In this document: in pieces, positions 1 through 64,000 of the stretch
Numbering within the stretch: the stretch's first letter is position 1
Layout: each line of letters begins with the position of its first letter
Origin: Epithemia pelagica
Taxonomy: Eukaryota > Protista > Bacillariophyta
Direction of reading: 5' to 3'
Length of the DNA stretch: 64,000 nt
Assembly (NCBI GenBank): GCA_946965045.2
Contig: OX337232.1
Location: forward strand, 1 to 64,000
Made by a program: the position numbers and the translations under genes
The notes under the pieces: model-generated
What the model saw: only the letters and a program-made list of their open reading frames with translations
What the model was told of the DNA's origin: nothing
Databases searched by the model: none

Positions 1-542
1 CCTAACCCTAACCCTAACCCTAACCCTAACCCTAACCCTAACCCTAACCCTAACCCTAACCCTAACCCTAACCCTAACCCTAACCCTAACCCTAACCCTA
101 ACCCTAACCCTAACCCTAACCCTAACCCTAACCCTAACCCTAACCCTAACCCTAACCCTAACCCTAACCCTAACCCTAACCCTAACCCTAACCCTAACCC
201 TAACCCTAACCCTAACCCTAACCCTAACCCTAACCCTAACCCTAACCCTAACCCTAACCCTAACCCTAACCCTAACCCTAACCCTAACCCTAACCCTAAC
301 CCTAACCCTAACCCTAACCCTAACCCTAACCCTAACCCTAACCCTAACCCTAACCCTAACCCTAACCCTAACCCTAACCCTAACCCTAACCCTAACCCTA
401 ACCCTAACCCTAACCCTAACCCTAACCCTAACCCTAACCCTAACCCTAACCCTAACCCTAACCCTAACCCTAACCCTAACCCTAACCCTAACCCTAACCC
501 TAACCCTAACCCTAACCCTAACCCTAACCCTAACCCTAACCC
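1..542 (+). repeat. Telomeric repeat array (CCCTAA)n, about 90 units; left chromosome end
   Basis: Uninterrupted CCCTAA hexamers from base 1 to 542; C-rich strand on +, as expected for a left end of a TTAGGG telomere. Confidence 0.99.
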
Positions 543-814
543 AAAAGAACGGGGGAACAACTAAGAGTGCGGTAATGGTTAGTAATGAATGAAATTAAGG
601 ACTCATATTAAATATGAGTGCTTAGAAATTAGACTTGAGCGGGGCATAGACATTCTGTGCTCATCTGCACAACGAGCAGTGCTCTTTTGCAATAAAAGGC
701 ATATATATCAGTGCTCATATGCACAGATACTATAGCCCCTTGTGCTCATATGCACACGTTCAAATCCTACGGTCTCTAGTACTAAAGACACCCAAAAAAG
801 GCAAATATCCTTAG
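543..814 (-). mobile_element. Segment 1: A-type element terminus, capped directly by telomere
   Basis: Near-identical to 4022-4292, 6769-7040 and 8338-8607; ends aaatatccTTAG at 814. Confidence 0.85.
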
Positions 815-2835
815 TGTAGGGTCCAATAACTATGACCCGACTGCTCTGTGACCATCAAAGTTGTATGCTGGTTATGTATTGCTGTCTCATCCACCTGGGG
901 AAAAAGTACATTGGACACAGATGTCCAAAAATGCCTGATTTGTGTACAGTCCGGGCGATCCTCAAACCCAAAGATGGTTGCCACAGCATCACCCATGTAG
1001 AATGCCTGATTATTTCTCACAGGAACAAGGCAACCAAGAGATTCATGGCGAAGTTCACATAGCACTCGAAAGACCATGTATGCTCGACTCAAGGTCATGC
1101 AAAGTTTGTGCTCAATCAAATTTTTACCTTTGTGGTGAACACTGAACGCTTTTTCACTGTGTGAGTAGTAATACACACAGCCTCCATGCCACCGCACGTC
1201 AGAAAACAGGCTACGAGAAATTTCAGTGTATCGCATGGACCCCAAACCTGTTCCATGAAATGCCAATTCCAAATAGGAGGCAAGGACATCAATGTCGCAG
1301 AGATCATAGTCGTCCTGAAGAACAATATCCTCTTGGGAGTAATTATTGTGACCCGATGCCAAAGTCATTGTTGTCTTGCCCATAGAACTCCAACACACGA
1401 ACAGTGGATATCGTCGATTCAGTAGATTCACCCAACGATTACCCTTGATCACCTTGCAAAGTGAAGCAACCAACTTGTCAAAGATGATCGGAATGACGTT
1501 CGACCATTTTTGAAACTTGAACATAAAACCATCAACAAGTATATCGTAGTTGTCTTGAATGGACACTTTCCGTGAAGACGGTGTGAGCGACTCTCTCTCC
1601 CGCATATGCCGAATCATACTTGCCAAAAAATTGACTGTGATGGAGTTTTGAACATTTTCCACCAGCCGAGAAGCTTTCTCATGGTAGCCCCGTCCCATGA
1701 AGTATATCATTGAGCAAATACTGGCCCGAAGCATGGCCAAAATGGCTGACAGCATTGTCGCAATGTAGGAGGGACTCCAAACAGAAAGTGTCTCTGAACC
1801 TTCTTGCCCCCGGACAACTCTCCCCGCGCAGTAGGTCATGACTGTGGTATGATGCTGAACAGAATCCACTGTTTCTAAACACAGCTTTGCCAGTAAAGAG
1901 GGAATATCTCTAGTGAGTGGCAGAAGTTTGTGGTTGCTTTGACACAGGAACGAGAGCAATTTCTTGAACTCGGGGAGAAGTCTTTTGGAGTATGCAGTGA
2001 AGGTGAAAGTAGAAATCGCATTGGGACTTCTTGCTCTATCAAAGACCAACAGCCTTGATCGGTAATTTGCTGGAACCATCTGGACATGGAGGGCAGCCTG
2101 TGCTGTGAGCCAGTTTTCTCCTTGATGGTACAACAAATCAAAGAGTGGTTGATTGTCGATGATGTGTTTCAAGTTGATGGAGTCATATAAGAAATGCACT
2201 CGTTCCTTGAATGACCTTCCCTTGGGCCTGGATGGGTAAGGTTCGTCTTGGGCCAAGGGATGGAAAAGGGGTACGAAACACCCCATCATATCGGGGAGTA
2301 CATGAAGAGTTGCTTGTAGTTGTGTGCTTGTTTTGAGTGAAGGGGCTTCTTGACAGGAATACTTGATCTGTAATGCCTTGAGGGAAATCATACGGCCACA
2401 GGTACTGATTTGTAGCTCCTCTTCTGTAGGGGAGGGAGCACCGCAGGTACGACCCGAGGACAAATGTCTGTACACATTTTGAAGTTTCAAGCTCCCAACA
2501 AGACAATGACATGAATAGCCCTTGACCTTTTCCCCCGTCATATATTCAGAGACACTTGAAATGTCTTGCATAACACTTTGAAGGAGGGTCATTTGATGTT
2601 CTATCAGTGACTGGCTTTCAGAACGTGAGACAGACACACCATGGCCATTAAGGTGCCTTTGCATGGACCATAGACTGGTTCCGAACGGTTTCCCACATAG
2701 GCGACACCCCATACCAAAGGGGGTCACTAGCGTGACATCGACAGCCTGTAGTTTGTTCTCTTCCTTTTTTTTCTTCGTTGGTCTCCTCCTTGATGGAGAA
2801 GGAGTCCCTGGCCCATTATTAGAGGGGGAAGCCAT
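811..2835 (-). CDS. Zn-finger + tyrosine-recombinase-like protein, family A' (674 aa), 3'-truncated; TLH-like N-terminal half
   Basis: N-terminal CRLC..HLNGH and CHC..RHL motifs. YR-like motifs HGTGLGSMRYTE (R), SHSEK (K), QIRHFWT (RH) and EQSGHS (GH). The stop codon is supplied by the junction at 811-814. Confidence 0.7.
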   Translation of the reverse strand: MASPSNNGPGTPSPSRRRPTKKKKEENKLQAVDVTLVTPFGMGCRLCGKPFGTSLWSMQRHLNGHGVSVSRSESQSLIEHQMTLLQSVMQDISSVSEYMTGEKVKGYSCHCLVGSLKLQNVYRHLSSGRTCGAPSPTEEELQISTCGRMISLKALQIKYSCQEAPSLKTSTQLQATLHVLPDMMGCFVPLFHPLAQDEPYPSRPKGRSFKERVHFLYDSINLKHIIDNQPLFDLLYHQGENWLTAQAALHVQMVPANYRSRLLVFDRARSPNAISTFTFTAYSKRLLPEFKKLLSFLCQSNHKLLPLTRDIPSLLAKLCLETVDSVQHHTTVMTYCAGRVVRGQEGSETLSVWSPSYIATMLSAILAMLRASICSMIYFMGRGYHEKASRLVENVQNSITVNFLASMIRHMRERESLTPSSRKVSIQDNYDILVDGFMFKFQKWSNVIPIIFDKLVASLCKVIKGNRWVNLLNRRYPLFVCWSSMGKTTMTLASGHNNYSQEDIVLQDDYDLCDIDVLASYLELAFHGTGLGSMRYTEISRSLFSDVRWHGGCVYYYSHSEKAFSVHHKGKNLIEHKLCMTLSRAYMVFRVLCELRHESLGCLVPVRNNQAFYMGDAVATIFGFEDRPDCTQIRHFWTSVSNVLFPQVDETAIHNQHTTLMVTEQSGHSYWTLH

Positions 2836-3057
2836 TGTCGATAGAGGTTTTGCTGAGAGTGTTCAAGAGACATCTTTCATCGTTCATCAAAGAAAGGGAG
2901 TGATGACCCTTTGCAGAATTGCATTGGGCCCAATTTACTGAACGAATGATGGGTAGGTACAAAGACCTAGAGGCATAAACTAGGAATGGTCAAAATGGGA
3001 TTTTGATGAGAACTAGTGATGGGTGGAATGAGATTTTTCTGTGAAATGCCAGCGTCA

Positions 3058-3069
3058 TTTGGCGGGAAA
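3058..3069. promoter_or_regulatory. E2F-type site TTTGGCGGGAAA in the family A' leader
   Basis: Canonical TTTSSCGS double site about 220 bp upstream of the ATG at 2835. Confidence 0.5.
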
Positions 3070-3217
3070 AAAGATTGTACAAAAAAGTTAGTTGGTCATT
3101 TGTGTACAAATATATGTCACTCGTACACACATATTAGCTGGTTTGTTGTAACAAGGAAATTTTGTACAGCAAACCAAAGGAAATTCAATCTTACGTTGAT
3201 TCTTCTATGTAGAGTAG

Positions 3218-3751
3218 GGCAAGACAAAAACCTAACTGGCAGAGCTCTGAAAAGTATTTGGCCAGTTTAGAGCATATTGAATATGACGGCTTTTCGGGAG
3301 TGGTCAAAGGGGCATAGACAAGGCCACTGCTCAATCGCAACAAAAGCATAACAAATTGCAGCTCATCCGCAACAAATCCTTGCTCATATGCAACAGGCAC
3401 TATAGGATTTTGTGCTCATATGCACACGTTCAAATTCTACGGTCTCTAGTACTAAAAGCTCCCAAAAAAGTGAAATATCCTTAGGGCAAGACAAAAACCT
3501 AACTGGCAGAGCTCTGAAAAGTATTTGGCCAGTATAAAGCATATTGAATATGACGGCTTTTGGGGAGTGGTCAAAGGGGCATAGACAAGGCCACTGCTCA
3601 ATCGCAACAAAAGCATAACAAATTGCAGCTCATCCGCAACAAATCCTTGCTCATATGCAACAGGCACTTTAGGATTTTGTGCTCATATGCACACGTTCAA
3701 ATTCTACGATCTCTAGTACTTAAAGCTCCCAAAAAAGTGAAATATCCTTAG
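3218..3751 (-). repeat. Two tandem A'-type termini (3218-3484 and 3485-3751, about 267 bp each)
   Basis: Both run ggcaagacaaaaacctaactggc ... gaaatatccTTAG. Confidence 0.9.
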
Positions 3752-4292
3752 AGTTGGATTTCCTTGTAGCCTATCGAAGTACAATGGTAAACTATCAGAT
3801 GTTCATGAATCTGGCCGGTGCATGGAACAGAGGAAGAGACATAACCAGCCGACTCTCAAGCAAAAGCAAGGATGGGCCTCTTTGCAAGAGTCATAATTCA
3901 TGAAACAACAATGACCTTTTGTTGGGCCAAGTGAGGTTTTCAGGTGAAGATGTTGGGCCAATTGAGGTTTTCAGGTGAAGATGTTTGGCGCGAAGGGGCA
4001 CGCAGGCGAGCTTTTCGCGCCAAAGAATGGGGGAACAACTAAGAGTGCGGTAATGGTTAGTAATGAATGAAATTAAAGACTCATACTGAATATGAGTGCT
4101 TAGAAATTGGACTTGAGCGGGGCATAGACATTCTGTGCTCATCTGCACAAGGGGCAGTGCTCTTTTGCAACAAAAGGCATATATATCAGTGCTCATATGC
4201 ACAGATACTATAGCCTCTTGTGCTCATATGCACACGTTCAAATCCTACGGTGTCTAGTACTAAAGACACCCAAAAAAGGCAAATATCCTTAG
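3752..4292 (-). mobile_element. Segment 4: A-type terminus plus leader, no substantial CDS
   Basis: From about 3820 it matches 8135-8607; ends aaatatccTTAG|gg at 4292. Confidence 0.8.
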
Positions 4293-5674
4293 GGATGACG
4301 TGACTCCAATATTCCCTTCGGAATTCAAAGCCATCGACTGCAATATTGCCAATAGGAGTAACAGAGACCTTTTGTGATGATGGCTTGAGGTTTTCTAATT
4401 CTCATTTTTCGAATAGTCGAGCCAAGAAAGTTGATGGTGAAACTTTCTTGGGCCTGTTGTATCATTGCCATGCCTTGCGTAGCGTAGTCACCTTGCATGT
4501 CGTAGACAATGGAGCACATGCTTGCCCTCAAAATGGCAAGGATTGTAGATAGGGTGGAAGCAATAAATCCAGGTGATGAGACCCTCAGTGACCCACCATC
4601 TGCAGTGTCCTTCTTCAAAAGTAGTCTCCCAACACAGTATCTCACGATCGTAGTGTGAGAACAAACATTGGGAATGGTCTCCAATGCAGCTTGTGCGATC
4701 AAACTGGCAATTGACCGCATTCTTGTAGGTGATTCTTTGGCAAAGAACAAATTTTGGTCAGTCCTCCACAGAAACACAAGCAGCTTCATCAGCTCAGGGA
4801 CCAGCCTCTCGGGATACTTAGTGAAGACAAAGGTTGTATGACTTGAAAAGCCACCATCCAATTTTGATCCTTGTTGAAAAGCCAATAGTCTTGCACGGAA
4901 ATTGGCTGGGACCATCTGGACATGCATCAGTGCAAGCTTGGTCAGCCATCTTTTTCCCTCCTCCAAGACAACCTGAAGCAAGACTGGTTGATTGGTAAGG
5001 TTGCTGTCTTCATGAATCATGTCAAATAGCTTGTTCATGTGTTCTCCAAAGGAGCCTTCCTTCCCATGAACCAACGGGTGAAAGATGGGAGTGAACACCC
5101 GTAGCTGGTCGGGAGCAATCTCTAGAGTCATTTGGATAGTGTCAGATGTGATGTCAAAACATGTGGGGCCTTGTTGAGTAAAGTGTGCTCGAATAGCCTG
5201 CAATGACACCCATCTCCAGCAGGTAGACAAAACAAGAACCTCTTGTATAGGGACAGCCCCACAAGTCCTCTTGGAATGCAAGTGCCGCTTCATGTTGGAC
5301 AATTTGGGAGACCCAACAATGCACTTGCACGAATATCCTGCCAATTTCTCATCTGTAAGATACTGCACAACGGATGAAAAATTCTGTCTCACTTGCTCCT
5401 CTTTATTCTTTCTCATGCTCTGCATTCTCAAATTCTCTCCCATGGAAACTGTGATTACATGGGAGTTGAAGTGTCGTTGCATGGACCACAACGAAGCCCC
5501 AAATGGTTTGTCACAGACCCGACATCCAAAACCAAAGGGAGTCACCAAGGTCATTTCTTCACACGACAATCCAACATTGCTCATTCCTCCACCATTACAG
5601 AGTCTTATTTTTTTCATGGGCCTTCTCCTTGAAGGAGATGGGGTCCCCGGCCCAACGGTAGAAATGGGAGCCAT
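4293..5674 (-). pseudogene. ZnF/YR-element gene, family B copy 1; frameshift near 4400, truncated at 4293
   Basis: ORF 4325..5683 is homologous to the 674-aa protein. After a 1-nt shift the reading continues ELENLKPSSQKVSVTPIGNIAVDGFEFRREYWSHVIP, matching ERESLTPSSRKVSIQDNYDILVDGFMFKFQKWSNVIP up to the junction. Confidence 0.8.
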
Positions 5675-5699
5675 TGTCAACAAGAGTCTTTTCGATGTG

Positions 5700-6142
5700 A
5701 CGGTTCACAAAAGAAACAAGGTACAACGCAAGGTCATTCACTCACTATCTTCATGTGAAAGAGGCCCTAAGCAAGGTCATTCACTACAAAATCTGGCAAC
5801 GAATGAGGCCCTAAGCACTAGAAAGTCTGGCTGTGAAAAAGGCCCTAAGGATTATCATTGAGACAAAACTCCTTTAGCGTTAGTCCCTGTCCTTGTTGTC
5901 ATGTTACAATGGTCATATTGAATATAATCGCGCGGGAGAAAAATGGCGCACCAGAGCCCGGCTTAATTGGTTTTGGAGCTCAAGTGCAAAGTGGCATATC
6001 AAAACCAAAGCTCAAGTGCAAAAAGGGCCATACCTAGCTGTACCTATGGGAGCTCATATGCAAAATATGCAGCTCAAGTGCAACCTGTAGAAAGCTACGG
6101 GCTCTGGTACAAAAACTAGAATCTAGACCTAAATTTCCTTAG
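5700..6142 (-). mobile_element. B-type leader and terminus (also about 10620-11072 and 11970-12418)
   Basis: Three near-identical copies ending ctagacctaaatttccTTAG; repeated gctcaagtgcaa motif. Confidence 0.85.
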
Positions 6143-6621
6143 GAATATGGTTTACTACGGAGAGTTAATGTAGGTTTGCAAATCGACCTTCTTGTGGTCG
6201 AAATCGACCTTTTTGTGGTCGCACTAAAATTTCGCACGCAACAATACAGTGATTCAAAATTGACCTTTTTGTGGTCGCGCATGTGATTCTACAGAATGAA
6301 CTTTGTGCGCGCGACAAAAAGGTCGATTTCTAGCAAAACTTAGGGTCATTCACCTCAAAAACTGAAAAGGCCCTAACGCCAGAGATCATTCACCTCAAAA
6401 TCTTTGAGCGACAAGAAGGAAAATGGTTTACTATGGAGAGTTAATGTAGGTTTGCAAATCGACCTTCTTGTGGTCGAAATCGACCTTTTTGTGGTCGCAC
6501 TAAAATTTCGCACGCAACAATACAGTGATTCAAAATTGACCTTTTTGTGGTCGCGCATGTGATTCTACAGAATGAACTTAGTGCGCACGACAAAAAGGTC
6601 GATTTCTAGCAAAACCCTTAG
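6143..6621 (-). mobile_element. Two D-type termini (6143-6343 and 6344-6621) without CDS
   Basis: Both match the terminus of segment 10 (about 9168-9481); end ggtcgatttctagcaaaac(cc)TTAG. Confidence 0.85.
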
Positions 6622-7040
6622 GGCCTTTTTGCAAGAGTCATAATTCATGAAACAACAATGACCTTTTGTTGGGCCAATTGAGGTTTTCAGGTGAAGATGT
6701 TGGGCCTATTGAGGTTTTCAGGTGAAGATGTTTGGCGCGAAGGGACACGCAGGCAAGCTTTTCGCGCCAAAAGAACGGGGGAACAACTAAGAGTGCGGTA
6801 ATGGTTAGTAATGAATGAAATTAAGGACTCATATTGAATATGAGTGCTTAGAAATTAGACTTGAGCGGGGCATAGACATTCTGTGCTCATCTGCACAAGG
6901 GGCAGTGCTCTTTTGCAACAAAAGGCATATATATCAGTGCTCATATGCACAGATACTATAGCCCCTTGTGCTCATATGCACACGTTCAAATCCTACCGTC
7001 TCTAGTACTAAAGACACCGAAAAAAGGCAAATATCCTTAG
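6622..7040 (-). mobile_element. Segment 8: A-type terminus only (419 bp)
   Basis: Matches 8191-8607; ends aaatatccTTAG|gg. Confidence 0.85.
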
Positions 7041-8118
7041 GGCCCAGTACGGACAATGACCCTGCGGTGTCCTTATGCCGCAAAGTCCGGCCAACCGCAT
7101 AAGTCATGAGCATAGTATGGTGCCTGACAGAGTCAGGTGTCTCGAGACACAGATCAACAAGTAATGACTGTAAGTCACATTCTCTCTTCATAATGGATGG
7201 CTGCTGCTTGTGGATGAAGCACAACAATTTCTGGAGCTCTGGAACAAGTCGGTTTGGAAACTTGGTGAATGTGTAGGTCGTATTTGCTCCAGCATGTGAC
7301 CCACTTTCCCTTGTACCATCAAATACCAAAAGCTTCGACCGAAAATTTGCTGGGACCATTTTCACATGAATTGGAGCGCCATGCAACAACCACTTCTCTC
7401 CAAAATCATAGAAAAACTTGAGTATGGGTTCGTTGACTTCATCTTTGCCGGTAGTGGTTGTCAGAGAAAGCAAATTTTCCATCCGTTCTTGAAAGGTTGC
7501 TCCATCTGGCTTGGAAGAGTAGTGTTCCTCCTGAGCCAATGGATGAAACAAAGGAACAAAACAATCAACCATCTCCTCAGATACCATATGGAAAGTTTGG
7601 GTGACCGCTCTCTTTGTTTTCAAGATTGGATCCTCTTGGGAATATTTCATACTGACAGCAGTCATAGATACCAGCCTCCCACAAGAAGTGACTTGTAATT
7701 GTTCCCTCTCAGGCCCAATGGCTCCACAGGAGTTAGGCGAGGAGAGATGACGCATAACATTGCTGAGTCTTGTCCAACCAACAAGACACCTGCAGGAATA
7801 TCCAAGAACAGACCTCCCCGTGAAGAAGTTTTTTGCGGTATGAGGGTCTTCTTGCAAAATTTGCTCAAGGGACTGTTTTCTTGCAACAAGGAGTCGGTTG
7901 TCAGTGGCTGAGACACAGACTCCATGTTGATTTAGATGTCGCTGCATCGACCAAAGACTTTCTCCGAATGATTTCTTGCATATGCCGCATCCCATACCAA
8001 AGGGTGTCACAATTGTAGCATCTAAACATGACAAGCCAATGCCCTGATCGGAACGGATCTTCTTCACAGGCCGTCTCCGGGATGGAGATGGCGTTCCAGG
8101 CCCATTGTTGGTAGCCAT
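7041..8118 (-). pseudogene. ZnF/YR-element gene, family A, truncated at 7041
   Basis: MATNNGPGTPSPSRRRP..TPFGMGCGICKKSF..QRHLNQH aligns with the 674-aa protein to ..GSLSVLGP; the ORF-track tail KDICLF.. is read-through into the next terminus. Confidence 0.8.
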
Positions 8119-8299
8119 TGCTGGTTTCCTTGTGTGCATGGAACAGAGGAAGAGACATAACCAGCCGACTCTCAAGCAAAAGCAAGGATGGGCCTCTTTG
8201 CAAGAGTCATAATTCATGAAACAACAATGACCTTTTGTTGGGCCAATTGAGGTTTTCAGGTGAAGATGTTGGGCCTATTGAGGTTTTCAGGTGAAGATG

Positions 8300-8340
8300 T
8301 TTGGCGCGAAGGGGCGCGCAGGCGAGCTTTTCGCGCCAAA
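8300..8340. promoter_or_regulatory. Inverted pair of E2F-type sites (TTTGGCGCGAA ... TTTCGCGCCAAA) in the family A leader; also 3984-4024 and 6731-6771
   Basis: TTTCGCGCCAAA is the classical DHFR-promoter E2F element; the 11-bp arms form a perfect inverted repeat. Confidence 0.5.
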
Positions 8341-8603
8341 GAATGGGGGAACAACTAAGAGTGCGGTAATGGTTAGTAATGAATGAAATTAAGGACTCAT
8401 ATTGAATATGAGTGCTTAGAAATTAGACTTGAGCGGGGCATAGACATTCTGTGCTCATCTGCACAAGGGGCAGTGCTCTTTTGCAACAAAAGGCATATAT
8501 ATCAGTGCTCATATGCACAGATACTATAGCCCTTGTGCTCATATGCACACGTTCAAATCCTACGGTGTCTAGTACTAAAGACACCCAAAAAAGGCAAATA
8601 TCC

Positions 8604-9095
8604 TTAGGGTAACCTGCTGCAGGGCAGCGGCATGGTAAATGTTGAATTCTCAACTTGAATTATTGGGGTCCAGTTGGTTTCTTGCTGCATGGTTTCTCTT
8701 TGGGGCCTTGGCATGAAGCATCCACACTTCAGCTTGTGGAAGGTCTTCGGAATCACTTCAGCATTGTTGCAACAACCAGCAGTGTGCTTCTCGCACAAAA
8801 GCTTCTTGTGAAACATCTTGTCACAGTGACCACAGAAATACTTGATATCTGTTTCCTTGGACTCGTGTATGAAACAATCAAACGGTTGGTTGTTGGCATT
8901 CTCCACCAAGTCGTGTATCTTTTTTCCAAGATGTCTTCCAGGGAACCGAAATGACACTGCATGAACCTCAGAGCAAGTCTTGGCGTGACGAGCAAGGCAC
9001 TTCATGTTTGCTCGGAAACCAACACCACAGAGTTTACAGACCAAGCCACAGGGTGTGGCAAAGTCCACAAGCCCCAAGTAATCGTCAAACTCCAT
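8604..9095 (-). pseudogene. Divergent Zn-finger gene, family D, truncated at 8608
   Basis: ATPCGLVCKLCGVGF..LARH and YFCGHCDKMFHKKLLCEKH parallel the two Zn motifs of families A and B; stop created by the TTAG junction. Confidence 0.7.
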
Positions 9096-9481
9096 GGTGG
9101 CTGTTGTCGTTCCTATGGTCAAAATAGGTTTGGGACGTATGACCCTCAAAAAAGAGGCCCTAAAGAGGGTCATTCACCTCAAAAACTGAAAAGGCCCTAA
9201 CACCAGTCATTCACCTCAAAAACTGAAAAGGCCCTAACACCAGAGATCATTCACCTCAAAATCTTTGAGCGACAAGAAGGAATATGGTTTACTATGGAGA
9301 GTTAATGTAGGTTCTGAAATCGACCTTTTTCCGGTCGAAATCGACCTTTTTCCGGTCGCACTAAATATAGCACGCAGCAATACAGTGATTTGAAATCGAC
9401 CTTTTTCCGGTCGCGCATGTGATTCTACAGAGTGAACTTAGTGCGCACCGGAAAAAGGTCAATTTCTAGCAAAACTATTAG

Positions 9482-10603
9482 GGTGGAAGCAATAAATCCA
9501 GGTGATGAGACCCTCAGTGACCCACCATCTGCAGTGTCCTTCTTCAAAAGTAGTCTCCCAACACAGTATCTCACGATCGTAGTGTGATAATGAACATTGG
9601 GAATGGTCTCCAATGCAGCTTGTGCGATCAAACTGGCAATTGACCGCATTCTTGTAGGTGATTCTTTGGCAAAGAACAAATTTTGGTCAGTCCTCCACAG
9701 AAACACAAGCAGCTTCATCAGCTCAGGGACCAGCCTCTTGGGATACTTAGTGAAGACAAAGGTTGTATGACTTGAAAAGCCACCATCCAATTTTGATCCT
9801 TGTTGAAAAGCCAATAGTCTTGCACGGAAATTGGCTGGGACCATCTGGACATGCATCGGCGCAAGCTTGGTCAGCCATCTCTTTCCCTCCTCCAAGACAA
9901 CCTGAATCAAGACCGGTTGATTGGTAAGGTTGCTGTCTTCATGAATCATGTCAAATAGCTTGTTCATGTGTTCTCCAAAGGAGCCTTCCTTCCCATGAAC
10001 CAATGGGTGAAAGATGGGAGTGAACACCCGTAGCTGGTCGGGAGCAATCTCTAGAGTCTTTTGGATAGTGTCAGATGTGATGTCGAAACATGTGGGGCCT
10101 TGTTGAGTAAAGTGTGCTCGAATAGCCTGCAATGACACCCATCTCCAGCAGGTAGACAAAACAAGAACCTCTTGTATAGGGACAGCCCCACAAGTCCTCT
10201 TGGAATGCAAGTATTGCTTCATGTTGGACAATTTGGGTGACCCAACAATGCACTTGCACGAATATCCTACCAATTTCTCATCTGTAAGATACTGCACAAC
10301 GGATGAAAAATTCTGTCTCACTTGGTCCTCTTTATTCTTTCTCATGCTCTGCAGTCTCAAATTCTCTCCCATGGAAACTGTGATTCCATGGGAGTTGAAG
10401 TGTTGTTGCATGGACCACAACAAAGCCCCAAATGGTTTGTCACAGACCCGACATCCGAAACCAAAGGGAGTCACCAAGGTCATTTCTTCACACGACAATC
10501 CAACATTGCTCATTCCTCCACCATTGCAGAGTCTTATCTTTTTCATGGGCCTTCTCCTTGAAGGAGATGAGGTCCCCGGCCCAACGGTAGAAATGGGAGC
10601 CAT
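9482..10603 (-). pseudogene. ZnF/YR-element gene, family B copy 2, truncated at 9482
   Basis: Near-identical to copy 1 up to ..GFIASTL; cut at the site that reads gaTAG|GGtgg in copy 1 (4550-4555). Confidence 0.85.
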
Positions 10604-11072
10604 TGTCAACAAGAGTCTTTTCGATGTGACGGTTCACAAAAGAAACCAGGTACAACGCAAGGTCATTCACTCACTATCTTCATGTGAAAGAGGCCCTAAG
10701 CAAGGTCATTCACTACAAAATCTGGCAACGAATGAGGCCCTTAGCACAAGAATGTCTGGCTGTGAAGAAGGCCCTAATGATTATCATTGAGACAAAACTC
10801 CTTTAGCGTTAGTCCCTATCCATGTTGTCATGTAACAATGGTCATATTGAATACAATCGCGCGGGAGAAAAAATGGCGCACCAGAGCCCGGCTTAATTGG
10901 TTTTGGAGCTCAAGTGCAAAGTGGCATATCAAAACCAAAGCTCATGTGCAAAAAGGGCCATACCTATCTGCACCGATGGGAGCTCATATGCAAAATATGC
11001 ACCTCAAGTGCAACCTGTAGAAAGCTACGGGCTCTGGTACAAAAACTAGAATCTAGACCTAAATTTCCTTAG

Positions 11073-11949
11073 GGACCAGCCTCTTGGGATACTTAGTGAA
11101 GACAAAGGTTGTATGACTTGAAAAGCCACCATCCAATTTTGATCCTTGTTGAAAAGCCAATAGTCTTGCACGGAAATTGGCTGGGACCATCTGGACATGC
11201 ATCGGCGCAAGCTTGGTCAGCCATCTTTTTCCTTCCTCCAAGACAACCTGAAACAAGACCGGTTGATTGGTAAGGTTGCTGTCTTCATGAATCATGTGAA
11301 ATAGCTTGTTCATGTGTTCTCCAAAGGAGCCTTCCTTCCCATGAACCAATGGGTGAAAGATGGGAGTGAACACCCGTAGCTGGTTGGGAGCAATCTCTAG
11401 AGTCTTTTGGATAGTGTCAGATGTGATGTCGAAACATGTGGGGCCCTGTTGAGTAAAGTGTGCTCGAATAGCCTGCAATGACACCCATCTCCAGCAGGTA
11501 GACAAAACAAGAACCTCTTGTATAGGGACAGCCCCACAAGTCCTCTTGGAATGCAAGTGTCGCTTCATGTTGGACAATTTGGGAGACCCAACAATGCACT
11601 TGCATGAATATCCTGCCAATTTCTCATCTGTAAGATACTGCACAACGGATGAAAAATTCTGTCTCACTTGGTCCTCTTTATTCTTTCTCATGCTCTGCAG
11701 TCTCAAATTCTCTCCCATGGAAACTGTGATTCCATGGGAGTTGAAGTGTCGTTGCATGGACCACAACAAAGCCCCAAATGGTTTGTCACAGACCCGACAT
11801 CCGAAACCAAAGGGAGTCACCAAGGTCATTTCTTCACACGACAATCCAACATTGCTCATTCCTCCACCATTGCAGAGTCTTATCTTTTTCATGGGCCTTC
11901 TCCTTGAAGGAGATGAGGTCCCCGGCCCAACGGTAGAAATGGGAGCCAT
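11073..11949 (-). pseudogene. ZnF/YR-element gene, family B copy 3, truncated at 11073
   Basis: Near-identical to copies 1 and 2 up to ..KRLVP; cut at the site that reads ctCAG|GGacc in the longer copies. Confidence 0.85.
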
Positions 11950-12418
11950 TGTCAACAAGAGTCTTTTCGATGTGACGGTTCACAAAAGAAACCAGGTACA
12001 ACGCAAGGTCATTCACTCACTATCTTCATGTGAAAGAGGCCCTAAGCAAGGTCATTCACTACAAAATCTGGCAACGAATGAGGCCCTTAGCACAAGAATG
12101 TCTGGCTGTGAAGAAGGCCCTAATGATTATCATTGAGACAAAACTCCTTTAGCGTTAGTCCCTATCCATGTTGTCATGTAACAATGGTCATATTGAATAC
12201 AATCGCGCGGGAGAAAAAATGGCGCACCAGAGCCCGGCTTAATTGGTTTTGGAGCTCAAGTGCAAAGTGGCATATCAAAACCAAGGCTCAAGTGCAAAAA
12301 GGGCCATACCTAGCTGTACCTATGGGAGCTCATATGCAAAATATGCAGCTCAAGTGCAACCTGTAGAAAGCTACGGGCTCTGGTACAAAAACTAGAATCT
12401 AGACCTAAATTTCCTTAG

Positions 12419-12941
12419 GGTCAGGAATGAAGACAATGATGCGGAAAAGGCTGAATCCTATCTGGCAAGGCTTACAAGAGAATGCATTGTGTGCAAGGAG
12501 GCAGGATGCAATGGTGAAAGCTGTCTGCCCTATGGAGCATGCTTCAACTGTGGTCAGCCAGGTCACCAGAGAGGACAGTGCCGAGTCGATTTCCAAACAG
12601 TCTTGAGCAACAAGGCCTGCTTTTACTGCTTTGATGTGTTCAGCAGGCGCGGCTACAAGCAACACAATCCCAGTGCATGTCCTTTACAACGAAGATTGAA
12701 GCGGCTGATGATCGATGTATATGAGTCAAGGAAGACCAATGGACAATCCAGAGCAATGACTGATTTCATGTCCAAAGTAACATGCGACAGCCATTCGTTT
12801 CATGATTTTCTGTGTCAGAGTGTTGAACAACGGATGGGCATGACAGTGACACAGACACCTCATGCAACCACAGCAGCCAGACCGTCTGTGGCACGACCAG
12901 CTCTACCAAGGAATCCATATGCAAAGAAAGCATTCAAGTAG
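12419..12941 (+). pseudogene. 5'-truncated C-terminal fragment with Cys/His zinc-knuckle motifs; probable tail of the element's large protein
   Basis: The frame is open back to the junction: RVRNEDNDAEKAESYLARLTRECIVCKEAGCNGESCLPYGACFNCGQPGHQRGQC..CFYCFD..H..C. It contains a perfect CX2CX4HX4C. Confidence 0.65.
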
Positions 12942-13169
12942 ATAGTATTAAGTTAGTAGTTACCGTGTGTCGGGTTAAAGACCATCATCAAAAGACCCAT
13001 AGAAGAGTCATCTCACAAAAAATCTAATCACGTCTCACAAAAAAATATTAGGCCCAAAGAAGGGTCATTTCACACAAAAATCTGACCCAGTCACACATGT
13101 AGTGACGGGAAATGATACTACTCGAGCTAAGACTAACTAATAAGCATGGGCATAGGTATGACTAGAATA

Positions 13170-13300
13170 GGGCTGTTCTTGCGGGCTGTTCCGCAGTGGG
13201 ACAGCAGGCTGTTCTACAGTGGGACAGGGCACTTCTGCAGTGGGACAGAGGGCGATTCTGCAGTGGGACAAGTGGGATGGGGGCTGTTCTGCAGTGGGAC
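13170..13300 (+). repeat. Five subterminal repeats ttc(t/c)(g/a)cagtgggac
   Basis: Copies at about 13189, 13212, 13233, 13256 and 13287, followed by cctacgg..actttctccTTAG (13343). Confidence 0.85.
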
Positions 13301-13429
13301 GCTAGAGTCTACGTAGGCCTACGGACAGGCACTTTCTCCTTAGAGTAAGCCATGACACTGGATGCAAAACTAATAACTAAAACGCCTACGAACAATCCCC
13401 TTTCGTGACGTTATTGAAAAACTTGTTTA

Positions 13430-15260
13430 CTATGGTTCAGGCACTTCGAGCTCCAATCCGACGTAGTAGTTTTGGGCCAACCAGGGCAGTGCAGTGGGTC
13501 GCCATTCATAGACCGCCATGCCCAATCCATTGGCCGTAAAGCAGCCCTTGAAGGCCTGGTTCCAAAAGGTGAATTGGGGACGACCCGTTCCAGTCGTTGT
13601 TGCGGTGGTGCGTTTGGGTTGGTACTGTCCCTCTTGGATCACGGCTTGATACAAGGCTTGTCGCGCCGCCGGAATGCCTTCATCTTGGGGCCCCGTGCCA
13701 CCAAAGGTAACCACCGCCACTCGTCGGGGGCCCACCCATGTATACCGACACTCGGGTTCCATGCTTGTCGTCGTCGTCGTGGTACTCGACGATGACGGTT
13801 CCTCGGCTGTCGTGTCTGGTTCGTCCTCATCCTCAACGTGGTTGCTGGTGGCGGGAGACCACACGAGTTGCGATTGAAGTTCGACCGAAAGAGGAATCTG
13901 CCATTGCAACAACACACCATTCGTCGCGTTGTTGTTGTTGTTGCTACTGCGAATTTGGAGTTCGAGCGGCGAGGTGGGGACAAATCGTTCTTGGGTCGGT
14001 CCCACAGTCGATAGGGCCGACACGCCAAAGGCATGACTCGGCAAGACTTGGGCCAATTGCACGGTCCGATCCATGCTGGTATCGACCTCTGTCGGTGTCA
14101 CATACCATCGTCCGGGCCAGTCCCTAATTTCATAGCCACGTCGTTTTTGCACCACAACGTGAGGTTGCACTTCGGCCGACGGTGTCATGCCAATGTGATA
14201 CAAATCCCAAAAGCGCGGCACTAATTGACTGGCGAGGTAGTGATTGCGCAACAGGGACACTTGATCGTTCTTGTTGTTGGTGGTGTCATGTCCACCAAAC
14301 AAGAAATCGTCTTGTTGCACAATACTCCATGATGACGAATCGAGTTGTCGTTCCAATTGCAAGTGGGAGGATCCGACCAAGAGGACCCGAGGTTCCCAGG
14401 CGAATTCGGACCAGGCCACGGACAGTTCTCAATGCAGTTCCATTGAGAGACTGTGCCTCGACAGCAAGAAAACCCAGACGGCAACCGGCACCTTGAATCC
14501 ATTGGAGGCTTTACAATATGCCTTGTACGGCTTTGAACGCGTCGATGTCGCAACTACAGTGGGTCGCCCACTACCCAACGACACGTATAACAATAATAAC
14601 CAACCTTTGTCAGTGGGTGTCTTCCACACCAACTTGGTGGCATAGCCCTTCAACTCCACCCCTTCCTTGTTGTCCGCCGCAGTCCTTTCCATCTCTAATT
14701 CGGCGTCATCATACAAGACCTGATTGATGCCTCAAAACGATCCCATGCGCCATAGGACGACGACTCGCTCGTTTTGCCGTCCGCTCATAGGACTTCCATG
14801 GCTCCGGCTTTGGCGTCGTTAACTTCTTCCTTTTCTTTCTCGCCCCCAAGAAATTCGGCTCCTCAAATGGCCGGTGTGGTCGTCGTCGAGCTTGCGGAAG
14901 TGGTAGTGCGGTCGACCGAACGGCGCGATTGACGACGCTTTGTTGGAATAGTGGGCGTGGATTCCACCGACGACGATGATGACGACGACAGAGTCAAGAC
15001 AAAGCGAGCACGTGTTGGTGGGACGGCAAGACAAACAGAAACGACAGATTGGGGATGATGGCTGTCGTTGATGTGGTGGCTGTGGTGGTCGCAAGGAGGA
15101 CCCTGGAACCCGCATGATGGAAGCATCGTCCGATCGTCGAGCCCCAGCGGTACCTCCTTGCTGAAAGGCCCCTACCACACCGGTGCCTTGGTTCCATTCG
15201 ACGACAACGACGACAACGACGACGACGACAAGCAGCCACAGCATCCGAACCGCCTTCATA
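13430..15260 (-). pseudogene. Decayed gene: signal-peptide-like start, possible SnoaL/DUF2358-like region, SOUL heme-binding-like C-terminus
   Basis: C-terminal WVGPRRVAVVTFGG..ARQALYQAV; hydrophobic N-terminus MKAVRMLWLLVVV..VGAF; in-frame TGA at 14429-14431 and further stops or frameshifts upstream. Confidence 0.45.
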
Positions 15261-15793
15261 TCGTTGGCCCGTTTCCGTCCCACCAAATCCTTGCGTGACA
15301 ATCCACGACCTCGTGGACGCCTTGTCTCGCTCACCAACACATTTAAATTGTGCATCGTTGTCCATGAGTGTTCGGAGCACCTCCACGTGGAAGTGATGAG
15401 ACCGGGTGCGGCTATACTGCAGCTATGCTCTTCTTTTGTGTCGAGAAAAACTTGAATCCCCCAATAGATGCTCGGAAACGGGATTCGATTCAGCCGGAAG
15501 GGTGGACTACCTAATACTCCTAATAGAGAAATATCCCATCCCATTAGATAGTCTCAATGGTGTTTCGAACTGCACAAGACTCTATGTCTCTCTCTTTATA
15601 TATAAATAGAGAGAGAGAGAGACAGAGGATGACAATGAAACACTGGATTAATGGAACGACTGTCCACCCGGTTACGCCAGTCTACAGACTAGGTTCTTCC
15701 CCTCGCTTTTCAATGTTCTGTGGTGGCGGTGGTTGAATAGTTCCCAAAGGATCTGTTTCAGGTAACGAAATACATGCCTCCGCTCCACCATCA

Positions 15794-18139
15794 TCAAATC
15801 TGTAGAGCCTCAAAGAGATTGTCAACTCGATCCTGATTGTGTGACGACTTTCGCAAAAGGTTCTTCGGCGAGTCTTCACATGCCACAAAGGCATGCGAAG
15901 AATAGATCTCGGTCTGCTCCAAACTATGACCCAGGTTTTGAACTGCGTTAGAGACACCAAAGTCATCCTGCTCGGGGACGCAAACCAAACGAAAGACATC
16001 CGTATCCGGAAATGGCTTCAAACTCATAGAATTCAGGTTTTCATCCGAAATAGTGGGAGGGTCTAAGCAGCCCAGCAAAATAATGATACACACTGCGGTG
16101 GGTTCCGCTTCATCCTTTCGAAGGCCTTTCAGAAACTCCGTCATCGTGGCCGACCAAAGATCAACATCTGATTTCGAAACGTTGGCCCAATTCTTGACGG
16201 TCACCAGCAGAGGGTGAAACGTGCACCGTACCGGGGAGACCTGTTTTACCCTGATCGATGCCGCAATATCAAAGGCCTTGCAATTCTTGTAGGCATAGCT
16301 GGCAAGACCTGCGAGATAAAGGCGGCTCAAATATGTTTGCTTGCAAAAAGACTTTCCTCGAAAATCATTTCGGCAAACTTGGATAAAAGATATCGTGTTT
16401 GAGGTTTCTCCAGTTCTTTCTTGGGTGGTAAGGATGGCAGCGTCAGAGTCCACCGCTAGATATTCAGTATGGGCATTTCCCTCCGCATCTTCCGGGCTGG
16501 AGTCGGTTGGTTTTCTGCCGCCGCTTTTCAAGAGTCGAAACCATTCGTCCAACGAAACAGAAAAGATTGAGAGTCCTGAGTCAGTCTCTTTTCGCAGCAC
16601 ATCACCGCAGAAAAGCATGTACAACGCGGCAAAAATTTCGACCGCGTCCCCCTTATCGGGTAGACACAATTTGGTGGTGAATGCCTTCTCCGCCTGACGA
16701 GTCCAAAATTGCTTTCCGTAGCCCTGGAGCTCTCCGTCCTGCCACGTTTCGTCCATCAACCGCATGGCCAGGGTCGCGCACAGCGGATCCGGCATAAATG
16801 TCACTTGCGCCAGAGGAGTAGAGGCATTGTTCTCCTGTTGTCGAAAGCTAACCAAACAGGCGTATCCAGAGCTCACCAGCTCGGTCAATGTGTGAAAGGA
16901 GTTGACGATTCCCATCTGCACTCGTGTACCCAAAACGCTGTAGCAGGCAGAAAGATCCTTTTCATAGTTTGCGCATGACAACACCAAACGCTTGGCAAAT
17001 TCTGTCAGCTTTTTCGGATCCAGCGTATTTGTGATATAGTAGTAGGCAAACAACGGTCTTCCGTAGATCACCGCCTCTGGAAATTGTGACTCTGTGGATA
17101 CTACTGCGCTCGTGCTGCGCAGAGTCTCTTGCTCCATCCCTCGCAAGCAAGACATTGTATTCAGCTCAAAAAAGGGCGGATACAACATTTTCTTGTCGCC
17201 TTCACCGGCTTTATAATTCACATATGTGATCGTCGCTGATCGTGAAACACTTCGCCGAGGGGGATCGGGTGGGAAAAAGTTGGAGAGCTCAACTGTCGTT
17301 CCAGCAAAGACGGCAACCACTTGGGCCTTGCGCTTTTTTCGCAGCCACCATCGAATGGCTCGAAACACTAGAGAACCCTTTCCTTCCGCATCAACTCCTT
17401 CCATCAGACCTTGTGCTTCATCGAAAAGAAGTACCACTTTGCCACTCAATCCACGAATAATGCTGTCCATTCTTTCAAAGACGGTCTCCACGATAGTGTC
17501 GGTGGTTTGGACGAGTTGGTGGTCAAAAAACTTGTGTCTAGTTTCCGAGCTGAGATGTACGTCCAGACAGAGGATCGTTTGACAGTGTTGTCCTTCCTGT
17601 TGGTTGTAATGGTCGCGAAACTCGTGAAACAATTTGGTTTTTCCCATTCCACTTGATTGAACAAGTGCAAAGTAGGGCGCCCGAAATTTCATAGAAATCG
17701 CCGAGTTTGTATGCCACAAAAAGAGATTTTCGATGCGTTCCCCAAAGGCTTTCAAGTCGAGGGCGTGCACAAGCTTTGTATCCAAACCATCTACAATGCT
17801 GGGACCTCGATGATTGGATTTGGCCTCTTGAAGTTCCGGGAACAAGATTTTCAAGGCCTCTTTCGCATGATCCTCCGTAAAAGCTGGATAATCCAGAAAA
17901 AGAGCTCCTAGGATATAGTTGACACGACTGTTGTGTTCCTGTTTTTCTGAGAAACGGTTGGTTGACGTGACTTTTTTCAACTTCTGGACAATACTGATGT
18001 CGAAACCATTCTGCTCCACGAATGCTTTCCATTGTGACGACAGTTCGGATCCTTCTTCGTCCATCTCCATGTCGCTTGCATTCATCCTCGTCGAATTGGC
18101 TTTTACTTGCAAGCGAGGCTTTTTCGTTGGACCGCTCAT
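15794..18139 (-). CDS. P-loop NTPase + restriction-endonuclease-like protein (Crinkler/CR-NTPase-REase-type), 781 aa
   Basis: Walker A variant APYFALVQSSGMGKT, Walker B LLFDEAQ, YGRPLF motif, and C-terminal AFDIAASI..LLVTVKN resembling a PD-(D/E)xK motif. Confidence 0.7.
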   Translation of the reverse strand: MSGPTKKPRLQVKANSTRMNASDMEMDEEGSELSSQWKAFVEQNGFDISIVQKLKKVTSTNRFSEKQEHNSRVNYILGALFLDYPAFTEDHAKEALKILFPELQEAKSNHRGPSIVDGLDTKLVHALDLKAFGERIENLFLWHTNSAISMKFRAPYFALVQSSGMGKTKLFHEFRDHYNQQEGQHCQTILCLDVHLSSETRHKFFDHQLVQTTDTIVETVFERMDSIIRGLSGKVVLLFDEAQGLMEGVDAEGKGSLVFRAIRWWLRKKRKAQVVAVFAGTTVELSNFFPPDPPRRSVSRSATITYVNYKAGEGDKKMLYPPFFELNTMSCLRGMEQETLRSTSAVVSTESQFPEAVIYGRPLFAYYYITNTLDPKKLTEFAKRLVLSCANYEKDLSACYSVLGTRVQMGIVNSFHTLTELVSSGYACLVSFRQQENNASTPLAQVTFMPDPLCATLAMRLMDETWQDGELQGYGKQFWTRQAEKAFTTKLCLPDKGDAVEIFAALYMLFCGDVLRKETDSGLSIFSVSLDEWFRLLKSGGRKPTDSSPEDAEGNAHTEYLAVDSDAAILTTQERTGETSNTISFIQVCRNDFRGKSFCKQTYLSRLYLAGLASYAYKNCKAFDIAASIRVKQVSPVRCTFHPLLVTVKNWANVSKSDVDLWSATMTEFLKGLRKDEAEPTAVCIIILLGCLDPPTISDENLNSMSLKPFPDTDVFRLVCVPEQDDFGVSNAVQNLGHSLEQTEIYSSHAFVACEDSPKNLLRKSSHNQDRVDNLFEALQI

Positions 18140-18523
18140 CCAGTTGTGGAACGCAAAGGTGGTGTATTCGAATCAATCTCACGCATTGCAAAAGGATTTC
18201 ATGTATATTCGAATAAATCTCACTTCGCATTGCGAATAAGGATTTCCTGCAAGAGGATATGGTTGGAACGGTACACACCGACAGTCCGTCCATCGTCGAA
18301 CAATCCCACTGAGGTTCGTATGGTAGCTAGAAGCTAGCAGGAGTAGCATAGTATCACTAGCTAGCTCTATTTCTCTATTGTTCATGCGAGCCGTCCCAGT
18401 TTGGATCGATGGTGGCATCCCCCCGCGCGATGGACCGTTGCATTGCGCGAGGCGATTCTGTGATCCGTTCGATTCAATGGACACGCGTCTTGCAATATAT
18501 GCTCGGAGTACGCCAGCATTGCA

Positions 18524-21500
18524 GTGTCCGTGCATATGTACAATATTATAGATCTTTGGTTCGAACCGATCCACAACTCTTATCGCTTATTGTGTATGGA
18601 AAGCGCCTGCGTGACTCTGTTTGAATTCCAAAAAGTGTGTGCGTCTCACAATTTTAAAAGTCCTCGATATCGCTCCCCCGCCGCCGCAACAGATACTCGG
18701 TTGGTGCTCTCATTCTCGTGTCATTCTGCGAGATCCAGGCGCCTTTTGGGTGGGGTTGCTGTTGCGGAAGGAATCATTGACAGATTGACATATTTCCCAA
18801 GAGGCAGACCAAAACGACTACTCCTCCAACGGCACACACCAAACACGACGGTCATGCGAATGCCACAGTCTTCTTCTTCGTTGGTAAAGGTGGTTCCACC
18901 ACCGTCCATGAGAACCAGCGGAGAAATGATTCATCCTCCCACACCGACTCGTAGTAGCACGCCAACCCGCAAGAGTCACAGCAGCAACAGCGGCAGTAGT
19001 AGTGCTCGTCATTTTGCGACTCCCAGCCATTCCTTGTTGGGATTGCCGCACGGACGCGACGACGACGAAGACGAAGAAGAAGAAGAGTATTTTTGGAATG
19101 ACGATGATGATGAGGATGAAGAGGAACAAGAGGGTCCCCAACCACTTGCTGCTGCTTCCTTGTTGCTACACCAACATTCCAACCCTCACCAGGCGGCGAC
19201 TCGACGTGGTTCCTTCTTGGTTTCTTCGCCCCCCAATCGATGGTTGGCTTCTCAAGCGTCCCAACCAGCAGTGCGAGTGCGACCTCCTCCGGATCACAAA
19301 CACATCAAGTCCAATAATCCTCCTGCTGCGGCTCGAGCGTCTTCCAGTCCTCTCAGCAACAACAGCAACATCCACCAAGAATGGCAATCCTTTGACAATG
19401 TCGCACACTGGAATGTTGGGGGTTCCCCACCAGCCAATAATAGTCCTACACCACCAGCAGCAACGACAGCGAGACGAGCAACGACGAGTCCTCCTCCACC
19501 ATCATCCACAACCACCACCACCACACGGCCACGACGCAGCAACGACCAGTGGTGGACCGACTCCCACCAACGGTCCAATCCCAATAGGAACACTAGTAGT
19601 CGTAGTAGTACCACGACGACGACAAGGCCTGGCACCACCCGACCGCCTCCCTTGGTGTCCACGCAATCCCTCCTGGATCGCCTGTCGTCGCAGGATGACC
19701 AGGAGGATCCGGACGACGACGACGAGGATCCACAAGAAGGCCACGGTGAGAATGACAATGAGAATGAAATACTGGAAGAAACCTTTGAAGGAGGAGACAA
19801 GCACCAAGACATGCTGGATGTGCTGGAAGATGAAATTCAAGATTATTTCGAATCCGATCAGGACGATTTGATGGAGAATGATAATGAGTATGAGAATGAT
19901 ACTACTCCGCAAGACGAGCCAAAACAAGACAAGGACCGGGCCTCTCGTTCGTTGGCGCCACCACGACTCCAAGAAGAACCCGACACTCCCAACAACGACG
20001 ACAACAACGACATGGGAATTGTTCAATGGGTCAAGTCCTTTGGAAGCGATTCCCATGCCACGGCCACGGAAACGCCCTTGTTGCTGCAACACCAAGACAA
20101 TCACCAGCAGAATCGTCCGGCTGGCAAACCGCGACTTGTCAAGAATGGGACACAGCATCGCAATCCACGCAACGTTTTGTTGCCCCGCCAGGCACGACGC
20201 CAACAACAACACCACTCACAACGACAACGACGACCATCCCTATTGGCCGCGTCCTCGTTTTCCAAGAATCCTCCCCCACCCACCTTGGTGGACGATTCCT
20301 GGAATCCAACTCGGAGGAGCAGTCGTACCAAGAATCGTGCTGCGACTGCGGCTCCAAAGCCGGATGCCCCCGAAGAAAAGACGAATGGTGCAACAATGAG
20401 TCGCACCGCACGACCGGAACCAGTGGCCCTCACCACTCGCACAACAAACAATCGTCGAGATCCTCCCGAACCGTCATTATCTTCACTTCCAGTCGTATCG
20501 TCGCCTCCACCCTCCACCACAATGACAATGACAACAACGACCAGTCTTGTCGACAAGTGGAACAAGCTCACGTCTTCCACCTCCAGTCCCACTGCGGCGG
20601 CACCACCCACCGAACTCATCGCCTCCACACCCTCTACCGTGGCTTCGACACCCAGTCCTCGCACCAAACCCAGTAGTCATACTAGTACCACTACCAACAA
20701 CAACAACATGATCCCCGTGACCACCGAGTCTCCTCCCCGACATCTTCAATTGGATTTGCTGCAACCAGGGACACACTGTGATCCTCTCCCAGTAGAACAA
20801 CAACCAGACGAACAAGAAGAACTGGATGCCACTGAAGTCGAATTGGAGGACTTTGAAACCACTGCCTTGTCGCAACAACAACAACAAGTATCATCTCCAT
20901 TGACCCGCAAGTCTCAACGATGGTGGAAGAACCATACACGTCGTCGTCGGAGCAAGAGTCGTGGTCGCACCAACCGCAACAGTCGTCGATCCAAAGACTT
21001 GGTACCAGGCAAGGACAGCCACGAGCCGGATTCTGCCACGGAACAGGTCCCATCAGCACCAACGACGACGCAACCAAAATCAAACGTATTACCTGTCAAC
21101 ACCACCACCAAGGATACTGCCACGGCTCATGCTGCATTGGTGCAACCCGGTCCTCGCGCTCGTCGATCCATGGCGACATTTTCCAATAAAGATGGTATCC
21201 ATCACAACCAAAACAACCACCACCACAAGGCTGCTGGGAAGGAGAACACGGCGAGCAAGCATGCGACTGTGGATTCCACGTTGGCTGGTTCGGACAAGAA
21301 GCGTGGGACATTGACAGTATCAAGCACTGCCGTTCCAGATGATGGTGATTCCAAACCGACAAACAAGACGACAGTGGCAGTGGCAAGGCCCTCCTTCTTG
21401 CCATCCACTTCTCATTCGGTTATATCTCGTACCAAATTAGCTCCACAAGCCACGATTCGTGGAAAGACGACAGCAGGGACAACCACCACCAAGGATTCCG

Positions 21501-23647
21501 AGAGGACGACACGCAATGTGACACCCCTTGCGTCTGCTGCTACGGCTAAGATGGAGCCACCTCGACCTCATTCTCCCGAGAGGGTTCGAGCTGTGGCCAA
21601 TGTCACGGCCAGTTCACCAATTTTGGTCCTCCCCGATCCATCCATGACCGATACCACGAATACGACGACTCCCAGTCGTCCACGGAATTCCAGTCGGGGG
21701 CGTGGTCGTTTGTCATCGTCACGACGAGGACGATCACGATCCAAGAGCAATCCCCGCGATACGACCGACCCGACAACGGCCATGACGACTGCGGTCAAGA
21801 TTCATGTCCTCGATCATGGAATGGAAACCACCAAGGAGGAATTGCCCTTGTCGCCACCTCACCGTAGAAGTCCCTCTCGAACATCCTCCATAACCCACTC
21901 CAATACAAGTACTGGCACCACCTCAGTCAGTGTCGCCAGTGCCAACGTTCTTCCATCTAATCTGGTCGAGTCCAAGCAAGAAACAAAGGCTACGACGACA
22001 GCCAACAGCACCATTGCCACTCTAGAGACGAGCGTTGCAACTCCTACCAGCCCGTCCAAGTTGTTGAACAATCGCAAACAAAGTCAAGGGTGGTACCGGT
22101 TAGGCTACCATCTCAAAAACAACCATCGAAAGCAATCGAAAGAGCAGCAGCAACAATATCCAGGACACGTACAAAACCGCCAATCATCCGTGCTCAAAGT
22201 GAACAATGACCAGAACAAGACGTTGGACGACAGGAAGAAGAATCCTGCGGATTCTCGCAACCTCCAGCTACAGGGACAGGACAACGCAATGGGGCACGAC
22301 AATGACAACAAGGAAAACGAAGTTGGCAAGAAAAATGACAGTGACAATCCCTTGGTAAACACGGTGCCGCTCAAATTACCGCAACAAGACATGTCCATGA
22401 ACGGCAACGACCAAGGCAAGGAGGAAGATCCCGACGAACCACCCTCCCTTCAATTGAACCATTCCCACCAAACTCCCAAGCGAAGAAACAACCAGAGCAA
22501 TTTCGGCAAGAGTCCTCACATTCAGGTCCATGAGACGGTTCAGGGGATGGAATTGTTGGAGCATAGTTTGGACGAAGCATCACCCCGTTCGGAACGCCAT
22601 GATCCCTTGAAGGAGTTGCGCAAGGTCCGCTCCAATGACTCGCTGGTCATCAATGACTTGCTGGACGACGATTATGACGATGGTAACATGAGCAACAGCA
22701 GTTGCAGTGTAGTGGAGCTGGCACATCGACGGATACAAAGACGTCGTCGTCATGCGCCCAAGACGGACCCTCCGGGCTATCGTCACACGTTTCAGGAATT
22801 GCACACTGAGGATGACTATAGCGTTCTGTCCAAACAACCACCCAAGGAACGATATCGACGGAAATCAAGCCGCGCACTGTCGACGACTCGAGGTGAGGGA
22901 GAGGGAGGACTTCCCTCGGTCGTGTATGCCGATCCACCGGCCCTGGATGCTCAACAGCTTGGTGATTTGTCCATGTTTTCTCATCAAGACGAGCACAATG
23001 GTTGCATTGCTCGAGGAGATTTTGTTGGAGGAGCCTGTGCCGCCATGGTGGGATCCGAAGTCATTGATGAAGTCATTAATCCAGACGACGATACGGCTGC
23101 CAACATGGTGACCTTGCAACGTCTCTTGGCCAAAGAGCCACAGTGTGGCGCAAACGCCGAGCTTGGAGATGGAGAGAATGACATGGCCAAGGAGGAGCAG
23201 GAGGAGGCATGTAATACTTCAGGGTTTACCTTTGTATCGTCCGCGTCCAGTCACAGTCGAGCCTTTACCGCCTTGGCTCCCACCTTTCCATACGCAACTC
23301 CCGGTCTCGGAGATGTACCGCCTTGTATGGTGTATCTCGGAGCCGCCTGGACCGCCGTGGCCGAATCCTGCTGTGGGAGTTCCTCCAACAACCAAAACAA
23401 TCAGAACCAACGTACGACGGTACCCCTGGAGTTGCGATCGGAAGTTTTGCAAGAGGCCAAATCGAACGTGGCCGACTCGGACGTGATTCATTCACCGGAA
23501 CTACGAGAACGATCGACACGGCGTCGTTCCTCCTCCTATGATGATGATGATGATGACGACTACGACGACGATAACCATAGTGATGATTCCGACGACTCGA
23601 TGGACGGCGAATTGGATCGAACTGCCAACGATGATGATAGTGAATGA
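18524..23647 (+). CDS. Large low-complexity, probably disordered protein (ORF 1707 aa; true start may be near 18856)
   Basis: 5.1-kb stop-free frame rich in S/T/P/D/E; no recognisable domain. Confidence 0.6.
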   Translation: MSVHMYNIIDLWFEPIHNSYRLLCMESACVTLFEFQKVCASHNFKSPRYRSPAAATDTRLVLSFSCHSARSRRLLGGVAVAEGIIDRLTYFPRGRPKRLLLQRHTPNTTVMRMPQSSSSLVKVVPPPSMRTSGEMIHPPTPTRSSTPTRKSHSSNSGSSSARHFATPSHSLLGLPHGRDDDEDEEEEEYFWNDDDDEDEEEQEGPQPLAAASLLLHQHSNPHQAATRRGSFLVSSPPNRWLASQASQPAVRVRPPPDHKHIKSNNPPAAARASSSPLSNNSNIHQEWQSFDNVAHWNVGGSPPANNSPTPPAATTARRATTSPPPPSSTTTTTTRPRRSNDQWWTDSHQRSNPNRNTSSRSSTTTTTRPGTTRPPPLVSTQSLLDRLSSQDDQEDPDDDDEDPQEGHGENDNENEILEETFEGGDKHQDMLDVLEDEIQDYFESDQDDLMENDNEYENDTTPQDEPKQDKDRASRSLAPPRLQEEPDTPNNDDNNDMGIVQWVKSFGSDSHATATETPLLLQHQDNHQQNRPAGKPRLVKNGTQHRNPRNVLLPRQARRQQQHHSQRQRRPSLLAASSFSKNPPPPTLVDDSWNPTRRSSRTKNRAATAAPKPDAPEEKTNGATMSRTARPEPVALTTRTTNNRRDPPEPSLSSLPVVSSPPPSTTMTMTTTTSLVDKWNKLTSSTSSPTAAAPPTELIASTPSTVASTPSPRTKPSSHTSTTTNNNNMIPVTTESPPRHLQLDLLQPGTHCDPLPVEQQPDEQEELDATEVELEDFETTALSQQQQQVSSPLTRKSQRWWKNHTRRRRSKSRGRTNRNSRRSKDLVPGKDSHEPDSATEQVPSAPTTTQPKSNVLPVNTTTKDTATAHAALVQPGPRARRSMATFSNKDGIHHNQNNHHHKAAGKENTASKHATVDSTLAGSDKKRGTLTVSSTAVPDDGDSKPTNKTTVAVARPSFLPSTSHSVISRTKLAPQATIRGKTTAGTTTTKDSERTTRNVTPLASAATAKMEPPRPHSPERVRAVANVTASSPILVLPDPSMTDTTNTTTPSRPRNSSRGRGRLSSSRRGRSRSKSNPRDTTDPTTAMTTAVKIHVLDHGMETTKEELPLSPPHRRSPSRTSSITHSNTSTGTTSVSVASANVLPSNLVESKQETKATTTANSTIATLETSVATPTSPSKLLNNRKQSQGWYRLGYHLKNNHRKQSKEQQQQYPGHVQNRQSSVLKVNNDQNKTLDDRKKNPADSRNLQLQGQDNAMGHDNDNKENEVGKKNDSDNPLVNTVPLKLPQQDMSMNGNDQGKEEDPDEPPSLQLNHSHQTPKRRNNQSNFGKSPHIQVHETVQGMELLEHSLDEASPRSERHDPLKELRKVRSNDSLVINDLLDDDYDDGNMSNSSCSVVELAHRRIQRRRRHAPKTDPPGYRHTFQELHTEDDYSVLSKQPPKERYRRKSSRALSTTRGEGEGGLPSVVYADPPALDAQQLGDLSMFSHQDEHNGCIARGDFVGGACAAMVGSEVIDEVINPDDDTAANMVTLQRLLAKEPQCGANAELGDGENDMAKEEQEEACNTSGFTFVSSASSHSRAFTALAPTFPYATPGLGDVPPCMVYLGAAWTAVAESCCGSSSNNQNNQNQRTTVPLELRSEVLQEAKSNVADSDVIHSPELRERSTRRRSSSYDDDDDDDYDDDNHSDDSDDSMDGELDRTANDDDSE

Positions 23648-24444
23648 GCATAGTTCCACAAACAACACCCATGATAGTATAATGTACACAGTTAAGTGAT
23701 TCTACACACTCTATCTCTGATCTGCAAGGCGAAAGAGCTCTGGAGTAGAGGATACCGAGAATCGACCATTGCAAATTGAAAATTCCAATTGGTGAGCCCG
23801 CTTTCACACATCGAACAAAACAACGAAACGTATTCGTTGGGGGTTTGTGCGTGTGTTGGACTCTCGTTGGACGCAAGCATCCATCATCCAGTCTCTAAGT
23901 GAGCAAATTTCCCAGCTCGGCGACTCTAAGTCTTTTTCATGGTCCCATGCGTCAGGACAGTTCCTTACATCCTGGCGCCTTGCCGTGACCACATGTCGTG
24001 TTAGGAAACCATGCGCATCGGAAGAAGATCGGAAGATCTCTCCCGGGATACCGGACAGAGAGGAAAGTTCTAGATAAGACTTGATCATCTGTTTGTCTTG
24101 TTTCCCGATGGACTGGACGCGCTGTCCTTCTCTTTGCCACACTGAATCTTATCACTGACCAAAATAAAAACCACCATTTTGGCCGTGTACAGGGATCGTG
24201 ATCACGTCTCACGCAGATTCCCGCGTCCGATGTCATCGGCTTCACACGGGACCGGCACGCCGGGGGACCATTCTTGGCGCTGAGAAGACCTCCCCGTTCT
24301 CACAAAAAGTAGTCTCGGGAGATGCCAATTCTCACACACAAAAGGGCGCAAAAAACTCGCACTGCCTTTCTCATTCTTCTTTTCACTCTTCTCTTGTGGT
24401 TCCGTCTCATTTGATTTCGGATCCGAATCGTTCCAACACTCATC

Positions 24445-26913
24445 ATGCCACCCCTACAAACAGTGACTGGCAACAACAGCAACAGCAGTTTTATTCACAT
24501 CTCCAGCGGCACCACGGCAAGTCATGACATGATTCACACGCACAGCAGCACTTCGGGCAGCAGCAGCTACGAAGGAAGTGGTCAGTTTTCCATCTCCATT
24601 GGTTCGCCCTCGTCTCTTTTGCAACTCAATGGGAACATGGATCCCATTTTTACCACGACGGCAAGTCCTACGACTCCAGTAGTAGTGTCATCATCCATCC
24701 TGAAAGACAATGACGATGAGGATGAGGATGATACACTCCGAGAATCCGCACCGCATGCTTCATCCTCGTTGCTGCCGCATCCACCATCGCGTCGTCCGAG
24801 TCCTTGGTCCACGCGAAAGAAACGTCTATCAGTGATGACCACAAGAACAAAATCAACCAGAACAACGACAGCCAATGCCTCTTCCTCTTCTTCTTCTTCT
24901 TGTCGAATGAGCAAACGAGGACCACGATTCTTTGGGAAACAGGCACGACGATGGTCCTTTCAAGCCCTCCCCGACAACAAGGATACGAAGGAGGATGAAG
25001 AGGAAAACCTGGATGAAACGAACCAGCATGACAAGCGCAAGGATGATCCACAAGATTTTCATGACGAAACCGACAAGGATTTGTTGAATATGACAATGGA
25101 AACCGTCTTGGATGACGACGACGATGACTGCACTGAAGATTTGCAACGCTGGAAACAAGAGGCACAAACTCAGTTGCAGCAATTGAAACATCTACAAGTG
25201 AATTGTAGTACGACTAGTACCCGAAATGACCAGGAAGAAGATGATTTGGAACATATTGTACTGTCCTTGTCGTCATCGGCTTCCTCGATCCCCATGACGG
25301 CATCGACCGCGGCGTCCTCCTCCTCCTCTTCGTCGTCTTCCTATACTTCCTTTGCTTCCAGAGGTGACAAGACTCCGACCAGCAAGCCTTCACAACCAGC
25401 ACAAGACGATTCTCAGAATCCAAAAGTCGACGCCATTGGACCCATTTTGCAATCCTTGCAAGAGCTGGAATCGGCCCGATCTCTCTTGCGACCGGCACCA
25501 AAACTCACCGCCACTCGTTCCCTGCCACCACTCGTGACTCGTAGCACTACCACGTCCTCCTCCACCGTGGATACCCCGGCCATGGCGTCCAAACTAAAAA
25601 CAGTTCCACGTTCCAACAAACCGAGTTCCAGCAAACCACCTCCAGCTCCATTGGTGACTAAACAGAAGCACACAAAACGATCCTCGACACTTGCAGCAGC
25701 ATCGGGACAAACCAACACTACCACCATGGGTCACAGCTTGTGTGGCGGAGGAGAAGGCAGCAATCTGAGTAGTGACACAATGACGCCGGGACGTGGTGAT
25801 AGTACCACCGATCCACAGTGTGCCGTCTGCGAAGAAGACCTGTTGGATTCGCTCATTCATCAAATGACACAATCGTTCCCAGAAGAAATCCCCAAGGATG
25901 CGGACACACTCCCTCCGCAGCGAACAGCAAAGCAGACCTGCTCCACCACCCGGTCATCTTCATCTTCGTCCGCTTCCGTGTCCTTGCTCAGATCACCACC
26001 ATCCAGTGGATCCGTCTCCCTCTCGACCTTGGAAGGACCAGTTTGGAAAAAGCGATTGCAACAACAGCAACGACACGCACAAACACTAATACCTCCGCCA
26101 CCTCCACCTCCACGACAAGAAAAACGCGAAACTAACCAAAACGACAAGCACCACCCGAAACAAGCGGCTCCGAAACACGACGGTCCTGAACAAGAACGTC
26201 GTCGTCGTTGTGCGATGGACCCACCGGAACAACAACAAGCATCCTCCAAGACTGGGGACATTGTGGAAACGGAGCCATCCAGACCCGTAGAATCGACAAG
26301 TACTACCATTCCAAAAGTACAAGTCCATGTCTTGAATCAAGACACGGCACCCACCTTTTATCAAGCGGTAGCCAATCGCAACAGCAACAACAACGAGACA
26401 AAACCGACCGTAGCAGCTAGCCGCAACAAGAAGGTGCCTACCGAGGAATTAGACAGTACTGTCTTGTTGGAACTCATGGAATATCCACAGTTTGTGTTTA
26501 CCACAGACCGAACCAAAGGAACCAAAAATGTCAGTCATGATCAAGAACGTCCAGCAGTGACTGGGGGCGCGGGTCGGTTCCATACCGACGACAGCATGGT
26601 TTCGTCCATGTCGGGTACTCTCAGTTTCACAAACCCAACGAGTATGAGTGGTATGCACAATCTTGTGAATTCCTCCCGCAACCACAGCCGTCGCTTGGTG
26701 GCCAGTGGCGCACGACGACGGACCACGGCCACCCAACAATGGCTGGAGAAACTCATCACAGCTGTTTGTTTTCTGGACAATGACGACGACCGAAAGTGTC
26801 TGGCCGATTCTCTGAATGACTTGAATTGTGGGGAAGACAACACTGCGGAGGATCATCAAGACCATCCACGCGATCAAAGTCCTCCTCTCCAACTCACGTC
26901 CATGCCCCAATAA
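24445..26913 (+). CDS. Low-complexity hypothetical protein (822 aa)
   Basis: 2.5-kb stop-free frame, S/T/D-rich. Confidence 0.55.
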   Translation: MPPLQTVTGNNSNSSFIHISSGTTASHDMIHTHSSTSGSSSYEGSGQFSISIGSPSSLLQLNGNMDPIFTTTASPTTPVVVSSSILKDNDDEDEDDTLRESAPHASSSLLPHPPSRRPSPWSTRKKRLSVMTTRTKSTRTTTANASSSSSSSCRMSKRGPRFFGKQARRWSFQALPDNKDTKEDEEENLDETNQHDKRKDDPQDFHDETDKDLLNMTMETVLDDDDDDCTEDLQRWKQEAQTQLQQLKHLQVNCSTTSTRNDQEEDDLEHIVLSLSSSASSIPMTASTAASSSSSSSSSYTSFASRGDKTPTSKPSQPAQDDSQNPKVDAIGPILQSLQELESARSLLRPAPKLTATRSLPPLVTRSTTTSSSTVDTPAMASKLKTVPRSNKPSSSKPPPAPLVTKQKHTKRSSTLAAASGQTNTTTMGHSLCGGGEGSNLSSDTMTPGRGDSTTDPQCAVCEEDLLDSLIHQMTQSFPEEIPKDADTLPPQRTAKQTCSTTRSSSSSSASVSLLRSPPSSGSVSLSTLEGPVWKKRLQQQQRHAQTLIPPPPPPPRQEKRETNQNDKHHPKQAAPKHDGPEQERRRRCAMDPPEQQQASSKTGDIVETEPSRPVESTSTTIPKVQVHVLNQDTAPTFYQAVANRNSNNNETKPTVAASRNKKVPTEELDSTVLLELMEYPQFVFTTDRTKGTKNVSHDQERPAVTGGAGRFHTDDSMVSSMSGTLSFTNPTSMSGMHNLVNSSRNHSRRLVASGARRRTTATQQWLEKLITAVCFLDNDDDRKCLADSLNDLNCGEDNTAEDHQDHPRDQSPPLQLTSMPQ

Positions 26914-27469
26914 CCCGCGTTTATCTCCAAAGCCCTCAATCACACACCGGATTCACCTCAACCACCACCACACAAGACAAGGACTCACACAGCAAGGAGA
27001 CAATGTACCTTCCTGAAATGGTGTCTACCTACCGAAACGGGTAGTCCTTCCCACCTTTCACCACTGCAGCAACCGTGTGCTGCTCTCCGCCTCAAGGGGG
27101 TTCTCCTCGTCATTTGCTCCATTGCGCAAGTGGGCAAACTCATATTCTGTGATTACATTTTCCCAAAACCTGCACGCTGCACTTCCACAATTGGCCAAGA
27201 CCACCAAATCATCTGCTTCTAGTCTCCTTTCCTCTAGAATAACTACCTAGAACTACAACACCCACGGTATCCCCGATCGCCATTCTCTCTTGTTACATGA
27301 GAGTCAGCTCCTATCGTATTCAACAGCAGGCTGATGGTGGAGACGAAGATTGCGGATGAGATCGTCTCTCCCCAGCAACAAACATACTAGGAGTAGGAGT
27401 ACTACTACCTACTAGGAGTAGTCGATTAGCGACTAGCTACCCCTATTACATATGCTGGTCAGTCGCTGC

Positions 27470-29975
27470 GTTTCAGTCGCAGGCGGAAAATGCGAGGACG
27501 CGGCGCAGGCCAGTCGTGCGTGCGTCTCGTAATTCTGCGTTGATATAGAGATTCGAGATCGCAAATGTTCTGAAACAAAGTAGGCCTGCATTCCATGAAG
27601 AGTTGCCCTGATTCATACAAACAATACTACTTATTCCCTCCCGAGAATGGTCCACACGGATGAATGTCAATCACAAGCGATCAAGCAGAGGAAACGAAAC
27701 AACAATGAAGAAAGAAGGTCGTTCTTATCGTTCTTTTGGGGGCGAAAAACAAAATAAAAAAAAAAAAACATGCCCCTTGATTTTGATTGGGAGTTTGGGT
27801 GTGGTCCAATCATCATGAGCATTGGCGTGGGATGGAGTATCACGTTGTGTCGTGGATCACATTGAAACAAGGATTTCCGTTCCGTTGCGGTCCATACCAC
27901 GGTCATGCACCTTACGGATCGAGAGAACCGAGTTTCGCACCTCCTCTTTGCTGGTTCGCGCACGCTCCAACCAGTCGTCCACTTTTTCACGAGCGTGGAA
28001 GGATCGTTCACGACGCCTGTCAACGAGATATGTTTCAGTCGTTTTGGATGGAGGACGGAAACGGATGGATCGGACCGGGTGAATCCAGAACCACAACAGC
28101 CTCCAGTCAAAGGACCCATCTTGCTTTGGGAACGAGAGCAAATTACATACTCCATGGAAATCCATCAGCAAGCGTTCTTGTCTGGATTGGTCTTTGCTGA
28201 TGACAAAGACAAAAAGAAACCACAATGGAGGCCATCCATTTGGCCTCCATGTTTGGGAGACTTTCGGTTGACCTATGGGTCGGCTGTTGTGCGTCGTGAC
28301 GGCGAGGAGATTTTGGTCCTTTTGGGAGGCCTCATGAATATCAACTCCAGTTGCGAATATATTGAATCGAATTCGGTTGTTTTTTTCAACGTTCAAAGCA
28401 ATAAGTGGCACGAAGGACCCTGTATGCATGAAAAGCGAGCATGTCCTGCGTCGGTAATATGCAATAACGCTATTTACGTCATTGGAGGATGCAACAGCTA
28501 GAATTCATTAGATACAATTGAACGTATCCAAGTCGACGACTTGGTGCATTCGTCAGCTTCCAGCAAGGACACGAGTAGATGGAAGAAACTGGAATGTCGT
28601 TTATCTACACCGCGCTCCGACTGTGCCGCAGCTGTTGTGCATGATAGATTCATTGTGGTGGCGGGAGGACGAAATCACCCTGTCCGATGGAACGAACTAT
28701 CATCGGTTGAAATTATTGACACAGCATCCGGAAATCCATGCGCCGTCATATCTGGACCCTCCTTACATCACGCTCGTTGTTGTTTTGGAATGGCTGTGGT
28801 TGGTCAACGCATTTATGTTGTGGGTGGGGTTTCAACGAAATCCGTGGAATATCTGGACTTTGATGACTTGTTGGACGACTCACCGAATTGTGCAACATCT
28901 GTGTTTTCTTCGAGCAAATCGTGGACGATCCACAAAAAACTCCATCTGAACATATCTGGAGAGGTTCATGCTGTCGTTCAAGTGGGCTCCTGTCTCGTTG
29001 TTGCAGGAGGTTGGAAAAACCGGTCCAAACGTCCGGTAGAAGTCGTAGATACCATGAACAATATTACTTGGGAGCTTCCCGACATGACCGTGGAGAGGTT
29101 GGAGTGTAGTATGGTTGCTTTGTCGAGTGGTATTGTTGCCATGAATGGCTATGACGCCATGAATGACGACTCATTTGACACACTGTCACTTGTGGACAAG
29201 AACAGTTGGCTGTTTGCTCGTTTGCTGTCCACTGGGAAAGTCCCCATCTAATGGCAATGCACACAGAACGATAGTCATGGAGGGACAGGGATTATCATTG
29301 CCCGGCTCACTATTATTCCAATCCATGTAACGATCTGTTTCAAAACGAAGTCCTCCATCACTGTTCGTATGGATCGCTGTATTTCTTGGCTTGAAAGCAA
29401 GCAAAAAAGAAGCATTAACTTTTGCGGAGCCTGTTTGTATATCCATGAAGTTTTTCTTCTTTTTTAGAATAGCAGCACATCCATATCATCGTCACCAGAA
29501 CACAACGCGGGGTCCAAGTAGAACTGACATGTTCGGTTTATCTGTCAGGATGGTTGTCACCAAGAACCCAATCCACGATGATAACACGAGCGAGTGTTGT
29601 TCCATCGTTTTTGCGACACGGAGAAGGCTAGTGCTCTGGGGACACGAACTACTAGTAGTCCTGTAGTACTACTCCTACGAAGAAAAAGTCTCGGACGGAC
29701 GGCTGGCACTGTGGGTCCATGACCAAACACCACCAACAACAAGAGATCAATCCATCTGTGTGTTACTCTTGCCAAGACGATGCCCACGACAAGGATATCG
29801 CGTACTTGAGGATCCTACATCCATAAACCATATGAATATTGGATGGATGGAGGAAATAGTTTTTTGGATCTGTTTGTGCGGAAAAGGGAGATGGTGGGGT
29901 ACCTGCTTTTTATCCACGGCAGGCACAGTCCATGGAACAGGATGACACACAAAGATGCTCTCTTTTGGATTCTCT
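27470..29975. repeat. Segmental duplication, inverted copy at about 42420-44915
   Basis: Flanks and the K1/K5 genes match in reverse complement (e.g. 29680-29750 versus 42640-42720). Confidence 0.8.
28154..29251 (+). pseudogene. Kelch-repeat protein K1 with in-frame TAG at 28499-28501
   Basis: Kelch motifs VLLGG, YVIGG, VAGG, YVVGG; YVIGGCNS*NSLDTIER versus YVIGGCNSSNSLDTIER in K5. Confidence 0.8.
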
Positions 29976-30059
29976 CTCGTTTTTATTGTCTGTAGAGGTA
30001 TGTTCTCCCATGAGTTTGATGCGCTTACTCGACGGTTCCTCATCTTTGTTGGCTGCCGG

Positions 30060-30440
30060 TTCCATTCCATTGGACGATTCTTGTGACTTTGACAGGCCCA
30101 TTTTGAGCAAATGGAACAAAGGACAACCACACCGTCCCACACTCACTGCCCGCCACTGGACAAATGCGTCGCTTTTTCGTAGGCTTCCATGGTTCATTTG
30201 AATTGTTGCGTAAAGGTCCAAAATTCGGCATAGGCGATCCAGAGTGTCACAATGGCTTGCTGAAGAGTATCATACTCCCAATAGTTCGCGAGCTTCATTC
30301 ACCCACGTCAACAAGGCCGATTGAACAATCATTTGACCGCCTTCAAAGTCATCTACTTCTTGTCTGGAGCGGCTTGAATCACCACATTGAGACCGTATTC
30401 GTTGGCTGCTTGTCATTCAAAAGTGGGCATGTTCAGTAAT
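30060..30440 (-). pseudogene. Fragment of a HAT/TPR-like repeat gene with stops and frameshifts
   Basis: Pieces across frames: DDFEGGQMIVQSALLTWVNEARE / QAIVTLWIAYAEF..QQFK*TMEAYEKA / CPVAGSECGTVWL. Confidence 0.4.
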
Positions 30441-30589
30441 TGAGGAGACCCAAAACGTGTCTAGTATCGAATGGTGTAATATGTAATACCCAGAGACCCT
30501 TTTGCGACGACGGTTGCGGTGTCAAATCATCGACGGCAATCACTCTCCAAGATATTTCAATTCTTCCAAAGCAATGTTGCAATTTTTTG

Positions 30590-30850
30590 TTTCCAATCGC
30601 TTTCAAGCACAAGCTTCTTTCTTGATCTTTTTCGAGAGATCTGCTGCAGTAGGCTGTAGTTCTGTGTGTGGTTCTGTGTTCTGTGTGGTTGCACGGATGC
30701 GTTTCATGGAGCTGTGGATGGAGTCTCTGTGGGATATCGTCGACTTTCTTTCTGCAGGTTTTGCTGAATAATTCAGTAAATAATCAGTAATAAAAGGATT
30801 TTGGAAGGAAAAAGGAAAAAAGCCATTTCAAATTTGAAATCGCTCTTCGG
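30590..30850 (+). repeat. Direct repeat with about 33195-33485 (start of duplicated kelch units)
   Basis: Shared atgcgtttcatggagctgtgga..gccatttcaaatttgaaatcg block. Confidence 0.8.
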
Positions 30851-31751
30851 AATCAACCCAAAGATCATCACGGGACAACACAATGGGTTGGTCCACATCC
30901 TTTCTGTGTCTCAACGCCATGCTCTCTATGACAGTCCTTACTCAGAATGTCCACCTCGCAGCAGCAGCAGCAGCACCAACCAGCGGAATGGAAAATGGTG
31001 CATTGCACCATACACATGAATATCGCTACCTTCTACAACGGGTCGATCTACACTCAAACGTGTCGTCGTTGGCATCGACGGGATCTCTCCCACAGCCATT
31101 CGTACCAGCCGTTTAGGAATCCTTGGACGACAGTCACCCTCCACAAAGAATACTACTGCAACAGCTGCTTTGGGTATCCGAGGCAGCCGACCATTACAAT
31201 TCTTCACCGACAAGGACGACGACCCGCGTCTTTAGATGATTCACCACCATGAGTCATCGTTGTGACCACCAAAAAGACCCACTGCACAACGACAACGACG
31301 GCAACAACCACCATTGGTAGATCCGGAGCGAAACATTCCCACTCGAGCACCACATTCATGCACCACACCATGGCGAAGAACTAGACTCGCAGATTCTTCC
31401 CTCTCGTAGTTGCGCACCTTTACAAGTGGAGAAAAGTCTGTCGTCTATCCTTGGACTTTCTGGAGTGGACCACAATGGAACCAGGAATTCCGTTTCGTGG
31501 CGGTCCATACCACGTCCATACACGTTACGGGTCGAGAGAACCGAGTTTCGCACCTCCTCTTTGCTGGTTCGCGTACGCTCCAACCAGTCCACGGTTGTTG
31601 AATTTCTCACGAGCGTGGAAGGATCCTGCACGACGCCAGTCAATTTGCTATTTGTGAGTCGTTTTGGATGGAGGACGGACCGGGTGAGTCGAGAACAATA
31701 ACAGCCTCCACTCAAAAGACCCATCTTACTTTGGGAACGAGAGCAATCACA

Positions 31752-32873
31752 ATGGAAATCCAAAAGCAAGCGTTCTTGTCTGGATTGGTCTTTGCCAGCG
31801 ACAAAGACCAAAAGATACCGCAATGGAGGCTAACTGGATGGTCTCCATGTTTGGGAGACCGTCGGTTTACCCATGGGACGGTTGTTGTACGTCGTCAAGG
31901 CGAGGAGATTGTGGTACTGTTGGGAGGATGTGCCATACCAAGTTGCGTCCCATTGAATTCAGGTGTTTGTTTCAATGTTCAAAGCAAGAAGTGGCAAGAA
32001 GGGCCATGTATGCATGAAAAACGAGCATGTCCTGCGTCGGTACTATGCAACAACGCTATTTACGTCATTGGTGGATACAACTGTACCAACGGCTTCAATT
32101 CATTGGATACAATTGAACGTATCCAAGTCGAGGACTTGATGCATTCGTCGTCAGCTTCCATCAAGGACACGAGAAAATGGCAGAAGCTGCAATGTCGTTT
32201 GTCTACGCCACGCTACGACTGCGCCGCAGCTGTTGTGCATGATAGATTCATTGTGGTGGCAGGAGGACGGTGTTTTTTCGGACTGGAAGGACGAAATCGC
32301 CCTTCCCGACTGACCGAAATATCCTCGGTTGAAATACTTGACACAGCAGCATCCGGAAATCCATGCACCGTCATATCTGGACCCTCCTTACATCACACTC
32401 GTTGTGAGTTTGGAATGGCTGTGGTTGGTCAACGCATTTATGTTGTGGGTGGGAGATCGTTGAGCTCCGTGGAATATCTGGACTTTGATGACATGTTGGA
32501 CGATTCACCAAATTGTGCATCATCTGTGTTTTCTTCGAGCAAGTCGTGGACGATCCACAAAAACCTCCATCTGAACATATCTGAAGAGGTTCATGCTGTC
32601 GTTCAAGTGGGCTCCTGTCTCGTTGTTGCAGGAGGTTGGAAAAACCGGTCCAAGCGCTCGGTTAAAGTCTTGGATACCGTAAACAATATTGTTTGGGAGC
32701 TTCCGAAGACGATCGGGTACAGTTGGGGTTGTAGCACGGTTACCTTGTCGAGTGGGATTGTTGCCATGAATGGCTGTGATTCGAGAGACGCATTTGAAAC
32801 GCTGTCACTTGTGGACAAGACCAGTTGGCTTTTTGCTCATTTGTTGTCCATTGGGAAAGTCCCAACCATCTAA
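31752..32873 (+). CDS. Kelch-repeat protein K2
   Basis: Intact frame from MEIQKQAF to IGKVPTI; repeated GG-containing kelch motifs; no BTB domain. Confidence 0.85.
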   Translation: MEIQKQAFLSGLVFASDKDQKIPQWRLTGWSPCLGDRRFTHGTVVVRRQGEEIVVLLGGCAIPSCVPLNSGVCFNVQSKKWQEGPCMHEKRACPASVLCNNAIYVIGGYNCTNGFNSLDTIERIQVEDLMHSSSASIKDTRKWQKLQCRLSTPRYDCAAAVVHDRFIVVAGGRCFFGLEGRNRPSRLTEISSVEILDTAASGNPCTVISGPSLHHTRCEFGMAVVGQRIYVVGGRSLSSVEYLDFDDMLDDSPNCASSVFSSSKSWTIHKNLHLNISEEVHAVVQVGSCLVVAGGWKNRSKRSVKVLDTVNNIVWELPKTIGYSWGCSTVTLSSGIVAMNGCDSRDAFETLSLVDKTSWLFAHLLSIGKVPTI

Positions 32874-35265
32874 CCATGCAAGCAGAGCGATAGTCATGGA
32901 GGCACCGGGATTGCGATTTTCTCGGGTCACTACTTTTCCAATCCATATGATTGATCGCTTCATCTCTTGGGTAGAACGCAAGGAGAATTAACTTGTGTCC
33001 TTTTTGGTATATACATTTGGTTTTTTTCTTTGTATTCCATTCATGACGATCTTCCTTGTCACACGGGAAAGAACCAGCCTAGTATGCCTCTACTAGGCAG
33101 GCCGGCATGCCTTGGGGGGCGACAAGTACTAGTATTCCTGGGTAGTACTATACTTACTGCGACAACGAAAAAGTCTCGGAGCAATGTTGCAATTTCTCGT
33201 TTCCAATCACAACCAAAAGTACACTTTCAAGCACAATCTTCCTTCAAGAGATCTGCTGCAAGAGATCTGCTGCAGTGGTCTGTACGTGGGTCCCTGTGTT
33301 CTGTGTGGGTGAGTGTTGAGAGTCAGACGACGGATGCGTTTCATGGAGCTGTGGAAGGAGTCGCTGTGGGATATCGTCGACTTTCTTTCTGCAGGTTTTC
33401 CTGATAAATTCAGTAAATAATCAGTATACAAAGGATTTTGGACGGAAAAAGGAAAAAAGCCATTTCAAATTTGAAATCGGAATCAAGTTTGCCCCAAAGA
33501 TCCATCACGACAACAGATAACAGAAACAATGGGATGGTCCACACAAATCTTGCATCCTTTCTCTTTCTCAACGCCATGGTCTCTATGACAGTCCATACTC
33601 AGAATGTCCACCTCGCAGCGAAGAAGAACCAACCAGTGGAATGGAAAATGGTGCTTTCGGTACGACCTTCCTCGTCACCCCCGTCTGGTACGTGTGTGTC
33701 AGTGTGTCGAGTGGTGGCGGTGGTGGTTGTTTTGCCCGGAGAGAAGAAACCGTATTCCTCTCACTCTCTATTTTCTGGCGTGTATCTATTAGAATTGGAA
33801 GTTTTGAAGCGTTCTCATTGTCAGCGAATCCGGGCCGCCACGACACTCAATGGAGCTCAGTGCTCAGTTGCTCCTTCCCCTCACCTTTCCTTCGCCACAT
33901 AAACCAACACCAAGAACTGATGTTGTTTGGCTCTTGTACTGTGGTCTTTTGTTCTTGCAAAGCTCCTGGAGCACCCAAAGAAGACCAACCGTTGCCACTG
34001 GGGCACTCGATTTACCTTTTTGCCTTGGAGTTGGTGTCGCCCGTTGGGCCTCGCTCACTCGGAACTATTGGAAGGTACGATGGATGCATCCAGCCAAGCG
34101 GTCCTCGTTTTGCCAAGTATTGCGCCATGTTGGTATCGCTTCCTTCCACGGGTCGATCCACACTCAAACGTCTCCGAGTTGGCATCGACGGGTTCTGTCT
34201 TGCCCCACCGTGTCTGTCGTCTTGACGCACAAGGAAAGGTATCAAGCGCTTCTAGGCCACTGTCCCTCAATAGCCGTCCCTTTGGCCACATCCTTCTGCC
34301 TTGCCTCCACCCCTTGGCCCGAGCCGAGTTGGCACCCAATCCCTGGCCTCCCCGACAAGAACCACTACCACCAGCAAAATAAGGAGGATTACCGAGTCTT
34401 GCTGTCAAGGAATCGTGCAGCAGCAGCAGCAGCAGCAGTCGGTGCTGGTACAGTCACCGCCACAACACCCATGTGTCTCTGTGTCATTGTCTCCTGTTTG
34501 GCCAGGAGTGCGCCAATGACGACCTACAGAAGGAGAAGGAGCCTCTCCACAACCATCAGCACCAGTCTTTTCGTACTAGGAGGAATCCTTTTCACCACCT
34601 CCCATCGAAGGACTCTTGCCAATCCTTTGACGACTGTCACCTCCACAAAGAATCCTATGGTACTGCAACAGCTGCTATGGGTATCAGAGGCAGCCGACCA
34701 TTACAATTCTTCACCGACAAGGACGACCCGAGTCGTTGGATGATTCACCACCATGATTTATCGTTGCGACCACCACAAAGACCCACTGCACAACGACGAC
34801 GACGACGAAAACAACCACCACCAGTGGTAGATCCGGAACGAAACATTCCCACTCGAGTACCACATTCATGCACCACACAATGGCAAAGAACTAGACTCAC
34901 AGATTCTCCCCTCTCGTAGTTGCGCACCTTTCCGGGGGGGGGGGGGGGGGGAGTGCAGTCTATAGTGGTGCAGAGTGACAAAGACACCACATTCAGACCA
35001 GGAATTCCGCTCCGTGGCGGTCCATACCATGTTCATGCACGTTACGGATCGAGCGAACCGAGTTTCGCACCTCTTCTTTGCTGGTTCGCGCACACTCCAA
35101 CCAGTCTGTCGTCCACGGTTGTTGCCTTTCTCACAAGCGTGGAAGGATCCTTCGGCAAGTCAACTAGCTATTTGAGCGTCGATGAAAGAGGGATACGCAT
35201 GGATCGGTTCTGGTGAGTCAAGAACCACAACAGCCTCCACTCAAAAGACCCATCTTGCAGTCACA

Positions 35266-36348
35266 ATGAATATCCATAAGCAAGCGTTCTTGTCTGGATT
35301 GGTCTTTGTCATGAGCAAAGACCATAGGGAACCGCAATGGAGGCCGTCCCTTTGGCCTTCATATTTGGGAGCATGTCGGTTTTCCCATGTGTCGGTTTTT
35401 TTACGTCGTCAAGGCGAGGAGATTTTGGTCGTGATGGGAGGATGTGCCCAAAAGACTCGCTTCCGATTGAACTCGGTTGTTCACACTGCTTATTTGAACG
35501 TTCAAAGCAAGAAGTGGCAAAAAGGGCCCTGTATGCATGAAAAACGATCATGTCCTGCCTCGGTAATATGCAATAACTCTATTTACGTCATTGGTGGATT
35601 CAACGGCTTCCATACATTGGATACCATTGAACGTATCCATGTCGACGACCTGCTGCATTCTTCGTCAGCTTCCAGCAACTGCATGAATGGTTGGAATGTA
35701 TTAGATTGTCGTTTGTCTACGCCACGATGGCAGTGCGCCGCAGCTGTTGTGTATGATAGATTTATTGTGGTGGCAGGAGGACGGTGTTTTTTCGGACTGG
35801 ACAAGTTTTCATCCGTTGAAATTATTGATACAGCATCGGGGAATGCATGTTCTATCATTCCTGGACCATGCTTACAGGTCGCTCGTTGTTGTTTTGGAAT
35901 GGCTGTGGTTGGTCATCGCATTTATGTTGTGGGTGGGATGCTTTCGAGCTCCGTGGAATATCTGGACTTTGATGAATTACTGGACGACTCACCGAATTGT
36001 GCAGCATCTGTGTTTTCATTGAGCAAATCGTGGACGATCCACAACAGACTTTGCCTGAACAGGCTTGGGACGATTAATGCTTTAGTGCAAGTGGGATCCT
36101 GTCTCGTTGTAGCAGGAGGTTGCAAAGCTGGGTCCAAACTTGCGATGGAAGTTTTAGATACCGTGAACTGTATTGTTTGGGAGCTGCCAAGCAGCATTAT
36201 CAAACCCAGTTGTGTTTGTTGCATGGTTGCCTTGTCGAGTGGTATTGTTGCCATGAAAGACGACTCATTTGAAACCCTTTCAATTGTGGACAAGAACAGT
36301 TGGCTGTTTGCTCGTTTGGTGTTCATTGGGAAAGTTTCGATCAAATAA
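35266..36348 (+). CDS. Kelch-repeat protein K3
   Basis: Intact frame from MNIHKQAF to IGKVSIK; kelch motifs. Confidence 0.85.
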   Translation: MNIHKQAFLSGLVFVMSKDHREPQWRPSLWPSYLGACRFSHVSVFLRRQGEEILVVMGGCAQKTRFRLNSVVHTAYLNVQSKKWQKGPCMHEKRSCPASVICNNSIYVIGGFNGFHTLDTIERIHVDDLLHSSSASSNCMNGWNVLDCRLSTPRWQCAAAVVYDRFIVVAGGRCFFGLDKFSSVEIIDTASGNACSIIPGPCLQVARCCFGMAVVGHRIYVVGGMLSSSVEYLDFDELLDDSPNCAASVFSLSKSWTIHNRLCLNRLGTINALVQVGSCLVVAGGCKAGSKLAMEVLDTVNCIVWELPSSIIKPSCVCCMVALSSGIVAMKDDSFETLSIVDKNSWLFARLVFIGKVSIK

Positions 36349-37277
36349 CCCTACACACAAAACGGTATTCATGGAGGGACCAGGATTCTCATTGCTCGGC
36401 TCACTACTATTCCAATCCATTTGACGATCCGTTCCATAACGAATTCCTCCACCACTGCTCGGATGGATCGCTACATCTCTTGGCTAAAAAGAAAACAAGA
36501 AAGAAGAATTAACTTTTGCGGAGCCTATTTGTATATCCATGCAGTTTTTCTTCTTTTTCTAGAATATCAGCATATCCACATCATTGCCACCAGAGTTCAT
36601 CTTTCATTATGGATGTCACCAAGAACCCAATCCACGATGATTACACGAGCGAGTGTTGTTCCATCTTTCTTGCGACATGGAGAAGGCCAGTGCTACGGGG
36701 ACACGAACTAGTAGTAGTCCTTTAGTACTACTCCTACAATACGAAGTGGAAGGGTGTTCCACCGTGTGTGCCGGATTTAATCGAACCCCGAAATTTCATG
36801 GTGGTGGTCCATTCCTCCTTCGTTGGCCCAAACATACAACGAATCGAGAGATTCGCACCTCTCTGGTTGGCTCGTTCACGACCGTGGGAGGATCCTTCAC
36901 GATGCGAGTCAACGAGCTATTGGAGAAAGGAGATAGATCGGTCCTGGTGGTTCGAGAACCACATCATCAGCCTCCAGTTATTAGAGAGTCCATCATACTG
37001 TGGGAATGGGAGCACACTACACTCAGGACAGAGATTTACGGATCGAGAGAACCGAGTTTCGCACCTCCTCTTTGCTGGTTCGCGTACGCTCCAACCAGTC
37101 CACGGTTGTTGAATTTCTTACGAGCGTGGAAGGATCCTGCACGACGCCAGTCAATTTGCTATTTGTGAGTCGTTTTGGATGGAGGACGGAAACGGATGCA
37201 TCGGACCGGGTGAATCGAGAACAATAACAGCCCCCACTCAAAAGACCCATCTTACTTTGGAAACGAGAGCAATCACA

Positions 37278-38377
37278 ATGGAAATCCAAAAGCAAGCGTT
37301 CTTTTGTCTGGATTGGTCTTTGCCAGCTACAAAGACCAAAAGATACCGCAATGGAGGCTAAATGGATGGCCTCCATGTTTGGGAGAATGTCGGTTTACCC
37401 ATGGGACGGTTGTTGTGCGTCATCAAGGCGAGGAGATTGTGGTACTGTTGGGAGGATGTGCCATACCAAGTTGCGTCCCATTGAATTCAGGTGTTTGTTT
37501 CAATGTTCAAAGCAAGAAGTGGCAAGAAGGGCCATGTATGCATGAAAAACGAGCATGTCCTGCGTCGGTACTATGCAATGACGCTATTTACGTCATTGGT
37601 GGATACAACTATACCAACGGCTTCAATTCATTGGATACAATTGAACGTATCCAAGTCGACGACTTGGTGCATTCGTCGTCAGCTTCCATCAAGGACACGA
37701 GTAAATGGCAGAAACTGCAATGTCGTTTGTCTACGCCACGCTACGACTGCGCCGCAGCTGTTGTGCATGATAGATTCATTGTGGTGGCGGGAGGACGAAA
37801 TCGCCCTTCCCGACTGACCGAACTATCCTCGGTTGAAATACTTGACACAGCAGCATCAGGAAATCCATGCACCGTCATATCTGGACCCTCCTTACATCAC
37901 ACTCGTTGTGAGTTTGGAATGGCTGTGGTTGGTCAACGCATTTATGTTGTGGGTGGGAGATCGTTGAGCTCCGTGGAATATCTGGACTTTGATGACATGT
38001 TGGAAAATTCACGGAATTGTGCATCATCTGTGTTTTCTTCGAGCAAATCGTGGACGATCCACAAAAAACTCCATCTGAACATATCTGGAGAGGTTCATGC
38101 TGTCGTTCAAGTGGGCTCCTGTCTCGTTGTTGCAGGACGTTGGAAACACCGGTCCAAGCGCTCGGTTAAAGTCTTGGATACCGTAAACAATATTGTTTGG
38201 GAGCTTCCCAAGATGATCCGGTACAGTTGGGGTTGTAGCACGGTTACCTTGTCGAGTGGGATTGTTGCCATGAATGGCTGTGATTCGAGAGACGCATTTG
38301 AAACGCTGTCACTTGTGGACAAGAACAGTTGGCAGTTTGCTCGTTTGTTGTCCATTGGGAAAGTTCCCACCATATAA
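37278..38377 (+). pseudogene. Kelch-repeat protein K4; recent duplicate of K2 with a 2-nt insertion near 37303
   Basis: gcgttcttttgtctgg versus gcgttcttgtctgg in K2 shifts the frame after about 8 codons; the rest is near-identical to K2. Confidence 0.75.
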
Positions 38378-39964
38378 CCATACATGCATGAGAACGATTG
38401 CCATGGAGGCACCGGGATTGCGATTTTCTCGGGTCACGAATACTATTCCAATCCATGTAATGTGACGATACAATCCATAACGAGGTCGTCCACGATCGCT
38501 ATATCTCTTTGCCGGCATGAAAGGAGAATTAACTCTTGTTCTTGTTTGTATTTTCTTTTCTGGAATAGCTGCGCACTCATTTCATTACGATTCGCCTTGC
38601 CACACGGAAACTGACCACTACTAGGCAGGCCGGGATTCCTTTGCTGGGTACTACCTATAGTACCTATACTTAGTACGACACCAAAAAAGCCTCGAGCGAA
38701 GGAAGCATTGTCCAATGGTGTGGTGGTTGTGGTACCATGCCACCACAAACAGCTTCGGACCAAACAACAATAGTAGATCAGTCCCATGTGTGTTGTTCTT
38801 GTTGTGGTTGTCGTTGGTGTTACAACGACGCCCAAGACAAGTCTGTCGTCCCGAATGAATCATTTTCACGGTTGGACCTGAGCGTAGCGTGGTGCTCGAG
38901 GATCCTACTGTCCGTGTCGGAACATGATGGGAACCTTGGATGGAGGAAGGGAGGGATGGGTTGCTAGTAGTGTGCGTGCTCCAAATATGTGTGGTGTGGT
39001 GGGTGGTACTCGTTTTCACCCACGGCACACGGCTGCTCGCGTTTGGATTGTCATTCTCTGGTTTCTTTCGTCCTCCACTACTACCCGCACCAAACTACCT
39101 TCCTGTTAGTTTCAACAATGGCAAGTATGGAGATGCTCCCCAAAGTTCTCCCCCAGGGACACCACAGCGTTGTGCAATTTTGTGAGACAGAATTTCTGTT
39201 TTTTGGTGAGAGCGTGGTGCTTTCGTTTCTGTCGACTCCGTCCCCCAAGTTCACGCCGGCACGACCGCGATCCAAAGTTTGGCGCGGTCACGGTGACCCC
39301 ACTATAATTTCCTACTTATTGAACGGTGTCGACTACTTATGAGCATTGATTGGAATACTTAGGATGGAGCATGAAATCTGTCTGCATGGCGAAATTAAAA
39401 AATCCCCCAAGTTTTAACTCCATCCACTGGCCGAACCCCAACACAAAATGTCCACAGAAGCAACGGACCAGTCAAGCTTGAGGGAAAGCGTGTTCCCTAC
39501 TTATTTGATTCAGTACTCGTACAATGGAACATAGAAGGAGCACGTTCAACGTTCAACCTGTCGTACCGGCCGGCGTGCCTTCGTTCCAAATCAAGCCCCC
39601 GAAATTCAAACACACAGTTCTGTCGTTCGAAATGAATGAGTGGCGTCCCCCAAAATGGCAACTCCATTCACTGGCCGAACCCCAAACCCCAGCATCAACG
39701 GACAATCCATCCGTCCGACTCGGTCATTGGTCCGTTGCGTTGTCCCGCCCTAATAAAATTGAATTATTGGCAACGGACAGGCAGTGTATTTATCCAAAAA
39801 ACAAAAACGAGCGTCGAGGTGGAGCTCTCGGGTGGAAGAGAAATCTCCATTTTTTGGGAGAGGCACAGCCCACCCAGTCCAAAGAAGCATCCAGTGAAGG
39901 CAACGAGTTGCATCCAATCCAATCCAATCCAATCCAACCAGATTAGAGTGTCTTTGTTCATCCA

Positions 39965-41905
39965 TTGCCGTGCCATTCCAATAAGCCAAAGAAGAAGAGC
40001 AGAAGCAAAGAAGCAATCATGACAGCCGCAACCGCCACCACCAAACAGCGACGCACTACCAAATTACCACCCAAAAAGACAATGCGTAGTCGTTCGCAAA
40101 GCAGACCGAGATCGGAATTGATGGCCAATCCTACTAAAAGTACGAGTCGAAGCCACAGCAAGAACAAAAAGAAGAACCCAAAAGAGCAAGGAGGATTGGT
40201 GATTCACGACAAGAGTCCCTCCATGGCACAACCTCGCAGTACTACCACCACCAAAAGTTTGGCCAGTCATCGAACGTCATCTTCCCAGAGTTCCCAGAGT
40301 TCCCTCCTGATTGAATTGCAGCTCGACAATCCCGAACACCACAAACAACAACAAGAACAAGTAGAACAAGAAGAACCGATTGTGGTGCGGAACTTTCACA
40401 GTCTGCCGCGGGTCAAGCGCGAATGGAGTACCTCCCGTCCACCCACGAATGCCACCAATCCTACTCCCCTGACCCAATCGCGATCGTGGGCTCGATGCTC
40501 CAAATCACAACACCAACAACAACAACAACAAGACTTGCCGTGGACTTTGGAAGAAGATGCGAACAAGACGGGACGAAGTGGCTGTTTCCAACGACGCAAA
40601 GAGGAGACTGGAAAGAATCCAGCATCGGAGGATGACACATTACCTGCGGCGGATGCAGTGTCGGTGGCCTTGGTCAATGAAGAATCGGGCGAAGTGGAAA
40701 CCCAATTTTCCTCACCCTTGGTCCAACAAGAAACCAACTCCGAACTCAAAAAGAAGAAGGCCATCAAAATGGAGGACAAGAGGAACCGAAAAGAAACGAC
40801 AACCAATGATACACAAGCGGACAATGTCCAAACGAACAAGAACAAAAAGCCGAAAAAGACCAAGTCACAGAAAAGCAAGAAGCAAACTACGGCCACCAAC
40901 GATTCTTCCTTGTTTCTTTGGATGAAACGGTCCATGTCCACGACGACTCGTAACAGTACTGCCCATGGCGGTGGGGCCTTGTTGGACCAGGCCGAAGATG
41001 AAGAAAACCAAGAACAAGACAATGAGATTCTACCCAAACAGGCCCTGTCGACAAAGACAAACCCTGCAACCGAACCAAACAAGGAACGGGGAGAGCTCCC
41101 AAAGGCAAACAATGACAAACCAGAAACCAAAGAACAAGACGAACAACAACAACAAGAAAAAGAAGAAGACGAAGCCTCTACCGGTTGGTCGGCCTTGGCT
41201 CTTGCCACCAGCATTGCCGCTCAATTGGCGCAGGATCATCTACCATCCTGTACCACCCACAACGATTCCTTCTTGTGCGCCAAGATTCATGACACCGTGG
41301 AACCCTTGGATCAATCTGGTGGATTGGAAATCTCCAACCAGAGTATTGCTAGTGGCGATACCGCGTCCATTCCCAGCAAGGAATTTGATGATGGCGACGA
41401 CGATGGCATTGCCACAGAAGGCGGCGACAGCGACACAGAAGTAGACGACCAAAGTGTACGATGGGAACGCCGGGGCTTTTTGTTTTGTGGAAGTGGTCCA
41501 CCGCGCGTCCGAAACACTACCGAGGACAAGCGACGAAGTGCTGCGAAACAACGTCGAAGCATGATGCGACAGGCCGATCGAGTCTTTTGGAATAGTCGGG
41601 AACCACAACCCTCTCTCGAGTACATTGTCAAAAAGGGATCCTTTGATCACGAAGATTATGACTGTGCGGGTTATCATTGTGGATTGGGCATCCCCAATAC
41701 GACTGGCTTTTTCATGTTGGAACACGATGAAGACAATGAAAAGGATCCAGTAGTGGCCATGTTGGATGAGGGTGCGGATATGGATGATGATGATGAAACG
41801 CAAACGACGGGCGTGGCCAGCAAAAGTACCGCCGGCTCTCGACCGCGACTACCCAATTTTTACGATTCGATCACCATGCCAAAGAAGGCATTTTCCATCT
41901 ATTGA
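39965..41905 (+). CDS. Low-complexity K/E/Q-rich hypothetical protein (646 aa)
   Basis: 1.9-kb stop-free frame between the converging kelch groups. Confidence 0.55.
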   Translation: MPCHSNKPKKKSRSKEAIMTAATATTKQRRTTKLPPKKTMRSRSQSRPRSELMANPTKSTSRSHSKNKKKNPKEQGGLVIHDKSPSMAQPRSTTTTKSLASHRTSSSQSSQSSLLIELQLDNPEHHKQQQEQVEQEEPIVVRNFHSLPRVKREWSTSRPPTNATNPTPLTQSRSWARCSKSQHQQQQQQDLPWTLEEDANKTGRSGCFQRRKEETGKNPASEDDTLPAADAVSVALVNEESGEVETQFSSPLVQQETNSELKKKKAIKMEDKRNRKETTTNDTQADNVQTNKNKKPKKTKSQKSKKQTTATNDSSLFLWMKRSMSTTTRNSTAHGGGALLDQAEDEENQEQDNEILPKQALSTKTNPATEPNKERGELPKANNDKPETKEQDEQQQQEKEEDEASTGWSALALATSIAAQLAQDHLPSCTTHNDSFLCAKIHDTVEPLDQSGGLEISNQSIASGDTASIPSKEFDDGDDDGIATEGGDSDTEVDDQSVRWERRGFLFCGSGPPRVRNTTEDKRRSAAKQRRSMMRQADRVFWNSREPQPSLEYIVKKGSFDHEDYDCAGYHCGLGIPNTTGFFMLEHDEDNEKDPVVAMLDEGADMDDDDETQTTGVASKSTAGSRPRLPNFYDSITMPKKAFSIY

Positions 41906-43152
41906 GACTTGGTTCCGCATGACAACACACACACACACACTGCTACACGGTTGTCATGGCTTGACTCTTTCTATGTTACACATGTTCTTTGGTTTTGCTC
42001 TTGTTTTTTAACCTGTCGTCATGGAACCGCCCATCAACATCGTTTCGTTTCCTCTGCGTGGTCACTACTGATTGACATTCATCCATGTGGACCATTCTCT
42101 GGAGGGAATAAGTACTATTGTAAGATTATATGAGCAACTATGGTTACATTGAATGCACGCCAAAACTACCTCTAGGAGTAGTTTCTCAACATAGCGCATG
42201 TTGTGGACTTACGCCACGAGACGTACGCACAACAGACTGAAGACGGATCGCATTCGCTGAAATCATATGACCGCTATGCGACTGAAGAGGATCCAGTCGC
42301 CTATACAGTATATTGAGGCGGCCGATAGCTACAATGATAGCTACTCCTCGCTAGGAGTACTCCTTACTTGTAGTGGATCTTGCGGATGAACAGCCTCCGT
42401 AGTATCACATTCCTCTAGAGACAATAGAAAAAGAGAGCATCCTTGTCTGTCGTCCTGTTCCATGGTTTTTTACAGCCGTGGATAGAAAGCAGGTACCATC
42501 ACCATCTCCCTTTCCCGCACAAGCACCCCCCAAAACAAGTATTCCCTCCATCCATCCAAGATTCATATGGTTCACAGACATTGGCAGTAGGATCCTCAAG
42601 CACGTGATAGACTTTTCTTTTGCGTCGTCGTAACAAGAACAAGGGAATGATCTCTTGGTGTTGGGTTAATGGACCCACTGTGCCAGCCGTCCGTCCGAGA
42701 CTTTTTCTTCGTAGGAGAACCTAGTACTACAGGACTACTAGCTAGGTAGTAGTTCTTGTCCCCAAAGCACTTACATGTTCCGTGTTGCAAGAAAGATGGA
42801 ACAACACTCGCTCGTACTATCATCGTGGATTGGGTTCATGGTGACATTCATCATGAAAGATAAACCGAACTTGCAAGTTCTACTTGGACCCGGCGGTATT
42901 GTGTTCTGGTGGTAGTATGATAGATATAAGCAGCTATTCTAGAAAAAGAAGAAGAAGATGAATGGATATACAAACAGGTTCGGCAAAAGTTAATTCTTCT
43001 TTCTTGCTTTTTTTTAGCCAAGAGATACAGCGATCCATCTGTACAGTCGTGGGCTTCGTTTTGAAACAGATCGTTACATGGATTGGAATAATAGTGAGCC
43101 GAGCAATAACAATCCCTATCCCTCCATGACTATCGTTCTGTGTGCATGGCGA

Positions 43153-44241
43153 TTAGATGGGGACTTTCCCAATGGACAGCAACCGGGCAAACAACCAACT
43201 GTTCTTGTCCACAAGTGAGAGTGTTTCAAATGAGTCGTCATTCATGGCAACAATACCACTCGACGAATCATAGCCATTCATGGCAACAATACCACTCGAC
43301 AAGGCAACCATACTACACACCAACCTGTCCACGGTCATGTTGGGAAGCTCCCAAGTAATATTGTTCACGGTATCTAAGACTTCCACCGGACGTTTGGACC
43401 GCCTTCGGCAACCTCCTACCGTGATAAGACAGGAACCCACCTGGACTAAAGCATGAACCTCTGCAGATATGTTCAGATGGAGTTTTCTGTGGATCGTCCA
43501 CGACTTGCTCGAAGAAAACAAGTCATCAAAGTTCAGATATTCCACGGATTTCGTTGAAACCCCACCCACAACATAAATGCGTTGACCAACCACAGCCATT
43601 CCAAAACAACAACGAGCGTGATGTAAGGAGGGTCCAGGAATGATCGTACATGCATTTCCTGATGCTGTATCAATTATTTCGACAAATGAAAACTCGTCCT
43701 GAAGAGAAGGGCACTTTCCTCCCGCCACCACAATCAATCGATCATGTACGACAGCTGCGGCACAGTCGTAGCGTCGTGTAGACAAACGACATTCCAGTTT
43801 CTTCCATCTACTCGTGTCCTTGATGGAAGCTGAAGAATGCACCAAGTCGTCGACTTGGATACGTTCAATTGTATCTAATGAATTGGAGCTGTTGCATCCT
43901 CCAATGACGTAAATAGCGTTGTTGCATAGTACCGACGCAGGACATGCTCGCTTTTCATGCAAAGAGGGTCCTTCTTGCCACATCTTGCTTTGAACGTTGA
44001 AATAAACAACCGAATTCGATTCAATCCAATCGTTAGTAAACGCATCGTAGTTGTTATTCATGAGGCCTCCCAACAGGACCAAAATCTCCTCGCCGTCACG
44101 ACGCACAACAACCGACCCATGGGTCAACCGACAGTCTCCCAAACACGGAGGCCAAATGGACGGTCTCCATTGCGCTTTCTTCTGGTCTTTGTCATCGGCA
44201 AAGACCAAACCAGACAAGAACGCTTGCTTATGGATTTCCAT
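43153..44241 (-). CDS. Kelch-repeat protein K5 (inverted paralog of K1)
   Basis: Intact frame from MEIHKQAF to IGKVPI; includes a 36-bp in-frame duplication at 43239-43300. Confidence 0.85.
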   Translation of the reverse strand: MEIHKQAFLSGLVFADDKDQKKAQWRPSIWPPCLGDCRLTHGSVVVRRDGEEILVLLGGLMNNNYDAFTNDWIESNSVVYFNVQSKMWQEGPSLHEKRACPASVLCNNAIYVIGGCNSSNSLDTIERIQVDDLVHSSASIKDTSRWKKLECRLSTRRYDCAAAVVHDRLIVVAGGKCPSLQDEFSFVEIIDTASGNACTIIPGPSLHHARCCFGMAVVGQRIYVVGGVSTKSVEYLNFDDLFSSSKSWTIHRKLHLNISAEVHALVQVGSCLITVGGCRRRSKRPVEVLDTVNNITWELPNMTVDRLVCSMVALSSGIVAMNGYDSSSGIVAMNDDSFETLSLVDKNSWLFARLLSIGKVPI

Positions 44242-45751
44242 GGAGTCTGTAGTTTGCGCTCGTTCCCAAAGCAAGATGGGTCTTTTGACTGGAGGCTGTT
44301 GTGGTTCTCGATACACCCGGTCCGATTCATCCGTTTCCGTCCTCCATCGAAAACGACGCACTACTAGCTCGTTGACAGGCTTCGTGAAGGATCCTTCCAC
44401 GCTCGTGAAAAAGGCAACAACCGTGGACGACTGCTTGGATCGTGCGCGAACCAGAGAGGAGGTGCGAAACTGGGTTCTCTCGATCCGTAACGTGCATGGA
44501 CGTCGTATGGAACGGAAATCCTTGTTTCAATGTGGTCCACGACACAACGTGATACTCCATCCCACGCGAATGCCCATGATGATTGGACCACCCAAACTCC
44601 CAATCAAGGGGCATGTCTTTCGCCCCCAAAAGAACGATAAGAACGATCTTCTTTCTTCATTGTTGTTTCGTTTCCTGCTTGATCGCTTGTGATTGACATT
44701 CATCCGTGTGGACCATTCTCGGGAGGGAATAAGTAGTATTGTTTGTATGAATAAGAGCAACTCTTCATGGAATGCATGCCTACATTTTTATGAGAACATT
44801 GGGCAAATTGTGGATCTTGAGATCAACGCGCCAGAATTACGAGACGCACGCACGACAGAAAAAGGCTGGCCTGCGCGTTCTCGCATTTACCGCCTGCGAC
44901 TGCATCAGTCAGACTCATTCATTCCATACTCCGTTGGATTGAGGTCCTACCGGCGTGCATTTGGGGGACGAAGTCGACAGAAACGAACAAGCAGCACAAA
45001 CCACAGCGACGAACGCTCTCACAAAACACAAGCAAGAGACTCTTGACTCATCACACAAAATTGCGAAACACTGCGGTTAGTAGTGGAGGACGAAAGAAAG
45101 ACAATCCAAACGCGAGCAGCCGTGTGCCTTGGATGAAAGCGAGTACCACCCACCACACCATACATCTGTGGAGCACGCACACTACTAGCACCCCATCCCT
45201 CCCTCCATCCAAGGTTCCCATCATGTTCCGACACGGACAGTAGGATCCTCGAGCAGCACCACGCTACGCTCAGGTCCAACCGTGAAAATGATTCTTTCGG
45301 GACGACAGACTTGTCTTGGGCGTCGTCGTCGTAACACCAACGACGACATCAACAACAAGAACAACACACATGGGACTGATCTGCTATGGCTGTTTGGTTT
45401 GAAGCTGTTTGTGGTGGCATGGTACCACAACCACCACACCATTGGACAATGCTCCGTTCGTTCGAGACTTTTTTGGTGTCGTAGTAAGTACCCAAAGGAA
45501 TCCCGGCCTGTCTCGTACTGGCGATTTTCCGTGTGGCAAGGCTATTCCAGAAACGAAAGCAACTGTATTTACAAACAAGCACACTACTTTATTTGCGTTC
45601 ATGCTTTCAAAGAGATATCATAGCGATCCATCCGAACAGTGGTGGACCTCGTTTTGGATTGTATCGTCACATTACATGGATTGGACTAGTATAGTGAACC
45701 GAGAAAATGACAATCCCGGTACTTTCTTGACTATCGTTCTGCGTGCATGGT

Positions 45752-46852
45752 TTACTTGGTGGAAACTTTTCCAATAGACAACAAACCAGCAAATAGCCAA
45801 CTGTTCTTGTCCACTAGTGAAAGTGTTTGAAATGTGTCTCTCGCCGAGCCATCTTCAGTCATGACAGCAATGCCATTCGACAAGGCAACCATGTTACAAC
45901 AAAACTTACGCTCCAACGCGTTCGGAAGTTCCCAAACCATATTGTTCACGGTATCCAAAACTTGGACCGTACGTTGAGACCGGTATTTGTAACCTGTTGT
46001 CGCAATGAGACAGGAGCCCACTTGGACTAGAGCAAGAATATCAGCAACGCTGTTCAGACGAAGTTTTTTGTGGATCGTCCAAGATCTGGTGGTCGATGAC
46101 ACCACAGATGTTGCAGCATTCGGTGATGAGTCGTTGAATAAGTCATGCAAGTCAAGATATTCCACAGAGCTCTTAAAAATACCACCCACAACATAAATGC
46201 GTGCACCAACCACACCCATTCCAAAACAACAACGAGATTCTTGCAAGGAGGGTCCAGATATGATCGAACATGGATTGCCGGATGCTGTGTCAATAATTTC
46301 AACCAGTGATAAGTTGCTCATTGGGCTAAAGCTCCTTCGTCCTCCCGCCACCACAATAAATCTACCATGTACAACAGCCGCGGTGCAGTCGAAGCGTGGC
46401 GTAATCAAACGAAAATCAAGTTTCTTCCATCCAATCGTGTCGTTGATGGAAGCTGACGACGAGTGCACCAAGTCCTCGACTTCGATACGTTCAATGGTAT
46501 CCAATGGAGAGGAACCATTGTCTCCACCAATGACGTAGATAGCGTTATTGCAGAATACCGACGCAGGAGAATATCGGTTTTCATGCATACATGGCCCTTC
46601 TTGCCACTTTTGGTTTTGAACATTGAAACAAACAACTGAATTACATGGGACGTAATTTGGTATGTCACATCCTCCCAACAGTACCACAATCTCCTCGCCT
46701 GCTGGACGACGTACAACAAGAACCGACCCATTGAAAAACCCACGTTTTCCGAGATAGGGAGGCCATCCATTTGGCCTCAGTTTTGGTTTCTTTTGGTCTT
46801 TGTCATCAGCAAAGACTAATCCAGACTTAAACGCTTGCTTATGGATCTCCAT
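45752..46852 (-). CDS. Kelch-repeat protein K6
   Basis: Intact 366-aa frame with kelch motifs. Confidence 0.85.
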   Translation of the reverse strand: MEIHKQAFKSGLVFADDKDQKKPKLRPNGWPPYLGKRGFFNGSVLVVRRPAGEEIVVLLGGCDIPNYVPCNSVVCFNVQNQKWQEGPCMHENRYSPASVFCNNAIYVIGGDNGSSPLDTIERIEVEDLVHSSSASINDTIGWKKLDFRLITPRFDCTAAVVHGRFIVVAGGRRSFSPMSNLSLVEIIDTASGNPCSIISGPSLQESRCCFGMGVVGARIYVVGGIFKSSVEYLDLHDLFNDSSPNAATSVVSSTTRSWTIHKKLRLNSVADILALVQVGSCLIATTGYKYRSQRTVQVLDTVNNMVWELPNALERKFCCNMVALSNGIAVMTEDGSARDTFQTLSLVDKNSWLFAGLLSIGKVSTK

Positions 46853-47649
46853 AATGTATACTGAACCAATTCAATGTGGCTAACGTCCCTGCCAGTCGAT
46901 TTTGCTTGTCCACACTTTCGAACGAAAGCGAGCATGAGTGATTCCAACGAACGGGTAGATTTTGTGATGGTAGTCTGCTCTCGTTTCGACAGCACAATGG
47001 ACCAACTGACTGAAGGATGATGTTGTGGTTCTCGAACCACCACGACCGATCCATCCATATCCCTCATCCGTGCTGGAGTCGGACAGACAGGGCTCGTCCC
47101 ACGTTCACTCAAGGTAAGACCACTGAGTCGTTGACTATTGTGTCCACGCGAGAGGTGCGAAACACTGTTCACGAAGAGAAATTGACCGCAACGGAATTCA
47201 CGTTCGTCCACCAAACAGCGAGATTTTTGGACCCTCCAAGCTCCCAATCCAATCGAGGCATATCGTTTGCCTCAGACAACCGAAACCAAATAAATGATGA
47301 TGACAAAAGCACAAGCGATGACGCGACCACAACGCGATGTGATGGGATGCGTGTGAGTGTGAAGATGCAGTATCACACAGTTTTCTTTCTCGGCCGATAG
47401 AAGAACCAATTCAAGTCCATCCGAACATGCCTGCTGTAGTCATCACATGGATGCGCAACGAGTGTAGTAAAAAAGTGACCGGTAAAGACAAACATGAACC
47501 GCAAAAGTGAATTCTTTTTTCTTTCTTTCTAATTGTAGCACAGTGAAATATAGCGGTCCATCCGAACATTGGCGGAGGACCTCAATTGAAACGTATGGTC
47601 ACATCATATGAGTGAGCCGAACGATGACAATCCCGGTGTGTGTTCATGG

Positions 47650-48738
47650 TTATTTGGAGGGAATTTTCCCAATGGATAGCAAACGAGTAAATAGCCAACT
47701 GTTCTTGTCCACAAGCGACAGTGTTTCAAAAGAGTCGCTCGAACCATAACCATTCATGGCAACAATACCATTCGATAAGGCAACAATGCTACAACCAAAT
47801 CGGAGTTCGATCATGTTGAGAAGCTCCCAGGAACTATTGTTCACGGTATCGAAAATCTCCAGCGAAAGTTTGGTCCCGGCAAAGTAACCTCCTGCTACCA
47901 CGAGACAGGAGCCCACCTGCACTACTGCCACATGTGTCTTTCGGCGCGAGCTCAGATACACACTGTTGTGTCTTTTCCACGACTTGCTCACAGAAAACAC
48001 AGATGTTGTACAACTCGGTGAATCGTCCAACAAGTCATCAAAGTCCAGGTATTCTACGGAGCGCAAAGATGTCCCACCCACAGCATAAATGCGATGACCA
48101 ACCACGGCCATTCCAAAACAACGACGAGCGACCTCTAAGCATGGTCCAGGAATGATCGTACATGCATTTCCCGATGCTGTATCAATAATTTCAACGGATG
48201 AGAGATTGTCCTGTAGAAAATGACACCGTCCTCCCGCCACCACAATAAATCTATCATGTACAACAGCTGCGGCACAGTCGAAGCGTGGAGTGCGCAAACG
48301 GCAATCCACTGTCTGCCATCCATTTGTACCGTTGCTGGAAGCTGACGGCGAACGCAACAAATCGTCGACTTGGATACGTTCAATGGTGTCCTGTGCAGAG
48401 CGACCGTTGTATCCCCCAATGACGTAAATAGCGTTATTGCATAGTACCGACGCAGGACGTGCTCGTTTTTCATGCATACAGGGTCCTTTCTGCCACTTCT
48501 TGCTTTGGACATTGAAACAAACAACGGAATTGAATGGGAAGCAAGTTGTTGTGGCACATCCTCCCAACAGGACCAGTATCTCCTCGTCTTGACAACGACG
48601 TACAACAACCGACCCATGGGTAAACCGACATTCTCCGAAACATGGAGGCCATCCAGTTGGTCTCCATTTCGGTCGCTTTTGGTCTTTGTCATTGGCAAAG
48701 AGCAGTCCAAACTCGAACGCTGTCTTTTGGATCCCCAT
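47650..48738 (-). CDS. Kelch-repeat protein K7 (ORF extends to 48798)
   Basis: Intact frame from MGIQKTAF to IGKIPSK with kelch motifs. Confidence 0.85.
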   Translation of the reverse strand: MGIQKTAFEFGLLFANDKDQKRPKWRPTGWPPCFGECRFTHGSVVVRRCQDEEILVLLGGCATTTCFPFNSVVCFNVQSKKWQKGPCMHEKRARPASVLCNNAIYVIGGYNGRSAQDTIERIQVDDLLRSPSASSNGTNGWQTVDCRLRTPRFDCAAAVVHDRFIVVAGGRCHFLQDNLSSVEIIDTASGNACTIIPGPCLEVARRCFGMAVVGHRIYAVGGTSLRSVEYLDFDDLLDDSPSCTTSVFSVSKSWKRHNSVYLSSRRKTHVAVVQVGSCLVVAGGYFAGTKLSLEIFDTVNNSSWELLNMIELRFGCSIVALSNGIVAMNGYGSSDSFETLSLVDKNSWLFTRLLSIGKIPSK

Positions 48739-49716
48739 GATGTATCCCGGACCAATGTAAACTGTCCTTGCCTCTGTAGCAGAGTGTATCGTTTCCAACG
48801 AACGTCACAGCCAGTCGATAGTGGTTGTCCCACGTTCCAACGAAACCAAGAAAGAGCTCACTCCAACGAGCGGGTATATTTTGAGATCGTACTTTGCTTT
48901 CGTACGCATGACATCCAAATGCTGGAGACTCGGAACTACCACGACCCAACCTCCTCCACCATCCAACACACGCACAAAGAGCTCGTTGACGCACATCGTG
49001 AAGTAAACCTCCCACGGTCGTGGAACCACCAAAGAAACGAGGAGGTGCGAAACTCGCTTCTCTCCATCCGTACCGTGCTGGACCCACGAAGGACTGCATT
49101 CCCGGGTTCCATGGGCACACAGGATTAGCTCGTTGACGCGCATCGGGAAGGATCCTCCTCCCACGGTCGTGGAACGACCCAATAAAAAAGGAGCTGCGAA
49201 ACTCATGTCTCTCCAACCATACCGTGTTGGGACCAAGGAAGGAGAATTCCCGGTTTCCCTGTGGACCACCACACACACGGTACTAGAGAACATCCTTTCA
49301 GGGCCATGATTTGGGAAGAAGGCGTACCGTTGGCCAACCGTCCAGATTCCAATCGAGGCATATCGCTGCCCTGATGAGCACCGCGCAACCCTTGGTTCGG
49401 TAATGACACACACACACACATGTCCCACACTACTAGAGAAATGGTTCGACGGCGCCATGGCCGACGGCACTTTTCCAAGGCGCAACTCGAGAGTGGCAAG
49501 GAGAAAGGATCTCGGGGAGGGACCGTGGCAGTGGATTCTTGGTTTGATTTGTGGTGATGATTTTGGTGGTGGTCCATATTTATCGTGGGACGATTCTCCT
49601 CTTTGGGGAGGACCGTCTCGGCAACCAAAGAAAAGCGGAACCCAACCCACGGTAGTGATTTGGGGGATTCCATACCGCAAAACACCAACAAACAGAAAGG
49701 CCTTGCGTCTCGGCGG

Positions 49717-51452
49717 TTACGACGACGAAACACAGGTGTAAACGAGGCATTGCAGAGCCTCTTCGGCCAAGCCGTTGCAATGGGCCAGCCACAAAGGATC
49801 CTCCTTTGTAGGGTGGTGGTGGTGGTGATGGGTCTCGAGGGCTGTGGACGAGATAAGTGTCTCGGATTCGACCCTGGACGACTCAACTCCCGCTGGGGTA
49901 TCCGTTTCGTTTCCTTGTTTTAGTGGTGAGACATGTGGTGGTGGTGGTGGTTGTGGATGGGGTGGATCGTGTGGCAGTAGCACCGAGTTGCTGGCACAAT
50001 CTTTGGGAGTATTCGGGGACAAGGATGGCACCACCACTTCCAGTCCATCGGGACCCACCTCCACGGACAGACAAGACGAGGAGGAGGAGGAGGACCCTGA
50101 CGATGACACGCCGTTGGGTGGTTCCACGGTGTTCGGGACGACATGTCGTCGTGTCTCGTGGCGTTGTGGTGATGGTGGTGGTTCCTGGTGCTCCCAACGA
50201 CTCGTCGTACTGCGACAAGGACCAGGAGGATCTTGGGTCCGAGGCTGGTGCTCCGGGTCGTGCTCCACGGTAGGAGAAGCGGAATTAGCAGTGTTCGGCT
50301 CTGGTTCTTGTTTGTGGTTGTGAGTGCTGGTCGTACACAAGAGCAAGCGTGCCATGTGCCATCCTCGAGCACCCCGACGACGATGGGTACAACGACCACT
50401 AGTTGTTGTTGTTGTTGTTGTGGTTGTTGGTACGGTTGTTGTTGTGGATTGCGTTTTGGAAGTGGTGGTTGTTGGTAGCAACGAGGAAGCATGGTGGATC
50501 ATGGAACAACTCGGGTCGTCATGGTCCTTTTCGTTTGTCAAGAATTGTCGTGGTACAACGCCTCGGGTACCAGCTGCACTTGGCATATTTTTCGTGGCAA
50601 CCGTCGTGCAAGGAGTGACACTCGTGGTTCGGGCACCCATCACGGAGTGGCTAGTGGTGGTGCCCTCATTGTTGTCCTTGTCCTGGGTGGTGAGCATGGC
50701 TGCGGCTCGGGCGGGGGACAGTCCTGGTACTAATGATTGTGGGAGAGTCTCGTCCTCCTCTTTGGTGGCAGTCTCCAACGAGACACGTCGTGGTGGTAGT
50801 GGCTTGGGTTCCGAGTCCTCGTACTCCATCATGATGAACTGCTGCCCGATTCCTTGGCAACCGCCAGACTCGTTTGCGGTCCATTTGTTTCGTCTTGTTC
50901 TTCTTGTTGTTGGTCTAGTGCTGTTACTGCTGCTGGTCGTGGCGGCCAGGGATAGGGTGCCAAATCGGCGCGGCAAAAGGGACCGGGGGGAGGCAGGAGT
51001 GCGGCCGGATGGGGCAATTTGGAGGGTTGGCGAGGGGCAATGGCATACAATCGTTGATACTGTTCCTTGTGCGTCAAAACGACACGAGTGGTGGGCACAA
51101 CCGAACCCGTCGAGGCGAGTGAGGAGACTTCGGAATGTGCATCAGGATCACTGTCATCCTGATTCATTGTTGTCGTTGGAGCGTCCTCCATGCGAGTACT
51201 GTGGTTGTGTTTGTTGGTCCATTCGACCATTCGAGGAATATCGTCCTTCTCGTCGTCATTGTCCAGCTCGAGTTGCTCGGTCGATTGGACCGACACGACG
51301 AGACCAGCGGGCGAAACGACGGGTAGAAGGGGCCAGGGCGTGGTGGAAGACAGCGATACCAACATGGTGGTGGTGCATCCAGGACTTGGGAATCGTTTTG
51401 TTGTGGTTGGCTCGTTGGGCATCAATCGTACCCAGACTTTCCGGCAAAGCAC
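49717..51452 (-). pseudogene. Low-complexity gene split across two frames; carries an HSEVSSLASTGS motif
   Basis: ORFs 50829..51452 and 49717..50976 overlap in different frames; the motif recurs near 31050 and 34160. Confidence 0.35.
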
Positions 51453-52810
51453 CTCTGTGGCGCAAAATTTTCAAGGGGTGGGTTCCGGCGAGCGAGGCCC
51501 GACGGGCGACTGGCACATGGTGCAACGTATGTGACGGGCGCGGCACATGACCGTGTGACAGGCTGGTTTAAACATGCCATACATGTGCAAGTCGGCACTG
51601 ATACCAAGACCAAACGAGTCGCGAGGCGAGTCTGAATGGTGGTCGACGCTCCACTGGTTGTGGAAACCATTCTTGACGACCCAAGGACGTTGTCTTTTCA
51701 TCACCCAACCAAACAAGCCGTCCTCGTCTCTCTCTCTCTCTCTTTTTTGGAATCTCTGGATCGTTCTTGGTCAGGTGATTCTTGGGTGTCTTGAAGAAAC
51801 ACGGATCAGGCACCGGCAGTTTCAGGATTCGACGCGACGGTCCAACCGAGCCCGGCCACCACAACCACCACCCTCTAGGAGCCTCTCGTCTCCTGGAGAA
51901 GCGACTCGTTCATGCCGTAGGGACTCGCGTTCCCCACCAGGTGGTGTTGGGAGCCGCCGCCTTGAGCTGGAACGACACTGCGCGAGACGAACGAGTTGGG
52001 GGGCATTTGCGGTTGGTTCTCGTTGGTCAGTGTGCACACACAGACGTACCAGGGAATCTTGCCAGTGTGGTGGTGGTGTGGCGGACAGATAGAGTGACAC
52101 GACAACAACAACAACATCCAAACGAACAACCACAACAAGGCCAGTCCACCAACGACAAGCCGATTCCACCACACAAAAGGCCCCCGAACGAGAAACCGAT
52201 TCGTGGGTCTGGACAATGACGACAATGGGGTGAGACACAAGACATTGGTATGAAACGTAGAACCATCATCCAGTCGGATTCCCAACACAATCGGCAGTCC
52301 TGCGGAGAAGGCTCCCAAAAGCATATCTTTCTCTCTGTGGCGTCCGAATACAAGTTTGGAAGAACGCTTCCGAGGCGACCCACCGAATCTTGGTCCAAGT
52401 TCATTGTCATCCGGCAAGAGGGTATCGTCGCTCCTGAGTTTGGATTCAACCATTGTAGAACAGAAGGAACGCTTCAAGACGAGACAATCGACTCCATGAC
52501 ACTTGACGCGTCTTTCCTCTCCCCGTGCTGTAATGAAACCAACACCAGAAGACGTTCTAGAGAATCGAGGAGGGCTGCCAGACGTTGCTCCCCCCAAGAA
52601 GAGAGACTGCTGAGTATGGGTTCTCTGGCTCGAGTAAGAAACCTTTGTTCCACTTGGCACACATCCTGCCATGTGCGATTCGGAGAGGAGAGGTGAACTC
52701 CAGTGCCACGTAGACGCAGCGGATGGGGAAGGACAGACATGTGCGATGCGGACCAGTGATTGACGCCTAGAGGATTTCCGGTGAACTCGCCACACGCCAA
52801 AACACAAACC

Positions 52811-53596
52811 ATGACGACCCGAATCACCATGGCGGATCCTTGTCCTTCCCAAGACAAAACACCACTTGTTCAGTTTGAGTTGGTTTTCACTCGTAATGGG
52901 AAAACTTGTAGCATGCCTCCGCCCTTGTTGAATCGATTTCCTGACACGGAACTAGCCAAAATGGCTCTTTTTATGCCTTAAATTGGGGTTTCGTCAGACT
53001 ACGAATTTGAATGCATGGAATATATGTTGGAGTACATGCGTGATGGCAAAGTGATGATTCCCTATGACAGTCTTGTGACCAAAGAAGCCTTGTTGACAGA
53101 GTTCAAAAAGCAAGGATTTGACAATATGAACTGTAACTTGTCCAATGCCATTCACGTTGCTCTCTTTCCGGAACTCCAATCGACGGTAGTGTCTGTCGTC
53201 GATTCCATCCAACGCGTTCATTCCTTGGAACAAGACTATGAAGCACGACTCCAGGACATGGATCAAGAAATCGAGGACATGCACTACAAACGCCAGTGCA
53301 TGGCATTGGCCTTTTATCTATTTCGGGAATACAAGAAAACCAACAGTTTCCAGAGTCGCGTTTCGGAAGAGGACATTGGACAGGACCTGTTTACTTGCAT
53401 GGGATTTCTGTTTCTCAAGCTACGAATGTTGGACATTACCAAAACCACCAATTACAATCGACCTGCATCCTTGGAACGGTTTCATCATGCATGTTTGGCG
53501 CACTTTGGCCTCCAGTACAAGAATGTTGATGACAAGCATGTTGATGTTTTGGGAACGGGCAGTGTGATGATCACTCTGGAAAAATATGTCCAGTAA
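52811..53596 (+). pseudogene. KCTD-type BTB/POZ protein B1 with in-frame TAA at 52979-52981
   Basis: PLLNRFPDTELAKMA..P*..MEYMLEYMRDGKVMIP; both ORFs are in the same frame. Confidence 0.7.
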
Positions 53597-53969
53597 AATG
53601 TCCAAATGAACTTGGTAAAAAGGGCACACCTAGCATGGAGGAAGAATAGGCACCATGTAAGTCTGCTTCGAGGGACATGGAACGAGTCTATCGATTTGCT
53701 GAACTATTAAAAAATTGATTCGTGCCAAACTATTTACTCTAGGAACACGGATGTTCACCAGTCATTCACAGCGTGTCGTTGAAGGGGTGGATGGGAGGAC
53801 AGACCAATCAATGACGTCCATTCCTGCCAGGTTTTGAGGTGAACCCCGACGACAGGCACAAAAGAACGGAGCGTTGCGGATTTTCGGGGAAAGCCCATTC
53901 CAGTTGTTCCAAAACGAGAATCCCAAACGCCTTGTCTGTTTTCCTATCAAAACAAAGAGACCACGTACC

Positions 53970-54659
53970 ATGAAGGCTTATCAACGTTGCGCTCTGTATA
54001 CAATTGGTAACAAGACTTTCAGTGTCGAAAGGGACTTGTTGGAGCGCTTTCCGGAAACCCAACTCGCTCAGAGGGCTTCACGAGCAACTGCCCTCATTTC
54101 TTCGTTGATGCCACGCAATTTGCCCGAGTGTGATGCTGACCACTTCCCGTATGTTTTGGACTATATGCGACATGGAAAAGTGGTGCTCCCAACCAACGCC
54201 GCCGTGACCAAAGAGACGCTGTTGAAGACTTTTAAAATACTTGAATTTGACAACACGAACGATATCTTGTCCACTGCGATTCAAGTCTCTCCCTTTCCAC
54301 TATCCGTCGTGGATTCCGTGCAGTATCTATTTTCTTTGGAAGAAGCCTGTGAAGAGCGTGTCAAGGCCATTGACGAGGAAATGAAGAAATTGCAATACAA
54401 ACGCGATTGTACGACATTGGCCCTGTTTCTGTTTCGAGAATACAAGAAAACCAACAAACTGGTGATCCGAGTTGTGGAATCTCAGGCCGGTAAGGATGTG
54501 TTTATGAGTATACCCAAGATTCTTTTCAATCAACGAAAAGGTGCGCTGGAGACGTTTCAAGATTGTTTGGCGTTCTTTGGCTTGGTGTACAAAGACATTG
54601 CACAAGAAGCACAAGGATCGAATATCTTTTCAATCTTTTTGGAAAAATTTGTACCCTAG
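53970..54659 (+). CDS. KCTD-type BTB/POZ protein B2
   Basis: YTIGNKTFSVERDLLERFPETQLA..DADHFPYVLDYMRHGKVVLP is a T1-type BTB; family-specific C-terminal domain follows. Confidence 0.85.
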   Translation: MKAYQRCALYTIGNKTFSVERDLLERFPETQLAQRASRATALISSLMPRNLPECDADHFPYVLDYMRHGKVVLPTNAAVTKETLLKTFKILEFDNTNDILSTAIQVSPFPLSVVDSVQYLFSLEEACEERVKAIDEEMKKLQYKRDCTTLALFLFREYKKTNKLVIRVVESQAGKDVFMSIPKILFNQRKGALETFQDCLAFFGLVYKDIAQEAQGSNIFSIFLEKFVP

Positions 54660-56201
54660 CTCACCCATTACAATAAGATGAGACATGATATTCAAGTCGT
54701 TTTGTTGACGTCCTACTGTTGGTTTCCTGTGACAAGTAGAGCTCATTGGGTATCCGTCTGTGGTTGTGTGTGGCCAGCACCGAAACGATGGAACTGTGGG
54801 CGACGACATACATAGCGATGTGGAGTGGAACCGCGAGTGACACACACGATACAACCAGTACAAGTACCAGCCACAACGACATGTTCAAAGCCAGCAGTGA
54901 TGGGATGGGAAACAAGGAGTATTCGATTGACGTGTTAACAAAAGGCAATGGCGGAGCAAACACCCATACAGAAGTCGGATGGGGGACACGAACAGAGATG
55001 CAGTCCAAAGCGCCACTGTCTCATATCGAGGATCCCTTCTCACCAGCAAGCCTTTGTTCCGCGCATGAGGGATGCCAAGCTTTTTTTGTTGAGGGTACTC
55101 ACAAAAGTCGTTCTGTGGTGAAGTACAACTGTCCGACTAGTAGAAACGGCGATACCAATGGATTCATCCTAGAACGTGTCTGGAATCTGGAACGAGAGAG
55201 AAATTCGACAACTTGTGGTGGAACCCACATTCGAATCGAGAAGAGAATGGTTTTTTTGTGTATTTCGGAAAACGTGGGTTCATTCTGGAAAATAATTTGT
55301 ACGACTCCCCGGGCGTTCGACCATGGCGCCTCGCTCGCGATGGATTTTTCAATGCCTGCCCGCGACAGTCAGTCGTGGATGCACGGTCTCCGATCCTACA
55401 AGGAGTCCTTCCGTCGCTCGTCGTTGTGTATCGGACATCGTCATGTAACGACGAGAATGGAGTGGTGAGACAAACACAAGACATGTGCTGCAACACTACC
55501 AACCGTAGAAACATCATTGGATCCACAACAATCATTGACAGCGCTGCGGAGAACGCCTCCAAAAGGCATCTATCCGTTGCGTCCGAGTGATACGTTATGG
55601 AATACGAAAGAGGTGGATCCGACATGGCAGTGTCATTCTTGGGTTGCAATCCTTCGCTTCTACCATTCCAGAACAGCAGGAACAATACAAGAGACGATTG
55701 GCACCCTGGGTCTGTCCTCTCCCCGTATTCGAAAAGGTATCGTCATTCTTGGGTTGCAATCCTTCGCTTCCACCATTCTAGAAGAGCAGAAACGATACCA
55801 GAGATGATTCCGCAGAAGGATCCGTCCAAAGAAGAGAGTGGGCGTCGGACTCGAGCTCTTTTCCCCAGTCAGACGTTCTCTGGGATGGGAGGACCGACTG
55901 GGGAATCCTGTCTGGTTTTTGAAGTGAACTACTCGAACCAACGAAACACATGGAGCGTTGCGGATTTCCGGGATTCCAAACGAGAACTACAGTGCGCAAA
56001 AGTCCGAGCCACACGTTTGTTCGTGAGCCATTAGTCGAGAACCACCACCAAAGAACCACAGCCACAAACGCACGCAACACCAGCGATCTTTGGTGCCACA
56101 TATTGTTGGAGCACCAGAACCACGGAATCCCAAACGCATCCAGCAAATGACCCACTCTGTTCCATCATATCCAAAGAGAAAACAATCACTCACCAACAAC
56201 A

Positions 56202-56663
56202 ATGGATGCAGCGCCTAAGAACCCCAACAAGAAACGCCGTGCTGCGAGCGCTTCGAATGTCTCTCCCTTTCCCCAAACCGAAACTGCTTCTTCCATTCTC
56301 AACTCGGTCGAACTTCTTCATTCATTGGAGCAAGTCTTTGAAGAACGACTCAAGACCACGCGTCAAGAGATTGAAGATATGGAATACAAACGCAAGTGCA
56401 TGGAACTGGCCCTTTATCTCTTTCGGGAATACAAGAAAACCAACAAGCTGGAGATTTTCGTTTCGAAAGAAGACGTGGGACATGACATGTACGCATCCAT
56501 TCCAAGAATTTTACTTCATCTATCTCCTGATGATCATTGGTACTGTCGACCACGACGTGTATTGATGACGTTTTCTCAAGACTGTTTGGCGTACTTCGGT
56601 CTCAAGTACAAAGCCTTCTGTCGGAGAGACAAGAAGATCACTCTTGAAAAACTTGCCAAGTAG
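56202..56663 (+). CDS. B3: C-terminal family domain only, no BTB
   Basis: SLEQVFEERLK..YKRKCMELALYLFREYKKTN..DCLAYFGLKYK matches the C-terminal half of B1, B2 and B4-B7. Confidence 0.65.
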   Translation: MDAAPKNPNKKRRAASASNVSPFPQTETASSILNSVELLHSLEQVFEERLKTTRQEIEDMEYKRKCMELALYLFREYKKTNKLEIFVSKEDVGHDMYASIPRILLHLSPDDHWYCRPRRVLMTFSQDCLAYFGLKYKAFCRRDKKITLEKLAK

Positions 56664-57172
56664 ATAGAACAAAGGGACGAGGAAAAGGTACACAAAGTCA
56701 TTGTGGATTCTGCGGATTAAGTACGACGTGAGCTTGCTTACTGATACTACCGAATCCGTCTGATTGTTTGATAAATCTGGATATTGTGAAGGTCTGCTAG
56801 CATGCCCTCTTCTGGTAAGGAAATCGCACTGGGGAGACGGCTCCTAGAGGCACTTCTATTATCTTTTATCTATATGTTTGCTCCTTGACAGCATGTAGCG
56901 TCATTGTTGGTGTTGCGGATCGTCGTGCTCCTGCTGCCACAGAGGTGGAAGGGAAAGAAAGTTCACGTGCGTACCAGTGAGGTTTTGAGGAACCTTGACA
57001 GAAGTTCACGGCGTGAAGCGTGTACCAGTCTGTTTTTTTGGTTTGTTTTTCGTGAACCGCGACGGCGAAGGAACCGCACAACGCATACATATAGCGCGAT
57101 TGGGATTTTCGGGAAAGCACGGTGTTCCAGCTCCTAAGTCGTATTCCTCAACAGAGCAACAGACAACGTAGA

Positions 57173-57901
57173 ATGAGGTTTACGACACTGATTATCTCCT
57201 TTCTAGTCGGTCCAAAACAACGTTCCCGAGTAGAACTGTCTAGGTTGGATCACCTTCTGGAAACCCAACGCTCTCTGCTTGCTGCCGGACGAATGGATCC
57301 CCCTTGGTTTCCTTCTCCAAGGAGTTCCATGGATGACGATCGATTTCAGGATCTGTTTGATTTCTTGCGGGATGGCAAAGTGAAGCTCCCCCACGACAGC
57401 ACCGTCACCAAGGAAACGTTGTTGAACGAGTTGCAATATGATGGATTGGACCAGAATGCAACCGATATCATGTTGTCGAAGGCCATTGAGGTTTCCTCTC
57501 GTCCGTCTCCTCCTCCTGAGGTTTACGCCGTCGAAGCGGTCGATTATCTCTATTCGTTGGAACAAGCCTGTGAAGAGCGTATCAAGGAACTAGACGAGGA
57601 ACAGTACCCTTTTGAATACAAGCGCAATTGTGAAAAACTGGCTCTCTATATCTTTCGGAAATTCAAGGAAACGAATAAATGGAAGATTCACGTGGACAAG
57701 TATGACGACAAGGATTTATTTGTGATTCTTTCAGCTACAGTGAACGATCGACCAAAGGGTTTTGAGAAGTTCCATCACGACTGTTTGGCACACTTTGGCT
57801 TGGCGTACAAATTTATTGAAAATCAATCCAGTAGCTACCCGAGCAAGTTTATTATAACATTGAAGAAAGTTCGTGGAAAAGACAAAGGGAGATTGGAATG
57901 A
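57173..57901 (+). CDS. BTB/POZ-like protein B4
   Basis: DDDRFQDLFDFLRDGKVKLP..LLNELQYDGL plus the family C-terminal domain. Confidence 0.8.
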   Translation: MRFTTLIISFLVGPKQRSRVELSRLDHLLETQRSLLAAGRMDPPWFPSPRSSMDDDRFQDLFDFLRDGKVKLPHDSTVTKETLLNELQYDGLDQNATDIMLSKAIEVSSRPSPPPEVYAVEAVDYLYSLEQACEERIKELDEEQYPFEYKRNCEKLALYIFRKFKETNKWKIHVDKYDDKDLFVILSATVNDRPKGFEKFHHDCLAHFGLAYKFIENQSSSYPSKFIITLKKVRGKDKGRLE

Positions 57902-59165
57902 CTAAGTATCATATGTAACCATTCCAAGAGCTGACGTGGTGGTCCTCAAATTATCATAGGGCACGATCGAACTGTTTGTCTGTAACAAGTCCTTAAAAAT
58001 AATTACGACAACTTTATTCATTGAAAGCTGCACTACCCCCTGCTACCATTGAATAGAGTATGAAGACATCGACAACAAAACGAAAGGACGGTGGCCGTTT
58101 TTTCGCCTTGTTGTTGTTTCTTTGTGCTGTGGCAATTCCAACAAACCGACTTTTGTAACGTTCACGACCATCACAATATGGTTTTCTGTTTTGAGAGTAA
58201 GTACCGCAGAGTCTTATGCGCTGGTATTGCTTTCTGCAGACGCAAATGCATAGCTTGGGCAAACTGCCAGACGTTTTTCGGTCACAAATAATAATTGTGT
58301 GTGTACACCAACAACCGCGTTTTGGGGGGACACCAACAACCGCGCTTTGGGGGGGGGTCAGAAATAACACTTGTATATGTACACCAACAACATGTTGTCG
58401 GAGGCGGCGTGCCTTCGTTTTGTAGTACTTCGGCACGAGGTCGTTTCAGCGTCGTATTGGTAGTAGGACGGAGAGAAAGAAGCGTTCGAAAAGCTCCTGT
58501 GCCTTGACATGGATCTCGGGGTATTTTTCAAACGAAAACAAAGGGTACAATCGTAGAGTACTCTTGGTTGGAGGAGAACCAACCGCCTCTACGAAAAGAA
58601 GGACAACTACATTTCCCTCTGCCATAAATGAAACAAGGAGGACACAAACAACAACTCTAAGGAGAGATTCTGTGTCTCTCATGCTGTAGAGTTTGCAAGA
58701 GTCTTCATATAGTAATAGAAAGTAAGAACGGCGTTGTTCGACAATGGTGGATTGAAACGATGATTGCGCCGAGTTCGGTTGTGTTTCTGAAAACATGAGG
58801 ATGCATTGCTCTGGTGTTATTTCCCGTCTCTCTGATAACGGTTTTTGTTTATGGGCACTTGTACAATACCAGAAGGAACTCGCCCGTTGACACGCCAGCC
58901 GATCCTATGCTTGCTTGCAGATCGATCCATCCGATTCACGCAGTCGGTCGCAGCTAGGTGAGAAGCGAGGGTCTGCTCTTCGACCGTGGGGAATGAGAAT
59001 GAGAGAAACTGACAGATGGAATCCCGCGGCCCACGCAGCGTGGACTCAGATTTTGAGGCGAACTCCGACACCAAAGGAGCACAGGTGCAACAACACACAG
59101 TACAACAGTTCTGAGGTTATTCCGCCATACACTGATGTCCCAACGTGACAGGACGACAGGAGAAA

Positions 59166-59839
59166 ATGACGGAACCCGTGGTTCATGACGGATGCAAAAA
59201 GTACAACGTAGAAAAGTCCTTGTTGGATCGCTTTTCAAGCACACAACTCGCTCGGTTGGCAGCGTGTTCCTCCTCGTATCCTCCGAGCTTTTCTATTGAC
59301 ATTGACGAGGACCGCTTCCAATACATTTTGGATTACATGCGACATGGTAAAGTGGTTCTTCCCTACGACAGTTCTGCCGCAACCAAGGAGGAGACGTTGT
59401 TGACCGAGTTTGGATGGTATGGATTTGATAATGCGAACAATGCTTTGTCCAATGCCATTCAAGTCGCTCTTTTTCCTGAAATCCAGCCTGTTGCGTCCGC
59501 TGTTGATTCAGTGGAATATATGTACTCGTTTGAGCAAACCTGTGAAAAGCGAATCAAGGCGATGGATCAAGAAATAGATGACTTGCAATACAAACAAAAT
59601 TGTATGGACCTGGCAGTCTTCCTGTTTCGGGAATACCAGAAAACCAAGAAGCGAGAGCTCATCATTCAGGAACGTCCGTCGAGCCGAAAATCTTCTCCAC
59701 CATTTCCACGATTTCACGTCCACCAGAAGTCGCGTTGAATACGTATCATGAAGATTGTTTGGCGTTCTTCGGCCTGACGTACAAAGCAATCAAATCGGTC
59801 TTTGGTCCCAGCCGCCATTTCGTTATTACTGTGGAATAA
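59166..59839 (+). pseudogene. BTB/POZ protein B5 with frameshift near 59690-59735
   Basis: KYNVEKSLLDRFSSTQLA..DEDRFQYILDYMRHGK; the conserved YHEDCLAFFGLTYK tail is in another frame (ORF 59600..59839). Confidence 0.7.
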
Positions 59840-60164
59840 GCTAGCATGTAAACTCTTTTGAATGGAGAGATTCATAAAGTTTAGAAATAAACTGGTACTC
59901 TGGGTCGTTGAGTAGCCCCGTGCTGTGTGGTTGTCATAGTAGTAGTTGCTCGTTGATAACAAATAGTGTCGTTGGCGTAGCGGATCGTCGTGCTTCGAGG
60001 AGAGAAAGTTTCCGTACGTCTTCTTTTGACCTGAACCAAAGAATATTACGTGGAGGTTCACGCCAGTCAGGTTTTTGCGTCAGCCCCCGCAACACGGATT
60101 TTCGAGAAAGTCGTTATCTCACACGCCTTGTCCTTTTCTTCCACAAAGCAAGAGACAACGTAGT

Positions 60165-61508
60165 ATGATGAGGTTTGCGAAATTGTTTGTTTCCTTTCTA
60201 GTCGGTCCAAAACGTTCCCAAGTAGAACCGTCTAGGTTGGATCACCTTCTGGAAATCCAGCGCTGCAAACGAATGGGTGGCCCGTGGTTTCCTTCTCCAA
60301 GGATGAGTTCCATGGACGACGACCGCATTGGGTATGTTTTTGATTTTTTGCGCCATGGTAAAGTGAAGCTCCCCCTCGACAGTACTGTCACCAAGGAAAC
60401 TTTGATCAGCGAGTTGGAATTCTATGGATTGGACCACAATACTACCGATATCGTGTTGTCGAATGCCATTGAGGTCTCGTCCTCCCTTCGTCTCTCCTCT
60501 CCTCCTCCTGAGCTAGACGCCGTCGAAGCGATCGAGTATATCGATTGGTTCGAACAAGCCTATGAAGAGCATATCCAGAACCTCAACCAGGAACTGTATC
60601 CTTTTAAGTACAAACGCGATTGTACAACATTGGCTCTGTATATCTTTCGAAAATACAAGAAAACGAGTGAATGGAAAATGGTGTTGGACAAGGATGACGA
60701 CAAGGAAGCATTTGCGATTCTCTCAAATGTAGTAAGCAATCGACCTCCAGATTTGGAGAAGTTTCATCACGACTGTTTGGCACACTTCGGCTTGGCCTAC
60801 AAATTTATTGAAAACCAATCCAGTCGCTACCCGAGCAAGTTTATCATAACATTGAAGACAGCCCCTGGAAAGGACAAAGGGAGAAAGCGCTGGCAGGTGC
60901 CTGCAGGACGAATGGATCCCTCTTGGTTTCCTTCTCCAAGGAGTTCCAAGGAAGACGACCGCATTGAGTATATTTTTGATTTGTTGCGGCATGGTAAAGT
61001 CGAGCTCCCCCACGACAGTACCGTGACCAAGGAAACTTTGTTGAAAGAGTTGGAATTCTATGGATTGAACGAGAAAACAACCGATATCGTGTTGTCAAAT
61101 GCCATTGAGGTCTCGTCCTCTCGTCCCTCCTCTCCTTCTCCTCAGGTATCCGCCGTCGGCGCACTCAAAGATATCCATTCGTCGGAACAAGTCTATGAAG
61201 AGCATATCAAGAAACTCAACCATGAACTGTATCCTATTCAATATAGACGTGATTGTACAAAACTGGCTCTCTATATCTTTCGGGAATTCAAGAAAAACCC
61301 CAACAACTGGAAGATCCATGTGAGCAAAGAATGGAGCTCCGAGAAAGAAGCATACGTGACTGTTTCCAAGATTGTCAACAATCGACCTCAAGGTTTGGAG
61401 ACGTTTCATCAAGACAGTTTGGCACACTTTGGCTTGGCGTATAAATTGATTGAAAATCGCACCGGTAGGTACGGGGCCGCGTTTACGATCACACTGACAA
61501 AAGCTTGA
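60165..61508 (+). CDS. Tandem double BTB-family protein B6
   Basis: Two copies of [BTB + C-terminal domain]; the second begins at AGRMDPSWFPSP. Confidence 0.8.
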   Translation: MMRFAKLFVSFLVGPKRSQVEPSRLDHLLEIQRCKRMGGPWFPSPRMSSMDDDRIGYVFDFLRHGKVKLPLDSTVTKETLISELEFYGLDHNTTDIVLSNAIEVSSSLRLSSPPPELDAVEAIEYIDWFEQAYEEHIQNLNQELYPFKYKRDCTTLALYIFRKYKKTSEWKMVLDKDDDKEAFAILSNVVSNRPPDLEKFHHDCLAHFGLAYKFIENQSSRYPSKFIITLKTAPGKDKGRKRWQVPAGRMDPSWFPSPRSSKEDDRIEYIFDLLRHGKVELPHDSTVTKETLLKELEFYGLNEKTTDIVLSNAIEVSSSRPSSPSPQVSAVGALKDIHSSEQVYEEHIKKLNHELYPIQYRRDCTKLALYIFREFKKNPNNWKIHVSKEWSSEKEAYVTVSKIVNNRPQGLETFHQDSLAHFGLAYKLIENRTGRYGAAFTITLTKA

Positions 61509-62337
61509 AAGACAAACGGAGAGATTGCAATGAATAAGGAACACGTCACCATTCCAAGAGGAGTTTACGTGTTCCTCCTCCAAGTCTGTGAGGACTCACT
61601 AAAGCACTGTTGGATTACTACTAAGGTGAACTCTATTTGTGCTGTCAAAGCCTAACGATATCCGCTGCTCCCCCATGGAATCGGGTACAATAGGACACCA
61701 GCTTGGCGCCTTTGGGCGGAGGGATTAAGAAACCACCGACCTATAGACGGCAATCGGGCGGCCCCCGTTTCATCATCCTACTAGATGGACGACACTACCA
61801 TGTTTTTACTGCTTTTGGTTGGTGTTCTGTTTGATGCTAGTCCACTAGAGTTCGTATTAGCAGTAACATATATAGGTAGTAGAAGAGCCTCATCTTCGTC
61901 CTTCTGGTGTTGGTTGGTGTCGGTCGACCGAAGGCCAGAATGTAGGGGTCGTCGTCGTCGTCGTCGTTCTTCCACAAACACCATTGGTCGAGTGGTCGGG
62001 CTTATCCCGATAACCCAACCACACACCAGTGGTGGTACCAATGCCGTCCGGTATTCAAGGAGGAAGATGATCGCCCTCGTTTGGTCTCGAACATTATTTG
62101 TGCGACTACCCGCCCGCGCCAGTCAGATTTTGACGTGAACGCTAGCGAAGGAGCCAGTAGTAGAAATCACACGACTCATAAGTCGTGACTCGCCGCCCGC
62201 GTGTGCATCAGTCAAGTTTTTATGTGAACATTCCTCAACGAAGGACGCCACCATACAGCCCAATCGAACCACGAGAAAGAGCGGAATCGCAATCGCCTTG
62301 TCCTTTTCCTCAGCAAAGCAACAGACAACGTATTAGT

Positions 62338-63717
62338 ATGAGGTTTGCGAAACTGTTTGTCTCCTTTCTACTCGGTCCAAAACATTCTCAGGAACAATCC
62401 TCCAGGTTGGATCACCTTTTGGAAATCCAACGCTCTCCGCTGGGGCTTGCTACCGGACGAATGGATCGCCCGTGGTTTCCTTCTCCAAGGATGAGTTCCA
62501 TGGATGACGACCGCATTGAGTATATTTTTGATTTGTTGCGGGATGGCAAAGTGAAGCTCCCCCACGACAGCACCGTCACCAAGGACACTTTGCTGAAAGA
62601 GTTGAAATTTTATGGATTGGATCAGAATACAACCGATATCGTATTGTCGAATGCCATTGAGGTTTCCTCTCGTCCGTCTCCTCCTCCTGAGGTTTACGCC
62701 GTAGCAGCGGTCGATTATCTCTATTCGTTGGAACAAGCCTGTGAGAAGCGTATCAAGGAACTAGACAAGGAACTGTACCCTTTTGAATACAAGCGCAATT
62801 GTACAACATTGGCTCTCCATATCTTTCGGGAATTCAAGAAAACGAATACATGGAAGATTCACGTGGACAAGTATGACGACAAGGAATCATTTGCGATTCT
62901 AAAAAATGTAGTAAGCCATCGACCTCCAGGTTTGGAGAAGTTTCATCAGGACTGTTTGGCACACTTCGGCTTGGCGTACAAATTTATTCAAATCCAGTCT
63001 AGCAGCTGGTGGAGGTGGAGGAATGAGTTTCTTATAACATTGAAGAAAGTTCGTGGAGAAGACAAAGGGAGATGGGAACGCTCCGGGCTGGCTGCTGGAC
63101 GAATGGACCCCCCTTGGTTTTCTTCTCCAAAGAGTTCCAAGGATGACGACCGCATTCAGTATATTTTTGAGTTTCTGCGGCATGGTAAAGTCGAGCTCCC
63201 GCACGACAGTACTGTGACCAAGGAAACTTTGTTAAAAGAGTTGGAATTCTATGGACTAGAAAAGAATACCACCGATATCATGTTGTCGAAGGCCATTCAG
63301 GTCTCGTCCTCTCGTTCCTCCTCTCCTCCTCCAGAAGTATCCACCGTCGACGCACTCGATTACCTCGATTCGTTGGAACAAGCTTGTGAAGAGGATATCG
63401 AGAAACTCAAGGAGGAACTGTACCCTTTTGAATACAAGCGCAATTGTACAAAACTGGCTCTCTATATCTTTCGGGAATTGAAGAAACACCCCAATAAGTG
63501 GAAGATCCATGTAAGCGATGAATATAGCCGCGATTGGCGTGAGAAGGAAGCATACGCGACCGTTTCCAAGGTTCGCAACAATCGACCTCAAGGTTTGGAG
63601 AAGTTTCATCAAGACAGTTTGGCACACTTTGGCTTAGCGTACAAATGTATTGAACATAAGCGCCTTCGTCAGTATTCGAGTGATTTCGAGTTTATAATCA
63701 CATTGGAAAAAGCTTGA
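62338..63717 (+). CDS. Tandem double BTB-family protein B7
   Basis: Same two-module layout as B6; first module closest to B4. Confidence 0.8.
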   Translation: MRFAKLFVSFLLGPKHSQEQSSRLDHLLEIQRSPLGLATGRMDRPWFPSPRMSSMDDDRIEYIFDLLRDGKVKLPHDSTVTKDTLLKELKFYGLDQNTTDIVLSNAIEVSSRPSPPPEVYAVAAVDYLYSLEQACEKRIKELDKELYPFEYKRNCTTLALHIFREFKKTNTWKIHVDKYDDKESFAILKNVVSHRPPGLEKFHQDCLAHFGLAYKFIQIQSSSWWRWRNEFLITLKKVRGEDKGRWERSGLAAGRMDPPWFSSPKSSKDDDRIQYIFEFLRHGKVELPHDSTVTKETLLKELEFYGLEKNTTDIMLSKAIQVSSSRSSSPPPEVSTVDALDYLDSLEQACEEDIEKLKEELYPFEYKRNCTKLALYIFRELKKHPNKWKIHVSDEYSRDWREKEAYATVSKVRNNRPQGLEKFHQDSLAHFGLAYKCIEHKRLRQYSSDFEFIITLEKA

Positions 63718-64000
63718 AAGACAACCGAAGAGACTTTTTAAACCATTCCAAGAGCTCCTCCAAGTCTCTAAGGACACGACATTGCATTTGTTTGTCTGTA
63801 GCAATTGCCAAAGACTTTGAATACTATTAACCCGGACTTTATTTTTATGTTAAGCTGAACTATACATTCGCGGTCCCCATGGAATCGGGTAGTAATAGGA
63901 ATGGCGCCTTTGGGCGGAGCAATGGAGAAACCACCAACCGACTCCTATCGACGCACGTGGACGGACCCTGGCTGTTTCACCATACTAGTAGACGGACGAC

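Follow-up and report, generated by a model that had tools for sequence, protein, structure and literature searches.

Several described systems share single traits with the locus reported here. In fungi, the TLH regions contain RecQ-like helicase genes that adjoin the telomere and are flanked by tandem repeats (PMC1635262). Cryptons, of which the CryptonS group is present in stramenopiles, a diatom among them, are interstitial elements with two ends and 4-6 bp direct repeats (TATGG in CryptonS), and circular movement has been proposed for them (PMC3212892). Their recombinase, accompanied by GCR1_C or a conserved C-terminal region, is the single enzymatic domain; they encode no helicase, and the word 'Helicase' does not occur in PMC3212892. 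HeT-A, TART and TAHRE, the MoTeR and FoTeR elements and endonuclease-deficient Penelope-like elements build head-to-tail arrays of one orientation at chromosome tips, in which the proximal end of each unit is intact, the distal truncation is variable and the newest unit lies outermost. In IS91/ISCR elements and Helitrons, which combine an HUH nuclease with an SF1 helicase, a single specific end and a helicase suffice, and the other boundary is the place where the process stops, at a terminator or a random site. Topoisomerases of type IB (TopIB) can transfer a cleaved end onto a foreign acceptor with which it pairs over a few bases.

The window, i.e., the whole stretch of DNA analysed here, comprises 64,000 nucleotides of contig OX337232.1 from the diatom Epithemia pelagica. 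A (CCCTAA)n telomere, read on the + strand, fills positions 1-542, with the chromosome tip at position 1. Directly behind it, the region 543-13343 consists of 13 abutting segments, each ending in TTAG on the + strand, at 814, 3484, 3751, 4292, 6142, 6343, 6621, 7040, 8607, 9481, 11072, 12418 and 13343. The segments were assigned to the families A, A', B, D and E and are listed from the tip inwards.

543-814, - strand: layer 13, the outermost, 272 bp left of an A-family terminus after erosion, telomere-capped (A reference 1-271, 96%)
815-3484, - strand: layer 12, A'-family unit of 2670 bp with terminus, 5' region and truncated gene (A' reference 1-2664, 98.7%); the ZnF-recombinase gene is kept up to codon 674 (ORF 811-2835) and cut at joint 814
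3485-3751, - strand: layer 11, 267 bp remaining from an A' terminus, cut at native CCCTAC, the identical site being used by another family at L007 8561
3752-4292, - strand: layer 10, A terminus and 5' region (3818-4292), plus 66 bp without assignment (3752-3817)
4293-6142, - strand: layer 9, B-family unit of 1850 bp with truncated gene, ORF 4325-5683 (B reference 1-1854, 98%)
6143-6343, - strand: layer 8, about 200 bp remaining from a D-family terminus
6344-6621, - strand: layer 7, 278 bp remaining from a D-family terminus
6622-7040, - strand: layer 6, 419 bp remaining from an A terminus
7041-8607, - strand: layer 5, A unit of 1567 bp with truncated gene (A reference 1-1569, 98.3%)
8608-9481, - strand: layer 4, 874 bp of a D unit, in which the D gene is retained as far as codon 189 (ORF 8604-9173)
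9482-11072, - strand: layer 3, B unit of 1591 bp, gene truncated at native TAGGG
11073-12418, - strand: layer 2, B unit of 1346 bp, gene truncated at native AGGG
12419-13343, + strand: layer 1, the innermost, 925 bp of an E-family unit (E reference 1-927, 97.4%), in which the gene survives on + as its C-terminal CCHC portion (about 12420-12941) and is followed by a 3' region with TGTCCCACTGCAGAA-type repeats; its terminus ..ctccTTAG at 13343 abuts chromosome-specific DNA

The initial annotation, made from the letters of the window, had described 13 telomere-directed segments ending in TTAG, with 9 of 13 joints reading TTAG|GG, and this was confirmed. Given the regional GG dinucleotide frequency of 0.0575, the probability of nine or more such joints among 13 is about 4e-9; in the other four, TTAG is followed by TG, AG, GA and AG. 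In the window, the word TCCTTAG was counted 13 times where 4.45 would be expected; ten of these occurrences lie on + at joints. The terminal words were as first described, namely aaatatccTTAG at six joints, aaatttccTTAG at three, the D type (aaaac..TTAG) at three and ctttctccTTAG at one. Some details needed amendment. The joint placed at 6143 is at 6142, and the twelve termini reported in the same orientation are joined by a thirteenth, that of the innermost segment. The genes retained were said to point at the telomere, which holds except for the E-family fragment, which faces away from it, the terminus of this family being 3' of the gene. Likewise, no other DNA lies between the segments except the 66 bp at 3752-3817, which had no match among the other sequences compared.

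When tiled against full-length references, all segments of the window begin at reference base 1 and are cut at variable lengths of 200-2670 bp; the same tiling found no distal remainders of interrupted segments in the window, nor were there further element copies between 13.4 and 64 kb. At the present tip, telomere repeats were added de novo within the 5' region of an A-family element, onto a native GG: the native sequence reads ..cccccgttcttttGGcgcg, and the - strand of the window reads ..ttttGG|GTTAGGG.

Mapping the termini on other chromosome ends, as the annotation had proposed, revealed the same build on six further chromosome or contig ends of the diatom assembly. The ends surveyed are those reached through protein look-ups, seven with the window included, and four of the seven are contig ends that stop short of telomere repeats; interstitial copies with two ends may exist elsewhere in the genome. 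Every copy of the helicase gene was located at a contig end. Across the seven ends the terminus is proximal in 47 of 47 units and reversed in none, every segment runs from base 1 of its family to a variable stop (65 bp to 5.3 kb), and a second terminus was found in 0 of the 47; distal halves of interrupted elements were absent from all loci examined. The elements at these ends are thus one-ended, as originally claimed, and the absence of distal remainders extends beyond the window. The five families have only the terminal motif in common, each possessing its own repeats and its own protein (25-50% identity). On the strand running tipward the consensus terminus is CCCTAAGG(N)ATTT, followed by short family-specific repeats, and it carries an inverted telomere unit. 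The search for a full-length element returned units with an intact reading frame; one bounded by two termini was not among the 47. A complete tip unit is ordered as terminus, family-specific repeats, one gene of 1300-1420 aa, a satellite of 179-180 bp and telomere. Two complete units (L007 9511-17633 and L005 15076-22390) have intact ORFs of 1306-1307 aa and the satellite, inside which the telomere was added. An E-family copy (L005 6381-9641) encodes 951 aa of recombinase, helicase and CCHC knuckles.

The joints follow one rule. There are 43 distinct joints, and CC precedes 31 of them (P about 3e-29). At the 26 joints for which the uninterrupted older sequence is known, the overlap is CCC in 11, CCCT in seven, CCCTA in five and CCT, CC or CT in three. 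As the uninterrupted version has CCC, CCCT or CCCTA where the cut was made, the incoming end is CCCTAAGG, joined through 2-5 shared bases. The donor point of the incoming end is fixed, and the recipient overlap with CCC(TA) varies in register over 2-5 nt. A short target had been postulated correctly, although its wording as AG|GG is better replaced by 2-5 nt in common with CCCTA(A). The DNA distal to every joint is lost, so that the claimed replacement of everything distal also held. At joint 814 a 4-nt filler, TACA, stands behind native CCC, and it is templated. This filler favours a polymerase step. Taken with the variable register of the overlap, it is more readily accounted for by a polymerase or by end joining than by clean exchange through the recombinase, whose part may therefore be limited to making the break, or which may take no part in joining.

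The extent of the moving unit is seen in a second organism, where two contigs, L012 and L013, are 100% identical over 5877 bp. The identity begins exactly at CCCTAAGGTATTT, behind different upstream flanks, spans the gene and continues through a common irregular TTAGGGGG telomere repeat. An identical CCCTAAGG-to-telomere unit has thus been transferred between two different flanks, and the moving unit is therefore terminus-to-telomere; this lends direct support to the initial suggestion that telomere-bearing arms are captured from other ends. The motif CCCTAAGGnATTT is conserved between the organisms, the proteins of which are about 25-30% identical, and the identical terminus rule was recovered in short-read metagenome contigs of other, independent samples.

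The gene product contains, in order, a C2H2 finger, a tyrosine-recombinase-like domain, a RecQ-like helicase and CCHC knuckles. Of the catalytic residues, R, K, R and H show no variation among 47-49 diverse homologues, and conservation of Y is at least 90%; in P0017 they are R541, K568, R645, H679 and Y688. The His of the usual HxxR motif is missing, as in TopIB. The AF2 model of the recombinase domain has a pLDDT of 90.7, and all of the top 49 Foldseek matches in the PDB are Cre, Tre, XerA, XerH, Flp, integrases, YopR or TopIB. The best match has E 1.2e-3 and a probability of 0.99; as fold matches they are weak, with TM-scores of 0.3-0.45. At the sequence level the domain had no match in Pfam or PDB, including Pfam recombinases and DUF3504-type domains. 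By residues and fold it can be placed in the tyrosine recombinase/type IB topoisomerase superfamily, and it would be predicted to cleave DNA at a specific site through a covalent 3'-phosphotyrosyl bond. The domains DEAD, Helicase_C and RecQ zinc subdomain are fused downstream; the best full-length matches of the helicase, zinc subdomain included, are RECQ5, BLM, RECQ1 and RecQ, and its only named matches are metagenomic entries for 'superfamily II DNA helicase RecQ'. The recombinase and helicase calls of the annotation were in this way upheld. None of the units has a reverse transcriptase domain, a poly(A) tail or a match to Rep (HUH) proteins. The protein family comprises 391 representative clusters at E<=1e-3. 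Family-specific repeats are paired with family-specific proteins, which points to an interaction between protein and terminus.

Compared with the described systems, the diatom units resemble TLH and the yeast Y' elements in having a RecQ-like helicase gene immediately proximal to the telomere repeats at multiple ends, tandem-repeat flanks, frequent truncation by terminal erosion and a gene facing the tip (PMC1635262). The likeness is one of position and helicase type; in the diatom a tyrosine-recombinase-like domain and the helicase form one protein, the proximal terminus is conserved to the base and has its own repeats, the units are stacked through short-overlap joints and not by homologous exchange, and the host is a diatom. 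With Cryptons they share the status of DNA elements, a tyrosine recombinase as the sole recombination enzyme and a few shared bases at the target, but the units add CCHC knuckles and show no Pfam-level similarity to known recombinase families. Membership in Cryptons was rejected because of the absent second terminus (0/47), the telomere as the end of complete units and the fused DEAD, Helicase_C and RecQ zinc subdomains. The tip arrays are laid out like those of the telomeric retrotransposons; however, the genes mostly face the tip, telomerase repeats cap the end, each unit brings its own satellite and telomere, and the enzymes are a recombinase and a helicase. Identity with the HeT-A/TART type was rejected, as there is no reverse transcriptase, the joints are CCCTAAGG and not poly(A), and only the CCHC knuckles are Gag-like. 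The single specific end and the helicase recall IS91/ISCR and Helitrons; here a domain of tyrosine-recombinase/TopIB type is the candidate nuclease, an SF2 RecQ-like helicase accompanies it and the stop is the chromosome end. Membership in that group was rejected on the lack of a Rep match, the SF2 helicase and ends unlike 5'-TC..CTRR-3'. As in poxvirus and bacterial TopIB, the type of several of the structural matches, the catalytic residues are R, K, R, H and Y, and the recombinase His II is absent. The diatom terminus ..(T/C)CCTTAG, on the strand that would bear the covalent enzyme, resembles the TopIB site (C/T)CCTT, a resemblance only, and the diatom joints switch after TTA or TTAG, not CCTT.

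We consider that the region is probably a stack of remnants of one-ended mobile elements, the units of which reach from terminus to chromosome end ('mobile chromosome ends') and in which the recombinase and helicase would have a role. Host-driven subtelomere dynamics alone could be imagined instead, in which telomere loss is followed by break-induced replication and microhomology-mediated end joining that spread Y'/TLH-like repeats, and the protein serves telomere maintenance or nothing, not transposition. The telomere-adjoining, repeat-flanked RecQ-like helicase genes of fungi (PMC1635262), the microhomology and templated filler at joints, a four-layer block duplicated en bloc in L001, and the tip erosion with telomerase healing would all suit this. 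Random microhomology repair, however, would not reuse one donor base in 43 independent joints of five families, nor would it keep CCCTAAGGnATTT between organisms with such diverged proteins; homologous copies on other ends favour homologous repair, which creates no new joints, and the family-specific repeats match family-specific proteins. We regard this explanation as rather unlikely. Addition through RNA, in the style of HeT-A/TART or endonuclease-independent LINEs, would require that a transcript ..CCUUAGGG-3' is reverse-transcribed from the eroded chromosome 3' end by a reverse transcriptase acting in trans. The pattern is that of target-primed reverse transcription at chromosome ends: proximal ends are intact, distal truncation varies, the orientation is uniform and the microhomology is short. 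In addition, the C-terminal CCHC knuckles are Gag-like, and the E-family terminus lies 3' of the gene as in an mRNA. This route is nevertheless improbable: the units have neither a reverse transcriptase gene nor a poly(A) tail, A, A', B and D would need gene-antisense RNA starting in the distal satellite or telomere, the satellite arrays travel with the units, and freshly telomerase-capped cDNA would differ between L012 and L013, which have an irregular telomere repeat in common.

Two-ended Crypton-like transposons with a circular intermediate, preferring the outermost element and losing their distal parts by repeated terminal deletion, would account for the tyrosine-recombinase domain, and insertion at short matching sequences is proposed in the Crypton model (PMC3212892). 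The second terminus is absent from all 47 units and distal halves from the loci, complete units pass into the telomere without a second boundary, and a deletion ending in the newest element would be needed ahead of each of dozens of insertions, which makes this scenario highly improbable. An assembly artefact, i.e., collapsed or chimeric joining of subtelomeric reads, would be a concern in any region built of 96-99% identical repeats of 0.2-2.7 kb. Here the joints are base-precise, 43 are distinct under one rule at seven ends, and short-read contigs of metagenomes from other samples obey the terminus rule as well; with six further ends and independent metagenomes built alike, misassembly has a negligible chance.

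For the terminus-to-telomere elements the following course can be proposed. The recombinase domain would bind the repeats through its finger or core-binding part and break the donor end at the terminus, and the helicase would open the donor DNA. A recipient chromosome that had lost its terminal unit, or been cut within it, would pair its 3' end with the exposed GGG(AT) of the donor's other strand. Extended on, or ligated to, the donor tip, it would gain an entire new end including the telomere; the joining chemistry may be recombinase exchange, primed copying or cut-and-rejoin. Repeated rounds with erosion between them would leave a tape of proximal remnants. Eroded tips are subsequently healed by telomerase. 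The layers may depart from a strict chronology, because multi-layer blocks were also duplicated en bloc.

The element appears to be previously undescribed, as a limited literature search found no published description. Tentatively, it may represent a new class of eukaryotic mobile DNA with one terminus and the telomere as the other end, in which the donor terminus is nicked by a TopIB-like tyrosine recombinase fused to a RecQ helicase and a damaged recipient end primes copying of the whole donor tip with its telomere; fungal TLH and yeast Y' could then be degenerate relatives. If so, a single specific terminus would suffice for mobility, the telomere serving as the second end, and the element would be selfish DNA and a telomerase-independent end-repair system at once. 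The kinship with TLH and Y' would explain the telomere-adjoining helicase genes found across eukaryotes.

The window opens with 542 bases of (CCCTAA)n, which places the chromosome tip at position 1 and makes the forward strand the C-rich one. The following positions, 543-13343, are filled by 13 abutting segments, every one closing in TTAG on the forward strand at its terminus, i.e., the conserved proximal end of the element from which it derives. The segment ends are:

814, 3484, 3751, 4292, 6142, 6343, 6621, 7040, 8607, 9481, 11072, 12418, 13343 (+): segment ends in TTAG

At 9 of the 13 joints, where a terminus meets the older sequence it interrupts, TTAG is followed directly by GG; given a GG frequency of 5.75% among the region's dinucleotides, at least nine such joints would arise with a probability of about 4e-9. 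The word TCCTTAG has 13 occurrences in the window where 4.45 would be expected, and 10 of the 13 are on the forward strand at joints. The segments, their TTAG ends and the bias in what follows them thus stand as the initial annotation had described them. Beyond the stack, in the other 50 kb of the window, self-comparison revealed no copies of its sequences. Scanning the region for Rfam families and tRNAs gave no hits.

When tiled against full-length copies from elsewhere, each segment began at base 1 of its family and stopped at 200-2670 bp, the break-off point being the start of the next terminus. No segment began inside a family reference, so conventional nested insertion was ruled out, in agreement with the initial annotation. 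In families A, A', B and D, named like the others by their termini, the long ORF lies on the minus strand, points at the tip and is severed at the next joint. The claim that retained genes point at the telomere holds for these four families, but not for the innermost segment (12419-13343), which belongs to family E and has the same terminal word at the same position, with a gene fragment on the forward strand. At 31% identity, E stands as a family of its own; its gene is oppositely oriented, and its terminus lies downstream of that gene. Terminal inverted repeats, considered because of this placement, were ruled out, since no unit has two termini. The innermost segment gave no match to the degenerate tail of a D unit at L002, another chromosome end of the assembly, by either tblastx or blastn; a CCHC pattern common to both was noticed first by eye and then via alignment of an intact E-family protein. 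The segments had also been described as abutting without host DNA between them, which holds except for 66 unassigned bp at 3752-3817, between an A' joint and an A 5' region, with no match in the window or in the fetched loci.

Ordinary genes occupy the remaining 50 kb of the window, among them Kelch and BTB families with paralogous members. Four Kelch-repeat and two BTB-domain ORFs were located within these 50 kb of tip-proximal DNA, a cluster which looks like subtelomeric gene-family amplification. Large intron-free ORFs lie just inside the stack, one of them with a weak AAA_22 match, while Pfam gave nothing for ORFs of 1707 and 822 aa there. Between 20 and 28 kb the strand composition is skewed.

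31668-32873, 35182-36348, 43153-44400 (-), 45752-46852 (-), 60075-61508, 62185-63717: Kelch-repeat and BTB-domain ORFs
15794-18139 (-), 18524-23647 (+), 24445-26913 (+): large intron-free ORFs

Protein searches found relatives in one ENA assembly only, ERZ21939226. All fetched loci were at contig ends with the gene directed outward. The host is a diatom: one neighbouring gene, matching diatom Fcpb7 at E 1e-85, encodes a fucoxanthin chlorophyll a/c protein. Over seven ends of this diatom genome, the window included, 47 termini were recorded, all on the centromere side and none reversed (two-sided P about 1e-14); the ends sampled were those reached via protein look-ups, and four of the seven stop in satellite or element, short of telomere repeats. 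The single orientation and the missing distal parts noted for the window therefore hold at the other ends too, with 47 of 47 termini in agreement and no distal half in any locus. The 43 joints at these ends are distinct, and were consequently formed independently rather than merely copied from end to end. Two of the other ends run into telomere repeats, and in both the outermost unit is complete:

L007 9511-17633: A terminus, intact gene of 1306 codons, 179-bp satellite in twenty copies, then (TTAGGG)n added inside a satellite unit
L005 15076-22390: same build, reaching telomere repeats

The full-length element with two termini and an intact gene, which the initial annotation had proposed to look for, was thus found with respect to the gene; neither complete unit has a second terminus. 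The satellite is G/T-rich, with a period of 179-180 bp, and lies between gene and telomere in complete units, where both telomere additions (L007 and L005) fall within a satellite unit. No joints were found inside the satellite, where CCC is scarce on the strand concerned. At five of the seven ends the innermost layer of the stack is an E-family terminus joined to chromosome-specific DNA, each flank being different. Possibly E colonised the ends first, or it attaches to non-element DNA better than the other families do.

L007 14018-17630; L005 19650-22390; L002 17900-21316; L006 about 15000-17698: satellite
Window 13343; L001 3774; L005 2257; L006 3718; L007 5618: innermost E termini

A block of about 5.4 kb with four stacked layers is tandemly duplicated at L001 (6635-12029 and 12030-17317), so stacks also grow en bloc and the order of layers cannot be taken as a strict clock. 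The stack had been regarded as a chronological tape; it is a record of successive events, but this duplication removes the strict order of layers. Divergence from references showed no trend towards newest at the tip, a test of little reliability, since the references are arbitrary copies and subfamilies are mixed. A copia-type retrotransposon fragment (RVT_2) within the stack at L006 4997-9645 was the sole ordinary nested insertion seen.

Another copy preserves the interrupted sequence intact for 26 of the joints. The native sequence at the cut was distributed as follows:

CCC: 11 joints
CCCT: 7 joints
CCCTA: 5 joints
CCT, CC or CT: 3 joints

From these cut sequences, the incoming end is CCCTAAGG..., joined through two to five shared bases. 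The AG-GG target proposed initially is accordingly right in that GG is at the joint, but GG is common to both partners and the overlap is two to five bases of CCCTA. CCCTAA at the terminus amounts to a single telomere unit in inverse orientation to the local telomere. At joint 814 (window 811-818), one of the four joints without GG, the native sequence ..ggaCCC, known from L005 at about 17734, is followed by a 4-nt filler, TACA, and then CTAAGGATATTT; from its sequence the filler looks like a partial or abortive re-copy of the start of the terminus, a signature of polymerase type. Base 269 of A' (native CCCTAC) was hit twice, by an A' unit at window 3484/3485 and by a D unit at L007 8561, pointing to a pseudo-site with a 5-nt match that may be preferred. 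At the window tip the telomere was added on a native GG within the A 5' region; hence tips erode and telomerase heals them.

The terminal CCCTAAGG(A) is common to five families, with a D variant of CCCTAA followed by a few variable bases. Protein identity between families is 25-50%, and each family has its own 3-5 short repeats within 200 bp of the terminus:

A and A': TGCATATGAGCA
B: TTGCACTTGAGCT
D: CGACCGGAAAAAGGTCGATTTC
E: TGTCCCACTGCAGAA

Such pairing of family repeats with family proteins is as expected of putative protein-binding sites at a recombination end. Repeats of 37 bp in the B and D 5' regions each hold GGCCCTAA, reading TTAGGGCC tipward: lone telomere-like units, oriented as the telomere itself is. 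Such units may serve as binding sites or as seeds from which telomeres are healed.

5765, 5809, 5843, 6371, 9158, 9195, 9232 (+): CCCTAA in B and D repeats of the window

The distant homologue P0079 (1410 aa) is found in a second organism, on two contigs (L012 and L013) from two JGI metagenomes. These are 100% identical over 5877 bp, the identity beginning exactly at CCCTAAGGTATTTCGG and spanning the gene and about 150 bp of telomere, with the irregular TTAGGG TTAGGG TTAGGGGG TTAGGG included, while the upstream flanks are unrelated and one of them is an ordinary gene region. The transferred unit consequently runs from terminus to telomere, and the capture of telomere-bearing arms suggested in the initial annotation is here seen as whole-unit transfer onto different flanks. 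The organisms retain the same terminal motif even though their proteins are only about 25-30% identical. Clear termini were not found in five short-read metagenome contigs with distant homologues (L003, L004, L009-L011). Upstream of the genes we noted CCCTAAGT in L011 and CCCTAATC in L010, not significant alone; CCCTAAGTAGC (L011 819) and CCCTAATCACG (L010 1434), 0.6-1.1 kb upstream of the gene, may be termini but are singly not significant.

Full-length products have 1300-1420 aa, with an N-terminal C2H2-like finger, a domain of about 370 aa, DEAD and Helicase_C, and C-terminal CCHC knuckles. The middle domain had no match in Pfam, NCBIfam or PDB sequence searches, and the recombinase assignment rests on motifs and predicted fold. 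Its profile retrieved 391 representative clusters from 1.84 billion proteins, 276 of them below 1e-10; all 20 clusters looked up were metagenomic, several named by JGI merely as RecQ-type helicases. The residues R-K-R-H-Y occur in the order of the tyrosine-recombinase/topoisomerase-IB active site; across 47-49 diverse members the Arg, Lys, Arg and His never vary, and conservation of the Tyr is at least 90%. AlphaFold models have pLDDT of about 90, and the top 49 PDB matches of the catalytic part were all Cre, Xer, Flp, phage or archaeal integrases or type IB topoisomerases, with modest to weak scores (best E 1.2e-3, probability 0.99, TM 0.3-0.45). The helicase profile matched RECQ5, BLM, RECQ1 and bacterial RecQ at full length, zinc subdomain included.

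The element has one specific end, and the telomere is the other. The donor point is fixed and the recipient overlap short; everything distal to the joint is replaced, tips erode and heal, and whole units transfer. In the mechanism we propose, the recombinase domain would break donor DNA at the donor terminus and the helicase would open it; a recipient 3' end finishing in CCC would pair with the exposed GGG(AT), and would then be extended, or ligated, to the donor tip. A primed-synthesis or end-joining step is favoured over clean two-strand recombinase exchange because of the variable overlap register and the filler. If ends exchanged reciprocally at specific sites, some joints should lack a terminus; the tiling showed no such joint bar two small unassigned stretches, which favours non-reciprocal addition.

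HeT-A/TART arrays have the same architecture as the stack but are made through RNA. An RNA-mediated route is unlikely here: the units encode no reverse transcriptase, four families would need an RNA antisense to their gene, and both metagenome copies carry the same telomere repeat variant. Cryptons (PMC3212892) resemble the units in their tyrosine recombinase and short matching bases; unlike the units, they are two-ended, interstitial and without helicase. A two-ended transposon of this kind with later deletions is likewise improbable, as neither a second end nor a distal half was seen in any locus. Non-reciprocal addition from a single element end remains our preferred reading. TATE and VIPER of kinetoplastids are recombinase retroelements, unlike the element here. 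Fungal telomere-linked RecQ helicase regions and yeast Y' (PMC1635262) share position, helicase and flanking repeats with the units, but are without recombinase domain, defined terminus or stacked joints. No description of a recombinase-helicase telomeric element was found in the literature, where most subscription journals lay outside the search.

Two routes for making chromosome ends are known, telomerase and the retrotransposon arrays of flies. If true, the present mechanism would be a third, DNA-based and recombinase-driven route for building and repairing them. A large protein family without Pfam annotation is also defined, and since it has a conserved DNA site the mechanism is directly testable in vitro. 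RecQ-type helicase genes adjoin telomeres in fungi and yeast, for reasons that are an old puzzle; we offer the concrete hypothesis that these genes possibly descended from mobile elements. Successive end-loss and end-capture events can be read from the stacks, which may thereby offer a measure of how chromosome ends turn over in diatom populations.

Follow-up and report, generated by a model that had tools for sequence, protein, structure and literature searches.

The gene nearest the telomere array in the window (the whole 64,000-nt stretch of Epithemia pelagica DNA analysed here) is an open reading frame (ORF) of 674 codons at positions 811-2835 of the minus strand. It is probably a cut-short gene of the telomere-linked helicase (TLH) type, from a family whose domain of predicted tyrosine recombinase (YR)/type IB topoisomerase fold has the residues R-K-R-H-Y and would be active in intact copies. 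Of the non-helicase half of the element's gene, the ORF retains the 5' two-thirds; all that followed Thr672 was lost when another copy joined it at a CCC through its fixed 5' tip (CCCTAAGG...). This newer copy is itself cut to ~275 nt and capped by telomere repeats. Judging from its sequence, the ORF is a dead relic lacking the nucleophilic Tyr, the helicase and the tail; its product would be unable to carry out the chemistry alone or to form a covalent 3'-phosphotyrosyl DNA intermediate.

The truncated ORF is the last gene before the chromosome end

The following features mark this chromosome end.

1-542, plus-strand repeat: terminal telomere array (CCCTAA)n, with 90.3 perfect CCTAAC copies
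543-818, minus strand: leader, 5' tip (first ~275 nt) of a later element copy, recognized by its recurrence at other joints
811-2835, minus strand: 3'-truncated copy, probably of TLH type, of a zinc finger/YR-fold/RecQ-helicase/CCHC gene (674-aa ORF)
819-821, minus strand: breakpoint, a CCC present both in the native gene (codons ACC CAT, Thr672-His673) and in the incoming tip CCCTAAGG
2836-4292, minus strand: leader of the element copy that holds the ORF, beginning at 4292 with the fixed tip CCCTAAGGATATTTGCC and reaching the ATG
12489-12941, plus strand: inverted fragment coding for the C-terminal CCHC zinc-knuckle tail of the family (Pfam zf-CCHC)

The minus strand of the telomere array is G-rich and runs 5' to 3' toward the chromosome end. 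The ORF is transcribed toward the array, and its stop lies 269 nt from the (CCCTAA)n repeats. Its product ends in QSGHSYWTLH, of which the final two codons (L and H) and the stop are contributed by the incoming leader tip. This tip was cut and then capped by telomere repeats (...TTCTTTTGG|GTTAGGG). Further occurrences of the tip sequence lie at 4019-4292, 6767-7040 and 8335-8608, where it extends ~475 nt to the next ORF. Furthermore, the leader of the ORF's own copy includes a tandem duplication (2 x 267 nt) at 3215-3751.

The 150-aa ORF of the inverted fragment was also found after the C-terminal half of a helicase in locus L002, and its zf-CCHC motifs also terminate the consensus of full-length metagenomic proteins. 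A six-frame profile scan of the 64-kb window revealed no second recombinase-like domain, no helicase domain and no Tyr-bearing or helicase-bearing family copy. The original prediction held that even the longest copy is probably catalytically dead; this stands inside the window but fails for the organism, as copies bearing the Tyr and the helicase occur elsewhere in it. A Kelch gene is also present in the window.

The break coincides with a CCC shared by target and tip

Contigs from three independent runs (X1-X3) align to positions 819-1038 with 5 differences over 220 nt and then diverge past 819. They contain an uncut copy that is 98% identical to the ORF and reads GHSYWTHRDHY; joined in frame to the ORF, their continuation reads GHSYWTHRDHYGSLSG. 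In the X2 contig, 1,994 nt follow the break. Because the uncut copy diverges past 819, the break lies at 819|818 or anywhere within the common CCC at 819-821. The listed short-read contigs leave positions 814-819 unbridged, and the joint at 819 therefore rests on the assembly and on three parallel joints, relative to which it has five additional bases (TACAC). The stop at the seventh codon after the His, as described originally, was observed, although only four codons and one base after H668 are native. The Tyr would be expected at residue 677 (His+9), five codons beyond the break.

Four joints of the window carry the same tip, as do three in loci L001 and L002 (the family copy in L001 is frameshifted and was searched in separate pieces), always with a fixed donor position. 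On the target side, the native sequence was CCC|A at 4/4 testable window joints, i.e., those with a native reference.

R-K-R-H-Y is conserved in a divergent protein family

The predicted catalytic domain and its residues are located as follows.

814-1575, minus strand: predicted YR-fold catalytic domain, ORF residues ~421-674 (AlphaFold2, VIA-align, residue invariance)
1231-1233, minus strand: R535 in GSMRYTE
1150-1152, minus strand: K562 in SHSEKAF
934-936, minus strand: R634 in QIRHFWTS
832-834, minus strand: H668 in SGHS

The order of the R, K, RH and GH motifs had been the ground for calling the ORF tyrosine recombinase-like. All four motifs were found in that order, and the columns of R535, K562, R634 and H668 were conserved in 91/91 aligned homologous domains. 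The further expectation of a Tyr about nine residues past the GH His in uninterrupted homologs was borne out by 89 of 90 aligned domains, all with Tyr at His+9, and by the uncut copy. R, K, R, H and Y were likewise invariant across 38 full-length proteins, in a family whose members are only ~25% identical overall. Where the HxxR box has its first His (position -3 from Arg-II), the family has Leu, Thr or other residues. Since this His is not conserved, the conserved set is R-K-R-H-Y, as in type IB topoisomerases. In the ORF itself, the Tyr-bearing helix is absent and the pocket residues R-K-R-H are all present.

A profile search returned 396 family matches, including 114 at E<=1e-30, and many of these proteins are 1,300-1,600 aa long; the members of the family cluster are metagenome or assembly proteins. 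Full-length relatives of ~1,350 aa comprise two zinc fingers, a conserved helical region, the YR-fold domain, a RecQ-like SF2 helicase and a CCHC tail. The downstream DEAD/RecQ domain anticipated in the original prediction is thus found in uninterrupted homologs, which run from the YR-fold domain into DEAD and Helicase_C. The best non-family matches of this helicase are RecQ proteins.

Two zinc motifs precede the helical region.

2641-2724, minus strand: first zinc finger, C44-x2-C47-x13-H61-x3-H65 (conservation in 38 homologs)
2443-2520, minus strand: second zinc motif, C109-x-C111-x12-H124-x6-C131, a C2HC variant (conservation)

In the 38 homologs, C44 and H61 of the first finger are invariant and C47 is nearly so, and its pattern (Cx2Cx13Hx3H) agrees with the published TLH motif Cx2-3Cx8-14Hx3-5H. 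C109, C111 and H124 of the second motif are invariant, and its CxCx12Hx6C pattern is spaced differently from the published second TLH motif, Cx2-5Cx11-16Hx4-5H.

Sequence-based searches placed the domain in no described recombinase family. Pfam scans of the ORF, 82 domain segments and 38 N-terminal segments gave weak C2H2 matches only and no recombinase family, apart from a weak OrsD/DUF3505 match (E 0.057) in 2 of the 38 N-terminal segments; none of the 82 family members matched the Phage_integrase or DUF3435 models, even at E<=10. A sequence-profile search of the PDB returned nothing useful, and tblastn found no match in phage records. A word-indexed protein search retrieved copies from the same or a sister assembly only, and a metagenome scan with the family alignment yielded three short contigs. 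A profile combining the domain and the helicase added bacterial RecQ and two Clonostachys helicases; the latter were rejected as fungal counterparts, as both lack the YR-fold domain.

The domain is predicted to adopt a YR/type IB topoisomerase fold

AlphaFold2 modelled ORF residues 340-674 with a pLDDT of 91.6 and an intact relative with a pLDDT of 88.6. The YR fold suspected at the outset is thus predicted with high confidence for the ORF's own residues, and Foldseek and VIA-align agree on it. The first 20 Foldseek matches of both models in the PDB were YR-superfamily enzymes, with E-values of only ~1e-2. In an unbiased VIA-align scan of 48,161 PDB chains, only eight reached Z>=8, and all were YRs or type IB topoisomerases. 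ORF residues 340-674 scored highest with XerH (Z 10.4, 211 residues), Cre (10.0, 208 residues) and XerA (9.7), values that lie above, though not far above, the stated noise level of Z 7-8. For the intact relative, Z was 9.2 with XerH and 9.1 with Cre. Model residues 82-335 align to the catalytic domains, and the XerH and Cre alignments begin as early as model residues 10-13. As in YRs, the Lys is on the hairpin that links strands 2 and 3, and a helix holds the second Arg near its start. A chance motif match was ruled out by residue conservation and fold together.

We considered whether the domain could instead be a type IB topoisomerase-like swivel that relaxes the supercoils generated by RecQ, with the genes serving host telomere maintenance and the stacks arising by break-induced replication and end erosion. 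The R-K-R-H-Y set without the first His is the topoisomerase IB pentad, the bacterial, variola and Leishmania enzymes score near the recombinases (Z 8.1-8.9), and fusion to a helicase fits a swivel. Nevertheless, Xer and Cre gave the higher scores and the longer alignments, and homologous copying leaves unexplained a fixed donor nucleotide joined to CCC|A at unrelated targets. We regard this explanation as unlikely.

It is very unlikely that the domain is an exapted, non-catalytic DNA-binding module like that of yeast Ndc10, with the joints made by host microhomology end joining or CCC/GGG priming. Ndc10 is among the fold matches (Z 5.4) and microhomology repair would also leave a 3-nt common core, but such repair does not account for the fixed donor end, and five canonical catalytic residues that are (near-)invariant at ~25% identity are hard to explain without catalysis.

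A further idea is that the truncated ORF is functional, whether as a DNA-binding regulator, as a dominant-negative protein or as a partner to which a full-length protomer donates its Tyr in trans. Such trans donation is how the active site of Flp is assembled, Flp is a top Foldseek match of the intact model, the ORF keeps all of R-K-R-H in the pocket and the 674 codons are uninterrupted. However, other stacked copies were truncated at a wide variety of points, the cut in this ORF coincides with a CCC|A target rather than a domain border, and none of the RNA runs searched contains its sequence. An open frame is expected from recency alone, as the ORF is 98% identical to an uncut copy, and its intactness is probably due to this recent origin. 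We consider a functional truncation highly improbable. A retroelement of the Penelope/Athena or HeT-A type was rejected, as such elements attach in the reverse orientation and are truncated at the other end, and as reverse transcriptase is missing here.

A possible role for intact copies

Returning to the reading of the ORF as a relic of an active TLH-type family, intact copies elsewhere could act in trans. Those at other chromosome ends would produce an active enzyme that joins the element tip to chromosome ends by YR-type strand transfer, checking a 3-nt (CCC/GGG) match, while the RecQ-like helicase would unwind telomeric or subtelomeric DNA for this transfer. Among the family loci fetched apart from L006-L009, none carried three TTAGGG units. 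At locus L007, tandem repeats of 389 nt fill the stretch from a full-length gene to the contig end; as a telomere linkage of relatives, this array is suggestive only.

A broader proposal, which we advance tentatively and hold to be possible rather than probable, is that in fungi, choanoflagellates and this lineage alike the "TLH domain" works as an active YR/topoisomerase IB-type transesterase, and that TLH genes are self-propagating, attaching a fixed CCCTAAGG tip to CCC/GGG at eroded ends by RecQ-assisted one-ended strand transfer. If so, YR mobile elements would gain a new class, whose members rebuild chromosome ends. The role of the domain and the spread of the genes become a matter for the bench: whether a covalent complex forms, and whether strands are transferred, at a defined site of 8 nt.

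Comparison with known systems

The catalytic domain shares its fold with Cre, XerH, XerA, XerD and Flp (Z 8-10.4), and the family R, K, R, H and Y occur in the canonical order. The His-to-Tyr spacing is 9 in XerD and Cre (W315-Y324). Unlike these recombinases, the family lacks sequence-profile similarity to them and the first HxxR His, its domain is fused to a helicase, and its joints are one-ended rather than two-site exchanges. The vaccinia/variola, bacterial and nuclear type IB topoisomerases share both the R-K-R-H-Y pentad and the fold. Vaccinia topoisomerase passes the CCCTT strand that it holds covalently to any acceptor with a 5'-OH, and this strand transfer resembles the one-ended join of the family, whereas the N-terminal helical part of the family aligns better with recombinase core-binding regions.

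Crypton transposons (the DUF3435 group) are likewise eukaryotic elements with a YR. Compared with them, the family has no DUF3435 or GCR1_C match (DUF3435 clusters scored only 0.77-0.79 in the Atlas feature search and are no more than a lead) and pairs its tip CCCTAAGG with the target CCC|A. Furthermore, a single joined end is seen, the target is a stack at a chromosome end instead of internal sites, and a helicase is present. In yeast Y' elements and Drosophila HeT-A/TART, chromosome ends are likewise built from repeated elements. A helicase is encoded by Y', in which, to our knowledge, no recombinase-like domain has been reported. HeT-A and TART are retroelements of opposite orientation that are 5'-truncated, whereas in the family the sense strand points toward the end, copies are 3'-truncated and reverse transcriptase is lacking.

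The closest resemblance in gene position and part order is to the TLH genes, described in fungi since the late 1990s and subsequently in a choanoflagellate as well. S. pombe Tlh1/2, Magnaporthe TLH1, Ustilago UTASa and their Metarhizium, Fusarium and Monosiga counterparts occupy the same position, last before the telomere. Their published architecture (two C2H2 motifs at the N-terminus, then a "TLH domain" of ~250 aa immediately ahead of a RecQ helicase) has the same order of parts, and the family's YR-fold domain matches the "TLH domain" in position and size. The link to fungal TLH/DUF3505 genes proposed in the original prediction was supported, though only indirectly, by this architecture, by Fusarium subtelomeric genes of 1,317 aa with DEAD, Helicase_C and DUF3505, and by ESM Atlas neighbours. 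The feature neighbours of the family in that atlas are Ascomycota OrsD(DUF3505)/DEAD clusters (OrsD score 0.90), and a fold match was obtained to an Ascomycota DEAD/Helicase_C cluster (TM 0.64 over 310 residues).

In the literature searched, the "TLH domain" is given no function and no text mentions both a telomere-linked helicase and a tyrosine recombinase; the role of this domain and the spread of TLH genes among chromosome ends have so far gone unexplained. Here, in a family of TLH architecture, that domain is predicted to have a YR fold and keeps R-K-R-H-Y in at least 91 divergent proteins. The family, likened to fungal TLH genes by published descriptions rather than by alignment of named sequences, differs from them in its non-fungal host, in a second zinc motif that is C2HC with other spacing, and in its added CCHC tail. 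Finally, its copies are stacked tip-to-stump, each through the one fixed CCCTAAGG tip at a 3-nt match.

Structure of the element stack

Positions 1-542 of the window consist of 90 perfect CCTAAC units. The start of the window is therefore a chromosome end, toward which the minus (G-rich) strand runs to position 1. The first 12 kb hold a stack of six related ORFs that differ in their truncation. The longest, 811..2835(-), is a 3'-cut copy of a telomere-linked-helicase (TLH)-type gene and encodes a 674-aa product ending in ...EQSGHSYWTLH*. On the sense strand, a common sequence beginning CCCTAAGGATATTTGCC lies 3' of every truncated ORF. Internal copies of this sequence extend for ~475 nt and lead into the next ORF; this sequence is thus the leader, or 5' tip, of the element that comes next.

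Features of the window
818 to 543, minus strand: terminal leader copy, ended after ~275 nt and followed by the TTAGGG cap
3215-3751: 267-nt unit twice in tandem (97% identical) within the leader of the 811..2835(-) element copy, a duplication not present in the leader at 8134-8608
12489-12941: inverted copy of the CCHC tail, found after the helicase in L002
15794-18139, minus strand: 781-aa ORF adjoining the stack on its inner side, with weak AAA_22 and TniB-like ATPase matches (E values 2e-5 and 3e-3, under Pfam cut-offs)
31668-44400 and 60075-63717: paralogous clusters deeper in the subtelomere, with three Kelch-repeat and two BTB_2 ORFs

The same element stacks were observed on L001 and L002, two contig ends of ENA ERZ21939226 (same or sister strain). 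Neither contig end contains a run of three TTAGGG units, and it seems that this assembly stops before the telomeres or that the strains differ at their ends. A copia-type reverse-transcriptase-like fragment (…YVDDLAIIA…) lies at L002 2757-3737(-), in a further stack at a chromosome end of the sister assembly, beside an inverted helicase/CCHC piece.

Homologues and conserved residues

A word-indexed protein search with the ORF yielded four relatives and no others. All come from a single assembly, of the same strain or a sister strain, and two contig ends of that assembly carry longer copies of the ORF. A profile built on the non-helicase part of the protein and searched against 1.84 billion cluster representatives recovered 396 proteins at E<=1e-3, of which 114 reached E<=1e-30, and lengths of 1,300-1,600 aa are common among these proteins. 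Across an alignment of 91 domain segments, four residues never vary: the Arg in G.G..R..E, a Lys that follows ~27-30 residues on, the Arg in R[H/Q]F[W]TS and the His in GHS. In the window ORF these are R535, K562, R634 and H668. As anticipated for intact homologues, a Tyr is found at +9 of the GHS His in 89 of 90 segments, and there is near-invariance at Thr(+4), His(+5), His(+25) and Gly(+29) too. Further checks confirmed this pattern. The leading His of the classical HxxR box varies among the segments. Judging from this conservation, the recombinase motifs of the ORF are not a product of chance.

At the N-terminus, the relatives have two zinc motifs that contain invariant Cys and His residues. 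Furthermore, the helicase expected downstream is present as DEAD and Helicase_C domains directly C-terminal of the conserved domain (~residues 770-1,100), with bacterial RecQ as best matches outside the family, and is followed by Cys-rich motifs, the last of which is a CCHC knuckle in the family consensus. P0039, a full-length member from a Logan contig (1,607 aa), has a match to a Tet/JBP-like 2OG-Fe(II) oxygenase (PF20515, E 2.6e-4) C-terminal of the helicase. In L007 (14719-16225), a 28-kb metagenome contig, a full-length 1,523-aa family gene is directed to the contig end and followed by 389-nt tandem repeats that reach this end; telomere repeats are not assembled there.

Predicted fold of the middle domain

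The domain is invisible by sequence alone: Pfam recombinase models matched none of the 82 family members, and a sequence search of the PDB gave no match to it. Using an 82-sequence alignment, AlphaFold2 modelled ORF residues 340-674 with a pLDDT of 91.6 and a pTM of 0.85, and the matching, uncut region of a relative with a pLDDT of 88.6. For both models, the first 20 Foldseek matches in the PDB were all tyrosine recombinases (YR), and the wider superfamily (Cre, XerH, XerA, XerD, Flp, HP1 and S. aureus integrases, type IB topoisomerases and protelomerases) made up nearly all of the first 40, at modest E-values (~1e-2) and probabilities up to 1.00. An unbiased VIA-align scan of the ORF model against 48,161 chains gave eight at Z>=8, all within the YR/topoisomerase IB superfamily; unrelated lower rows covered only a 65-70-residue helical hairpin.

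VIA-align Z scores
ORF model, scan: XerH 10.4 (211 residues); Cre 10.0 (208 residues); XerA 9.7; S. aureus integrase 9.7; archaeal Xer 9.3; bacterial topoisomerase IB 8.9; variola topoisomerase 8.6; IntI 8.4; ninth, Leishmania topoisomerase I, re-aligned 8.1
Intact relative's model: XerH 9.2 (148 residues, 3.4 A); Cre 9.1; XerA 8.6; XerD 8.2; variola topoisomerase 7.5

The outcome that would have refuted the original prediction, no YR fold at residues ~520-674, was thus not observed. At the level of the family, these models indicate that the TLH-type middle domain has a tyrosine-recombinase/topoisomerase-IB fold with the full R-K-R-H-Y set. A literature search found neither this fold and active-site result for the domain nor any paper pairing 'telomere-linked helicase' with 'tyrosine recombinase', and broader searches gave no link.

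The longest copy is cut ahead of the catalytic Tyr

Three runs of the same organism, which cover two samples within one study, yielded contigs that differ from window 819-1038 at 5 of 220 nt and carry other sequence beyond 819. Joined in frame, the sequence past 819 reads ...EQSGHSYWTHRDHYGSLSG, in agreement with GHS..TH...Y, the consensus of the family, in which Tyr is at +9. The break in the native gene therefore lies at 819|818, five codons ahead of the nucleophile and inside a CCC common to this gene and the incoming tip; the final two codons and stop of the ORF were contributed by the next element's leader. One of these contigs continues for 1,994 nt past the break, and an uncut copy is therefore present in the organism.

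In a six-frame profile scan of the window, the ORF was the only recombinase-like domain and no helicase domain was detected. The ORF is, on its sequence, most plausibly the relic of a TLH-type element and incompetent for catalysis. The view that even the longest copy is dead holds within the window and fails genome-wide, because uncut copies occur elsewhere: L001 carries a 1,067-aa ORF and a frameshifted copy, each with the Tyr and a DEAD-box helicase.

Joints between elements

The donor side of every joint is a single fixed nucleotide position. Four joints of the window can be compared with a native sequence, and at each the minus-strand target CCC|A is joined to CCC|TAAGGATATTTGCC.

Window joints with a native reference (minus strand)
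Positions: 819, 4292, 7040 and 8607
Native targets: ACCC|ATAG, TCCC|AACG, GCCC|ATCA and ACCC|AACG

Finding ...CCC|A... at all four testable joints has a chance probability of ~1e-7 if the four positions are taken as independent. In the longest ORF, the cut interrupts ACC-CAT, which encodes the conserved Thr-His pair, and its position just ahead of the Tyr therefore looks due to this target rule and not to selection. The joint at 819 contains five extra bases (TACAC), and L001 joint 9511 has only CC in common.

We propose that an intact family protein would cleave the tip strand ...CCTTA(GGG), forming a 3'-phosphotyrosyl link, and that the cleaved strand would then be joined, where a chromosome end has eroded, to the strand whose 5' terminus is GGG; the 3-nt match may act as a homology check at strand swap of the kind used by tyrosine recombinases. 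The polarity fits this proposal because the strand ending 5' at the chromosome terminus is the C-rich strand, the acceptor here. An identical 3-nt footprint would also result from microhomology-primed copying, and natural DNA ends normally bear a 5' phosphate and not a 5' OH, a caveat for strand transfer.

Comparison with TLH proteins

TLH proteins of fungi and Monosiga have been described as carrying a pair of C2H2 motifs at the N-terminus, RecQ motifs and, immediately ahead of the helicase, a conserved 'TLH domain' of ~250 residues without determined function (bioRxiv 10.1101/2024.02.27.582403). Proteins of 1,317 aa encoded in Fusarium subtelomeres combine DEAD, Helicase_C and DUF3505 (bioRxiv 10.1101/2023.02.05.527183). 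With a full-length relative as query, an Atlas feature search ranked Ascomycota OrsD(DUF3505) clusters at the top (0.90 and 0.88); scores were 0.82 for an OrsD+DEAD cluster and 0.77-0.79 for DUF3435 clusters. In an Atlas search by fold, run with the domain model, the matches included an Ascomycota DEAD/Helicase_C cluster (TM 0.64 over 310 residues) as well as bacterial Phage_integrase clusters. Taken as leads, these results agree with the TLH/DUF3505 likeness noted originally. In its order of parts (N-terminal zinc motifs, middle domain, RecQ-like helicase), the family resembles the fungal and Monosiga TLH proteins, compared here by description.
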